DNA of 64,000 nt from Phoronis australis (lineage: Eukaryota; Animalia; Phoronida), in assembly GCA_002633005.1 (NCBI GenBank), contig NMRA01000121.1, positions 199,000 through 262,999 on the forward strand, read 5' to 3'. Position numbers and translations under genes: made by a program. Shown piece by piece: positions 1-64,000 of this stretch. Each line of letters starts with the position of its first letter. Positions within the stretch are counted from its first letter, which is position 1. Under the pieces are notes generated by a model, which was not told the DNA's origin, made no database searches, and saw nothing but the letters and a program-made list of their open reading frames with translations.

Positions 1-660
1 TTTTTTTTTTTAATCTCCCAGTTCAACATAAGCAAGTTTACCCAGCTAAAAGTGTATGTGAACTGGATTTTAGAAATACATGCAAAAAGATGTCAGTGCA
101 CTAGTGTATGCCTATGAAAAAGGGAGAGAGTATTATGGAGTGATGAAATATCCTAATTTACATTGCTATTAGATTATGAATTTGTGACCATCTATTTGTA
201 AACTTTTCTATTTGTAAATTTTTTGAATAAATTATTTTTCACAGGAGTAATATAGTAAGATTTTATTTTGTAAATATAATTAAATTTGGAGGTTTACCAT
301 TGAGACGTTGCTTATATAAATGGAACTTGCAAAGACACAACATTAAATTTTGAATTGATTGGCTTCTACATCTGTTTCCAAAGCAAACTGTAAGTACACT
401 TGTACCCAGTGAAATATTGGGTTTTTTTCTAACCCAATCTTCAACATTGTTCCAAAAATTTTGAACACTATCACATTGCCTGTGAAGCAAAGTCTCGGGT
501 TCCCTCTTACAAAATGTACAGAAGGGGAAGTTTCTAATCCCAATTTTAAGAAGATAAGAACTACAGCGGATTATCCTATGTAACAGTCTAAACTGAAACC
601 ATCTAAGTTTTACATCAAATGTAAAGTTCACAAAGTAGGCATTTTTCCACCATGTCTGGT
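1..660 (-). mobile_element. 3' end of a degenerate non-LTR retrotransposon (L1/Tx1-like), zinc-finger (zf-RVT-like) region plus poly(A) tail
   Basis: ORF 263..715(-) contains FQFRLLHRII...CTFCKREPETLLH.QC..VQNFW...NLMLCLCKFHLYKQR, typical of the Cys/His-rich region after the RT of L1/Tx1 ORF2. The T-run at 1-11 reads as poly(A) on the minus strand. No intact RT is present. Confidence 0.75.
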
Positions 661-1262
661 ATAGCAAGTTAATCTCAGACCCAGGCAAAGAATGCTTGTG
701 ACTTGTGTAGCACAAAAGTTATTGGTTAGCTTTGAAACAAACAAGGAAAATGTTCGACTGTGAACAATTTTAGCCATGTCAACATCTTTGCAGTATCAAT
801 ATAACGTCAGAAAGACCAAGCGTTGTCGGCAGTACTGACTACAGACCGCCTGTAATTTGTATTACAGTTTGCAACCTTAGTTGGCAGTTTATGAGCTTGA
901 CATCGCGATAGCCGAAAAGGACACTCCGACAGGCTACGAAAAATGTACATCGAATAGTACAACCACAACTTGCCTATTCCCATTTCTCGAACATCTCTCT
1001 ATGTGCACCGAATTGTTTGTAACAGAACACAACCCATGGCCATATCATTCCACATCTACACTTGCACAACTGGCATACCGAGTCATGCCGGTTTGTTTAC
1101 GTATAAAGCGCTACCTGTTGACAATTCGACCAGCCAATCAGAACCGCAGGTGAAAAATGTATTTGAAAAGACTTGTGTGTCTTCTTCCCCCTAGCGGACA
1201 TGCAGAGAACATGCATGTTTGAGGTAGCTTACTGAGCACTCTACGTTTGTACCAATGGTTAA

Positions 1263-1546
1263 CAGGGGCGGATCCAGGATTTTGAGTTAGGGGGGCCAGG
1301 ACACAGGAATAAGCAGGATTTCGGCAGACGCGCGCGCCCGGCCAAAACTGTAGAGATGAAGGGGTCTCGAATCTGGGTTTGCGGACAGTTTGATTAAAAA
1401 AAATTTAAAACGGTAGTAAACGGGCTTTGTTCAGGGCCTATGCCTTACGCATTGTTTATGAACCCCCTGGATGCGCGTATATGCTAGTCAGCAATTCGCA
1501 CCCGAACTGCCAAATGGTATCTGATAAAATTTTAGGGGGGCGATGG
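1263..1546. mobile_element. Non-autonomous DNA-transposon (MITE) fragment, same family as 46116-46273
   Basis: Shares CAGGGGCGGATCCAGGATTTTGAGTTAGGGGG and CACCCGAACTGCCAAATGG.ATCT...AATTTTAGGG with the 46.1-kb copy, with extra internal sequence. Confidence 0.6.
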
Positions 1547-2665
1547 TGAATATGTCTAGATAATAAATAAAATGATAAGTTGTGTCGACGGTGAAATGTT
1601 ATTTTTGTCCGCCGTTCACGATTTTGTCCTGGATGGCTTTTTTCGCCGCATCATGAAATCAATACTGGAAATGTTATATGTGGCTTTGCTCTACAAAAAA
1701 AGTTGAGCAGGACGTCTTTTTTGCATTTTGCCTAATCTTTCATATATTTTGGACTTGAGAGCACTAAATTTTTATTTTCAGCAGGAACGGGGTTCAACAA
1801 TCGTCGATATCTCATTTATATTTGAGTCATAAAGGACTATTTAAACCTGAAGAATGCGATATCTCCAGCAAAAACAATTCTAGACATGGTTGTTTCCATT
1901 ACGGGTGGCAAAAAACGAACACTTGAAAACCATTGTGTTGGTTAACGGTTTGCTTGTGATAACACCCTTTATCGGGTGGTCTGGTTTGACATAAATCATT
2001 CGCAGTATCAAAATGTAACCTGCTGCCATTTTTCAGGAACTCGAGTAAATATTTTGAAAGAGAACTACCGTTTCAACTACACAGGTATAACTAACAACAA
2101 TGCATCTTAAAGCTATACCCAATGCGTTCTTAGCCGTCAATGATGAATTGCGAAGCGTTCGGGATTTAAAACATCACAGGCTCATCCGACCTTGAATTGT
2201 TGCCAAACAGGTTGGTAAGAAAAACCACAATTAAAGAGAAAGGCAAATTTACCACAAACACATACAAAGTCCACATGCAACCACACATTTCAAAACTGTC
2301 AGTTGATTGAACTGTTTGCTCAGCTTTTTCCACCATTGCCCAACTTTTTTTCTCATCTAAATGGACAATTGTTGAGGGTCACACCCCAAACACACCCTTT
2401 CCAAGAAGCAGCGACCTGACAAGATTAAGGGCAGCATCGTGGTTTTTCTAGTCAATCATCAGAGTTTTCCTGACAACCGTTTTCATAAAAATTAACGCCG
2501 ACTTAACACATGTTATACAAGAATATAGTACTTACTGGGTAATGGATCCACAGAAGGTGTAATCCATGCGCGGCGGCTCACTTGTTCAGGCACTCCACAC
2601 AATATATAGATCTCGTATTAGTATTAAGGTTTCGTATATAACAGTAGTGATCGCACGTCTCTCTT

Positions 2666-2746
2666 GACTCAGTTGCACTGGTTTTCTGGTTTGAATAGCA
2701 ATATTCAGTTGAATCTCATTGGCGGGAAATACAAAAGTCACGTGAC
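2666..2746. promoter_or_regulatory. Promoter-like motif cluster (AP-1-like TGACTCA, E2F TTGGCGGGAAA, E-box/CLEAR GTCACGTGAC)
   Basis: Motifs read directly at about 2666, 2719-2729 and 2737-2746, in CpG-retaining sequence just upstream of a minus-strand GTAAGT donor at 2535. Confidence 0.4.
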
Positions 2747-5700
2747 AAGAGACTTAGCGACTCACTCCCATTGTTCCATTAGATGCAAACAATGGGCAGT
2801 GCTGTCAAACACAGTTAGCTCATAGTTACCTGTTGTGAAGTCCCCTAAACGCAAACCAACTAGGTTCCCAGCATGCGTACCACATGAACACGTTCTTTTT
2901 GATGGAGTTGCCGATGTGGAGCTAAACCATCACTAAAGGCCTTAGGAGGAGGGGGGGAGTAATTAATTGAATCCATTCATTGATGACTTGTACATTCACG
3001 TTGAGCTTCATTCACGTGTCACATCCCTTATAGTTAACGCGGTTATTTGACACAGCACAAGTATAGTAGTTGTATAAGGCGGAGTGACGGGGGGGGGGGG
3101 GGGTCAATAGNTCATTCAAATCGTGAAATATTTCAGATGTGACTGAGACTTTCGAAAAAAGTGTTCAGTTCATGAGCACTCACCGTCGGTGATAAATTTG
3201 CCCTGCGCTTTAACTATTTGGATTTACTTGGCGTTGTTAACTGCCATAATTACACGAGGTCGACTCTAGGGTTCACCGGCTCAGGTCTCGAGTTGAAAAG
3301 ATGTACGTTCATACATCTTCGTGATATATGTTGAAATTATTTCAAATTATACAGGCCAGTATTTTTTAAGTTGTAACATCATCAATAGTTTGGCCCAAAA
3401 TAGCTCCGCTTTGGTTGAAATATGTTCAGCAAATAAAGTAGTTTTAAAAACGGTTCAAATGAAAGGTAGAGAAAAATGTTTGATATTTTGTAAAAACTAA
3501 GCCTCTCTATCAGTCTGCATTCTCAAACGGATTTCCGTTAACCTTAATTGTAGTGCCAAAATGCGCTAAATTATGCCTATTTTTAGCCATTGTCGAGGTG
3601 CTTTGGGGGCTAGTTTGCGGTATTTCCTTATCAGTTTTCTGTGTGAATAACAAAATGAAAAATAAAAAATGGGCTTTTTGTTTCCACGCAACAGGTAATA
3701 GGACATGCCATCTCGTATTTTACAATCCTTGACTACGGGCAGTCGGCAGTTGTAAGTCGTGAACCCCATCAAGGGGCTTCATTAATTTTTGTAAATATAT
3801 TTCTATGGTTACGACAGTGGCAGACCTCTCATAAATTTTTGATGTTCTGATTACTGCTGGCCGGCTGTGTTTTCTATAAATTTCTGTCGTGAAGTTTCAG
3901 TAAATTTGGTTAAATAGTTCCTATCCAGGAAACAGTGCACATGCTGGGGTTTAAAGATGATCCACTTGTGCCAAATGGCTCTGGGATTGTGTGGATGAAC
4001 TAAGGAGTAGATCGGTGAAGAGATTTCTGTAACACCGATTTCGAACTACTTGTGCAAAGCTATGGAATGCCAACATTCCAATGCAGAACTGTTGAAGCAG
4101 ACCAGACGCTATGTTTATCGGCTGTTAAGGTTATCTAGGATCCCAAACGACCTCAACTCTTAGCCAAATTTCGAAAAAAACGTGCGTTGTCAACCATTAA
4201 AAGAATATATTTTCTGAAAGGATTTTGCTTCAAAATGCCTAGTTTTCACGTACCGAGCGATAGACAAATAAGGTCGATGTATTTTTTATAAAGGTCTTGT
4301 TTTTGTGACTTAAATTTGGCATAAAACCAGAACTAAGTGAATAATAAACATTCCCAACAGCGTCAGTAAACTAAAACTTTCACTGAAAAAGTTCTACTAA
4401 AATCCGTTGGAGTTATTTTGTTATGAATATATCTTCCTTGCACATGAAAATTTGACTTAAAAACGTCAAAATGTAAAATGTGTGCGCATATTGCGTCTAT
4501 GTTATGCTTTACAATGTGGACCAGTGGCCCTGTAACATGAAATAAATTGATTTTGTTGTGAATTTTTAAATTGGAAAACAAAACGTGTTGTTTATTATTA
4601 TTATAAGCAATTCTCGAAGTCAAACTCGCAGATTTGTGATGAGCAACCGGGGAACACAAGACTGGGCATCCCATGGGATTTTGGGTTTCCAAGAAAATTT
4701 CCCAGCTTCATTCGTATGAACGTGTATATTTGGTTAACATTTGAGAGGTAGCAGTTAAACTTGAAACTCCAAAAATCACTGAAATTTTTGTTTATGTTTG
4801 CCGGTGCATTGAGTACCTATCCATTAGACGTCAGTGTACATATTGTTGTCAAACATTTGAAATGTGCCACAGCTTAATAAATGAATAGCAACAAACCCTA
4901 TAACATTGCCATTCCCTTATACAGACAAATTGATGACATGCATCAAACAAACGCTGAGCACTAGCAAGTTTCCAGTTGTTTATATCAACTAAATACTAAG
5001 ATTATTGTACACATTTGTAAAACTTTTCCAATGTTGGCAAACTACATTTACCAATAAATCTTAAGTTACATGGCAGTAGCACTTTAACTAGTTTTGGAAA
5101 TAGCATTAACACCTCAACAGTACTCAAAAATGAAGTAAACTAATCACAGGGGTTTTATGACATAGATTTTGTAACACAAAATACATCACCCATCTCAAAA
5201 AGTGCAATATGATTTGAAAGTAAACATAATACCAATGTAATTGCTATGATCAACAGTATCATCAAATCTTAAGAAGGACAAGTGAAAAACAGAAGACCAT
5301 GTGCGAGCATCAACACTGATAAAATGGTAACTCTACATCAAAACCTACACTTCACTCTGCTAAAGAACGGAAAATGAATTAATCTCGTAACATCCCGTAC
5401 CATAATAGAAATCCATTTTTGTTACCCAATGTGCGCATGTTCCATTTTTCATATGAACTCTGAAGTGTTGTCAACAGTTAGAGTTTCTTACGGTTGGCAA
5501 ACCCTAAAATTGCAAATTAAAAAAATGGGGCTTGTACACATTGCCAGTGGCTTGAGTTGGTAATGAAATAGAATACTATCATCGTGAGGAATATTACCAG
5601 GCCAATTTCATGGGAGTAAAAGGCTGGGTTCAGTTTTCGTTTCTAAGTCAGCGAAATGGAGCAAAATGGCATTTTGACATGAAACGTCCACTGCTGATCC

Positions 5701-6612
5701 ATGTAAGATTGTAACAAGTTCAATGCCTAAATGGACACCCTATCTAAAACTGTGGGCACACAACAGTCTTTACACATAGCATACTGATACCATATCACAG
5801 TGATTGACATTAGCCCCACCCCTTAGACAAAAGAGTGTCAAGAAAGAAGTATATGAGCTGAAATGCTTTTCACATGTAAGATAATACCAACAAAAGGTGG
5901 CTCACAATTACACAAGTACAGTTGTGACGGATACTCTTGCTTCACTGTCACGGTTTGTGTTCAGAATTGTAGCAGACACCAAATAACATGATCACGTACA
6001 ACTTGCACAAATGGACGACATCATCTTGTCAAGTTCTGTTTACACATACACTGACATTCAAAAATCTAGCTCCATGTCAATTTACATCATATCGAAGCTG
6101 TTTTCTTAACATGAAATAAATCAAACCAAGATAATATCAATTTGAAATGACTTCAAAGTAGAACTGGTGCATGTCTGCAACAATCACTGGCAGAGCATTT
6201 TATAGAGTATGCTTCTTGCAAGAAAAGCAAGACCTCGCGAAATGTGGATGAAAGGAAAGTGTTTTACTAACCTATCCTAGCAAAATAACACCCACTGAAG
6301 TGATTGACCTGGGAATTTGAAGTATTGAATTGTGGGCAGGTTGAATTCCCAATTTCTGTTCAATAAATGAAAGATTTTTCACCGTAATTCCATGCTAATG
6401 TCTTGAGGTCTACAGAAAGCAGTGCAGACTTCGAAAACTCACACTTCGCAGTCATTAAAGATCTTGTTTTATTTGAAGTCATCCACCAACATGTAGGGGC
6501 TTGGTAACAGCATCATCATATACCAATCAAACTATAGAGGGCCGATAGAATCTTGTACTTTATTATTTGAGTCATGACCGACAACGTGTCTGATGTGTTC
6601 ACAGTCCTCTCA

Positions 6613-6662
6613 TTACATTGCCCATGCTTGAAGCTCTTTTAAATCTGTATCCTCTTCCACAG
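6613..6662 (-). CDS. CHMP4B: CHMP4 exon 5 (stop codon)
   Basis: TTTTCTAG| (A)VEEDTDLKELQAWAM*, TAA at 6613-6615. Confidence 0.92.
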
Positions 6663-9600
6663 CTAGAAAATGAAAGGCAAAAATTTGTTTATTAAAACCA
6701 CATGTCAGTAGTTGGACAGCCCTACATACAAAAATTGGCAAGTAAACAAAAGCAAAATTGTTTATTTGTATAATATGGTATTATTTTCTCTAAAGTTGTT
6801 ACATTAACAGCGAACCTCCACAGGTTCTGCAGAGCTCATTGTCATAAAAATAAAATTTGACTACTTGAATTGAATGCGCCAATAGGTAATATGGTTGAAA
6901 TTCTTTAAGGCTTGTAATGACCAATGACAAAGAAGAGGAAAATATTCCAGGTGACATATCATTTTATAAATACAAATAAATAGCCTGATGTGATAGAATT
7001 ATTTTGTGTGGTAAAATTTAACAGCAAGAAACGTTTTGTGCAAGAGTTAAAATACTAATAAAAAGAGACAGAAAGAAGAAACTGGAAATCAAATAGACGG
7101 AAATCAAAACTAAAAAAGAGGATATCCTCTTAAAAGAGGAAAATTATGAGCCCTGGTTATTTTACCTGGTTGTGATTGGTCAAAGCTTGAGTGAAATATT
7201 TTTGTGTAAGTTATAAAACTTATCTGCAAGAAACTTTTTTTGCATGAAAAGCGAAGAAAAAGAGGAAACTGGAAATCAAAGTAAGAGGAAATTGAAACCG
7301 AAAAAGAGGAAATCCTCAAGGGGAAAATTACGAGCCCTGATTTTTTACCTGCTCGTGATTGGTCACATCTTAGTGAATGTGTTGAGTGTCTACGAGGAGA
7401 GTAGTGGTCAGCAATGATGAGGTGATCCTTGCTATTGATATATTGATAAGAGAATATCTCACCTCTCCTCGACTCCTGCACCACAGGTTCACTGGGTACA
7501 CTAGGCAGCTCTGCCTGTCCCGGCACTTTCAACAACTGTTCGTCTAATTCTTCTTGTTCTAGTTCCTCCAACTCCGCATTCAACTCGTCCTGAAAGCACA
7601 ATTAGGGTACATACACTATATCAACACCAACAATTGGAGGAAGAGGAGAATTCAATGTAGATGGTCAACCATATTTTAATTTCAAACTGTAAATGAACAA
7701 GAAAAAAGCACAAGAACCTAAATATTAGGATCATGAAACAATAGAGTTACAATGAAACAAGCCGCATCGCTGGATTTCTTTTGTGAGCCAAACTGTCAAA
7801 ACAAATATTGATTATGAAGTTGCCCAAATTTTGTGTATACGTATTTTTAAAATCATTGGACCAAACTTGTTAACATGTACTTTAGATGTTTACATGTACT
7901 CGTTTGTTCTGGGGTCAATGTATTGTAAGGATTCTGGAAATTTCCGAGATCAGATTGTAACAGCCAATGATATGATTAGTGCACTAATGTAATTTGGGCA
8001 GAAGAATCCGAGACAGTAAGATGGAGTTAAGTAGTTGAAACCATAGAACTTGCTTCAGTGTACTGAATAAATAGTACAATGGAGCAATCTCACGGAAGAT
8101 TCTAAGGAGGATCGTGGCAAAGGGAAAGGTTAACAAACACGAAGTTAACTAAGAGCTAGCCACTTGCATTGTGAGTAGTAAGATACTGTCTACATGTGTC
8201 GCATCATGAGGGATTGTGACCAGTAAGTAGACTGTCGCAGTACCGTGTGTGTTAGTACACAGATCAACCAACAGGACTGTCATCCCATGAGTGTAGAGTC
8301 AAACAGATTGGATAGCAGATAAGATGTTCGATTGTTTATGGTTAATTGAATAAAGTTATCCTTACAGAGGGCGCTAGCATACTTAGTCTTCTTCACTATT
8401 AGTGTACGTAATTAACAACAGGTTTCACTTGTATTAATTAGCAGTTATTATATAATAAATTAACCACATGATTTAATCGCTCTCTCACCATCCACGCACA
8501 ATCACAGAGCATAGCTGCCTTTTAAACTAAACCCACAGTCAACTTCTGACACAAAACATTCAGCCCCACCTAGAATTCACATTGCATGCTGATGAAAAGT
8601 TAAACCAGAGGGATATAACAGTGTCATTCCTTTAATTCTTTGCAGACATCATGCAATCAAATTTTACCATTTGTTCTGCAGAGGGATTACGAAATGCAAA
8701 ATGTCCAATAGAATTTGAGTATGAATGAAGCAGATGTTGTTCAAATGCTCTCATCGTACAAAACAGTTGTATGTCACGTCTGCAATTCTTATTGAAATAC
8801 ACCACCACTCGTTTCCGGGTACCTGCATACCTCATCAATATCTTGACCAAATCCAACAGGGTTTGAAATTGCTTCAGAGATCTCACTCGCTAGTTGATTC
8901 TGTTCTTCAATATCATCCATTAAATCGTGCACATCGTCAACATTCCTGCAAGCAAAATGTGATGTAATTGAGCTAAGCAATAACAATATGCAGAACACTG
9001 ACCAGAACCAGGAGGTTCAATTAAATCAACAGAGGGAAAGTCAGACTTTTGGCGGGTACACGAACTCCAGTAAAAAAATTATGATGGCACGTATGAGAAG
9101 ACAGTAAACGTTGAAAGTTATCAGACTAGACAAAACGACCTCGAATTCAAAGTTACGATGGCGGAGTACAAATGGAATTCATTGTTATCTACGCATTGTA
9201 ACAAGGAAGGATTTGGAAAATTAATAGGCTTGGGATGATTAAGAGAAGGGATTACAGCGGGAATGACGAGTCCTGATAAGTGAGGACATCACTTGTTATT
9301 TTTGCTGCAAATGCAATTAGCTGTCGTTACGAGAGAACAGTCTGATGCCAGAATACTTTCAGCACTGTACCATCACCTTGCGGACTGGAAAGAAACCAAA
9401 TAATGAATTCATACATTACGTCACAAAACCTTTTAGTTTAGTGACTTGTTTGGCACAATTGCAAGTACTGGTATTTGTTGAGCATTTGACAGTCAGTAAA
9501 ACCTATCCAACATCACCCATCACTTACATGTTGTTGTGGGCTGCCTTGAGAGACTTGGCTGCAGTATTCATCACCTTCAACACCTCTGTGTTCGTGCTGG

Positions 9601-12600
9601 CATTCTCCAGAGCCTCTCTTTGGTACTCTATAGTTGTCATTGTACCATCAATCTGATTCAGCTGCTTCTCAAAGCGTTTTTTCCTCTTCAGAGCTTGCAA
9701 GGCAACTGTAACACGAATGAATGCTTGAACATTACAACAGTATTATATGGGCCGACACAAAGGGAGACAGGTCATATGGATTGAGGGCAACATTGCTCTC
9801 TCAAGGTCCAAACATAGGCCTGAGGGATCGGTCTATATTTGTTTTATTGCATGCCCATTCATGATCTCTCTGACTTTTCAGTAACTTGCTTTGATGTATT
9901 GGCATCGTCTGCTCACTAAGTTGTCAGGGATTTATGGTCTCAGCTATTTCATTGGTCAGATTGCAAATAGCACCATGTGATATTCTATACCCTAGCTCGT
10001 TGACATCAGCTCATAACGTAACTTATCATACCGCATGCGTTTTAGAATACATCTAGTAATTTACAGTGTGCTCACTTCACTTGGTATTTGGCCAATTCCT
10101 CTTTAGTCGACTGGTTAAAGGGCCGAGCAAGGCGGACATGACACAGTGAACGCCGGATCAACTCTCAGCTCATACAGCATCTTTGGATCAGCTCGAGATA
10201 TTCAAGTCTGATAAACCATAGCACAAAGAGCCAGGGATGAGCAAAATTAGACAGGTTCCCATTTGTTCTGGCTTCTCTCAGCAGTGCTGCCATACAGCTG
10301 TCATCCTACACAACCTCTTATGTTTCTGGTTGGTGCTGAGGTGTATCGTAACTAATGATGCATCACAACCAATTTCACCAGTCAATGTATAGAAAAGAGG
10401 GATACTTGGAGCATTTCTCAGAGTTGGAAAACGGTAGAACATCAACAGCCAGCAAACCGTAACTCACACAAAACTTCTCTAGAGACATGTACATTAGTGT
10501 TGTGAAAAGTATTTAGAGTTATGTCGTGTGTGTTGATAAATACATCTGAACCCTTCATCAGTGTGCAAGGACTCTTTGGTCAACCAGTTCAGACAAAAGT
10601 TCAACACTCAGGGAACCAGGGTTCTACTCCAGCCGAGACCCAGCAAAGGTATGACCAAAGACCAGTGACGATGAATATACACCCTCAGGAGGCACATAGA
10701 GCGGGGACCAGACAGAGGGATGTTCCAGGAACTGATGTGAGGAGGTGCTCCTGACCAGCAGGAGAGGGAGTAATATTGAGAAAAGTACTTTGGTAGTCCG
10801 GTGTTTAAGTTGCTGCAAGGTGGGTGACCTCCCTCCAGACTGTTTCAAGTCAGAGCTGTTATATTGGCAACAGTTTGTGGCATACTTGCTCAACAGTGAG
10901 TGAATCTGTCGAGTGAAATCATAAAAAACAACAACTTGCACCCACATCAACTCATAGAAGCCCTGCTTTGTAAAGCAATGATTAAAATTGAAACAATCGT
11001 GTCATATTAATGTAAAATGGCTCAATGCTGCTCATTCTGTACCACATGGTGGGTATGAGTAGTCTAACAATGTAACCAGCCCTATAGGTCAGTGTTGGTG
11101 GTCCTCACTGGTAACTTGCAAACCGGTAGTTATCGTCGGGAAATGGCAATAACATTTGAGTGAAAATATATGGAAACCCAAAAGCCAAACAAATTTAGTC
11201 TTACTAGTACCTGTCAATAAACAATATCATTTTTCTTTGATCCTTTACACTTGCAATTTTGTTCAATTTGAATCCTGTTTGTAGTTAGTGGAGTTTACTT
11301 GGCCAAATGCTAAAAAAATCCGTTGCTGGCTAAGCTTTCTTACGCCAATGTCATCACTTACATCGGTCAGTGAACATACATAATTTGCAATTTTATGACA
11401 AAACACCAAAAGGAAGATAATCAATAGGGAGAGGACCAGTTTGTATAACAAATGTCAAAATTATCCGATATCAATGAAATTAAATCAACGACGTGCGCAA
11501 AAGTTCTGCCACCTGTCCGCCATCGGCAACCACAACCAACGTATTGCCTTCCAGTAGCGTACAAGTTCACAATTGGACTTGGATAGGAAATGACTAGAAT
11601 TAAGGAGAGCAACAAATAGACCTACACAAGTCTCACAATCTAATATGGCCATCCATAATTTGGAGAACCAGTCTGTAGGGAACCATTGAATAATGGGCCT
11701 GTTATAGATAGACACATTGATCGAAGTCATTTTTAAATTTTGAAAATTAGTATAACCTTGTCAAAACTAGTTATTCAGTGGATGAAACTGGTTCACAGAT
11801 AGACAGTGACTACAGTCTCTAGGTGGCTCAGTAGAAACGGTGTAGCTCCTATAGGTGCTTCATACGCAGTAAGCTTTTCGGCAAATGATGCTTCACAAAG
11901 ACTAAAAAATCAAAGTCAAGTTGTTATAAATACCTTTTGCATATAGAGGGAAAACTTAGGAGGCTGTCAATGTCTTTAATTCCTTCCAACTCGAACAAAC
12001 TTTTTCTTTGAGCAGTCCCTCGTGCATATCCCAAAATCGGTAATTGGACATTTTTACATTGCATACGCCGGTGGATATGACATCAATCCACCTGCCGCGC
12101 GCAGTGTTAAAACTTGCCAGTTTTCCATTTTGGGAACTGAACGAAGGACTGGTCGAACAAAAAGTTTGATAACGAAGTATTTGTTCAAGTTGGAAGGGAT
12201 TAAAGACATCGACGGCCTCCTAAGGCATCCCTCTATGCTGGAAAGGTTCTTAAAATAACGCGACAATGTCATTGTTTACATTCAAATCAAATACAACAAC
12301 CAAATGCTTAATAATTAATGCACATACAAGCATAATGATTTGGACAAATGGAAACCAATTGGAAGGTCCCCTTGAAACGTTGACATATTTTTCTTGTAAC
12401 CAATCAGCGGACCCTGGAGTAATGTTGCTGTTTTTAGTTGATGTAAGCGTTCTGAAGGTGTTGCGAGGGTCCTTATGAGCATGCGCATTAGTTGATGCCA
12501 AATGGCACTTTTTGCAATCTACGCTTTGCCATGAATGTTGCCCATTGAACTAGGAAAATCTGGAGGTATTTATGGTATTTATTGGTTTCGATGTCAACAA

Positions 12601-13864
12601 ATGTAACCAGTGAACGTGTTGCTGCCGCAAGAAAAATGTTTGAGTTAAATTAGTGTTGTAGATGTACTTCCAGTGAATCATATGAGCCTCTGTTAGCTAC
12701 TCGCCTAATAACTGAATGGTTAGCACGCTAGCCAGTTTTATCGGGGTCGCTGGTTCGATCCCTGGGTCAGGTAATCTCGACTATTACTACAAATGGCGTA
12801 GTCGGCAAACAGATGATCTACCGATGAAGCACTGCCAACTAGTACCGTGGACCTCGGACGGCGGTCTTGGATGCATGGTGATTGTAAAAGTTCCAGAAGT
12901 GGACGACCTGTATGACAGACAACCTCGTGTTCACCTGTGTTGTGGTGGTAAAGGTATCAAGGGACAATGATGACTTGTATGCAAGACATCCAGGTGTTCA
13001 CCTTCCTGGTGGTGTGCCTGCTCTGAAGGAAAAGGGGGAATGTTTAGATGTGTTTCCGGTAAATCATATGAGCCTCTGTTAGCCACTCGCTGACAGGCAA
13101 TTGCCTACTAGCTGAATGGTTAGCACGCTTGCCAGTTTTATGGGGGTCGCTGGTTCGATCCCCGGGTCAGGTAATCTTGGCTATTACTACATTACTCTCC
13201 GATTTGACATGCTTGGAGTTATTCCGGAAGTGCCCGACAGTTGGCCATGTTGGACAGCAGTTGTATACCTTTCTCTTTATTTATTTTATAGTTGAGGGCT
13301 GATACAATGTGCCTGTGGGGTCGCTGTCTAGTTCAAAGGCCACGTCAGCAACTGCTACTTTGAACAAGTGCCAGGATAAAAAGTGATTCACCCTAGAATG
13401 ACTCAGATAGGGGACTAGGCAACGTGCCGACGCTACTGAAGAATCACCTAAATAACAGCTAAAGCCACTAAACAGTCTTAACAGGTGTTCCGCATTTTGA
13501 GAACCAGTACTAGGTTATTCAGTGGAGAAACTAAGGCGGAGTTCCCTAGACGCGATAATCAGCTAGAGGGATCACAAACTTTGCAAGTAATACATAGCGA
13601 TATCTCGCAAAGTGTTGCGTGATCTTACACTTTCACGAGTTTCTTTCGTCTACGACACACATGCCAGAAAAATACCACACCTCTCTTATTTTTTGTTCCG
13701 AACTTTTTGGCAGTTGCCAGCTCAGATTCGACTTTCTTTTCTAGGAAGTCTGACTTTTTCTGTAACATTTCTTCAATATCCCTCAGTCTCTGTATGGCTT
13801 CCTGAGGCGATGGAGCCTTCTCCATTTTCTTCCCACCGCCAAATAATTTATTTAAGAGCGACAT
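6613..13864 (-). CDS. CHMP4B: Charged multivesicular body protein 4 (Snf7/Shrub/CHMP4B-like ESCRT-III subunit), complete, 5 exons, 217 aa
   Basis: Exons 13681-13864, 9528-9705, 8831-8945, 7463-7589 and 6613-6662 total 654 nt. All introns are GT-AG with consistent phases. Translation MSLLNKLFGGGKK...QEAIQRLRDIEEMLQKKSDFLEKK...ALQALKRKKRFEKQLNQIDGT...DELNAELEELEQEELD...LKELQAWAM is a classic Snf7, with the C-terminal ALIX-binding (L/M)xxLxxW motif. Confidence 0.96.
7060..7366. repeat. Two diverged tandem copies (~180-bp period) of a purine-rich repeat; related copy at ~16080-16190
   Basis: GAAACTGGAAATCAAA...AAAAAGAGGA.ATCCTC...GGAAAATTAYGAGCCCTG.TT.TTT.ACCTG.T.GTGATTGGTCA occurs twice. Confidence 0.6.
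7463..7589 (-). CDS. CHMP4B: CHMP4 exon 4
   Basis: TTTCAG| DELNAELEELEQEELDEQLLKVPGQAELPSVPSEPVVQESRR |GTGAGA; includes the MIM2-like LPSVP. Confidence 0.94.
8831..8945 (-). CDS. CHMP4B: CHMP4 exon 3
   Basis: TGCAG| NVDDVHDLMDDIEEQNQLASEISEAISNPVGFGQDIDE |GTATGC. Confidence 0.95.
9528..9705 (-). CDS. CHMP4B: CHMP4 exon 2
   Basis: TACAG| ...ALQALKRKKRFEKQLNQIDGTMTTIEYQREALENASTNTEVLKVMNTAAKSLKAAHNN |GTAAGT. Confidence 0.95.
11944..12235. mobile_element. Fold-back MITE with long (~120-bp) imperfect inverted arms, copy 1
   Basis: TAGAGGG..CTTAGGAGGCTGTCAATGTCTTTAATTCCTTCCAACTCGAACAAA... mirrors ...TTTGTTCAAGTTGGAAGGGATTAAAGACATCGACGGCCTCCTAAGGCATCCCTCTA. A homologous copy lies at 41177-41513. 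Confidence 0.8.
12654..13191 (+). mobile_element. TRIM (miniature non-autonomous LTR retrotransposon) with tRNA-derived sequence in both LTRs (Helenus-like)
   Basis: LTR1 12654-12791 and LTR2 13041-13191 both run TGT...ACA. PBS TGGCGTAGTCGGCA at 12794-12807; PPT GAAGGAAAAGGGGGAA at 13025-13040; flanks TTAG/TTAC. Each LTR has an A-box (TARCTGAATGG) and a B-box (GGTTCGATCC). Confidence 0.85.
13681..13864 (-). CDS. CHMP4B: CHMP4 exon 1 (start codon)
   Basis: ATG at 13864; MSLLNKLFGGG...FGTKNKR; donor G|GTGTGG, phase 1. Confidence 0.93.
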
Positions 13865-14161
13865 TTTTGTGTTGTAAATCTTGCGACTTCACCTCGAGAA
13901 AATCGACAATCTCAATCTTTCCCAAAATATCATCTGACGCAGGCGTAGTAAGCACAACCAAGGTACGTTTTTCATAAAGCTATTGCATAATCTTTCTAGA
14001 ACAGTAATAGCTCGTGCTTGGGTTTTTCTTTAAGTTTAAATTAAGAATGCTTCTTTATTAATCAGAAAAACAGTTGCAGGACAGAACTTTAGTATTTTTA
14101 AAGCAAGCACACACAATTGATATTTTGGGGCATGAATCCTGGTGCCGAAATTGAGAACTAA

Positions 14162-14195
14162 TGACTCACAAGGAAGTAAATAAAGGTCACGTGAC
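14162..14195. promoter_or_regulatory. CHMP4 proximal promoter motifs: AP-1 TGACTCA, ETS AGGAAGT, CLEAR/E-box GTCACGTGAC
   Basis: Motifs at 14162-14168, 14171-14177 and 14186-14195, about 300 bp upstream of the CHMP4 ATG in CpG-rich sequence. Confidence 0.5.
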
Positions 14196-14469
14196 TTGGG
14201 AACGATCGCTGTTCCTGCACGCGGCGTACCACAGACATATAGCCGTCAGAAGCGGCCAAAACTACGAGCACCGTTTTGAGTGTATAAATGTGCTTTATTT
14301 ACGCGTAATTTCTCGTAATCTACCCGTACTTTTAGTTCTTAAACAATCATCGTCCTGCTATTAAGCAACGCGTACTTAATTAGTCTGGTTGTACTTATCA
14401 ACGCGTACCGCCTCTGTCTCGCGGACTGACCCCAGTGGAGACGATGGAGCTCATGGGAAGCTTTTATGC

Positions 14470-15110
14470 GAATTACCCCATTCACAAGAAAAATGACCCC
14501 TCACCCGTCAGTATATTACCAATAATTTCAAAACTTTATGAATGTCCAACCACTTTGCCAAAGAATCTAATAATCTTTTTAATGACTACCTTGGTGCCTT
14601 CCGTCACTGTTGGCTTTATTTGCAGCGCAGTGACGGCTTACTTCGCCTACTTGAAGACTGGCGTAAAGCCCAAGATGAACAAAAATACACTGCAGCAGTA
14701 CTCATGGATCTTTCTAAAGCTTTCAACTGCCTCCCTCACTCCCTTCTGATCTCCAAACTTAAAGCTTACAAATTTGATGACATGACCGTAGCCCAGGCTT
14801 TCTTGGGAATTATACCCACTCTCAGTTACTGGAAAGACGCGATAGTGAATCACTCAACTGGTTCGCTGTAAATGGCATGCAAGCAAATCCTGACAAATTC
14901 CAAGCAATCTGCATAGGGAAAAATTGAACACGTTCTGTAAAACCCTCTCCACTGGAAATTGCGAAATACCTTGTGAGCCGAAAGTTAAACTTCTAGAAAT
15001 AGCCATTGATATACTAACCCTAGTAACTTTTGACTCACATATTTCGAACATTTGCAAAAGAGCCTCAACAAATAAACGTTCTAAGAAGAATTGGACACCA
15101 TCTTAGAATA
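14470..15110 (+). mobile_element. Degenerate non-LTR retrotransposon reverse-transcriptase fragment (CR1/L2-like)
   Basis: Frameshifted pieces PVSILPIISKLYE, LLEDWRKAQD...AAVLMDLSKAFNCLPHSLLISKLKAY and VKLLEI.ID..TFDSHISNICKRAS match LINE RT subdomains and the downstream thumb region. Confidence 0.85.
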
Positions 15111-18100
15111 CGTTGGCCATCATTCTGTGACAATCATTCGTCAATTTATGCTCTGGTGAAATGAGCTTCCCAGGTTCAATGCGTCTTTGAAATTATTTGT
15201 CAAGCTGGACCGCGGGTGCATAGCCTATACCAGGCTCTAAAGTGAGCAATACACCGGCCACCACTTGTAACTAAAACACTTGAAAATAAAAAAAATCTCA
15301 ATTAAGTTCACTCTAAAACCACTCACGGGGTTAATAGCTCAACCAATTTGTTGCAAGTATCATGCTCCACAAAATTTACAATTTTCAAAAATTTTGCGTA
15401 AAAACTCGTTGTTTAAAAAGAGTGTAACTCGAACGCATTTAAATTTGAACATCAACTTTAAATATTAATTCCAGACTTTGGAATCCGGTTGAAAGTTCAA
15501 AAGCTCATAGACTTATATCGACAATTGAACATCCATCAACCATCTGAACTTTGCCTAGAAAAAGTACATAAACCAAATATGTAGGCCTTACACATCAATA
15601 TTTTCGTATTTACAGATAAAATATTCAGCTTGGTAACATTTGTCACACGCGCTGGGGGCTCTTTCGGCTGTCCCCAAAATAATTTTTACCCAGTCACAGA
15701 TTTTTAACTAAGTACTGACGTAACTTTAATTCTCAGCAAAATTTGCAATACGATCTTGTGCACACTTTTTAACAGTGTATTTAGTGTGCATTCATAGTGT
15801 TCATTATTTCAGTTTGTCAACTATTTTCCAACAAATTTTCACTGGGAAAGTTTTTTTTGCACTGAGACACAAATTTGCTGATGTTTCCGGCCAAATTTCA
15901 TAAGTTTAATAACACAAGGTAACTTTTGTTTACTGCAGGACTTGTAATGACTGAAAACGAGGAATTTTTCCATAAGTGACGTATAATAGTGGTTCTACGA
16001 GTACATTTATGAGACAGACATATTTTTGTTTTTTTAAAATTACCTACAAGAAATGTGTTTTTTCATGAAAAAATTAAAATAATGAGAAAAAGAGATAAAA
16101 AAAGTGGAAAATGAAAGTCAATAAGAGAAAATTCAAACCACCTGGCAAAGAAGAAATCCTATTGAAAGAGTAAAATTACAATCCCGATGCTCAATAAAAA
16201 TCCAAGCCAGACCGCTTTAGGCCAATGCGCCAGTCTAGCAGCCAATATTCTGGCATGTATTTAATCAATTACGGTATAGCCAAGTCATTTTCGGACGGCC
16301 CGCAATTTTGGGAAAACAACAATTATTTGGCAGGTGGATTTTTCGTGGTACACGGAATGAGTATAAGGCCCAAAAACATTTCTCATCAATCCACGAATTT
16401 CGGACAATGTCGCAATTATCAGATTTCTGTCCTGTGATTTTTTGACAAGGAACAAAATTGCCGCAAAGCACTGATTCGAAACTACGTAACGTTCACTTCA
16501 TCCCTCCAGAACGTTCAATAGATGATTAAAACCTTCTAAGTGCTTAAAAATCACCAATTTCATGTCAAAAGAACCAAAAAAAAACACCATCATTCGATCA
16601 ATTGTCAAATTCGAACACTTGCACACACTATCTGACAATTTTTTCAATTAGTTGATCTCGAGTTACGAGTATTTATTTGTCAACAGGTACCTAACATCGG
16701 TCAGGGACAACCAGTCATCCTACATTGTGTTTAGTACGAAAATTCGTCTGCTCCTCGTTTTCTCGTGGTTTATCGTATGACGAGGAATAGCGAGGCGTTG
16801 CGTTTTTGGTGGTTGTCATGACAACTTATTATTTACCCACGTTATGGATCTTTTTACTTTCTCGCGGGACATCGGAGATGCGTGGTATGGACACGTTTGT
16901 GTTGGAAACTACCGTGTTGATGGACATCACACACTAGACGCTGAGTAGGCCTACGTTCATACGTCGCACTAATGTTCGTGGGACTAAGAAACTTTCTGTT
17001 GAAGTTGCTTTTCTTCTATTTTCTGGTTTCTCGTGGGGATATTGAATTCACGATTGGATGTGCAGTGCTAAAGAAAGGTTTAATGATGCTGACAAAATTT
17101 ATGTAGTCACTTGCCAGAACAAGGTAAACCCCCGGTGGTTTTAAGCACTTAAAGTCTTGTCCCGAAAGGTTCAGTATCACTGGGCTGTGTTTCTATAGAC
17201 TTTACTGGTCATAGACATAGCGCTGATACGCTCCTTACTTATAGTTGTTTAATTCTTGCGTCTATCTTTTGTGTTGCGTTTTATCTGTCAAAAGAATCGA
17301 GTCCCGCACAGCGAAAATCTTTTGGTTCGCGAAATACACCGAAGGCTGCAATTTTTCGTTGTAGTACGACCGACTTGTGTTTCGGTATCGTTTGTTTTTA
17401 ATCGGTGCATTCTGTTTGATTTCCGGCCTGACATCAACTTCCGTATTTACGAAAATTCTAATAGTTTTAAAACGTCTTGTGACAATTTTTCGCGTCCTTT
17501 GCAAAAGCCATTGCACTGGGTTTTACCTCAATCGACGCGAAACATTTTTCTTCTCGCCATACGTTCATGTCTTCTCACCCAATTTCACGCTGTAATAACA
17601 GTTGAGTTATTGGTAGCAGTGGAATGAGGCATCGGCTATATCACTGAGGCCACAGCTGCATCGTGCGCGAGGGCGTTTCCTGCTGCTTTGCAGTCCAAAA
17701 AAACAGTCGCCAGACAGCAACTTTTGCTGCCGCATAGTACCGGCCTATGTAATACGCTACATTGAACGTCAGCTTCAGAAACAGCTTTGAATGAGAGGAA
17801 ATCTTTATTTAAGTAAGGAAGGAGTCACCACTGACGTCAGGAAGTTGGATTTTCTACGGACATCGCTTTTGTGAGTTGGAGCGTAAAATTTCTTATTAAA
17901 ATCGGTTGTAGTACAGAACTTCTATGCCATTACGTATTTAGCAGTAAGCCCACAGATCTCCTGTACAAATGGCGAACAGCCATCGAGTTTCACCCTTGTT
18001 TGTGCTATCATATGTGTCCATTTAGATTAGCCCGCAAAATAAAATACTTTTTGTTGTTCTGTGCAGTAAACGCAGACTACAAACTAAGATTGTACACCAT

Positions 18101-19509
18101 GCTCCGATTACACCAACAAAATCCTGTTTCACTGTAGTCCTGACCAGTTTGGCAAATATTGGCATATCGAGGGCCAATGCCGGGACTTCCGATATGTTCC
18201 CGAGGCTGCATGGATTCGCCATAGTAACCTACCGGTATTCTAGTTTGAAGCTGCCGATTTTGAATTCACCTACTCCTCCCAGAATGTGACTAAGAATATC
18301 GCAGGTAATAGCGACGAGAAAAACGCATAAAATGGACAAGAATCACAGGTTAGTGGAGGCTAATATTATATTTACAAGTAACATCATACCAGGTAACAAT
18401 GGTGACTAAGTACCAATGTCCGCACTACAATGGATGTCATCCAGCACTGCAAAAATAGTGAAAAGTTGCACAGATGTTTCGTCGACGTAAGAATCTCGCT
18501 GAAAAATCTTCGTGGTCATGTTCTTAGCTTGCAACTACATGGTGATATCTCCCGAAGTCTTGTGATCTTGTCTTTTCGCGAGATTCTCACCTTTCCAGAA
18601 CGCAGGCCAAATGTAACGGCACTTGACACTGTGTGGGATGATGTGATTCTGTTAACACAAATACCCTGAGGGACAATGATAACCCTGTCCACGAGGGTGG
18701 GTTGTGTTGCCACATGATCTTATATTTGCAGCCACAAGTCTTTACTATGGAAGGCAAATTACAGTGATTTTCATTCCACACTTCAACATTTCAACCTCAC
18801 CAAACCTGCCATTGTGCTACTGAGCTGAGGCCAACAGGTCTCGAACATGTACTCTCGCCTTTAACTCTGTGATTTCGTGTGATCTCCCTTGATTGTGGTC
18901 TATGAATGCAACCCAATTTGGGATAACTTGGACCTTAGGCTGTTATAGCTCACCTACTGGTTTGTGTTCTTGTCTCCTCTTAATTTGTGCTTTTGGACCA
19001 CCAAACTCTGGACACCATGGGTGGTGACAAGATTAACATGAATCCAGGCAACAATGTCAGGATCCTGAGCAATTCTATCTTTGTTGATTACCTTGTCAGA
19101 AAATCCTGCACAAATTTCCAAAAATGAGTAGTCTCTTGATCAGATGTAATTGCCTAACTGATGTTATCAATCTTCAAGGCTTCCCAATAGGTGCTACAGA
19201 GCTTGCTGGGATTAATGTAAATAATTCCAGTAAAAATAATTCTAGTATTCTGAAATACATGGGAATGCAGCAATTATCTAAAAGCAGCTGTGTATTAATT
19301 GAACAAGCCAATGCACACCATTTAGTATGGAATTCAAAATTACCCGTTCTCAAGACATCATCACAAAAGTCATTAGCCACAAGAACAATATCAGGTCCAG
19401 TATTAGGCAAGAGGAATTATCTGCCAGCCACTGTTATTAACAAAAATTCCTCAACATACACCAGGCCTGACATCTGGTGACATATGACTGAATTACACAG
19501 ATATCCATC

Positions 19510-19781
19510 CTAGAGAGGAAGCTTCCCTGCAATCTGTACACAGTTCATGTTACACAAAGCATCAGCTAAAGCCGCAGCAGTTGCCTTGCTAGCAAATTTC
19601 TTGCGCCATTTATCCAGCATGTCGTGTATCTTCTCATACAGTCCACCATGCTCGTTATCATGGGAGAAAGCATCCAGCTGGCCAGAAGAGAATCCTAACT
19701 GTCGGCCTAGTTCTCGCCACTTTTTACCAATATTGAGGCAGACAATATTAATGTCATCGTCTGTGATGACACGGTTAGAAT
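19510..19781 (-). CDS. RIPK1: RIPK1-like exon 11 (death domain, stop)
   Basis: TTTCAG| ...ITDDDINIVCLNIGKKWRELGRQLGFSSGQLDAFSHDNEHGGLYEKIHDMLDKWRKKFASKATAAALADAL...PL*. Confidence 0.92.
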
Positions 19782-22700
19782 CTGAAACAAATGACAAACT
19801 ATAACAAAACATTTGACACAGAGTATTACCATGCATTCACCATGTGCATCACAAATGACAGACGTACGGGTGATCATTTTTTCAAACTTTTTAAAGCACT
19901 TTAGAGCAGAGCAACTGTAGTAAATTTAAAATTAAATCTATAAGGTTCAGTGGTAGTAATCAAACAAAAAGAAAATGCAATCTTCATATTGATTGAAACA
20001 TTGGATCCATAAAATAACCAGACTGCCCATCTTGATCACCTTAATAGAAATTAATTTGACATGATCATTCTTCAAAGGGTTTGGCATCCAGTGAAGAAAA
20101 TTCCAAAAACGCATATTGAAGTGAAAAATGACCCAGAGAGGCAAAACACGCATTGGAACAGTCAAGAAATGGGCTAGCACAGTTCGCTCCAGGATAAATT
20201 CTTATGTATCAAATTACGTGAATATCCTCAATCAAATCTGAATGTAAAGAATAAAATTGCCACAAGGGGGTAACAAGGTAAGCCAAGTCTCCATCAACAG
20301 AAACACCATTGTCAAATTTCATAGCAATTATTCAAACTGTATAGGGAACTCGACTCCAGTCACGGAAATACATGAGGATAGTTGAGGATTTTCATTGAAA
20401 CACGTAGTTTGACCACAGAAAAGGAGAAAACAGCAAAACATGTTAAGACATTGCTTAATGGGAAAATTGTCATCTGTGTGAAGTAAATACATTGTTCTGA
20501 AGGACTCTAATACACCCACTGAATAACATGAATTCCACTGAAGAATTTGATAAGATTTTAAAGCAGACCAACCGAGAACAAAATTACCACTACGGGGGCA
20601 CATCAGAAATCAGAATCATTCAAAAAACAACCATCACCCATACAGAGGCTGAATTAAAAAATTTAAATTGTCACAAGGGGGATAGCAGTATTCGGATCAG
20701 TGCAAAAATCAATGTCAGCTATACTCTCATCACTCCAATTGTCGCATTTAATGGGGATCCTTGATTGGGCTAAACAGGCAGGCACAAGAAATCTAAAATT
20801 TCACTTGGAGGCAAAACAATGTTTGGATGTGTGCCAAAATCACCATCAGCCATGCTCTCTTCAGTAGAAACGTATCTTTTTAAATTTATTAATGATTCTT
20901 ACACAAACTTGGAAACTACATTATTAGTGCGACAAGTACACAAAGATAGCAACTGACGTCCAATTAGCCCGAAAATCGTAGGCCATGCTCAATTCATTAG
21001 GAGCTTGTGTCCCTGCAAATGGATGTATCTGACAACCGTTGTGCCCCGTCACATTCATAGGAATACACTTGTCAAATTTCACAAACATCCAACTAATGGT
21101 TACAAGATACACTTGCCGATGGAAAAAATGCTGCAAGAGGCAAATACAGTAGTCCGAGTCGCCCAAAATTGCCAGTCTTGTCAGTTGAAACACGCAAAGT
21201 TATCTGCCAATTTTCACAATGCTGCTTTTGAGTGTTAGTCAGATACTACAGCGGGACCACAAAAAATTTCCGAAAATTAATAAAAATCGAATTGATGCAA
21301 AGCTTATCGTCATCTGTCATCTGGTTCTACATCTGCCAAATCTCATTAAAATCCTGCAAGGGTGTGAAAAGTGCTGCAGTAGATGATTAAAGACGAGCAC
21401 CCTGACAGCCGTGATGGCAATAGACATCCACATTATATAATGTGAATGCACGAAGTTCATCTCACTTAAACTGTACATTGTCTTTATTCAGACAATGTAT
21501 TATTTGACTGTTGCCAATTTTCACAATCATCCTTAGAGCGATTTGGTTGATAGGGGGTGGACGCCAAAAAACAGGCTCTAAAATAGCAAAAATGGCCACT
21601 AGGTTGCGCAAACTACACCAAATCCATCCAAAAACAGGAGGACAGCATCATCTCACTAATAGATGCTCATATGCCAAATTTTATGAAAATACCTTGAGGA
21701 CCTTTGAAGATACAGAGGTAAGCGTAAAAAACTAAAATTGCCACTAGGGGCCACACCGGTAGTCGGATCCGTCTGAAATTTCCCTCATGCCGTCCTATCC
21801 ATGAAATAAACACGTGCAAAATTTCGTGAACACATGTTAAAGGGTTTTGGAGATAGACCAGCAGACGCAAGACAGACGGACGGAAATGACAGCATAATGC
21901 GTCCACATATAAATATGTGGGCGCATAACAATCGAGTTTTAGAAGCCCTTGCTAGGGGTTTAGCATACTATCAGACATATAGGGCTTCCCGATGCAGTTA
22001 ATCAGGTTTTTAACACAACTGATATTAATACACAAACACACAAACACAAACACACAAAGAGGGAACTTACCAGTTACATCCACTTCAACTTGAGTTTTTT
22101 GTTTTCTTTTGCCACTTTCGGAGACGGGAAATGGAAAACCAGAAGAGAATGGCGCTGCATTGAATGACGCTGCACCCGACGACCCACCATTTCTTGGCAA
22201 GATGATATGCATTGTATTCCCGTCACCAATTTGTATGTTTCCAGCGCCACTATAATTATGGATGGTCGTCCTACCTCCACTTCCTTTAAAGACAAAATAC
22301 ATGGTATAACTAGTTATGATACTATTCATAACAGTAACAGTACAGATAATTACAACTGTCAGTGAATCTCCAAAGGTATTACACTAATAGTTCATTTGCA
22401 GCAATGTGCTATTTTAGAAGCAATGGTTCAATTACTCCCGTTTTCCAATGCACTGAAAGTTTCACCTCCAAAGTTGAGTAAGGCGATATAGCATACAGTC
22501 TGAAGTCAAGTTGGCTTTCACACTACATCGCCAGTTTTGCATGATTATTATCTCAACTTTTCATCTACAGTCAAACGTGAAAATGCAGTGCAACAAAAAT
22601 TATTCCTGACCACTTCAGGGTTACAACTTTTAAGCTTGTGACGTTGTTGCCCTACCCTATGCTGAATTTGAACCCCGATACTGTAAAAGGTGTTAGTTTT

Positions 22701-25700
22701 TCCCTCACTTATTTACAGAGAAGAAGCTAAACCAGCATGAGTACACTTACCATGTTGGTGCACAATAGTCTGCGGTTGTGTAGGGTTCTGAAACCATCAC
22801 AGTATCACGTCATTATAATAAGAATAATTAAACGACTTGGACAGATTATGATTTAGTACTGTTACAGACCCACCAGTACAAAGCATACTGCTCTTGATAA
22901 TTCGCAAAATTGGTCTCTCATACCTCCATATTGACTGCTACTGGGGTAATGAGGTTTCAACTCATTTGAAATTTTTTGAGAATTAGTGGAAATATCACTG
23001 CAATTTGATCCTGAGATCATGAAGTGGAACTTGCACGCTAAGTCCTTATTGCTGTGATCGCTTGGTCAAATCAGTAAGAAACACAACATATAGCGACAAT
23101 GTGAATATGGAGTANTGTTGAATATTGCGAAATGTTCTTAAGAACGAGTTTTGTGTCAAAATGATCCACCGTATATCACTCAACTGTGTTCAGTAAGTAT
23201 CGTGACATGATGTTGAGGAATAACACTGCATGATGCGGGCTATGTGAGCCCCCAAGGTATGTCATTAGTCTGAAGATCACCTATTTGCATATTCTTTTGT
23301 TTTCACATTACAAGTTGTCAATGAAAACAACTGCACTTAATTTAGTGTAGATGATGTTCAAATAGCATTATCCTTTAGTTCCTGCTATGCATTAGTGCAG
23401 TTAGGAGCATGCAAATACATCAGTCTTTAGTGTTCGCAAGCCAAATACATCAGTCTTTAGTGTTCACAAGCCACTATGTTGCCTGATGCTTCACCAGAAT
23501 CGAGTCTTTTTAAGCTTTTTTGTGTCTTCGAAATTCTTATATCACATTTGTTTTACGTTACTATAAAATATAATTCACTTGGGGAATCTGAGCCCAAACC
23601 TGCATCAAGGCAACACAGTTCACTCCACCGCGCTATTACACAAATGGTGAGTGCCTGAACACTCAGCATGCAAACAAATACAGTGTGTGCCTGAACACTC
23701 AGCATGCAAACAAATACAGTGTGTGCCTGAACACTCAGCATGCAAACAAATACAGTGTGTGCCTGAACACTCAGCATGCCGACACATACAGTGCTCAGAT
23801 TGGCAACCTGCAGGTTAACAACGCCACCTCAGATTGTGGCGACCTAGGATTTTCCCCAAAATGCCAAACAAGGCTTGTGATTGTATACATGTAGAACTAA
23901 ATGATGGCTGTCCATTGTTTTGAAATTAAAAAATCAGCTGTTGTGTGACTATAAACATGACATTTTTTCCAATATATAATGTGTCTACTCCAAGCATCAG
24001 GAATTTTTTTCAAAACCTGTCCATGATTTGGGTAAAATGTGCTATCCGACTGATCGAACAAGAAATGGGCATGCCATTGAAAGTCCAAACATAGCCTCAT
24101 TGCATGAAATGCTTAGAGAATGCAATATAGACTTTCACACTCAGCCAGTATGTTGGTTTTAGATCCCAAAACCGCGATAATGACCTCAACTCTGCCTCGG
24201 TCATTGTGACATTTTAGGTCTGAAAACCAATAATGGCCACGACGGAAGTCAATAATTGCATAGTATTAGTGAGGAAAACAAATTTTATTCAAAAATGTTG
24301 AGGAAAAGAGGCAAGAGGGAAACTGAAGACACACTGATCAAAATTGATGCTTTGCTCCAAAGTTGGCAATTTTCGTAGTCAGACAATGGCGAAATCCATT
24401 TTCATGGTTGTGTGCAAGTGCATGCTTACCTTTGCAGCACCAGCTCCTGCGAAAATAAAGGAGAGAAATTAAGGAAACGGTTATAAAAGGACTGTGTCAT
24501 AACCTGAATGATATGCCTCCAAGTGATATTCATTTCTCAAACATTACACATATCAAACAATAATTCATGTTGTTCAATGCATGTAAAAGTACAAACCAAC
24601 CACAAACTACAAGGTGCTTGGGATATATGACTAGCTACAAAGCACTGCACATCACATTGTAGAACTGGATTCTGAGAAGTCCGCAGGTTCAAATTGAGCA
24701 TTTAATCGGGATAAAACAACTACATTTACTTTTCGTTGCTTCAATACTATTGGAAGCCTGAATTGGTGTTTAACATAATTTTTTGCCTTTCAAAATTGTT
24801 AAAAGTGCACTTTAGTCACAATTTGAACATCGTCTAATGCCAAGCTTAGGCTATTTTTGCAGAACATGCTAATATTACATCACCCTGAAGAGATGTAGAA
24901 ATTTAAGCTATGCACTTATAAGCAAAACAAAGCATTTCCTAGTAGGAACATTTAAAAATGCAACGTGCTCAAATATAAGGCCAAGAACTTACACTGTATA
25001 TGAAGCTACACCGCGTCTCTTTCGATCAACGTCAGTTATTTTTGTGATTTTTGCCAATGGGGCACCAACACAAATAAAAGTACTGAGAAATTTGATAAAA
25101 CCTTGGTAGGCTACAGCAATTCCATGAAAATAATGGAAAGTCTGATACTCATCTGTCGATCGTGAGTGAATGCTTAGGATGTTTTTAAACAGTTCAAAAA
25201 CTGGGAAATTCAAACATCAGTTGGAGGGCATGGAAGTTGCGTACATTTCCGGAGTGAAATTCTCATTAGACATTCGCTCCCGAACACACAGGCTATTTTA
25301 AAAAAGTATCGATTAAACAAATTGTGGCTGATGGACAGTAAACCAAGCACAGGACATTTTAAAGAGTTAGCCGTCGTGACAGGAAAAGTTATTTGTCTGA
25401 ATACTTTTGTTTAGTAACTGTACATGTGCGTAATATGTACACCGCGTACAACAAACAACGAGGGATGACCATTACTTTAAACATTGCCACAAGAGGGAGC
25501 CATACCAGCAAACTAGCTTCTAGTGTTCACAAAGTCACCAACAAACTGGCAAGAGAATCCTCTCATTAATAAGACTATATCTGCTGAATTCAACAGAATC
25601 AAGCAGCATGTTAGATTCCAAAGGTGGATAACAAAAAATTGTAATTACCACTACACAGCACAGCACTAGTGTCATTAGCCCAAAAATTAGGGGTTGCTGT

Positions 25701-28700
25701 CTAATCCGTAAAATAAACCTCCGAGCCTTTGCTGTGACCACAAAGATCACTAATATGGTTTATAAGAGGATTGGATACCAAATAAATTGCCATTAGGGGT
25801 TCCAAAACATTGACGAGTGCTGTCCCATCCGCAATGTATGCAATTGCTAAGTTTCATTAATTTTCGTGGCTTATAAGATAGAGAGCTGACTGCAAAAAAA
25901 TAAATCATACAAAAAGTACAATATTCACCTGATCCGTCAGAATTAAAACAAGCCCAATACATTTCTTGATATAAGCATATTTGTCAAATTTCATGAAGAT
26001 CAATCCCAAGACTCAGTAGATATTGAGGTATAGGAAGCCATAGAAGTCACATCGATCCAAAAATGAACGCCAGCCGTGCTCTCCCAGCAGGAACTTCAAA
26101 ATCCACAAGAAATTTGGTACATCTTGAGGCACACAACTGTCTATAGTCACTAATTTTCTTTTTCCTCACCTCACAAAAAGATGCACACAGGCTCGAAAAC
26201 TACACAGCGATCTGCATATCATACATCTGCAGGAAAAAGGTGTTACTAAACCCTATATCAACTTCACTTCACCTCTTCAATCTCGACAAAGGATATTTAA
26301 TCAGGCAGTTAAGTGGATTGAGAGATGGACATCAAAGACTAGCTTAAAAATAATAAAACGGCCACTAGGGGGTGCAAAATAATCAAATCATCCTCAAAAG
26401 GAAAGTTGTCAAATTTCCTGAAACTCAGACTGAGGCAAATGTAAAAAACTAAAATTGCCAAGTCCAAAAATTGGTGATTGATAGGATCAGAACTTCAAAA
26501 TTGCACTAACACATAACAAGAGGTTTGGAGATACAGCAGCACACAACAGACGGATGGACACCGGATGGGTGAGGAGAGAATGACCGCAAACCCATACTTT
26601 CTTAAGGATCGCAAGTCAAATCCAAACACACACTTGGACATATATTTTGAAACGAATATTCCTTCAGACGAGACAATACTATAGCCAGCTCACAAATTAA
26701 AACCAAGAGAGTCAATAAAAACGCATCAAGGCATGATTGTTTCACAGGTAGAAATTCATAGTTGAAAATTTACAGTAGTTACAGTTTTGGCGATTCCAAT
26801 CAAATAAGAGAAAATTCTAGGATTCAACCATGTATAATTTTCCCAAATAAATGGCCTGAGTGTATATGCAGAAAATGTTCCTTAAAGACCCCTACTGGCT
26901 TTTATTGACCTTTCCGCACAAAATGCCAATTGTGTACATGTGGGTGCACAAAATGCAACATTACCGAATAGTAAGGACACACTAGGCTATTTTGTGGGAG
27001 TTTACCGAATACCTGCAGTGTGCTCCCTCTTGGGTCCCTGTCTATCATTTGGTACTGCGTCAACTTCAACAGGGGAGTGGGACCTTCGACCACCTGGGTT
27101 TCCCTTCTCAGCGGTGTTCCTTTGAGTAGGCAGCCTCTGCGATGGTTCCCCATTTCCTCTCCCAGATGGTTTAACCCGGTGCACTTCGGTTGTGTTTCTC
27201 TGCACAGGGCGTTTCTCCCCTTGCTCACCTCCAATTGGGAGTGGCCTTTGGTGACAACCATCAGTGGTGTTCCTCTGAACTGGCAAATTTTTCTCTCGTG
27301 TGACCCTTTCATTTCTACTACCACTCAAATTGATAGAACCCTCAATCTCAACCCTGCAGTACAAACAATATTTAAAGTGAGTTTTAACCCGACTTCCACC
27401 AAAACTGATCTAGACCACGCATTGCATGAAATTGGTCTCCGATTGTTCCTTAGTCAAAGTGGAGGTGGTTTGAGGACTTGGAAAGAACTGACAATGTTTT
27501 AGTGCATGAGACGAGGCTCTAAAGGGTGACTTCTCATGACGTGTCATTTTATGTGTGGACAATGGTCTCAAAGAATAAACAATTGCTAGATCTTTGCAAA
27601 CCCAGAAACCCGTCTTATCTGACTAACAAACAAGTGGAGACCAGCAGTAAGTTAGAAAAAGTTAGAAACCCACGGCTCTTTGATTATTTGAATACATACC
27701 TCTCTAGATAGTGGAAAGAATATATGAACCAATAACATTTTGTATTTCCTGATCATTCATCGAGTGTTACTTTTAAAAATTGAAGCTGCAAATTATAATC
27801 AAAATTCATTTGTAGCAAACTCCACATTCGGATGCCACTCCACAATAACATGTTGTCCATAATCAACTAATAAAATCCCCTTGCAACTGATTGAAAACTG
27901 AAGTTCATCTTACACAATGGCCAATGGCTTGACAAAATTTTAAACTCCTGGTTTTCACATGTAATGACCAAGATGTCAAAGTTGGTGAATGTACTAACGA
28001 TGCCGAACAAGTATATAACAAGTAGATATATACATACCTGTCAGCTGGGTGAGGCACGCCGGCAGCATCTTCCTCAATATCACCGGACGGCTGGGCATGG
28101 GTCTGCTCACTCTTTGTAGGGGATGCTTCCTGATAACAGCAAAAAAATACAAAATCAAAATGCAGTTTCCATAGGTAGACAGGAATTTATTCATTTTCAG
28201 TAGGCCCCTCATATAGAAATTGAAAATTACATGTACTCGCACGCATGTGTTTTTGTGCTGTTTTAACTCAATTCATATGTTGGACAATTCCATTGGATTC
28301 CATTTATTTTGATGGAGACCAATTTTACATTGGAAAGTAACTCTAAACGTTAAATACTTCTTGGGCATTTCAGGGTTCAGGATGGGCATTCACAAACACA
28401 TTGTCAAGCGCTTTCACAGAAGTTGTGATCTTATAAGTTTTAACCACATAAATTCATTGGTTTGATCAGTGAAGAGATTTTGATGCCATGCAAATCCTTA
28501 AATGTTAATCGTCGTTTTTTGCGGGGTTGCGGAGTCAAGTCAACTATAGCAAAATCATGGCAATACTTAAAAGACAAGGTCACTCTCTAACCACCAATAT
28601 AAAACTACAAAAATTAATAATATCTGTCCATGTTTTGTATAGAAGGTAAATTAGTTTGAAACTGCATGAAACACAGGAACTATTGTGAAATTTCTATTAA

Positions 28701-31700
28701 AAAATTTTGACATCAGACTGCTTCTAGCCAATCACGTGTCTCTTACCTGTAATTAAACTACTGAGTACTGTAAAATCTCTCGAATTTCAGATGAAAATAA
28801 TTGCCAAAATAGGGCTTTCTTCCGATCAAGAGCTTCAAGCACTGCTGTTAATGATCACAATTTTTCAAAATATAGTTTGTTTGTAGCTATGGTACAGAGC
28901 TTGAATATGACAGTGTCATTTTGGCACTATGTATCATTTGTAAAAAATGAGAAAAATATTCAAAAATTTCACTTGTCCACCAAATTGTGTCCTAAATTGG
29001 TAAGTAAAAATGTTCTGTCGAAGAAACAGCTCCTTAGTGAAGCGTAATGGATTTTGAGATTGCGTTCAAGCTAAAGCAGCAGTGCATTTCCTCAGTATAT
29101 ACTTAGTTGACAAGACATAAAAGTGAATAAAGCCACTTAAGTTGATAAAATTGGCTACAAAATATAACTTTCTATGATAGGACTTTATTTCCATCACCAA
29201 CAGGAATATCAAAACTATCAACAACTCAACAACACGGTTCAGAGTTTATTGGTACTGGCCAACCTGAAGGTTGTGAATTCAAAACACATGTTGTATGCAA
29301 TGCTTCTGAGTGTCTGCCTCAATTGGAAACAATTCAAGGTCAGATGACCGAGGTAATATTATTAAACCCAGTTGAGAATTCAACATTAACAGCTACACAC
29401 CAATGAAATGTCCATTTAACTTCCATCAGTGGTAAATCAATTGTGTGGATCTTTAGCATATATTGCACATAGGAGTTGTTTTAACAATTTAGTATTAAAC
29501 TTGCATTAATAATAGGAGACTTTCTGAAAAAAATAGAAGCTGATCACATGGGAGCAGTGACTCATATTGCCACCTAGCTGTACAACGAAGTACTTTGTCT
29601 TCATAGTAAGTGGCATAAGGAATCACTTTGACTTTGTGTTAAGACTCTTTTACAATGTATGTGATTAGACGTGATGTGTAGCTATGAAGTGACTGAACTA
29701 CCTCTTCGTCTTCTAGAGGCCACTGGTATCCGGTCCCATATGACCAGTCGTAGAGTCGTTATTTGAAAGTCTCCCATTAAGTAAGTGTACCAGCTCCATA
29801 TCAGCTAAGCAAACTTTAGGCTTGGGCAGAAAGGGAAATGCTCAAGAGAGCTAGTTTTAGCTCTTTCCCATGAAGACAAGCAAAGAGTTAAGGATGGGTA
29901 AAACACAAAGGGCTTTAAAATGTTGAAAGGTAAGATTATGCTTTAAGTATAGTATTGTAATTGCACAAAATGATACTGAAATGATAAAATTGCACGGCAT
30001 GTTTCACCGGCAAAACATCTACCACATTCATGCCAAGGCTTGCTTAAATTGGGAATGCAAAAATCAGGGTATGGTCATTAACCAAGCAGAGGAGGTAAAA
30101 TGACAATTTTTGTGAAGTAGGGGGCATTTACCCAAAATGGTCGATTCAGGTATCCCACTCTCATTTCCTATGAAATCGGGAAAGTTTTAGAATGCATCCA
30201 ATATGCATATTTTCCCTAAATATATGCCCTGGAGACATCTGAAGAGAATTTTTGTACATATATGCTTATTGGGCCTGCCTACAGTAAACTGCGGAAGAAG
30301 ACCAGCAGAAAGGTCTCCCTGAAACTCGAAGGTAAGCCAGTTTTGTGTTTTAGGAGTTAAAATCCATGCAACAAAAAAAGAAGATGGGCATTCACAAATA
30401 CACATTGTCAGTCGCTTTCAAAGAACTTGTGATCATACAAGTTCTAATCAAAAAACAAACATAACAAATGACATCCAACAAGAGAAAGAACATGGTGCCC
30501 AAAGTTGAGCTCAGAAAAAGTCTCAATCGAAAGTTCGAGATGCTGACACACTGGATTTGCCAAGGCGAATTACTGTGAGTAATGTCAGTTGTAACAAGGA
30601 ACCGATGATGTCATTGTGGAAGAGAAAATATGAGGAGAAGAAAGTAGTACTTTTTACACAAGTGTCTTAAATGTTGAGTAGCTGAAAGGATGACAAGCTA
30701 CAGAACAGATCCATTTTGTTTGGCAATCATTGACTTTTGTACCTGTAGTTTGGGTCTCAGCTCTTCTATGGCTTTGGTGATCTTGTCGTCAAAGCCATCA
30801 CTTTTGTTTTGATTTATTTGTTCCACCAACTCTGCAAAATGAAAACAATCAATATTTAACAAAAAAATATCACAAGCCATTCCTGTTATGATTTTCAAAA
30901 TAGAATGCAAAGAGTCAAACAATAAAGAACTGACATATGCCACCAACTGCATATAACACCGAATAAGTTATGCACAATGGTTCCACTGAATGTTATCATG
31001 AACACTCTCATAATTATATACAGTTGTGACAAACTAAAGGAGTCCAACAATTGATGCACCAGAGTGGTATACAACAAAGCAGTCCAGACAGACTCTGCTA
31101 CATTACAGTCAATTAGCTTTACACTTCAAGCTCAAATCAACTCGGGGAAATTAAAGGAAACAGGGCCTATACAGTCAATTACATCTTTACACATCAAGCT
31201 GAAATCAGCTCCAGAGAGTTAAGGGAAAGAGGGACATTACAGTCAATAGCTGATTTTTGAAATAGCAGCGCCGTAGTGAAATTCTTTAGGCCTCTAGACT
31301 TCGATCAGGTCTTTAGTGGATAAGTATTCAGCATCACCTACAAACTCCATGTAATGCGGATGGAAGGTTTAGACCTAGTGGTATTAACATCTTTTTAACA
31401 TCAGTCTTACAATAATAATACCAGCAAATGCCTCACGAAAAAATGCAAACCTTTCGAAATATCAATTGATGAGCAATGATGCTCTGTTCCATACATTTCC
31501 CACTTCGAAGATGTATTCGCGACAAAGCCTGTGGCTGCCGCTGATAAAGTGGGAGAATTTCCATCCCATCCAGTATCAAAACGCTAAGTGAACTCATAAC
31601 CAATCAAACAATGGGCAGAGCTGACACTGGAATTTAATCCTCTGCTTATATATTTAGGAATCGTTAATGTAGTAATTGAATTTTTGTCCACCTAATCCGA

Positions 31701-34700
31701 TTCGTGAACAATCGGAAGTCACACTTATTCTCTCGTTACTCTATGAAAAGTCCCCTATTAGCTTACACGTCATCTTGAAATCAACTCCAGAGAATTAAGG
31801 GGAACAGGGACACTGCAATCAGTTATAGCTTAGTTTACACATCAAGCTGTAATGAACGTCATAGAGTTAGACAAGAGTTTTGCATGAAGATGCATCGCAG
31901 GTGCAACGTCTGATTTTACAACTGTGACAAAGCTCTGTAATTACAAAACACCATTTGCACTTTTCTAATAATAAAATTGATATAAAAAAGTCGTAAATTG
32001 TCACAATTATTGTGGTAACATGATTGTTTTAAGAACTTGAAAGTTTTAGTAATACTTTCTTAGTGAAGAATAATAAACAGCGAATTCAAATTGAGTAATC
32101 AATACAATTACGCAAATAAATTTTTTAGTATATCTTTTAGCCATGAACTAAATATCAAAGAGGAATGCTACAATTTTGAAGATAATGATCAAATTACTTT
32201 TAAACGTGCGCCTTTCCTCGAGTTCTTGACTCCAACTACTTTTCATCATGTCTTTCAGCCACTCCGGAGTATTTACAGGGATCAGTTTTTCATCTGGCCG
32301 TTCACCCCTTGTCACTGCGAGAGCGATACGCTCTAATTCTCTTACATCTGTCAACAGACACACACTGATTAATTTCACAAAGCACCCATAACTTCCCAAG
32401 TTTTTTAAGCATTTGATGTCATGAAAATTTTACGATTAGGTAAATTGACAACCTGTCCATTGTACATATTGCGTATACTCCAGGACTGAAAATCTTAATT
32501 CATGCCTTGGAACACCAACCATCATTTATAATTAAGTAATCATTGTTTTTGAGAAAATTGTCATTTAAAAAAAACGGAGGCTTAAAAATATATTCGTACA
32601 TTCAATACGCACGGTACTGTGTTGTAGATTTTCATATAGCCTCAAACAACAGAGATAGCTACTTTTCAATAAATTGTCAGACATCTTCATTTTTGACGGC
32701 CACCTCAGTAGTTCACAGGAAAATCGAAAATCTGTATACAGTTCCCTCTCCCATATACCACAAAATCAAGCACAAAATTTAATGTCTCCACCAACCTACT
32801 GTAGATAAATTAATGTTTGATGGTATCTGTTGAAAATCAAAAAACTTCAAAGTGGCCACATAATTCGAATTAATGTTGCATAATTGTCGTAAAAACAATA
32901 CCTTCAAAGAAAAATAGTGAGTAGCCATGAAAATATACCTTTTTGACTTCATAAAGCAGGTAAACATCTCATTGTTGGAAAAAAAAATCACGGAGATTGA
33001 CCAATACCTTAAATCAAATACATTGGAACTGCTAACATAAAAGAGTACACGAAGGTACTTAGAATGCTGTCAGTAACAGTCTGATGAGTTTAGTTCAAGA
33101 AATTAATCAATAACACAACCTATTTAACAAACAAAGCAGAAAATGGTTCAAAAATATGCAAAACATGGACTCACGCGAAAATGGTACTTCACACGTCAGG
33201 ATTTCCCAGACCACTATACCAAAGGCATAGACATCCTGCGCCCGGTCAGGAGCAAGGTTGATAGTCGCCCACTGCTCTGGAGCGACATGAGTAGTTGTTC
33301 CTTTCACCCTCTCTACACTCGAGACTTTACTGAAACTTCTGGAAATTTCTGGCCAGACAGACAATCCGAAGTCAGCAATCTAAAATAACAAGACAGTACA
33401 CAATTACTGACTTTCACCAAGGTCAATAGGTTGTTTCTCAGCACCCAAAAATGTGACAATGACCTCACCCAACAGCCTCAGTAATTATAAACTTTTTGGG
33501 GAATATGTTACAACAACTATCTAATGCAAGGCTCTCCTCAAAAGTAATTCACCTACCAGCTTCTATCATGATTCTTCAAGCAGTTTGGTAGGTGGACAGC
33601 AATTGAAAAAATAAGTGCGAAAACAATAAAAAGATGACTAAGGGATACAGCCTAGGTCAAATTCAAACAGGGCTGGGGCTGTAGTCCACACGGTTTTTCT
33701 TTAATTGAATGGAAATATACAGGAAGTAACATGGGTGCCACAGCACAAACAAAGATGACTGGATGGCCTTTTTTCTATTCTAAACAAACAAAAATATACA
33801 ATTCCACAGGGCATGAGTTTCCTTGCTTTTGGTTAGCTCATTTCTCAAGCTGGGAATTTCACCAGGAACGTATATAACGAGTTTACGTTATGTTTAGCGT
33901 TGAGCCACATGGAAGTACGACATATAAATTTTTAGAAAATCCATATACGAAGGAACTTGGTAGATATTGAGGAATGGACAAAAAACAGAAGTGCCAATAA
34001 AGTGCACCGCAGTAGTCAGAGCCATCCGAAAATAATTGTCAGTCACTTATTTTCAATAAGTACTGACATATGCCAATTTTAATAATCCTTAGATTGATTT
34101 AGCCAATAGAGGGGAAGCCAAAAACCAGTTTTGCCTCAACCTTCATCCTACCCCCCACCCTCTAGTCACCAACCATTTTCTGTCAACTCCTTCAGTAAAC
34201 ACTTGTTATACTCCATGAACTCCGACAGACAGGTTGCTGGTAGCAGTAATTGCAGAGGCGCTCCCACCCCCAATCAATCACTTCCTGTGCCAACATATGG
34301 TTTACAAAGAAGACAAAATACGAACAAAAAAATTATCTGATAGAGATCACACTAACAATTATTGGAGTGACAATGAGAATTGCCTCCAGGTCACCAATCT
34401 CAATGCGCCAGCATATTCCCCGTGTACACCTTGCAGCAAAAGCTGGACAAAATGTGAGATGACACACTAACATTTCGCAAAATCTACCTTGCTGTGATGT
34501 GAAAATGCAGTCAAGATCACCAAAGTTGACTGGCATCTTGAGATGTAGGTACCCAACAAATGCAAAATGAGAACAAAATGCAATTACTTCTTTCTTAACA
34601 AAATACTATGTCCTTTACTTCACACCACTGCACAGAGTGGAACACAGAGCCTCCATGGAATTTTTTCGTTTTGCATGTCTAACACAACGGCATGTCCAAA

Positions 34701-37280
34701 ATGTGTACAAGATGTCAATATTTTCTGAGGCATGACTGAACTACTTCTACATAAAGAACTACCAACAAAGTGAAACCTAGATCTTACGGCAAACTTTAAG
34801 GCCGACAGGTGAATGATTAATCCAAGCACAAAAATTTGTGAAATTTTCAAGTGCAAAATTGCCCTTGTGGTTACCTAAATTGGACCTGCAAAATTTGTTG
34901 AAATGCGTTGTGGTTGTGCATTTCTATCCCTATTTGTCGGCCAAAACTGTTTTATTACTGGCAGATACATCATCACTAAACATCCGAATTAAGCCTTAGA
35001 CAAAAACTCATACTTTTGGAAGTAAGTAGCCTTACCTTGCATATAAACTCATCGCTGACGAGTACATTTTGACTCTTGAGATCCAAGTGAAGCACACCCA
35101 TCTCGTGAAGGTACGACATCCCCTGCACAACGTCACAAACGAACTTTGTCTTTATGTCAATACTTGGGTGCGCACCAGTCTGACGTTTACAATCACTTAA
35201 GAATTGTTGAAGGTTTCCATAGTGCATGTGCTCCGTCACAATGCAGTAGTTATCAGGCTCCAGAATAACGCCAACAAGGGTGAGAATATTTGGATGCTTT
35301 AACTTGAACAGTTTCTTGGCTTCCCTTAGCAGATTCTTTTCCTCCCTTGAAGACAATTAAAAACTTATAATTTCATCAAGATTCTAACAATTTTACATAT
35401 CCATTGATATACAAAACACAAATCACCTGTTCTAGGAAAATCAATCTTCTCCCTAACATCAACCACATGGACAGTCTCATGAATTGCTCCCTTTCTCACG
35501 AGTAATACTCTTCGTTTCTCAAGCAGTCTGCCTTTTTCACCCGACAATTATAGATTCTCAGCTTGTAAAACCCATTATATTTTGGCTTTGTGTGCGTTTG
35601 TTAGCTTGGTCCACATGCGTAACTGACAACCAATGTCAAGGTGGAATAAGTTCTCACTGTCACTGAGTTTAGGGTTCCCCGCCACCTTGCTATGCCTAAA
35701 CTGCAGCAAGTGGTTTTCAAGTAAACTGGGCAGACTTCAACAGAATTCTTTCAACCTCTCCCAATCCTTGGCACATTTCATGCCAGTTATTTAGTGATAA
35801 AATGGCACTTTTGTCACAACAGAATAGTACTGTTGTTGAACTTTTGCCTGAGACATTTGTAACTTTATAGTGCCTGCTCACTAAATCTTCTCATTGGACT
35901 TTAGTGAGACACTATTATTACACCAAAATTCCTAATTCTAGATGATATGATGGTGTTCAGCTGTAGCTGCACACCCTAATGGACATAAGACTTAGCCTTT
36001 TATGTTATCTGTGTTGTGCACTTGTACCTTCACACTTTTTATGTATCTCTCTGTACTCTGGTTCTAATAAATTAATCATTATTATTATTCCCTTTTTAAA
36101 TAACTTTGTCACTATGGAGTTTTCGTTACAACTCACTTTGCAAATTTTTCTCAGCGACATCACTGTGTTTGTCCTTCCGGTGCTCTGCTTAGAATGTTTG
36201 ATAAAGTGGACAGATATCTGTGGGTGTGTGATGTGTTCTTCGCCTTTCTGACATCAATGAGAAACAAGAAAATGCGAAGCGCGTGGGTAAAACAAGTTCG
36301 TCAGGCTAATACTGAATCAAACAGAATCCCCTTTCTTGAAGATACCTGCTCACTTCCGTAACTTAATGAATTTTTGAAATCAGAACATTTCCACAGCCAT
36401 ACACCTCATCGGTCTCTGAAATGATCTGCAAAAATGTGCCCGATTTCCAAGATGAGGTCACATGATTTCTTATCTCCGGGACAAAGGAGAGTGCTATTGC
36501 CGTGTAATCCAGGACAGCCCTATTGTGTTCCAGGTATCTCAGTGACAAGCTAAACAACATTCAGAGCTGTTGTTTTGTAACTTATGTCATATCCAAGTCA
36601 CGGTGAGGTGATAGATGTAATTTACTTGACCTTTTATACCCTGCCTGTCTTAATCATGTCATTTTTTCATTGTCGTAAATACTCCCACTGTCTAGAATCA
36701 TCTCTTAATTCATTTCATCTGTCTTAGTTAAATTTTTACCATTATTTGTCATTTAGTTATTGTCTTAATTCTCAACCTGTTTTAATTGTATCTTTGTTAC
36801 GTATATTTCATTGTTGTTTTATTACTTCATTGTATTATATTACTGTTTTTCTTGTTGAGGCCCCTCTTGGAAAGCAGTGCTATCACTGAAGAGCCCAACC
36901 CTCATTTGAAATATCACAACAAATAAATAAATAGATGCTGCAACAGTGCACTTAGTTAATGCAACAGGCCAGTAACGGCAAGAATGAGAGATGGTATGCT
37001 ATACCATCTGGGTTCACACTGTCCCCACAATAATCACTCACCTTTCGGGTATTTGGGAAACATCCTTAAGAAATTTCAGTGCTACAATGGTTCCTGTAGA
37101 TTTGTAACGAGCCTTCTTTACTATCGAAAAGGCACCAGAACCAATAGTATCTAAAACCGTAAAGTTGGCAATCGACATCTCGGGAAGCGGTTGATCCAAA
37201 GTTGCGGAAAGTGACTTTTGAGGCTCCTCGGGTGGTGGACTATAGAAGTAGCCAAAATACTCAGACTCATCCTCTGCCAT
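19510..37280 (-). CDS. RIPK1: Receptor-interacting serine/threonine-protein kinase 1-like (kinase - linker - RHIM - death domain), 11 coding exons, ~654 aa
   Basis: Exons 37042-37280, 35036-35345, 33175-33379, 32198-32347, 30743-30831, 28038-28129, 27013-27353, 24430-24446, 22751-22787, 22071-22283 and 19510-19781 total 1965 nt, all GT-AG with consistent phases. Kinase motifs GSGAFS, VALK, HLDLKSQN, DFG, APE and DVYAFG are present, followed by RHIM NIQIGDGNTM and a C-terminal death domain (IGKKWRELGRQLG...MLDKWR). Linker exons are less certain than the kinase, RHIM and DD exons. Confidence 0.88.
21500..21930 (+). mobile_element. Interspersed repeat with GACAGACGGACGG microsatellite and 3' hairpin (Helentron/DINE-1-like non-autonomous element); related fragments at ~25770-26600 and ~34070-34130
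   Basis: Recurrent CCACTAGGGG and AAATTTCATG modules, (GACA/GACG)n at ~21863-21884, and a 14-bp hairpin ATGCGTCCACATAT-aa-ATATGTGGGCGCAT at 21897-21926. The class assignment is inference. Confidence 0.5.
22071..22283 (-). CDS. RIPK1: RIPK1-like exon 10 (RHIM)
   Basis: GSGGRTTIHNYSGAGNIQIGDGNTMHIILP... contains the canonical (I/V)Q(I/V)G RHIM core with the downstream N-x-M; donor |GTAAGT; phases 1-1. Confidence 0.88.
22751..22787 (-). CDS. RIPK1: RIPK1-like exon 9, 37-nt micro-exon (NPTQPQTIVHQH)
   Basis: GGTTTCAG| ... |GTAAGT; phases 0-1. Confidence 0.65.
23412..23471. repeat. 30-bp tandem duplication
   Basis: CAAATACATCAGTCTTTAGTGTTC(G/A)CAAGC x2. Confidence 0.85.
23651..23794. repeat. 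36-bp minisatellite, ~4 copies
   Basis: GTGCCTGAACACTCAGCATGCAAACAAATACAGTGT x3 exact plus one diverged copy; no spacers. Confidence 0.92.
24430..24446 (-). CDS. RIPK1: RIPK1-like exon 8, 17-nt micro-exon (GAGAAK)
   Basis: Strong polypyrimidine tract TTTCTCTCCTTTATTTTCGCAG| GAGCTGGTGCTGCAAAG |GTAAGC; phases 1-0 bridge exons 7 and 9 exactly. Confidence 0.65.
27013..27353 (-). CDS. RIPK1: RIPK1-like exon 7 (linker with three PxQRNT repeats)
   Basis: CTGCAG| VEIEGSINLSG...PVQRNT...PVQRNT...PTQRNT...PVEVDA...REHTA |GTATTC; phases 2-1. Confidence 0.75.
28038..28129 (-). CDS. RIPK1: RIPK1-like exon 6 (linker)
   Basis: TATCAG| EASPTKSEQTHAQPSGDIEEDAAGVPHPAD |GTATGT; a GC-rich island in an AT-rich intron; phases 0-2 fit both neighbours. 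Confidence 0.75.
30743..30831 (-). CDS. RIPK1: RIPK1-like exon 5
   Basis: TTTTGCAG| LVEQINQNKSDGFDDKITKAIEELRPKLQ |GTACAA; phase 1 in, phase 0 out. Confidence 0.8.
31104..31250. repeat. ~68-bp diverged tandem repeat with further copies at ~31760-31870
   Basis: TACAGTCAATTA..CTTTACAC.TCAAGCT.AAATCA.CTC..G.GA.TTAA.GG.AA.AGGG recurs. Confidence 0.6.
32198..32347 (-). CDS. RIPK1: RIPK1-like exon 4 (kinase C-lobe end)
   Basis: IALAVTRGERPD...TPEWLKDMMKSSWSQELEERRTF; phases 1-1. Confidence 0.9.
33175..33379 (-). CDS. RIPK1: RIPK1-like exon 3 (DFG, activation loop, APE)
   Basis: IADFGLSVWPEISRS...GTTTHVAPEQW...QDVYAFGIVVWEILTCEVPF; TTTAG| ... |GTGAGT. Confidence 0.93.
35036..35345 (-). CDS. RIPK1: RIPK1-like exon 2 (alphaC to catalytic loop)
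   Basis: LLREAKKLFKLKHPNILTLVGV...GMSYLHEMGVLHLDLKSQNVLV; AAG| ... |GTAAGG. Confidence 0.93.
36195..36525 (-). repeat. Interspersed repeat, inverted relative to the copy at 52578-52750
   Basis: AAAATGTGCCCGATTTCCAA.A.GAGGTCAC...TTCTTATCTCCGG.ACAAAGGAGAG and GACATCAATGAGAAAC match the reverse complement of the 52.6-kb segment. Confidence 0.7.
37042..37280 (-). CDS. RIPK1: RIPK1-like exon 1 (start, G-loop, VALK lysine)
   Basis: GTCATGG start context; an in-frame TAA upstream in the same exon (acceptor at 37316) fixes the start; LDTIGSGAFSIVKKA...VALKFL; donor AG|GTGAGT. Confidence 0.9.
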
Positions 37281-38327
37281 GACTCGTTTTCTTGATTCTT
37301 GTTACTCAGGTGGAATCTAAGTAAACACAATTACTTGATTCAGTCATAGTCAGTATATAGTTTTCAAAATGTTTTATCATCCACAGTCATCTCTTGAAAT
37401 GTTGGATTGAGGGAACGCCTACAACCCAGTGTTGCAGTCCAAATAGTTATAGATTAAAAGTTCTTACACACATGATCGCAAAGACACAACCTTGAAAATT
37501 ATTGTAACATATGCCATACCTGTCGCAGCAGCGTCAAGCACTGGTCAGACAACACAGGGGTAATAGTCGACTACACTGGTTCCTGATTTGAGAACTAGTT
37601 ACTCCCACTGAATAACACCCATTACCGTTACGTACCATCCTGGACTTTTAAACCAAGAAATTTCCAACATCACAATCCAATCAAGAATCAAGTCAGATTA
37701 AACTCGACAAACAAGCCTATTGTGTTGGTACACAATGCTGAGGTAGTCAGAGCTTACAGTCACACAAATGTATAATCAGCAGTTGAAAGTTAAGAATTTT
37801 TCTGAAAGTCAACCCTTTTCCTCTGTTTTAAGTTTTTTAGTGACAGTCATTCATAGAAAAAACATCTTCTTCACAACATTTGTTAAACGTCATTTGGAAA
37901 TAGCATTTTTAAATATCAGTTAGCGTCAGGTGCACTATTTACAACATAATTGCCAGAGCCCTCAATCCCTCGATACTGGGGCCGCATATCAGACCCATTC
38001 CCCCTGAAAAGTATTGAAAAATAATGTGAAATTCCCCTCACGATGTTCAAAAAATGCCCTCAACCGTTTGAAAAAATACCCTTGAGGCTCGAATCACTTG
38101 TAACTCACACAGGTGGTAATTTGAAGGACCACAATGACTACTTGAGGCAGAGCCTGCAAGGGCTTGCAACAGGATGGGGGTGCTATTGGTGGTTATCAGG
38201 AGGTAGAATTTCCCCTCACCCCAAAATATTCCCTCCTTACAAGGTACAGGCAGCTTTCTCCTTGGATGAACGCGGGCCCTGATAGCTGAATTACGTGAGC
38301 TGGACTATATAAACATTGAACATATTA

Positions 38328-38745
38328 GGGCAATTCCATGAAAAGGTCAACACAGACACACAAAAAAATAATAATGCGAGTAGATTAACAATTCTGGTCA
38401 CATCTGAAAGCCCAGTCTCCCTAGTTTCAGGACCAATATCTGAATTTTGTATTGAACAATTGTTCCACTAAATCATCAAAAAAACAGAAAATGCAACTTC
38501 ATGCAATTTACAGAAATTTAACGTTAAAATATTTTTTTCAAAAATTCAAATTCTCTGGATATGTCCGTCACACCCATTCCAAGACAATTTTCTCAGTCAG
38601 ATAAAAGACAGGAGAAAAATTGATACATGGTTTGAAAGCTACCAATGAGACCTAACAATTATAAATTATTTTCATAGGAGGACAATTTTTTCACAATGAA
38701 TTGAAATGTTCTTTGATCGTATATCAGTCACAAATGGAATTGCCC
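38328..38745. mobile_element. Non-autonomous DNA transposon (418 bp) with 12-bp TIRs and 4-bp ATTA TSD (Sola-like)
   Basis: ATTA|GGGCAATTCCAT ... ATGGAATTGCCC|ATTA read directly. The superfamily is inferred from the 4-bp TSD and GGG termini. Confidence 0.8.
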
Positions 38746-38750
38746 ATTAT

Positions 38751-39139
38751 TAAGTAAAGATCCCTGTTGGAACCAAATAACCGTACCTTGATGTGGTCAG
38801 TGTACAGCTGTTTTGTCCATACATTATATCAGAGACCTATAACTGCTGTTCAACAAAACAGATTTACATCACCATATCTCTGATGAGGACTTCAGTATAA
38901 GCGCAGGGTACAGAAAGCTAAGCCAAGTCTGAACAGAGATCATGGACTTACCTTCAGTGTATTCAAATCTGTTATGGTATTCTCCCGACATTAGGAAATC
39001 CCCAGTAGTTTTTGTATTGTTTTTTCTATAACAGAGGGTGCAACCGGTGATGAATCAAGTCCATGAGACATGGACAAAATAGCTGTACACTTACCATATT
39101 AAGGTAAGGTTCTTTGGTTCCAAAAGGGATCTTCACTTA
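38751..39139. mobile_element. Fold-back MITE with ~70-bp imperfect terminal inverted repeats
   Basis: TAAGTAAAGATCCCTGTTGGAACCAAATAACCGTACCTTGATGTGGTCAGTGTACAGCTGTTTTGTCCAT mirrors ATGGACAAAATAGCTGTACACTTACCATATTAAGGTAAGGTTCTTTGGTTCCAAAAGGGATCTTCACTTA. Confidence 0.75.
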
Positions 39140-41176
39140 CTATTTTCATTAGCTAAATGGAACGCAGTTATATACTTAGTCTCATACAAACATTGCTTCA
39201 CCAACTCTGTCCCCTTGTTATGGCTGTCAAGCTGATGACGACACGGCTGCAACCAGAGTTCCCAATCAGTGGTGGCAACTGGTTCTCAAACCAATTTCAA
39301 ATCAGAGACCCACCTTTCCGACTATTAAATACAGTAACTAAGTTCCTAATTTAGAGAACCAAACAAAACACTGAATAACGTAACATAAGGTAATTGCTCA
39401 CATGACGACGATACCAACATCATGTGCATAGGTCACTCTCCTTGAAATGTAAACAGTTATGTAATGGGCAACGCATTATTAACAATTGACTGCTGAAATG
39501 ATGGATTTTAATGCATAGCAACAGAGCATATTAGATTAACCGTGACAAGAGAAAGTCGTGTTAAAGGAGAATGCCACCAAAAAACAGTGTATCTTGAATC
39601 AATTTGGATCAAGTAGATCCACTCGATAACAGCAAGTTCAATTCTTTTACTTGACACCAGACGGCAGACGGAGGTGCTGAAATTAACCAGAGGCGTCATA
39701 GGTTCTAAAAGTCTGTTCAGCAGTTCACAACGCACTTAATGGTGTCAGTTAATCACTTGACTTCAAGGCTTTACACCAATAAATCATCAAAACTCGATGC
39801 AAAACCCTTACATAGAGTTTTTAAACAAACAAGATGCTTTATTTCACTGTTACGGACTTATAGAAATTTTGAATGTACCATAGCCCACAAAGTTCGCTAG
39901 GCCAACATACCGAGGTCGGTCGCAGGAAGTTTGTAACTGTTTGGTGTTAAATTATCTAGAATTATTCTTCCGTGAAATACAGAGAGGAGAGCACAGACAA
40001 GTGTTATGATTTTAGACTTACAAATTTTTGAGTTCTAAACACACAAAACACTCTGTATAACCCAGTGGCTCGGAAAATGATCAGGCCCCTTGCAGATTGG
40101 AGAAATTACGAACATGAAAACAGTCGGGTTAGTTGGCTCCCAAAGTTGAAAACTAAACTTCAAGTCACAAAAAGACTAGACTAGTAATTTAAACCAAAGA
40201 AATAACATGCACATGAATCAGTATCTTGATGAATTGGCTGCAAAATCGCAAATCTACTGACTCGTTGGTACCCCGAAGTCACTAGATTCCCCTTCCACAG
40301 AACTGTCAGGGCAAAGGTTGTACAAAAACAATGATAATAATGTATTTATATATCTAATTACAGTTTCCACTAACATCTGACACATAAAATCGAGTTATTG
40401 TTTCACAGCAACTGTTTGTCAGCAAACACTGAATTAGCATGTGCTCACATACACAGTCCACTGCCTCAGGTGCCCAGTCATGTTACAGTTTTATTGCATA
40501 CGAAGCTGGTAACACAGTTTTATTTGTTCAATGTTGTTTTCTCAACTCAGGATCACTTCAAAGGCATTACAAATTGTATCTACTGAGACAGACTTTGACA
40601 CTTTGATTCAGTTTTATACAAACATTGATTGGGGTGAGAATAATTCATTTTGAAACAGGACAATGTCCGACACGGGAATATTTCATGGCCTCATATAATT
40701 TGGTATTAACCGTGAACTTTTCATTCCTTACTGCTGCGAGCCACTTCCGAAGCATTTCAGGCTATTGAGGAAATCGAAAAAATAATATACCTGCTTTCCT
40801 CACAGCTTCATGGTTTGTACAAGCGTTAACGATACGCCACATCATAGCGGCACACACTCAGATGAAGAAGAATGAAGAACCACAATCACCGACGTTGCTG
40901 CATCTTCCTCACAGGTTATCGTGACACATGTCAGTGAGGTGATCTCGACCGTATAAGAGGTGAGGTGAATGGATACTGACCCATTAAGACGGTAAAAAAA
41001 AACAAATTAAATTGGGCGGCATTCTCCTTTAGTTTTAAACATATGACCATCGTCTATGCTGGCTGACAATAGAGTTCCAATAAGTGCTTTATAGACCGGA
41101 TGCTTTTTGGCGAATTATGCCTCCCACTGACTAAAACATCAAAGTACCGTTGTCTGAAATACATACATTTTGCGCA

Positions 41177-41513
41177 TAGAGGAACACCTTAGGAGGATGT
41201 CAATGTAAGTTTAATTCTCTCCAACTCGAACAAATACTCCTGTTATCAAACGTTTTCTCCAAGCAGTCCCTTGTTCAGTTCCCAAAATTGGTAACTCGCC
41301 ATTTTCACACTGTGTACGCTAGGGCCAGTAGGGGATAAACACTGTGTCATGCAACCTGGCGGGTCCAGTGTTACGGTGAGTTACCGATTTTGGTATGAGA
41401 ACGAGAGACTGCTTGAAGAAAACGTTTGGTAACGGGAGTATTTGTTCAAGTTGGAAGGAATTAAACACATAGACAACCTCCTAAGCCTAAGATTAACCTA
41501 AGGTGTCCCTCTA
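41177..41513. mobile_element. Fold-back MITE, copy 2 (same family as 11944-12235)
   Basis: TAGAGG..CACCTTAGGAGGATGTCAATGT...CCAACTCGAACAAATACTCC.GTTA.CAAACGTTTTCT.CAAGCAGTC is mirrored at the right end, ...CCTAAGGTGTCCCTCTA. Confidence 0.8.
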
Positions 41514-44500
41514 GGCCAAAAGGTCTCTACTGGCTGCGCCAGCAGAGGCGATGGTCATTGCCATTGCCATGGCATTGGCTCTAGTAGTGTCTTTAGTTAG
41601 TGTGCCTAGAGTGTCTCTACTCAATAATTTAGAAGCATACCAATTACCACAAACTCTTTTCGTGTTAGTCCCTCTGTCACTCTTAGATACTACTGGTAAA
41701 AATCCCAACGGAAATCCCAATATCAACGTAACAGTGAATCTAGATGGGGAAATTCCCACCCTCTGGACAGAATCTACCAGCCGGAAACCATAGCCATTTC
41801 CGAGAAATGGAGCGCGACCTCTAGTGGTACAAGTAGAATACAAAAGAACACGGCAGCTTCGTCTCACCTTGGCAACACACCGCGGCAAAGCCGGCTATTA
41901 GGGGGCTACAATATTCCCCATCACTTTTTGTACTAATTTCACCCCACGTAATTTATACGGGCGGTAGGCGAAATCTTCTCACCAAAAAAGAGGTTTTCGC
42001 CTCGTCAAAAATAAACTTTACAATATTAAAATTATCACTTTTAATAAAAGTGCCGGATAATCACTTTTAAGGGATAATTTTAAAAAAGCACTACTTTCTT
42101 CATTCTGGTTCAACTCTTCGACGAAGCATGTCTACGGGAAATTAAGATGACTTTAGCGAAGAGTTCTAACTCCACTTTTTTGTCGTCGTAAAATTTTGCA
42201 CTACGCCAGCTAGAAATGAAGTATTTCAAGCAAAAGGGTTAACAAGGTCTAGCTGAGACGTAGACTACTGGCCGATTTTATTTTGTCAAATTCAAAATCG
42301 ACCGGAGTATTGCAAAAATATACACGTAGGCAAAAATAATAAAAATTCGGGCAGTGAAGTTAATGTAAATTACGGGAAATACACCATTGAAGCAGGAAAG
42401 TGACGAATCACTGAGTGGTCACCAGGTGGAAGTAGGGTAGGCAGGTACAGAGCCTACAGGATTTTGTTCGGCGTAGAATGGTAAGTAATAAACATATAGG
42501 TCAGCTCTAGTGAAGGAAGTACCAAAATTTTACGTTGACCTTTCCAACATAGGCATAGGAAGCAGAGGGCGGGGGAGCGAGCACCAAAAATTTACCGGCG
42601 GAGATAGCGGAAAGCTCCCCAGGTTGTAATATAAGTACCAATTAAGTAACAATTAATTATTAAAAGTCCCCCCCCCCCTCAGTCACCCGCGCAACCATTA
42701 AATGTTCCTTCGTCAATGTCCAAAAACTGCCTTATTACGACATCCGAGCTGGGGTCCAGAACTTTGTTTCGAAAATTCACACCTTACGACATTCTACATT
42801 CGAGCAGGGGGTCTGGATCCCCCGGGTCTGTGCCTGAAATGAATAGCGAATGGGGGTGGGGTGTGGGAGTGAAACTGGAGGCCACTGAGGGAGGGTTGAA
42901 ATCGGCAAGGGATGGAATTCCTGCCTGCAATCCAGACAATGAGGCAACTATAATGGAGATTGAAGGGTATTTGGTGCCCTCATCGCTGACATTGCCTTTT
43001 GGCTTTACTTCCACCGTCACGTTGATGTCCACTCAGTAAGCTCTCTCCGCGTGTATTATCCGCTAGTAGGCCTAGTAGCGTTTGCTCGTAGTAAATGCTC
43101 ACTACTGACATGAATCTTGACGCACTTTGTTACTATGACATACTCGTCTTCGTATTACACTCATTATAGGGTACATATCATGTAGAGAGCGATACAAAGA
43201 TACGTGACACGATATAGGGTTGAAATTAAAAAAGAAAAAATATATTACCATTGAAATGGTAACAACTTTGTAACTTAAAAATCTCCAGCTAGAGGGTTCG
43301 TGGCGAATTTTTCTCGGTGTTTGTGTGTCTAAGTGCATTTCTAGCCAAGTAGTGCCTGAGGGGTTCAGTTTCACAAAGCACATTGTCGACTGAAAATGCC
43401 GGGCTTAGCCTTCATAGCGGGGAAGCTTGCAGACATACAGGGCAGTTTGGTTAATTTAGTCTTCGGACGTTATCCGTGCACTAAACCGATACAAATGCCC
43501 GGTAAGCGGTGCTTTTCTCGGGGCATGGAATTTTTTCGAAGGCCCATTTCTGAAAGCGGTAACAAAGGCCGATAAAAGGTGCTTTTCTCGGGATTTGGAA
43601 TTTTCTTAAAGACCTCTCGTTTGCACAAGACATCCTTCTGAAGCTATGCGGGAGCTTGACACACCGGCCAGGATGCGCTTAAGTCAATTTCGGTGATATT
43701 TGCTTGCAGAGGTTGTCTTATGCCCACAGCCAGGTCAGTCCCCGAGCTGGCCTTTGGCGAATACCGAAAGTGTAAGTCTCAAGAGAAGCAGACTTTATGG
43801 GCAATTGTTATCAGGTTCAAAAGAACATCTCAATTATGCAAAAGGCAAGCCTACGCAAGGCTGGCCACCCAGATGTCACCGAACGGCCCGGTGGGCATTG
43901 AAACAACAAGCAGCTCGAAACTTGAATAAGCTCAAGATGGTCGGTCTCATTAGTTCTCCGCCAGCCATGGTTTCACAGATATACAAGTTAGCAGCTTTGT
44001 TGCCCCAAATAACTATCCGAAGTTCACAATCAACCAAGTGAAATTTCACTGACTATAATGATTTTTGACACATCATCAAAATATAAAGGCCTAACATGTT
44101 TTTAAAATTACCTTCAAGTATACATATGCGACATATCGCGGTCGGGTTGTTACACCGCGAAGGACACACTATTGGGTTCTTACTCCGAGGGTCTATATTC
44201 CGATTGGAAGATTTTATTTCGCCTTGATTGAGCCTCTTCACAGCCTAACGCTGCGCTGTGCTTTGAACGTCGACAGCAATGGACTACTTTACTTCACATA
44301 AAGAATTTTGGACCCCTTGGAGCAAATGTATTTGTGCTGGAGCGTTAGCACTAAATGTACGTACTGGACGTCCTTGAGGTGCATAAAGCGAATAACTGCA
44401 TTAAGAACGGGACGAGACAGGGTGCCCAGGCATTGGCCAAGGCTAGCTGTTATATAGTCGAACTGGACGATTTCAAGAGAGTTCACAAACCAATTGAACG

Positions 44501-46115
44501 GTTCACGCTTGTGCCAATTATGATATCAAGAATGCTATCTCAATTTGTCAAATAAATAACCATTTTGCGCAAGCCTAGAATAGTCAACAAATGCCTGGTG
44601 CCTTGATGAGTCTCAGTCACTTTTAGCGCAAGCCCGCGTTTTTTGTGTGAACGCTTAGCTTTGAGCACCAGCCAGGGCGACACCTACAAATCTTTGAAAA
44701 TCGCTTGGTGGGCCTCCATACCCTTGACCCTGTATTGAAAATGGCGGTGCCCAACGCAAAATTATCAAATCGGGTATCGCATACCTCAGGCCAGTGGTTC
44801 CACAGGCGTAAAAACATCGATACGCGTTTATGGTAATGGTGCCTCTAAAATGCTGTGAGCGCAGGGCCTCCGAAAAGCGCGAGGCCCGCAGCATAAGCTG
44901 CTTCTGCTACGTTGGCACTGTCCTTCATAAGTTCAAATTGCTTGTGTTGGGGATGTTCGCTAAATTAATATCAACATTACCCCCTACATTGATTTCACCC
45001 CATTATTTCAAGCTCAATTCCTTAAGCGTACAATTTTTTAGAACTTTCTACTGTCTATCCGTATAACATTGGTTTTAGTATTGGTTAAGGTTATGTAGGA
45101 CCCTAGAAAAATGTCCAAATTTAGCTAACTTTGGAACATCATGCTCTCAAAAAGGGCGGATCGGATTCATAAAAAATTCACTTACCATTCTTCATGTAAG
45201 TGCCGACGCACTCTTGTGTTTGTAGTCTGACTATACTCGCCATCTGTTGGTGGTTTATGTGTTTGCTCTCCAGCTTCTACCGCGTATATTTTCCACGTGA
45301 CTAATTCTTCAATAGAATTTTGCATATGTAAAACTGCTCGGCACACCATAGTTTATAGCTGTAACGCGCGCCAGCTTAGCTCATTCGTGCTTCAACGTTC
45401 TTACATGTATCTTGAGTTTTGAGTTTAGTCGTGATCTATGCCGCAAGTTGGTGTAAGTATTTTGTACTTGGTTTTGTTACAGTATATAGTCAGTACTTCA
45501 ACGTAATTGTAACGCGTACTCTGTAACTTTAATTAGCGTTGCCTCAAGTAGTTTGACGTTGTCCGAATAAGAATAATATGCAATGTTTAATATTAGTATT
45601 GTAACTTTGTAAACGACCAACGTATTGTTCAATTGTCTCATAGAATGTTTTTTTTTGTATGTTAACAGTTGAACCGAGTAACTATAAGAAAGAAACAAAT
45701 AAAGTTTGTCAACGCAACTTATGCTCGAGTTTTCCATGTGGCTCTAACGATTTTCGCGACCACACTTCATGCATTGTTCTTCATCAATATGATAGGAATC
45801 GTTTTTAAAAAATATCCACTTTTGCATGATGGTCTATTAAAACAGTACTTTAATGAAAAATATAAAGTCGTACAACTCAACAAAACTGTACTAGAGTTTT
45901 TATTATCTCATCTTGGACAACTTACATCTAATAAAATATGGTCATGCTCTTGATGTCGTTGCTTTGCTATCGACATACCTTTCTTTTATGCTAGACATGA
46001 CCATGAGATCCAATTAATGACAGATTCTAGACAGTCGAAAATCAAATACTGCATAGTTCATATTTTCAGAAAATCTGCTGTTCAGGATATGTGTGGCCAA
46101 ATACGCAGGTACTAC

Positions 46116-46273
46116 AGGGGCGAATCCAGGGTCTTGAGTTAGGGGGAACCAGGGCAGAGTATTAGCCAGGATTTTGCCCGTCTGACATTTGCACCCCGAA
46201 CTGCCAAATGGAATCTCGGAGAATTTTAGGGCGGGGGCCATGGCCCCCTTGCTCCCCCTCTAAATCCGCCAGT
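46116..46273. mobile_element. Short MITE with GC-rich TIRs, flanked by the direct repeat GTACTAC
   Basis: GTACTAC|AGGGGCGAATCCAGGG ... CCCTCTAAATCCGCCAGT|GTACTAC; internal sequence shared with 1263-1546. Confidence 0.7.
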
Positions 46274-47073
46274 GTACTACACAACATCAACCGTTAAAGT
46301 TTAATTTAGGTCTTATAAACAACTGATAGTGCATTTAGTCAAAAATCTGCAAAACCGTATTTTCAGTCCAGGAAGAAGAAAATATAATAGATTTCCATTT
46401 CTAGCAATACAATCTATGCCCCGTGACCAACATGTAGGCCTAATTTGTGGAGGGTGCGAAGCTAAAGGAAGCGGACTAAACCCAGACTGCAGCTAGGAGT
46501 TGATGCAATCGTTGATGTAAGCTATTACCCTCGCCACAGGAAAAGCATACTTCACGCGACGTTAGGGCGTGCTTTTATCCCGTACTTGTTAGCCGGTTAG
46601 ATCATCAAACTTAAGGAAAATAGTTTTAAGTAATGCAATTGTAGCAGTGTAAATAATACTCAACATGCAACCAGGTAACATCTGGAACAGGACTGTTAAT
46701 TATATTACATTCTGGCTCAGATTTCATTTGCTAAATATTATATCGTCTGCAACTCAGGCGCCGATTCCTCGGTAACAACAATGTTTGTTTAATATTATTG
46801 TTATTTAACTATTTTCAGGAGATGTAACAAGCTCAGTGCAAAGTTATTGTTGTTTTCATCTGTTATCTCTTTTCAATCAATAAATCGTTACATTTAAAAC
46901 TGTTTCTTTTGCTAGAGAAAACTTGCAACCTAACGCGCAAGTACATATATACATGTTATATATATAGGATGTTATCCGCCACGTGAACAGTCTGAATGAA
47001 GTATTTAAAAAATCTGCGGAAAATGAAATAACTTAGTAATTCGAAGCGTATAGGATGAATACAAAACCTACCT

Positions 47074-47131
47074 CGTACATGAAGTAATATCCCACTCTAT
47101 TCGTGTCTCGTGGGATATTACTTCATGTACG
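47074..47131. repeat. Perfect 22-bp inverted repeat (14-nt loop), probably the core of a larger MITE (~47000-47550)
   Basis: CGTACATGAAGTAATATCCCAC (47074-47095) pairs with GTGGGATATTACTTCATGTACG (47110-47131). Outer arms TTTAAAAAATC..CGGAAAATGAAA..AACTTA and TAAGTT..TTTCATTTTCAGCGATTTTTTAAA also mirror each other. Confidence 0.8.
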
Positions 47132-49773
47132 CCAATCGATGTATGTTTTGTGTATTTATTCTGCATTCTCTAAGACGATCGATCACAGAAAGTGAAAAAA
47201 AATATCCATTGTGGTAATGTTCAAGCTAGTTTCTTGGAATTTGAATTTTGACTCATATTTTAATGGTGCCTTCACATACACGGATTTTTTTATCGAGAGT
47301 CCTTGCGCATCGCCAAATCGTACCCAATCGCAAGCATCCGTAAACAGCTTTTCACAAAACGCAACAACTGCCAGACACTCGTAAAGATGCATGAAAGGAG
47401 TGGCAATTATTGCCACATCAAAAATGCCCTTGCGATGGTCCACGGATTGATTTATCCGTGATTAGTACACATAGGATCGCAAACCACGTAACCATTCGTA
47501 AATTACTCGTTACATTATAAGTTAATCTTTCATTTTCAGCGATTTTTTAAAAGTAAAATAAAAGGAACAATACGGAGGTAATTGCAAAAATACAATCAAC
47601 ATGAATTAAATTCGGCTTGCTAAGAGAGGAGGTTCCCACCCGTCGTACACACCTTCCGCACCCTGGATTCGGGCATGATGACCCTGATATAACATTTGTC
47701 TTTTCCTAATCGTTATCGCGTACAAAGTAAAAAGAGATTTCTCGCTTAATTATCTATCTCTTGCATTTTCTAACAAGGTTTTAAGAGACTGAAAATACTT
47801 TTCTCGGACGTAACGCCATGCAGACGCATACACCAAAGTTTAAATTTCTAAGGTCCACCGTTCGCCGCTTTACTTCACTGCACGCTTTCAATGACAAAAC
47901 GATGAATTTCACATTTTTTAAGTCTTAAGATCCATAATTCTCTTGGCCAATTTTAGTTGGCTGATACTTTGAATATCAGTCGTATCAAGGCACATTTTTT
48001 AAGCATTCATATCATTCCTACCTATAATTCTTGATGAACGATTCAACATTTTCTCGACGTCACGTTTTCAGAACTCCCATTTTGAGATAAAGTTCAGTTC
48101 AATTCAAGCCCAACAGTGAAATGTCAGTTTCAGTTTGGGTAATTATCCTATCTATACGTACTTGGATTTTTTCACTAAAAGCTCACTTAAGGCAGCGATG
48201 AAAGAATAAAAAATGTTGACTGACATTTACTCTTATCTAGAGTCCATTTTAGTTTAATAACTCCGGATTTAAATTTGTTGAGAAGAACCAATAAGTTGAC
48301 TGAAAAAGGGTGGAAGTGAATTAGTAGGTATTACTTATGAATTTGGTCATATGCGTATGGAGCATACACGAGTCCTCGGTTTCGTCCACAGTGGAAATCC
48401 AAGAGCAAACTTTAAAAATCCTGCTCACCTTGCTTTCTAGCGCCTTCTGGACTCAACTGCAATTAATGTTTATTATATTTTTCGTAGTAAACATTGCATA
48501 CTAAGATTTCTCGTGGGTCCAAAATTCATTTGGTGATGTTCTCAGGGAGTTTGTGACAGTCCTGCGATCGGGTTACATCATTATAACCTTTTGACAACCC
48601 AGTAGCTGCAACATTAACAGGGAACGCGCTTGAATATGACATAATGGCTGGCCGGTGATTAACATGTTTTTTCTGACATGTTGAGATTCTTAGTTCGTTT
48701 GTCACTGCGTCAGTCAAGTGCCATTTCTTGACAAAACGACCAGAGGACATCAGCTCGGCAGTGATGAAGCTGACAATTTTGAAATTTGCGTCACCGAATT
48801 TATATTTCATGAATCGTGCCACCAGCTCATCGAACTTTATGAATAACCCATAACTAGTACTGGCCCAAAAGAGCAATACCGCTGGGAATACCACCTGTGC
48901 AAGCCAGATTTAGGCAGTCATACGACAAGTGGCCTTCTCCTTTAAGCAAAATTTACTTGTAGTTCTTTACTTCGAAATGTACTAAATAGTGAGTGCAAAA
49001 CCGCTTTTATTTTTCTCCACAAGTTACAAATTACATTTCTCTTGTTTATCACGTGTGGCGCAAGCAAAGCACCCAGCATTTCTCACGCGAATCTTGCGTA
49101 TTCGACTCTTTCACCTGTGCTTAGTGGCACGCTTCACTGATGAATCCTCGATCGCGACAATGGGCTAGGAATTTTCCGTCACCCAGCGCATATTCGGTGG
49201 TTCCTATGTTGTGAGGGAAGATGCGATGTATTCAGTGTATTTTTGTGAACTTGAAATATCATCAACTAGTCCAAAATTTATTACAGTACAAAAATACATA
49301 TACCATCAACGTGTTTTGGATTTGAAAATTGTCTTCAATGTGAATTAGGAAACACTGAAAATGCTCACCTAGTAAATTCCACAAGCCTCTCCATAAATAT
49401 TTTGTTTAACCAAATAGAACACGTCTCGGGTCAAAGGTCACGAGATTTCCGAAGCCATAACATCAGCTGGGCAACTCAGTTCTTTCAAATTTTTGCAAGA
49501 GCTGATTTTATGTGTAATCGCGTAAGTGAGAGTGAGTTTCATGTTTTACGCGCCATTCTGTATTAGCAAGTTTTAATGATAAACGATATTATTTGTGATC
49601 TATGGTGTTTTGCTGAAAAAGCGTCGACACCCGGCTTTCTCAGTGCCAGTCAATCGCATACGACACGTTTAGTGACGTGTTGACTTAGGTGAGAGCAAAA
49701 AGACTATCGCGCATTTATATCGAGAGCCAGTAACTCCACTATCACCACTATCTCGGGTTAACGATAAGAACTC

Positions 49774-49781
49774 TATAAAAG
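49774..49781 (+). promoter_or_regulatory. TATA box of the PEAMT gene
   Basis: TATAAAAG begins 54 bp upstream of the ATG at 49828, at the edge of a CpG-rich region. Confidence 0.5.
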
Positions 49782-49827
49782 GCGGGTGCATCCTCTTATT
49801 CTGGGGAATTGGAGACATTTTGCAATC

Positions 49828-49885
49828 ATGCCAGACATTAATGGATCAACTGACATATGTACTAGTGGTGGTCCTGCCACAGAAG
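49828..49885 (+). CDS. PMT: PEAMT exon 1 (probable start)
   Basis: ATCATGC; [19 protein letters not shown]; donor G|GTGAGG; phase 1 matches exon 2; TATA box upstream. Confidence 0.7.
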
Positions 49886-52800
49886 GTGAGGTCATTAAAT
49901 AATTTACAAGCCTACTATACCACTATACTGTAGGCTTATAGACTATTACTTGGAGTAAAATGTTTCCATGGAAACGAGAAATTTGTTTTTGGGAGAAAAT
50001 TGAAAAAGTGCAATCATCTTATACAGACTGCCGCCTCTTGAGTTTACTTAAATTTGCACTCACAGCAGTTCTGGGAATACTGGCTCTGTTTTGTTGGTTT
50101 TAAATTAACTGTATACTGATGCTGTAGGCCTATATCTTCAAGCAGTTCCCTCTTGGCTATTTATGTTGGAAGTAATGTGGAGGCTGTGAAACCTACATAG
50201 CTGCATGACTAGAAACTTATATCAAAGACAGTTGATCAAGTTCCATTCTTATGGCTCAGAGTGCAAAACACTATCTCAGTGAAACAACTCCTCGTAGGGT
50301 GGTAGATATTGACGTGAGGCCCTGATGCTAGACAAGGACTTCAGAAATAATTTACAAGAGTCTTAGATTGGTAGCTGGATTTCAGTACTAGATATTTGTA
50401 TTGTAGTCAGCAAACAGGTATTGAGGTCAATTAAATAAAGTGTAAGTCTAACAGTATTTATTCTGTTGATTTCTGTGCTTGTGAATCTTATTGCTGCGTT
50501 TTTCTGACCTGTGTGTATTAAGTCCCGTCCACACACAGTCTACCCTACAACAACTAGCACTAGTGCAACTTACCTCACTTTTAAGTGGAGCGTCCACACA
50601 CATCAGCACTCTCCACACACAGACTTACCCTAGAACAAAATACTCGTGAAGCAATTAAGTTTTCGCTAGGTTTGAGGGCTGTCTGGATGCTATTAGAACT
50701 AGTGCAACTTGCCCCGCGTGTGACACCCTCCGTCTTAACAGGGTGGGGTAACTTGTTTTAGGGTAACTTTCGTCACTTCTGTTTGTGACAGTTTTATTAT
50801 TCCGTGAGACCATACTCGGCATATGAAATGGCTTGCTGTGACAAGTCAATGTTTTTTGATGGAAGGCATGTTTAAAACTGCTTTGACTCTATTGGCCATT
50901 TTTACTTGGGTCTAGGATGAAATGTATGTTTCATTAAATGTACATCATCAGTTTCTAAAAAGTCTTGCATTCACTACTTGCACACATAGGTGGCGCTGCA
51001 AAAATGATTGTTGTGCGTTGTTGTTTAGGCCGCAATGCCCCGTTTTAGCATCAATTTCAACAACGCAAACGTGAAAGCTTGCGTGTCCCAAACACGCAAA
51101 ACCTTTGGTAGTTTAGACACAGCACCTCATATTTAAGCATAATGGTGAATTCGTGCAAATAGTGAATTCGCAACGGACTGATTGTTAGAGCTCTCAGAGG
51201 TCTTTAAATTAAATGAACTTTATTGCAAAGAATGGGAAGTGAGTTTGCATGCTGGCTGAGTTTCATCCAAAGTGTTCTCATTCTCACTGTTAATGTTACT
51301 TGTATTCACGTATTACTTGTTAAAAAAATTTATCAGTGGCATCGTAATGAATATTGGCGGAATTGCAGATTTGCCACATGATTTTTTTAAATTTTGTGTG
51401 AAATTTCTCCATTTTGCTTAAACCTGGGGGAAACATGTGTTGCCCATTTCCCACTCTTGTTGACTGCCACTATAGCTAGACTTTATTATTTTATACTCCA
51501 GACGTCCGTGGTGTTATGAAAGAGTATTGGAAGAGTCATTCTTCAGACGCTTCACTTCAAGAAATGATGTTGGACGAAAATGCTGAGGTACTGCTGGGTG
51601 AAGAACAGCCAGAGGTGCTGAGCATGATTCCATCAGTTAAGGACAAAAAAGTGGTAGAACTCGGCGCTGGAATTGGGTAAGTTTAAAATTTTGGTAGTTT
51701 CAGAAATGCGAAATTTACTGGTAGGTTTTGGTTATCATGAGAGTCCCAATTTTCTAATCCAAATGAGTGATGCTTGATGCATTTTTGTCCCCCGTTGTTA
51801 GTTAGCTCAAAGTGGCAAACATAGTGTTCATGACTGTTTGTACATCCATCGGTATGTCGCGCTATGCTGTTTGCGCTTTAAAATTTGTGTTTGTATTTCG
51901 TACAGATTTGTGTTAAGGGGTCATCTACAGATGTCAGTCGATTTTGGTGACCTTGACATTATTTTCAAGATCGCTGCTACAAAACAATGGTTTCAGATGT
52001 TTCATGCAATGGGCCAGCCTCTGTGGCCTGTGCACGTTTGATGCAAAGTGTATAATCATTTTTTTTTAATTGAAATTTTAGCCTTAAAAATTCATGAATC
52101 CTAAAGCCATGGGGATGGGGTGACCTCCCACCCTGTGCCGCAGCCCTAGGTGGAGTAGGTGGTGGTGAGGGGGGGGGCATGGGCAATGTGGTTTCCCTGT
52201 GACAAATACTTGTGGTATGTTTCCAGGACAAATTTTGTACACAGGTGGCTGACAGTAATGACAGGATAAAATTTTAAAAGTCTGGTCATTTTTACAATTC
52301 GGTTGTTTTTGGTCGAAAAAGGGACCTAAATCCACAAAACTTCTATTAGAAAAAGTTTTGTCAAATTTTGTGTTAATTCCTTCGCACTGACCATCCACTG
52401 AAAGTAACTGGGTAACAGCTGTTTATCCATAGGTCTGTACATATTTTCCATAAAATCTTTTTATGTTGACCTTGTAAGTCTTAAGTTTGTTTCATTTTCC
52501 ACATAGAAATGTTGACCAGAGGTTAAAAGCGTCTGCTTGAAAAAATTGGTAGTCTTTCCTTGTAAACTTCCATAGTCTATAGGGCTGTCCCAGATTACGT
52601 GGCGATAAAACTCTCCTTTGTTCCGGAGATAAGAAGGCGCGTGACCTCGTTTTGGAAATCGGGCACATTTTCGCGTTTCTCATTGATGTCCGGAAGGCAA
52701 AGAATTTCACATCACACATCCACGGGTATTTGTCCAGTTTATCAAGTTTCTCAAGTCGATGTTGCAACCCACAGCACAACAGTAATATTTTGTTGGTATC

Positions 52801-55800
52801 TTGGAGGAACGAATGGAGTAATGCAACCGAGAAAAACTTTAATCAGACAACAACAATTAAATAACATGTGAATCTCCAGTGGCATGAAAACGAGGCAACA
52901 GATGTGCCTGACGGATGTTTACCGCATTGTGCATAAATGCAGCGAGATTCGAGAATCGCTGTGTAATTCGGGATAACCCTATTCCCTGCTAGTGATTTGT
53001 ACGAAAGCTGGCCTGAGTCAGTCTAGGTAGATGTATGCCCATATTATAGTGCAGGAATGTTACACAGTCTTGGCTAACAATACCTATTGCAACTGGTAAT
53101 CATAGTTGGCTGTGCATATGACTTTCTGGAAATGACCAGTACTGCACCTAACTCCACAAGAATGAGACGGGAATGCAAGCTGCTTTTTAACATGTCTTTT
53201 TGTTAAAATTTAGCGAAAAAGAAAGATACGTTGTTAGCAAAACATTGGTGTCATAACCAAATTTCCTTTGATGCAAATGTTCAAGATAAAATCTGAAAAA
53301 TGCTGATGCAATTTTCTAAGTGGTCAGTTCATGTAATGTAACATTTGTTTGTTTTTTTGAAAATCAGAAAAGTCTTTTTTGATAGCCCCTCTTGCACAAG
53401 TGGAGCATTCTATAAAGAATTCTTAACAGCTTTTGGGAGAACAGATAGTAAAATTTCAATAAAGTCAATCTGATCAGTCATTTCTGAGATGCTATGTTCT
53501 GAAGTTTTCCAAATTTTGACATTTTTATAGGATCCCACATAAACTAAAGTTATATTTGTTGGGAATTTGACAAAACGAAACTCCACTTGTCTGTTGTACT
53601 GTTTCCTGAACTCAGAAGATTTTTTATTATTGAATTTGGCGAAAATGCTGTTTGCAATGGAAATTTCCTTTGGTGACTCACACATGACCTAGGTTTGCAC
53701 TGCTAAAAATTCAGAGCCAGTGTATGGTTTTGGCAGTTCGGGGATATCAAAGTGCAAGACAAAAGTCTACCCTGTCCGGGTAATTTTCCATCAGAGCTAG
53801 TGGTGAAACATCTAGGTTACTATAATGTTTAATTTGAAGCTCCACTGCCTAAAGAGGTCATGTTTGCTGAGAGATCACAGATCAGACTGTTGTTATGGAT
53901 ATCACTAGCAATGAGCACAAACACAGCTTTTGAGTGTCCACATGCAGTGTTATGGTCAGTGATGTCGCCTGGCTCTAATAATTCACAACATTACTTGAAG
54001 TGCATAAGTGTGACTGGGAATATTCTATAGCTTGTTCTTATAATGCAGCTCATTGGTCTTATGACAAAAATTTGTTCAGTTGATGAATTTGTATATCTTC
54101 TGAATCTGTAGAAAATAAATCTGAAACTAAATAAGGCGATCCAGATCCTCCCAAGGATACTATTGTTTCACGAAATGTAGAATATAAATAGGTAAATAAA
54201 ACAACAAGAATGGATCAACTGAAATTTTTGGATGTAATAACGTCCTTTGTCAACAGAAACAAATAAAAATGTAAATTGTCATATAGTGTTTGATTTTACT
54301 TTATTTCTGTTTCTGTTGACAAAGGACATTATCACATCCGAAAATTTCAGTTGATCCATTCTTGTTGTTTTATTTACCTATTTATATTCTGAATCTGAAA
54401 ATGTGAAAATATTAAAATGAAAGATGTTTGGTGTGACACATTGACGTTTTCATTAAAGGTGTATTTGCATGCTCGTAAATTATGCTAATGTATAGCAGGA
54501 ACTAAACGATAAGGCTATTTGAACATAATCTACATAAGAAAGTGCAGTTGTATTCAATGACAACTTGCAAATGTGAAAACAAAAAAGTCTGCAAATAGGT
54601 GACCTTTGCACTGATGACATACCATGGGGGCTCACGTAGCCCCCATGATGCAGTGTTATTTCCCAGCACTAAGCCATGATGCTTACTGAACTCTGTGACG
54701 GTTCAGTGATTTACAGCGGATCATTTTTGACACTTACTGGTTCTTAAAAACATCTGGGAATTTTCAACATACTTCGTATTTACATGTCGCTATATGTTGT
54801 GTTTCTAACTGATTTGACCAAGCAATCACAGAGACAAGTTCCGCTTTAAGCCCCTTAAAACCAAGGAGGTATAAAATATTATGTAGTGAAATTTGTCCTA
54901 TGTATCTGTTACAAACTTGTAAATGTTGTTGTTTTCTCGATATTTATATGAAATCGGTAAAAACACTGTCAAAGGTGATTCACATCTAATGTACAAATTC
55001 TGATTCATGCATGTGGGTCTAAGCAATGAGGTAGGCCTATACCAGGAGTAGCACATTGGTATGTGAATAATAATAGGCAAATCACCATTTCTTGGCTTTC
55101 AAAACTATACTCACATACAGGCCAATGCACACATGCACACACAGGTAAATGTCATGGCAAGATTATTGCACTTCTAATCCACAGTTTATTGTCTGCCCTG
55201 CATTGGAAAGCCACAAACTATTGTTAGGCTGGGCTCAGCTTAGCTGGTCTGGGTAATTGGTTTCTGGGCAAATTAACTTTCTGTAAGCCAGAGCTGTATG
55301 ATGGCAGAGTCAACAAAATACACAAACTCATTACTTAGCTTGATAAATAAGGGCAAGTCATTCACAAGGTGGTCTTTAGAAATAAAGGTCTCCATTATAT
55401 GTTTGACTAGATTTCCTGAACATGGGGGAACTGGTGTGATATTGAAGCCACCCCATATGCCTGAATGCCAGCAAATTGGAAGATCCCTTGCTTCGCTTGC
55501 GACACCTTGTGGATTTCTAGTTTTCCAAATTTTATTACAAGCTACAATCAGAAAACATTTTGATCAATTGTGAAAAAATGTTTCAACCAAGAAAAAGTAG
55601 TTAATACAACAATTGGTAGTCTCATTGGCATCCTTCAGTGCATTTGTCAACTTTTCTTATCTGTGCTTGACTAGGAAAATTGTCCTTTTTAAAAGGGTAT
55701 GAAGGATGTACATAGAGAATTTGAATTTTTGAAAATTCTTTTTTAATTTTAATTATCTGTGGTTTGTAAAAGGCTACTTTTTGTTTTATAATATGATTGA

Positions 55801-58800
55801 GTGGAGTGTACAACACACAAATTTTCATGATGGGTTGGCCTTTATGATCAATTACCCTTAATATTCAGTTACCCTTAATATTCCCATATTGCCTTTTTAC
55901 ATTGAATCTCGCGTGATCCTTTTCTTTATTATGTGTAAGGCTTTTGCGTTTTCCTCCATCAGGATTTGTAGCAGTATGGCTAGGGTTTGTTTCCACAACA
56001 AAAACATTTTGTAAGGTAGTTTTATCTGCCAAAACTGAGGAATAAAATCGTCTGCCATCTTATGCTGTACATTTTGACCTAATGACGTTTGTCCCAAATG
56101 CCAGCCAATGAGCCAAGTGAATGGCGTTCTTCGCGAGTTCACCTCAAGGTGAAAAGTGCAAATGGCAGGGTGACATGCTAATAGTAAATTTTAAAAAAGT
56201 GGAATCTTTTGAGTGAATAAGTTCTGTTGAATGGCTCGATTCCTGTGAAGTTATATTCTTTGTGTCATTTCTGCAATAGTAATAAATAGTTAATATTTAA
56301 TGTGCAATTTGAGTGTGATATGTATGACATTAAATTCTGCACTTCCATTGACTGTATGGACGTCCAAACTTGTTTGGATTCAGGGTTGGTTTACCGGCTA
56401 CTAATTTCCATGGTTTACTCTCTCACGGAGGTTTTCTTAATACTTGAAATTTTATCTTATTGCAGACGTTTTACAAAAGTTTTAAGTGAAGCCGGGGCGA
56501 AAAATATACTGGCTGTAGAGTTTATGGAAAACTTTCTTGAGAAAAATCGACAAGAAAATGGAGATGCAGGCAACGTTGACTTCTATGGAGGCTGTGTCAC
56601 TACACTGGAGCAAGAGAAGAGCAGGTGAAATTTAGATTTTTGTTTCTTTTCTGTTTCAGACATTTTTCTTGTTTTGCTTTGGCCTTGTATTAGGATTAGC
56701 TGATTCGAGATAAGTTATGGACTGAATTACACTGTTGTGATTCAGTATTCAGCGAAACATTGCACTTTCAAAATGCTGAAAGAAGGGAAACTGTTTGATC
56801 GTTCACTAGACAGATGTGAACAATGTTCTAGGTCTGTGAAATTATGAGTGAACTACGCTGCATTGGCCACGCAGGTAAAAGGAAGGGGTTTTGTTATGAG
56901 TTGTGCTCACTATTATTTTTAGTTACATATTTGTGCCATAATTACTACAAATTTGAGCTTGTTTTGCACTGTAATAGGATGAACAGCGCTGTTGATGAGA
57001 AAATATATCAATCGCTTGGTTGTGGTTGGTATTTAATTGTGAGGCAGGCCATATGTGTTCCATAGGCCTTAAGTTGCCCATTCATGGTGTAAAGCTTCCG
57101 ACTGTCCTTCGGCCCTGTCATACAACAGCATTGACACTGTAGCTTTATTGTGCTTTCAGCGTTGACTTGGTCTTTTCCAACTGGCTACTCATGTATCTGA
57201 GTGATGAAGAAGTGCGCAAGTTGATGCGAAACATTCTCTCCTGGCTCGGGGTTGGACAGTATGCATATTTCAGGGAGTCGTGCTTTCAAAAATCAGGTGA
57301 GATTCAAAATGTTCATTCTTAAAAGCTTCTACAAACTCACCATATTGCCTTCTGTGAAAAGGACAAACTTTTAATTTTGATCATGTATTGTTATAAAGCT
57401 GGTTTCAACCAGTCTAGTTTCTTACTCAGATTATAAATATTTTCTGGGAAGAACTGATAGATAAGTTTATACCTGCTTTTGAGCTCAGCCAGCAAGGGTT
57501 TGTTTATATTGCAGTTGCATTAGGGCTATTAAATGGGTGAGTGTGTAATGTTTCCATATTTGTTTTATTAATACATTCCTAATAACAGTTGTTTTGTTCC
57601 TAAAGTCACACCATGACACAGCAGAATGGGACTCTGTGTTTAACTCCAATAAACTTTGTTTTTACGGTCCAGTCCGTACAATGACTTCTTGATGTTTAGT
57701 ACAAAATCAAAATGATTTGGCAGCAGACCTTGAAAACAGAACTGAATAAACACATGACACTGTCGACTAATTAGATACAAACTCCCTCAAATTATCCTAT
57801 GAGTTTATCCTTTGGTGTCCAGATAAAAAAGTAAAGTGCCAATATTCATCATTTTGACAAGGTGCAGTACCAGACAAAGCCATCAGACACACACACAGCT
57901 AATTCTGTGAGCAGCAAAATGACTGGTAATGACTATTATGGCAGCAAAATTCTAGTTACAGAATAGCTTAGCCACACTTACTAACTTTACTGTCAATTAT
58001 CCTTCATCCTTGATTATGATGGAAGACTACTCTGACGGTGAGTTTAGCTTCTGCCCAGTCGACATGATGGAGAACCCCTGGTCATTGTGCCTGAAAACTT
58101 TTGGCGTGTATTGCATAAAGAGAAATTTCAGTACTGGTCATGTCTCGTCTTCATACAAGGTGAATTTGTTTCTTACTAGTCATCAGACTGCTGGTAGGGG
58201 CTTATTAGTTTAGAACGAGTCGGTGTTCTCTGATGGACTGTTTGGGAAATCAATGTATTTAATGTTTTGCATTTTTGTTGTAGGCAACAAGGCCAGGGTT
58301 AGTAATCCTACTTTTTACAGATCTCCTGCCACCTACATGGCTCTGTTTAATTCAATAACAGAAACAGACAGCAATGGCAACACATATGGCTTTGAATTGG
58401 TGTTCTCCAAATCAATCATGGCTTATATCAAGGTAATGACACCCCGAATAAAGCTCATGTTTAAATTTTGTCTCAATATGTTGTATTTTTGCTCGATTTT
58501 TTTGCCCATTTTTAGAATATTGTAGTTTGCTTCTTGGAAGTGTAGTGTTAATAGTTTATTTATATTCTGTTGTAGCCATCACTGCATCCTCTTTTCCTTC
58601 TAGTTCACAACTGATTCTCGTGTTGAGTGAATTCAAGGTTTTGCTAAAATTTTCCAGCACAAAAACAACCCTCACCAGATCTGTTGGTTGTTGAAGAAAT
58701 CCCAAGTGCCTACTCCTACTCGGGAATATGCTAACTTTCAAGAATTCCTTGACAACCAACAGTACAGCCGTAACTCCATTCTTCGCTACGAGGTTGTGTT

Positions 58801-61800
58801 TGGACGGCACTATGTCAGCACAGGTGGAAAAGACACTACAGAGGTCAGTGCAATATGTTCGTAAAATGGTGTAGGAAAATTATATTTTGTTTTGCAAAAT
58901 TCTTTTACATTTGACATTCTTAACGTTAAAAGTGTTGGAATCGTTATTTAAATTTATAAGTGAACATGCTAACATTTGTTGATTTTGAGGTACTGCTGTT
59001 TGACATATTCATATCAGAAATCTATTTGTTGTCAGCTTATTGAGAAGTGTAATGTTCGAAGGTTCAATGCACTGGAAAAATACAGAGGTCAATAGGTCAA
59101 CAAACTGATAAATGAATAAGTACCATGCGTGAAACTTGTTTGCTGCTGATATGGTAGATTTTTGATAGGCAGAGGAAATTGTGTTCTTATTGAAGGGTAG
59201 TGTAATTGACTAAATTTTGGTTCACGAGTAGAGGCGGACGCAGTTGGGGGTTGGGGGAGATCTAGGGAGTGTGGTTTTCTCCGCTGGGTCATATTACAAT
59301 ACTGTAGTGGAGAATTCTCAAGCACCCTCTTTGTTTTGCCCGCGTCTGACCTTAAGGATGAAATCCTGAATACACAGCTGCTGAGATTGATAAATACAAT
59401 CATTTTTGTTACAAAACTTTCAAATAACGAAATTGTACTTGACAGAATTTATGTCATTGACATATGGTGTACATTTAATGTTGTGTATAATGTATATATT
59501 TTACAATGACTTGATATTGACTGCATTAAAGTTAAATGACTCGAGTTAGGGAAGTAAAAATGTTAAAATTAAAATTAAATCAACATGTTTGTATGTTTTT
59601 CTTCAAAACGAGTCATAATCTTTCATTGATTTAGATACAACAACCCATAAAGTCACGTGTTCTTTCATTCTGTAAATATTCTAATAAAAAAATCCGAAAT
59701 ATTGACAATCAAACTTTGTGACAACTTGTAAAATCTTGTGTAGTTTCAATTATAAGCAATTCAAAATCAGTCAAGATTTGTGAAAAACAGGGATTCAGCA
59801 ACTTTAATTAGGTCAAACTAAAAATCACCGAATTTAACCAAAATGAATTTTATGGTGGTTTTTCAAATCAAATCAAAATTTCCAGAGAATTTATTTGCCA
59901 TTGCTTATTTTTCTCAATTTCCGAATGCAAACCTCATTATTGTATTTGTGAAGAAGGTCTGTTTTCCAAACATAATGTTATCATGATTTCCTCAGGAACT
60001 TGTGAAGATGCTCGACCTAAAACCTGGTCAGAGAGTGTTGGATGTCGGCGCAGGGATAGGGGGCAGTGCGTTCCACATGAACCAGGTACTCTAGTTTGTG
60101 ATATGTCTCTTTGGAGCCCATATGTGTGTTGATTGAGGTTTCAAAATTATTCCTGATGTGAGCCTGGCTGGGAAACCACGAGACTCTCCAGACTTAAGTG
60201 GAAAATTGACCTAATACATTGCTTAGAATTTGAATGTTTATTTGATTAGACAATTTTGTGTCCAGTCTAAAGCAAAATTTTGTGGTCTGTGTTCAGTAAT
60301 CTTTGTATCACGACAAAATTTCTTCTCAGTTCTCCAGGAAAACATCATTTCCATATCATATTGGTTTTCGTTTAAAAAAAAAGAAGAAGAATTAGTCAAA
60401 CTCTCAGTCTTGAGTCAATTTTTTTTGAATTTTGGAGAAGTGTGGACGGGGCGGAGCTCTTTGGATCTGTGTCCATACTGTATTTCTATTGTCACATAAG
60501 CTTTGACGTCACTTATAAGTCACAAGGAAGAACTAGTTTTGCTTTACCTCTGGAAGATTGTCTAAGCATACCTCCTAGTGTTGAAATTTTCAATTAAGTT
60601 AAATGTTTTAATATACTGAAGCATTACTAAAATTGCATCTTGCGTCGCATTCTGTTGGGCACGTTGCCAGACATTATTTAATGTTATAAATGACAAAAGA
60701 TATCAAATACCAAAAAGCGCGTTACTCTATCACTACCTCACACTCCTTTTAACGAGTTACCACTGCCAAACGCAACGATTGGCAAGTTGGGTATTTTCTC
60801 TTTCTTGACCTAATTGTTCCTCAATTTCATGGGAGATGACTGCAGTTTAACAACACTGGGAGATAACTGGAAGGCAGTTTTTACAAATTCTGAAAGAAAG
60901 TCAATTTTTTTATTGTTTTCTGTATATTTTGAAGAATTGTTTTCGGATCGCTTAGCAGTTTAATAACAATTGATTCAATGGCTTCTAAACTGTCCATTGT
61001 CGAAATTTTATTGACTCAAATTCAAAATGATTCTGATTAAGGATCCGAGTTTAAAATCTGTGACATGAGACGTGGTATGAACCAGGGTCAGCGGGGTATA
61101 AATTTCAACACAAACCCTTCATTCACCGATTTTAGTCTTTTTTCATTAGAAGTCTTGAATATTCCATCTTGTATAACAGAAAACTTGCTCCCGAAGTACA
61201 GTCAATATTCCATCTGCTGAATAACTACCTCAACGCATAATGTTGGTTTTTTAGATTATATCTTGTAACGATGTGTGCATCTTACCCTGAAAATTTTGTA
61301 ACATCTCACTAAATATGACAGAATGAATGTTAGGTTACGTGTTGTTTGTGATTGCATCCTATGTTATACATCCTCAAAATTTATTTGGCACTGGGAAATA
61401 CACTTCAAAAAACTTTGCAGTGAAAGTGTTAAAACCATTGACGAGACAGCGCAACTGTTGTCAGTACATGATGAGACTGAGAGAGAATGATTCTCAAAGC
61501 TCTGTGCCAACATTTCCTTGTATGACTTGTGCATTGTTTATTGCTTACTACTGATTAATATTTTTTAGCAATACGATGTCAGTGTACATGGGGTTGATTT
61601 ATCCTCGAACATGATCAGTATTGCTCTGGAAAGGCTATCAGAGATGCCGGAGAAGACAGTGAGAGAGGTACACCTCATTTTATTGTTATGGTTATGAAAT
61701 AAATTATAATTTAATTTATCGTGAATTTTAGTGTTTTTAAACACTAAAAACAATTGCTTAAAAGTTGACTTACTGCGTTAACTGCAGTAGTGTTGAATTT

Positions 61801-63462
61801 TTCATTTGACTTGCTGCATTAATTGTGGTAGTGTCTAATTTTTAAAAATTTTTGTACTCTATTCTGACTACTATTACCTGCATAAAGTTTAATATACCTA
61901 AATTTGTTACCGTTTATGCATTTTTATGATTAGGGTTTATGTACTGACCAATTTACTACGATTCAGTTAATATTTATTTTCTAAATTCTTTCGTCGTTAT
62001 TCATCAACAATGACATAAAACTATGACGACCTATTTTATTCCACAGTGTACATTTGAAGTGGCAGATGCTACAAAGCAAGAATATCCCGCTGAATCATTC
62101 GATGTTGTCTACAGTCGTGATACCATCCTACATATTAGCGACAAGGAGGCACTGTTTGCTAAGTTCTTTGTAAGTTATGGAACCACCTCAACCTCTTCAA
62201 GGGACATTATCGTTTTTACGGCCAGGAATGCATTTTGGGGAATTATTGTTGGACGGGATAGACTTTTTGAAGTTATTAGCTTTGACTAGAGCTGTAACAC
62301 AACTACAATTATTTTAAATTTGGGATTTCATTACAAATCACATTTTTTTCACCGTTGGCTACCAGACATTCAGTGAGACCAAAGCTAGTAACTTTACTAC
62401 TGTAGTGTGCTTAAAATGCACTGCCCTTTATTATGTGAGGTTTAGCTCTGACAACAGAGGGTTTTACTGTGGTCGCGGAGGTTGTAGGTTCAATTCCACT
62501 CTGAGGCTGTTATCAGGAAACAAATTTTTTTTGGAGATAATGGCCCTTTAAGTCCAGTTGCATAAACAAAGAATGGTAAAATATCACCACCACTCTATCA
62601 GTATCGCATTGATGTTCTTAAGCAATGCTGCTGTTGTATTTGCTCAGTGGTGAGACTGTCGTGTTATTCACAAGTATGTGTTTAGACTAGAATTCTAGAG
62701 TGACAGCTCAGTTTGTACTGACGTGTTTGACCTGTTTGAAGTTGTAATATTATATTATCTACAAGACTGTGCTGTTATTCACAGGGGGGAGGGGCATGGC
62801 AAGCTCCCGTGTGAGTTATTTTTTTGTATACTGACAGTATGAACATACAGCTTAATACAAGTTGCTTGCAATTCAGGTTTTTAAGTAATTCATGTTCTAA
62901 TAAAAAATTACAATTTTCAAAAAAAATGGTGGTCTCGTGATATGAACGACTGTGGGATGTTTTATGGAATGAATTCAGATTTTTCAGTCATTGAGGATTC
63001 AGAAAATATTTTCATGGGTTATTTAATGGTTGTTTGATGAAACATGAACAGGATTCTTGAAAATTTACAATTACCAAAGTTTATAGTCTCTTGTGAGAAT
63101 CAATAAAAATTTTAAAGGAAGCAATACTGTCTCTGTTGACTCCAAAATAACTACTTCAATTCAGTAATTCTCTAGTCGCCATCTCTTCCATGCTTTATTT
63201 TTCAATTTCTCTGGCCATTGTCTCATTTTAATGCCATCTTGGAATCTTTTCTCATTTTTATTCTTTGCTGTACTGATTACCAGGCAGGTATGAATAATTA
63301 GAATTTTACCCAACTTCATTGCAATTCTAGAAATTCCTGAAGCCAGGTGGTAAGCTGCTCATCACCGACTACTGCTGCAGTCCTGGACAACACTCGGATG
63401 CATTTAAAGCGTATGTCGCTCAAAGGGGCTACATCTTGCTCAGTCCTGAACAGTATGGGAAG
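49828..63462 (+). CDS. PMT: Phosphoethanolamine N-methyltransferase (two tandem SAM-MTase domains, plant-type), 3'-partial, 10 exons visible
   Basis: Exons 49828-49885, 51502-51676, 56466-56624, 57160-57296, 58284-58432, 58658-58843, 59996-60085, 61569-61667 (or -61658), 62047-62169 and 63331-63462. Diagnostic motifs include [56 protein letters not shown]...[37 protein letters not shown] and YVAQRGY. No stop codon before the window end. Confidence 0.95.
51502..51676 (+). CDS. PMT: PEAMT exon 2
   Basis: [27 protein letters not shown]...VVELGAGIG |GTAAGT. Confidence 0.93.
52578..52750 (+). repeat. Interspersed repeat, same family as 36195-36525
   Basis: Reverse-complement match to the 36.2-36.5-kb segment. 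Confidence 0.7.
54179..54390. repeat. Long near-perfect inverted repeat (83-bp arms, 3 mismatches, ~46-nt spacer)
   Basis: Arm 54179-54261 compared by eye with the reverse complement of 54308-54390. Confidence 0.88.
56466..56624 (+). CDS. PMT: PEAMT exon 3
   Basis: [32 protein letters not shown]...; phases 2-2. Confidence 0.92.
57160..57296 (+). CDS. PMT: PEAMT exon 4
   Basis: [18 protein letters not shown]...[10 protein letters not shown] |GTGAGA. Confidence 0.94.
58284..58432 (+). CDS. PMT: PEAMT exon 5
   Basis: [14 protein letters not shown]...[15 protein letters not shown] |GTAATG. Confidence 0.92.
58658..58843 (+). CDS. PMT: PEAMT exon 6
   Basis: [11 protein letters not shown]...[36 protein letters not shown] |GTCAGT. 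Confidence 0.94.
59996..60085 (+). CDS. PMT: PEAMT exon 7
   Basis: [30 protein letters not shown] (SAM motif I of the second domain). Confidence 0.94.
61569..61667 (+). CDS. PMT: PEAMT exon 8 (alternative in-frame donor at 61658)
   Basis: [30 protein letters not shown](VRE). Confidence 0.88.
62047..62169 (+). CDS. PMT: PEAMT exon 9
   Basis: [41 protein letters not shown] |GTAAGT. Confidence 0.94.
63331..63462 (+). CDS. PMT: PEAMT exon 10
   Basis: [44 protein letters not shown] |GTAAAG. Confidence 0.93.
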
Positions 63463-63552
63463 GTAAAGTCTTCATACTCATCAGTCTGCTTTAAACCAGC
63501 CGTTCGGACAATGGGGGAGTGGTTAATTAAGGCCCTTCCATAGCTAAGCCTN

Positions 63553-64000
63553 TTCTTAAGCAATGCTGCTGTTGTATTTGCTCAGTGGTGAGACTGTCGT
63601 GTTATTCACAAGTATGTGTTTAGACTAGAATTCTAGAGTGACAGCTCAGTTTGTACTGACGTGTTTGACCTGTTTGAAGTTGTAATATTATATTATCTAC
63701 AAGACTGTGCTGTTATTCACAGGGGGGAGGGGGGAGGGGCATGGCAAGCTCCCGTGTGAGTTATTTTTTTGCGTACTGACAGTATGACCATACAGCTTAA
63801 TACAAGTTGCTTGCAATTCAGGTTTTTAAGTAATTCATGTTCAAATAAAAAATTACAATTTTCAAAAAAATGGTGGTCTCTTGATATGAACGACTGTGGG
63901 ATGTTTTATGGAATGAATTCAGATTTTTCAGTCATTGAGGATTCAGAAAATATTTTCATGGGTTATTTAATGGTTGTTTGATGAAACATGAACAGGATTC
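63553..64000 (+). repeat. Near-identical direct duplicate of 62615-63057 immediately after an N (probable uncollapsed haplotype or scaffold overlap)
   Basis: The sequence restarts at TTCTTAAGCAATGCTGCTG right after n63552 and differs only by a few SNPs and homopolymer indels. Confidence 0.85.

Follow-up and report, generated by a model that had tools for sequence, protein, structure and literature searches.

Helenus (TRIMp3) elements, as described by Kojima in 2024 (PMC10886601), are miniature LTR retrotransposons (TRIMs) which combine tRNA-like LTRs with Gypsy-like primer sites and which, in animals, have 4-bp target site duplications (TSDs) and occur in six phyla. In that work, the conservation of promoter boxes within decayed tRNA sequence is read as selection for a promoter, multiple origins of Helenus are argued for, and Pol III activity is given as unvalidated; all that is said here of the published families refers to the accessible part of the article and its supplement. 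The plant TRIM Cassandra carries 5S rRNA in its LTR (PMC10886601 and PMC7215508, in the parts available). Among animals, the biv-TRIM elements of bivalves (available part of PMC6934838) have short direct repeats and occur also as solo repeats and in arrays.

The element studied here belongs with these systems. It lies on the plus strand of a 64-kb stretch of Phoronis australis DNA (the window) and is a gene-less TRIM with a total length of 538 bp, that is, an element below 1000 bp with TG...CA LTRs, a PBS (primer binding site) and a polypurine tract (PPT), in the order LTR-PBS-interior-PPT-LTR. Its parts and immediate surroundings are as follows.

9704..13681 (ends approximate), minus strand: intron 1 of CHMP4/Snf7, between exon 1 (13864-13682) and exon 2 (9703-9527)
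12420..13281 (about 12420-12653 and 13196-13281; left end approximate): older multi-copy host repeat, with raised depth and joints across the element
12650..12653, plus strand: left TSD copy, TTAG
12654..12791, plus strand: 5' LTR (LTR1), 138 bp; loose contig ends at 12654
12702..12773, plus strand: degenerate tRNA-like body of LTR1, with A box 12709-12719, T4 12736-12739 and B box 12752-12761
12792..13040, plus strand: non-coding interior, 249 bp
12794..12807, plus strand: primer binding site of tRNA-Ser type, 14 nt, 2 nt beyond LTR1
About 12880-12946 and 12947-13013, plus strand: imperfect 67-bp interior duplication
13025..13040, plus strand: polypurine tract, 16 nt, abutting LTR2
13041..13191, plus strand: 3' LTR (LTR2), 151 bp, the family-typical long form
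13072..13098, plus strand: predicted hairpin, with core stem 13077-13083 / 13089-13095 and a 5-nt loop
13095..13106: perfect palindrome of 12 bp, with its centre at 13100/13101
13102..13174, plus strand: degenerate tRNA-like body of LTR2, with A box 13109-13119, T4 13136-13139 and B box 13152-13161
13192..13195, plus strand: right TSD copy, TTAC

Both LTRs start with TGT and end with TTACTACA. Identity extends to 125 of 137 aligned positions, with one gap of 14 nt and another of 1 nt, and the 12 differing sites comprise 9 transitions and 3 transversions (K2P distance 0.094). An earlier reading, made from the sequence alone, had proposed these LTR coordinates and termini together with the PBS, the 16-nt PPT and the TTAG/TTAC flanks, and on re-checking every one of these positions was correct. 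The sequence-only reading also held that the interior is devoid of retroviral coding sequence and contains a duplication of about 67 bp. In fact, no Pfam match was obtained in the three frames tested, and no coding capacity for mobility proteins was seen in the six-frame translation; the duplication is real, since 30 of 40 positions match at a lag of 67, the best of 200 shuffles reaching 24. With 11 purine runs of at least 14 nt on the plus strand of the window, the length of the PPT alone is unremarkable. No second copy of the element was found within the 64-kb window, and at E<=10 Rfam gave no match to 5S rRNA-derived sequence in the LTR, nor to a hammerhead or any other ribozyme. Matches to mir-8927, psbN and a pestivirus IRES (E 1-7) were discarded as chance.

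The insertion had been described as antisense to CHMP4, and a tblastn search with CHMP4 relatives places it within intron 1 of CHMP4/Snf7, on the opposite strand. Exon 1 of this gene is closest to molluscan and annelid proteins, with an identity of 78-83%, and in a tree of 35 rows (the window protein and 34 of the 120 matches) the window protein forms a long branch outside all supported groups, being nested in no named mollusc, arthropod or fish clade. Elsewhere in the window, a methyltransferase exon matches lancelets only (61-63%, among 43 candidates), and a kinase exon gave no match at E<=1e-15. A RIPK-like gene on the minus strand (about 19510-37300) has a Pfam kinase exon at 34979-35353, a Pfam death domain exon at 19513-19833 and, near 22200, an IQIG motif which resembles a RHIM. 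A palindromic MITE-like repeat, whose arms are complementary at about 75% of positions across some 300 bp, is present at 41073-41485 and 11844-12238, one of its copies being in the same CHMP4 intron as the element. A short repeat end of very high depth with piled loose ends was observed at 13494-13530, some 150 bp away from exon 1 of CHMP4, and upstream of CHMP4 a reverse transcriptase fragment (14542-14868, plus strand; weak RVT_1 match, E 7e-5) is probably a decayed LINE.

The tRNA-like part of the LTRs is best recognised by its boxes. The B box GGTTCGATCC is found at 12752-12761 and 13152-13161, and these are the only strict B boxes (GGTTCGANNCC) on both strands of the 64-kb window; A-box-like 11-mers are located at 12709-12719 and 13109-13119, so that both sets of box positions given by the sequence-only reading stand. 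The spacing from T8 to T54 is 45 nt in each LTR. Among 200,000 simulated LTR-like sequences, 1 contained an A+B pair spaced as in a tRNA, and the window has no further site of this kind. LTR2 carries TRGCY, YGG and GGTTC, the three Helenus box motifs, and the A box of LTR1 shows one change relative to LTR2 (G10>A). A tRNA covariance model built from 37 bacterial and phage tRNAs was run unfiltered over the 64 kb and gave 10 matches, the first being LTR2 (13102-13174, full length, 17.2 bits, E 0.0087) and the second LTR1 (12710-12773, 11.1 bits, E 0.58), whose tRNA-like start at 12702 was set from T8 minus 7. These scores, from a model of bacterial and phage origin, are weak when compared with the 29-bit cut-off of Rfam. 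With the sequence-only version of the model, 62468-62506 ranks first and the two LTRs next. That first match (E 0.0004) lies in a second degenerate tRNA-like stretch (62445-62507) within 62401-62515 on the plus strand, a TGT...TCA span without matching flanks and single-copy in the window, which may be a SINE or a decayed solo LTR of another family.

As to a functional tRNA, ARAGORN reported 0 genes, Rfam gave no tRNA match at E<=10, and the anticodon arm is not formed in the tRNA-model alignment. Thus, the tRNA body claimed by the sequence-only reading is present as a degenerate one, occupying the first two ranks of the covariance model, but it is not recognised by ARAGORN or Rfam. The retention of the boxes while the stems have decayed fits a promoter rather than a tRNA.

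The reading which we favour, and in which we place considerable confidence, is that of a non-coding TRIM with tRNA-type boxes in both LTRs and a 4-bp TSD, likely transcribed by Pol III and likely mobilised by a Gypsy element. In active members of the family, TFIIIC would bind the boxes of the 5' LTR and Pol III would start about 7 nt before the A box, with predicted starts near the positions equivalent to 12702 and 13102. The only runs of four or more T on the plus strand of the element (12736-12739 and 13136-13139) are both between the boxes, a feature which the sequence-only reading overlooked. Human Pol III terminates very efficiently at T4 in vitro, leakiness in vivo being reported (available part of PMC3141230). 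A T4 located 37 nt after the start could therefore abort most transcripts, and the leakiness in vivo makes a read-through step plausible: some polymerases would pass the T4 of the 5' LTR and stop at that of the 3' LTR, yielding an RNA of about 437-440 nt with a terminal redundancy of 37 nt. This RNA would be packaged by a Gypsy particle, tRNA-Ser would prime the minus strand and the purine tract the plus strand, and integrase would insert the DNA at a stagger of 4 bp. As for the hairpin and palindrome of the U3/R border, the RNA would contain them in full only at its 3' end.

A genuine TRIM could also carry its tRNA-like part as a passive relic of a SINE or tRNA, the RNA coming from a Pol II promoter in the LTR or from read-through, an explanation that we judge unlikely but worth weighing. 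The T4 within the tRNA-like body, the low tRNA scores with the collapsed anticodon arm, and the published statement that no Helenus has experimental proof of a Pol III promoter (PMC10886601, in its accessible part) all speak for it; moreover, small repeats can sit in host transcripts, as this element does in CHMP4. Against it stand the exact tRNA box spacing despite decayed stems, the pattern read in PMC10886601 as selection for a promoter, and the axis of a palindrome located at the start predicted from the A box. We consider that the family probably does use Pol III. The likelihood that the copy in the window is itself active is much lower, since its 5' LTR is altered in the A box and is missing 14 nt where transcription would start; with LTRs 9% apart, it is an older insertion with a damaged 5' LTR and is probably inert.

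The existence of a family was established with contigs from four runs of the same organism (X1-X4; at most three samples of one study, which may include the source of the window), aligned to 12250-13650 (1401 bp) at 80% likeness. Between 407 and 1446 contigs aligned per run (407, 423, 1421 and 1446), most of them less than 95% alike, these counts including neighbouring repeats; the summed depth is no measure of copy number, the ratios of repeat to flank varying more than 10-fold between runs. Loose ends pile up precisely at 12654 (X3 and X4, with 26 contigs in each; agreement 0.38-0.39) and precisely at 13191 (13, 11, 17 and 24 contigs in X1-X4, agreement 0.37-0.47), as expected from the multi-copy family with fixed TG...CA termini anticipated by the sequence-only reading. 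The low agreement of the flanks at these ends indicates many unrelated flanks and argues against a common tail. The element therefore belongs to a dispersed multi-copy TRIM family.

The same contigs contain empty sites. A joint 12653>13196 (X3 and X4) and a joint 12648>13191 (X2 and X3) each skip 542 bp, that is, 538 + 4, the empty site being spelled once with TTAG and once with TTAC, so that the check for a 4-bp duplication was positive. Each joint is represented by one contig per run and flagged 'between: not known'. The flanks, read correctly as TTAG and TTAC, are part of a multi-copy repeat that the sequence-only reading missed; its right edge is marked by loose ends of 16 contigs (X3) at 13281, and no terminal inverted repeats were found within the stretch tested. 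Since the flanks are themselves multi-copy, the 542-bp joints may represent further copies of the host repeat and not alleles of the present locus, the duplication being 4 bp either way. At this one locus, with one contig per run, the TSD is 4 bp, its two copies differing at one of the four bases.

Sister copies were also detected. In all four runs, a variant copy joins 12814 to 12994 through 195 other letters and retains the LTR, the primer site and the purine end; in X1 and X2, copies with the joint 12846>12913 are without 66 bp of the interior; and at 13045, 16 contigs of X4 continue into other, purine-rich sequence. Copies with a changed middle and the same LTR, primer and purine end represent sister subfamilies. 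Joints running back from LTR2 to the primer site are compatible with tandem arrays or with the 5' LTRs of other copies. In X1 and X2, a copy with a different middle apparently combines a 5' LTR of the short type (12673-12814, 141 letters) with a 3' LTR of the long type, as does the copy in the window. The LTRs of one element are expected to be identical at insertion, and this pair is possibly an alignment artefact or the result of recombination between subfamilies. Furthermore, contigs of 3028 nt (X1) and 2880 nt (X2) end in LTR-primer-interior sequence (12712-12946), which is preceded by 2.6-2.8 kb.

These data bear directly on the reading of the locus as two ordinary tRNA-derived SINEs 400 bp apart, or as a tandem SINE dimer, with the PBS and PPT arising by chance. 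Each repeat does have a tRNA-like part, and purine runs as long as 14 nt are frequent enough in the window to accommodate a fortuitous PPT. Nevertheless, the left end of the family is at TGT, about 50-60 nt upstream of where the tRNA-like part starts, and its right end is at ACA, without the simple-repeat or poly(A) tail of tRNA SINEs and with low-agreement flanks; the empty sites lack the whole 538 bp as one unit plus 4 bp; the interior is multi-copy; and a 14-nt complement of tRNA-Ser follows 2 nt after LTR1. The variable tails or single-copy state which had been named beforehand as counter-evidence did not appear, the family being multi-copy, without a common tail and with a 4-bp duplication. 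Thus, the contig evidence largely refutes the SINE pair, which is now very improbable. A local duplication or assembly artefact as the source of the two repeats is the least probable reading of all and is likewise largely refuted by the contigs: an assembly duplication is likely elsewhere in the window (62615-63056 / 63553-64000) and no single contig among those listed covers the whole 1401-bp stretch, but 12 differences separate the LTRs, transitions accounting for 9, and independent contigs show the LTR-interior-LTR order in other copies. The duplication at 62615-63056 / 63553-64000, direct and 97% identical, is inside a phosphoethanolamine methyltransferase gene, its second part beginning directly after an N at 63552, and is likely a haplotype or assembly duplication.

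With the multi-copy TRIM as the preferred reading, its source of mobility can be considered. The sequence-only reading had claimed complementarity to tRNA-Ser, and in fact the 14-nt PBS equals the start of the DNA templates for human tRNA-Ser, that is, the complement of the 3' end with CCA included (human template sequence from the available part of PMC3299991). It had also pointed to Gypsy elements with the same PBS. Scanning metagenome contigs for TACA followed by the tRNA-Ser primer site gave at least 118 loci, most of those listed looking like chance matches in GC-rich microbial DNA; three of the loci listed have a long RT frame downstream of the LTR-end/primer pattern, two of them in the order protease-RT-RNase H-integrase and one with integrase before RT and Gypsy-type integrase domains. 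The last of these (L022, 102-3317, minus strand) carries a pol frame with the same primer site which is presumably Gmr1-like. In two of the twelve loci examined further, an LTR pair ends at the primer site, and each pair is flanked by a 4-bp duplication (CTTG and TATA, with the LTR start set at TG). Among the metagenome matches listed, relatives of the element were absent, the only matches being of 19-29 nt over the LTR-primer junction.

The Gypsy loci with a tRNA-Ser primer (L003, L032, L022, L001 and L057) share with the element the LTR-end/primer junction, and the two complete LTR pairs both have 4-bp duplications. Unlike the element, they code or once coded for gag/pol; in addition, the 400 bp upstream of their primer site contain no B box, and they have no LTR sequence in common with it. 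Therefore, Gypsy elements with the same PBS do exist, in other organisms, but a shared LTR sequence was not found. By analogy with these loci, all from other organisms, a Gypsy element is likely to supply mobility in trans.

When compared with the families of PMC10886601, as far as its text and supplement were accessible, the likeness to animal Helenus claimed by the sequence-only reading extends to every structural trait: a short non-coding LTR-PBS-interior-PPT-LTR order, the TRGCY, YGG and GGTTC boxes, the lack of a functional cloverleaf, a 4-bp TSD, a primer from a tRNA 3' end, and a size that falls in the range of bivalve families (such as Helenus-2_LimFor, 141/251/533 bp). The family is thus a true Helenus-type TRIM family. 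It differs in having no T-run downstream of the B box; its T4 is between the boxes, as is also the case in Helenus-6_SaGl. A further difference is the primer site, since the human tRNA-Ser type is absent from the published Helenus primer list in its accessible part. In the supplement, where line breaks can hide matches, a motif search gave no internal start with the tRNA-Ser primer motifs, and the only LTR-specific motifs matched were the B box and, in fungal interiors, a 9-mer; by eye, no published Helenus in that part of the source is similar in sequence. Judged against this supplement, the family is likely undescribed.

Cassandra, in the published accounts available in part, resembles the element in having a Pol III-type internal promoter within the LTR, and also in that a start in the 5' LTR and a stop in the small-RNA part of the 3' LTR lead to a short redundancy, of 18 bp in Cassandra and of a predicted 37 nt here. 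It differs in its 5S-type A/C box, plant host and Met-type primer, as against the tRNA-type A/B box, animal host and Ser primer of the element; moreover, the transcription of Cassandra has been shown, whereas that of the element by Pol III is predicted from its boxes. The biv-TRIM elements are likewise animal TRIMs but differ in that, in the accessible part of PMC6934838, they have no canonical primer site and no tRNA promoter is described in their repeats.

The LTRs of the element show a further feature at the U3/R border. The 14-nt block present in LTR2 and absent from LTR1 had been interpreted as an insertion in LTR2. In all four runs, position 13092 inside the block reads A for G in 43, 51, 88 and 96 contigs (94-97% of depth). 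With at least 43-96 contigs covering it in each run, the block is common in the family, and its loss from LTR1 is more likely than a gain in LTR2. The block forms the 3' arm of the hairpin and the left half of the palindrome at 13095-13106, and so lies within a hairpin-palindrome module. The hairpin (13072-13098) has a predicted energy of -12.4 kcal/mol (z -2.2, 8 of 200 shuffles being as stable), support that is lost in a longer 70-nt context (z -0.8); the common family variant at 13092 converts a G.T pair of its stem into A-T. The palindrome is the only perfect one of at least 10 bp in the element, 10-bp palindromes occurring at 74 of 63,991 window positions, and its axis is 8 nt before the A box of LTR2, adjoining the predicted Pol III start at 13102.

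The same arrangement was looked for in the published Helenus LTRs of the accessible supplement. These palindromes were counted by eye, uncomputed and without a control set, in 76 LTRs of non-arthropod animals (wasp and most fungal entries being left out), related families not being independent. A perfect or near-perfect palindrome of about 10-12 bp, ending 1-4 nt before the A box, was seen in 54 of the 76, usually preceded by a hairpin. By the same eye count, it was present in coelacanth (2/2), sturgeon and paddlefish (2/2), ostariophysan fish (14/14), bivalves (33/51) and nemerteans (3/3), and in none of the Lingula (0/3) or ctenophore (0/1) entries. This gives the element a likeness, again by eye, to coelacanth, sturgeon, ostariophysan, many bivalve and nemertean families, in all of which hairpin and palindrome precede the A box. 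The letters vary while the symmetry is kept, as in GGGTTAACCC (Helenus-1_CGi), GGGAATATTCCC (LTR2_Lch), GGAGATCTCC (Helenus-1_BaPl), GAAGTACTTC (Helenus-1_MyGa) and GAGCCGGCTC (Helenus-1_AcRu). In the accessible text of PMC10886601, figures aside, there is no mention of a palindrome, hairpin, inverted repeat or dimer. Among the papers listed on palindromes with TRIMs, LTRs, tRNA-derived elements and Pol III, none deals with this point judging from title or abstract opening.

Retroviral palindromes act in RNA dimerisation, and with this as a model, a role of the hairpin and palindrome in dimerisation, packaging or strand transfer is a speculative proposal. More broadly, and only tentatively, most Helenus of fish, coelacanth, bivalves and ribbon worms, together with that of the present host, may form one ancient lineage instead of many captures of SINEs. 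Its mark would be a hairpin with a 10-12-bp palindrome on the Pol III start, whose symmetry is kept while its letters change; the palindrome would be a working part, in dimerisation or packaging into the Gypsy particle or in strand transfer; and the present element would carry the lineage into another group of invertebrates, with tRNA-Ser as a new primer.

For annotation, the element is a warning that such LTRs are prone to be taken for SINEs or pseudo-tRNAs. With the present family, the Helenus class, described in 2024 and covered by one primary paper, gains a type of primer and possibly a group of hosts. Moreover, the shared hairpin-palindrome, if upheld by alignment, would challenge the published argument that origins were repeated and independent, and it would offer a concrete cis-element for studying the entry of a Pol III transcript into a Gypsy particle.
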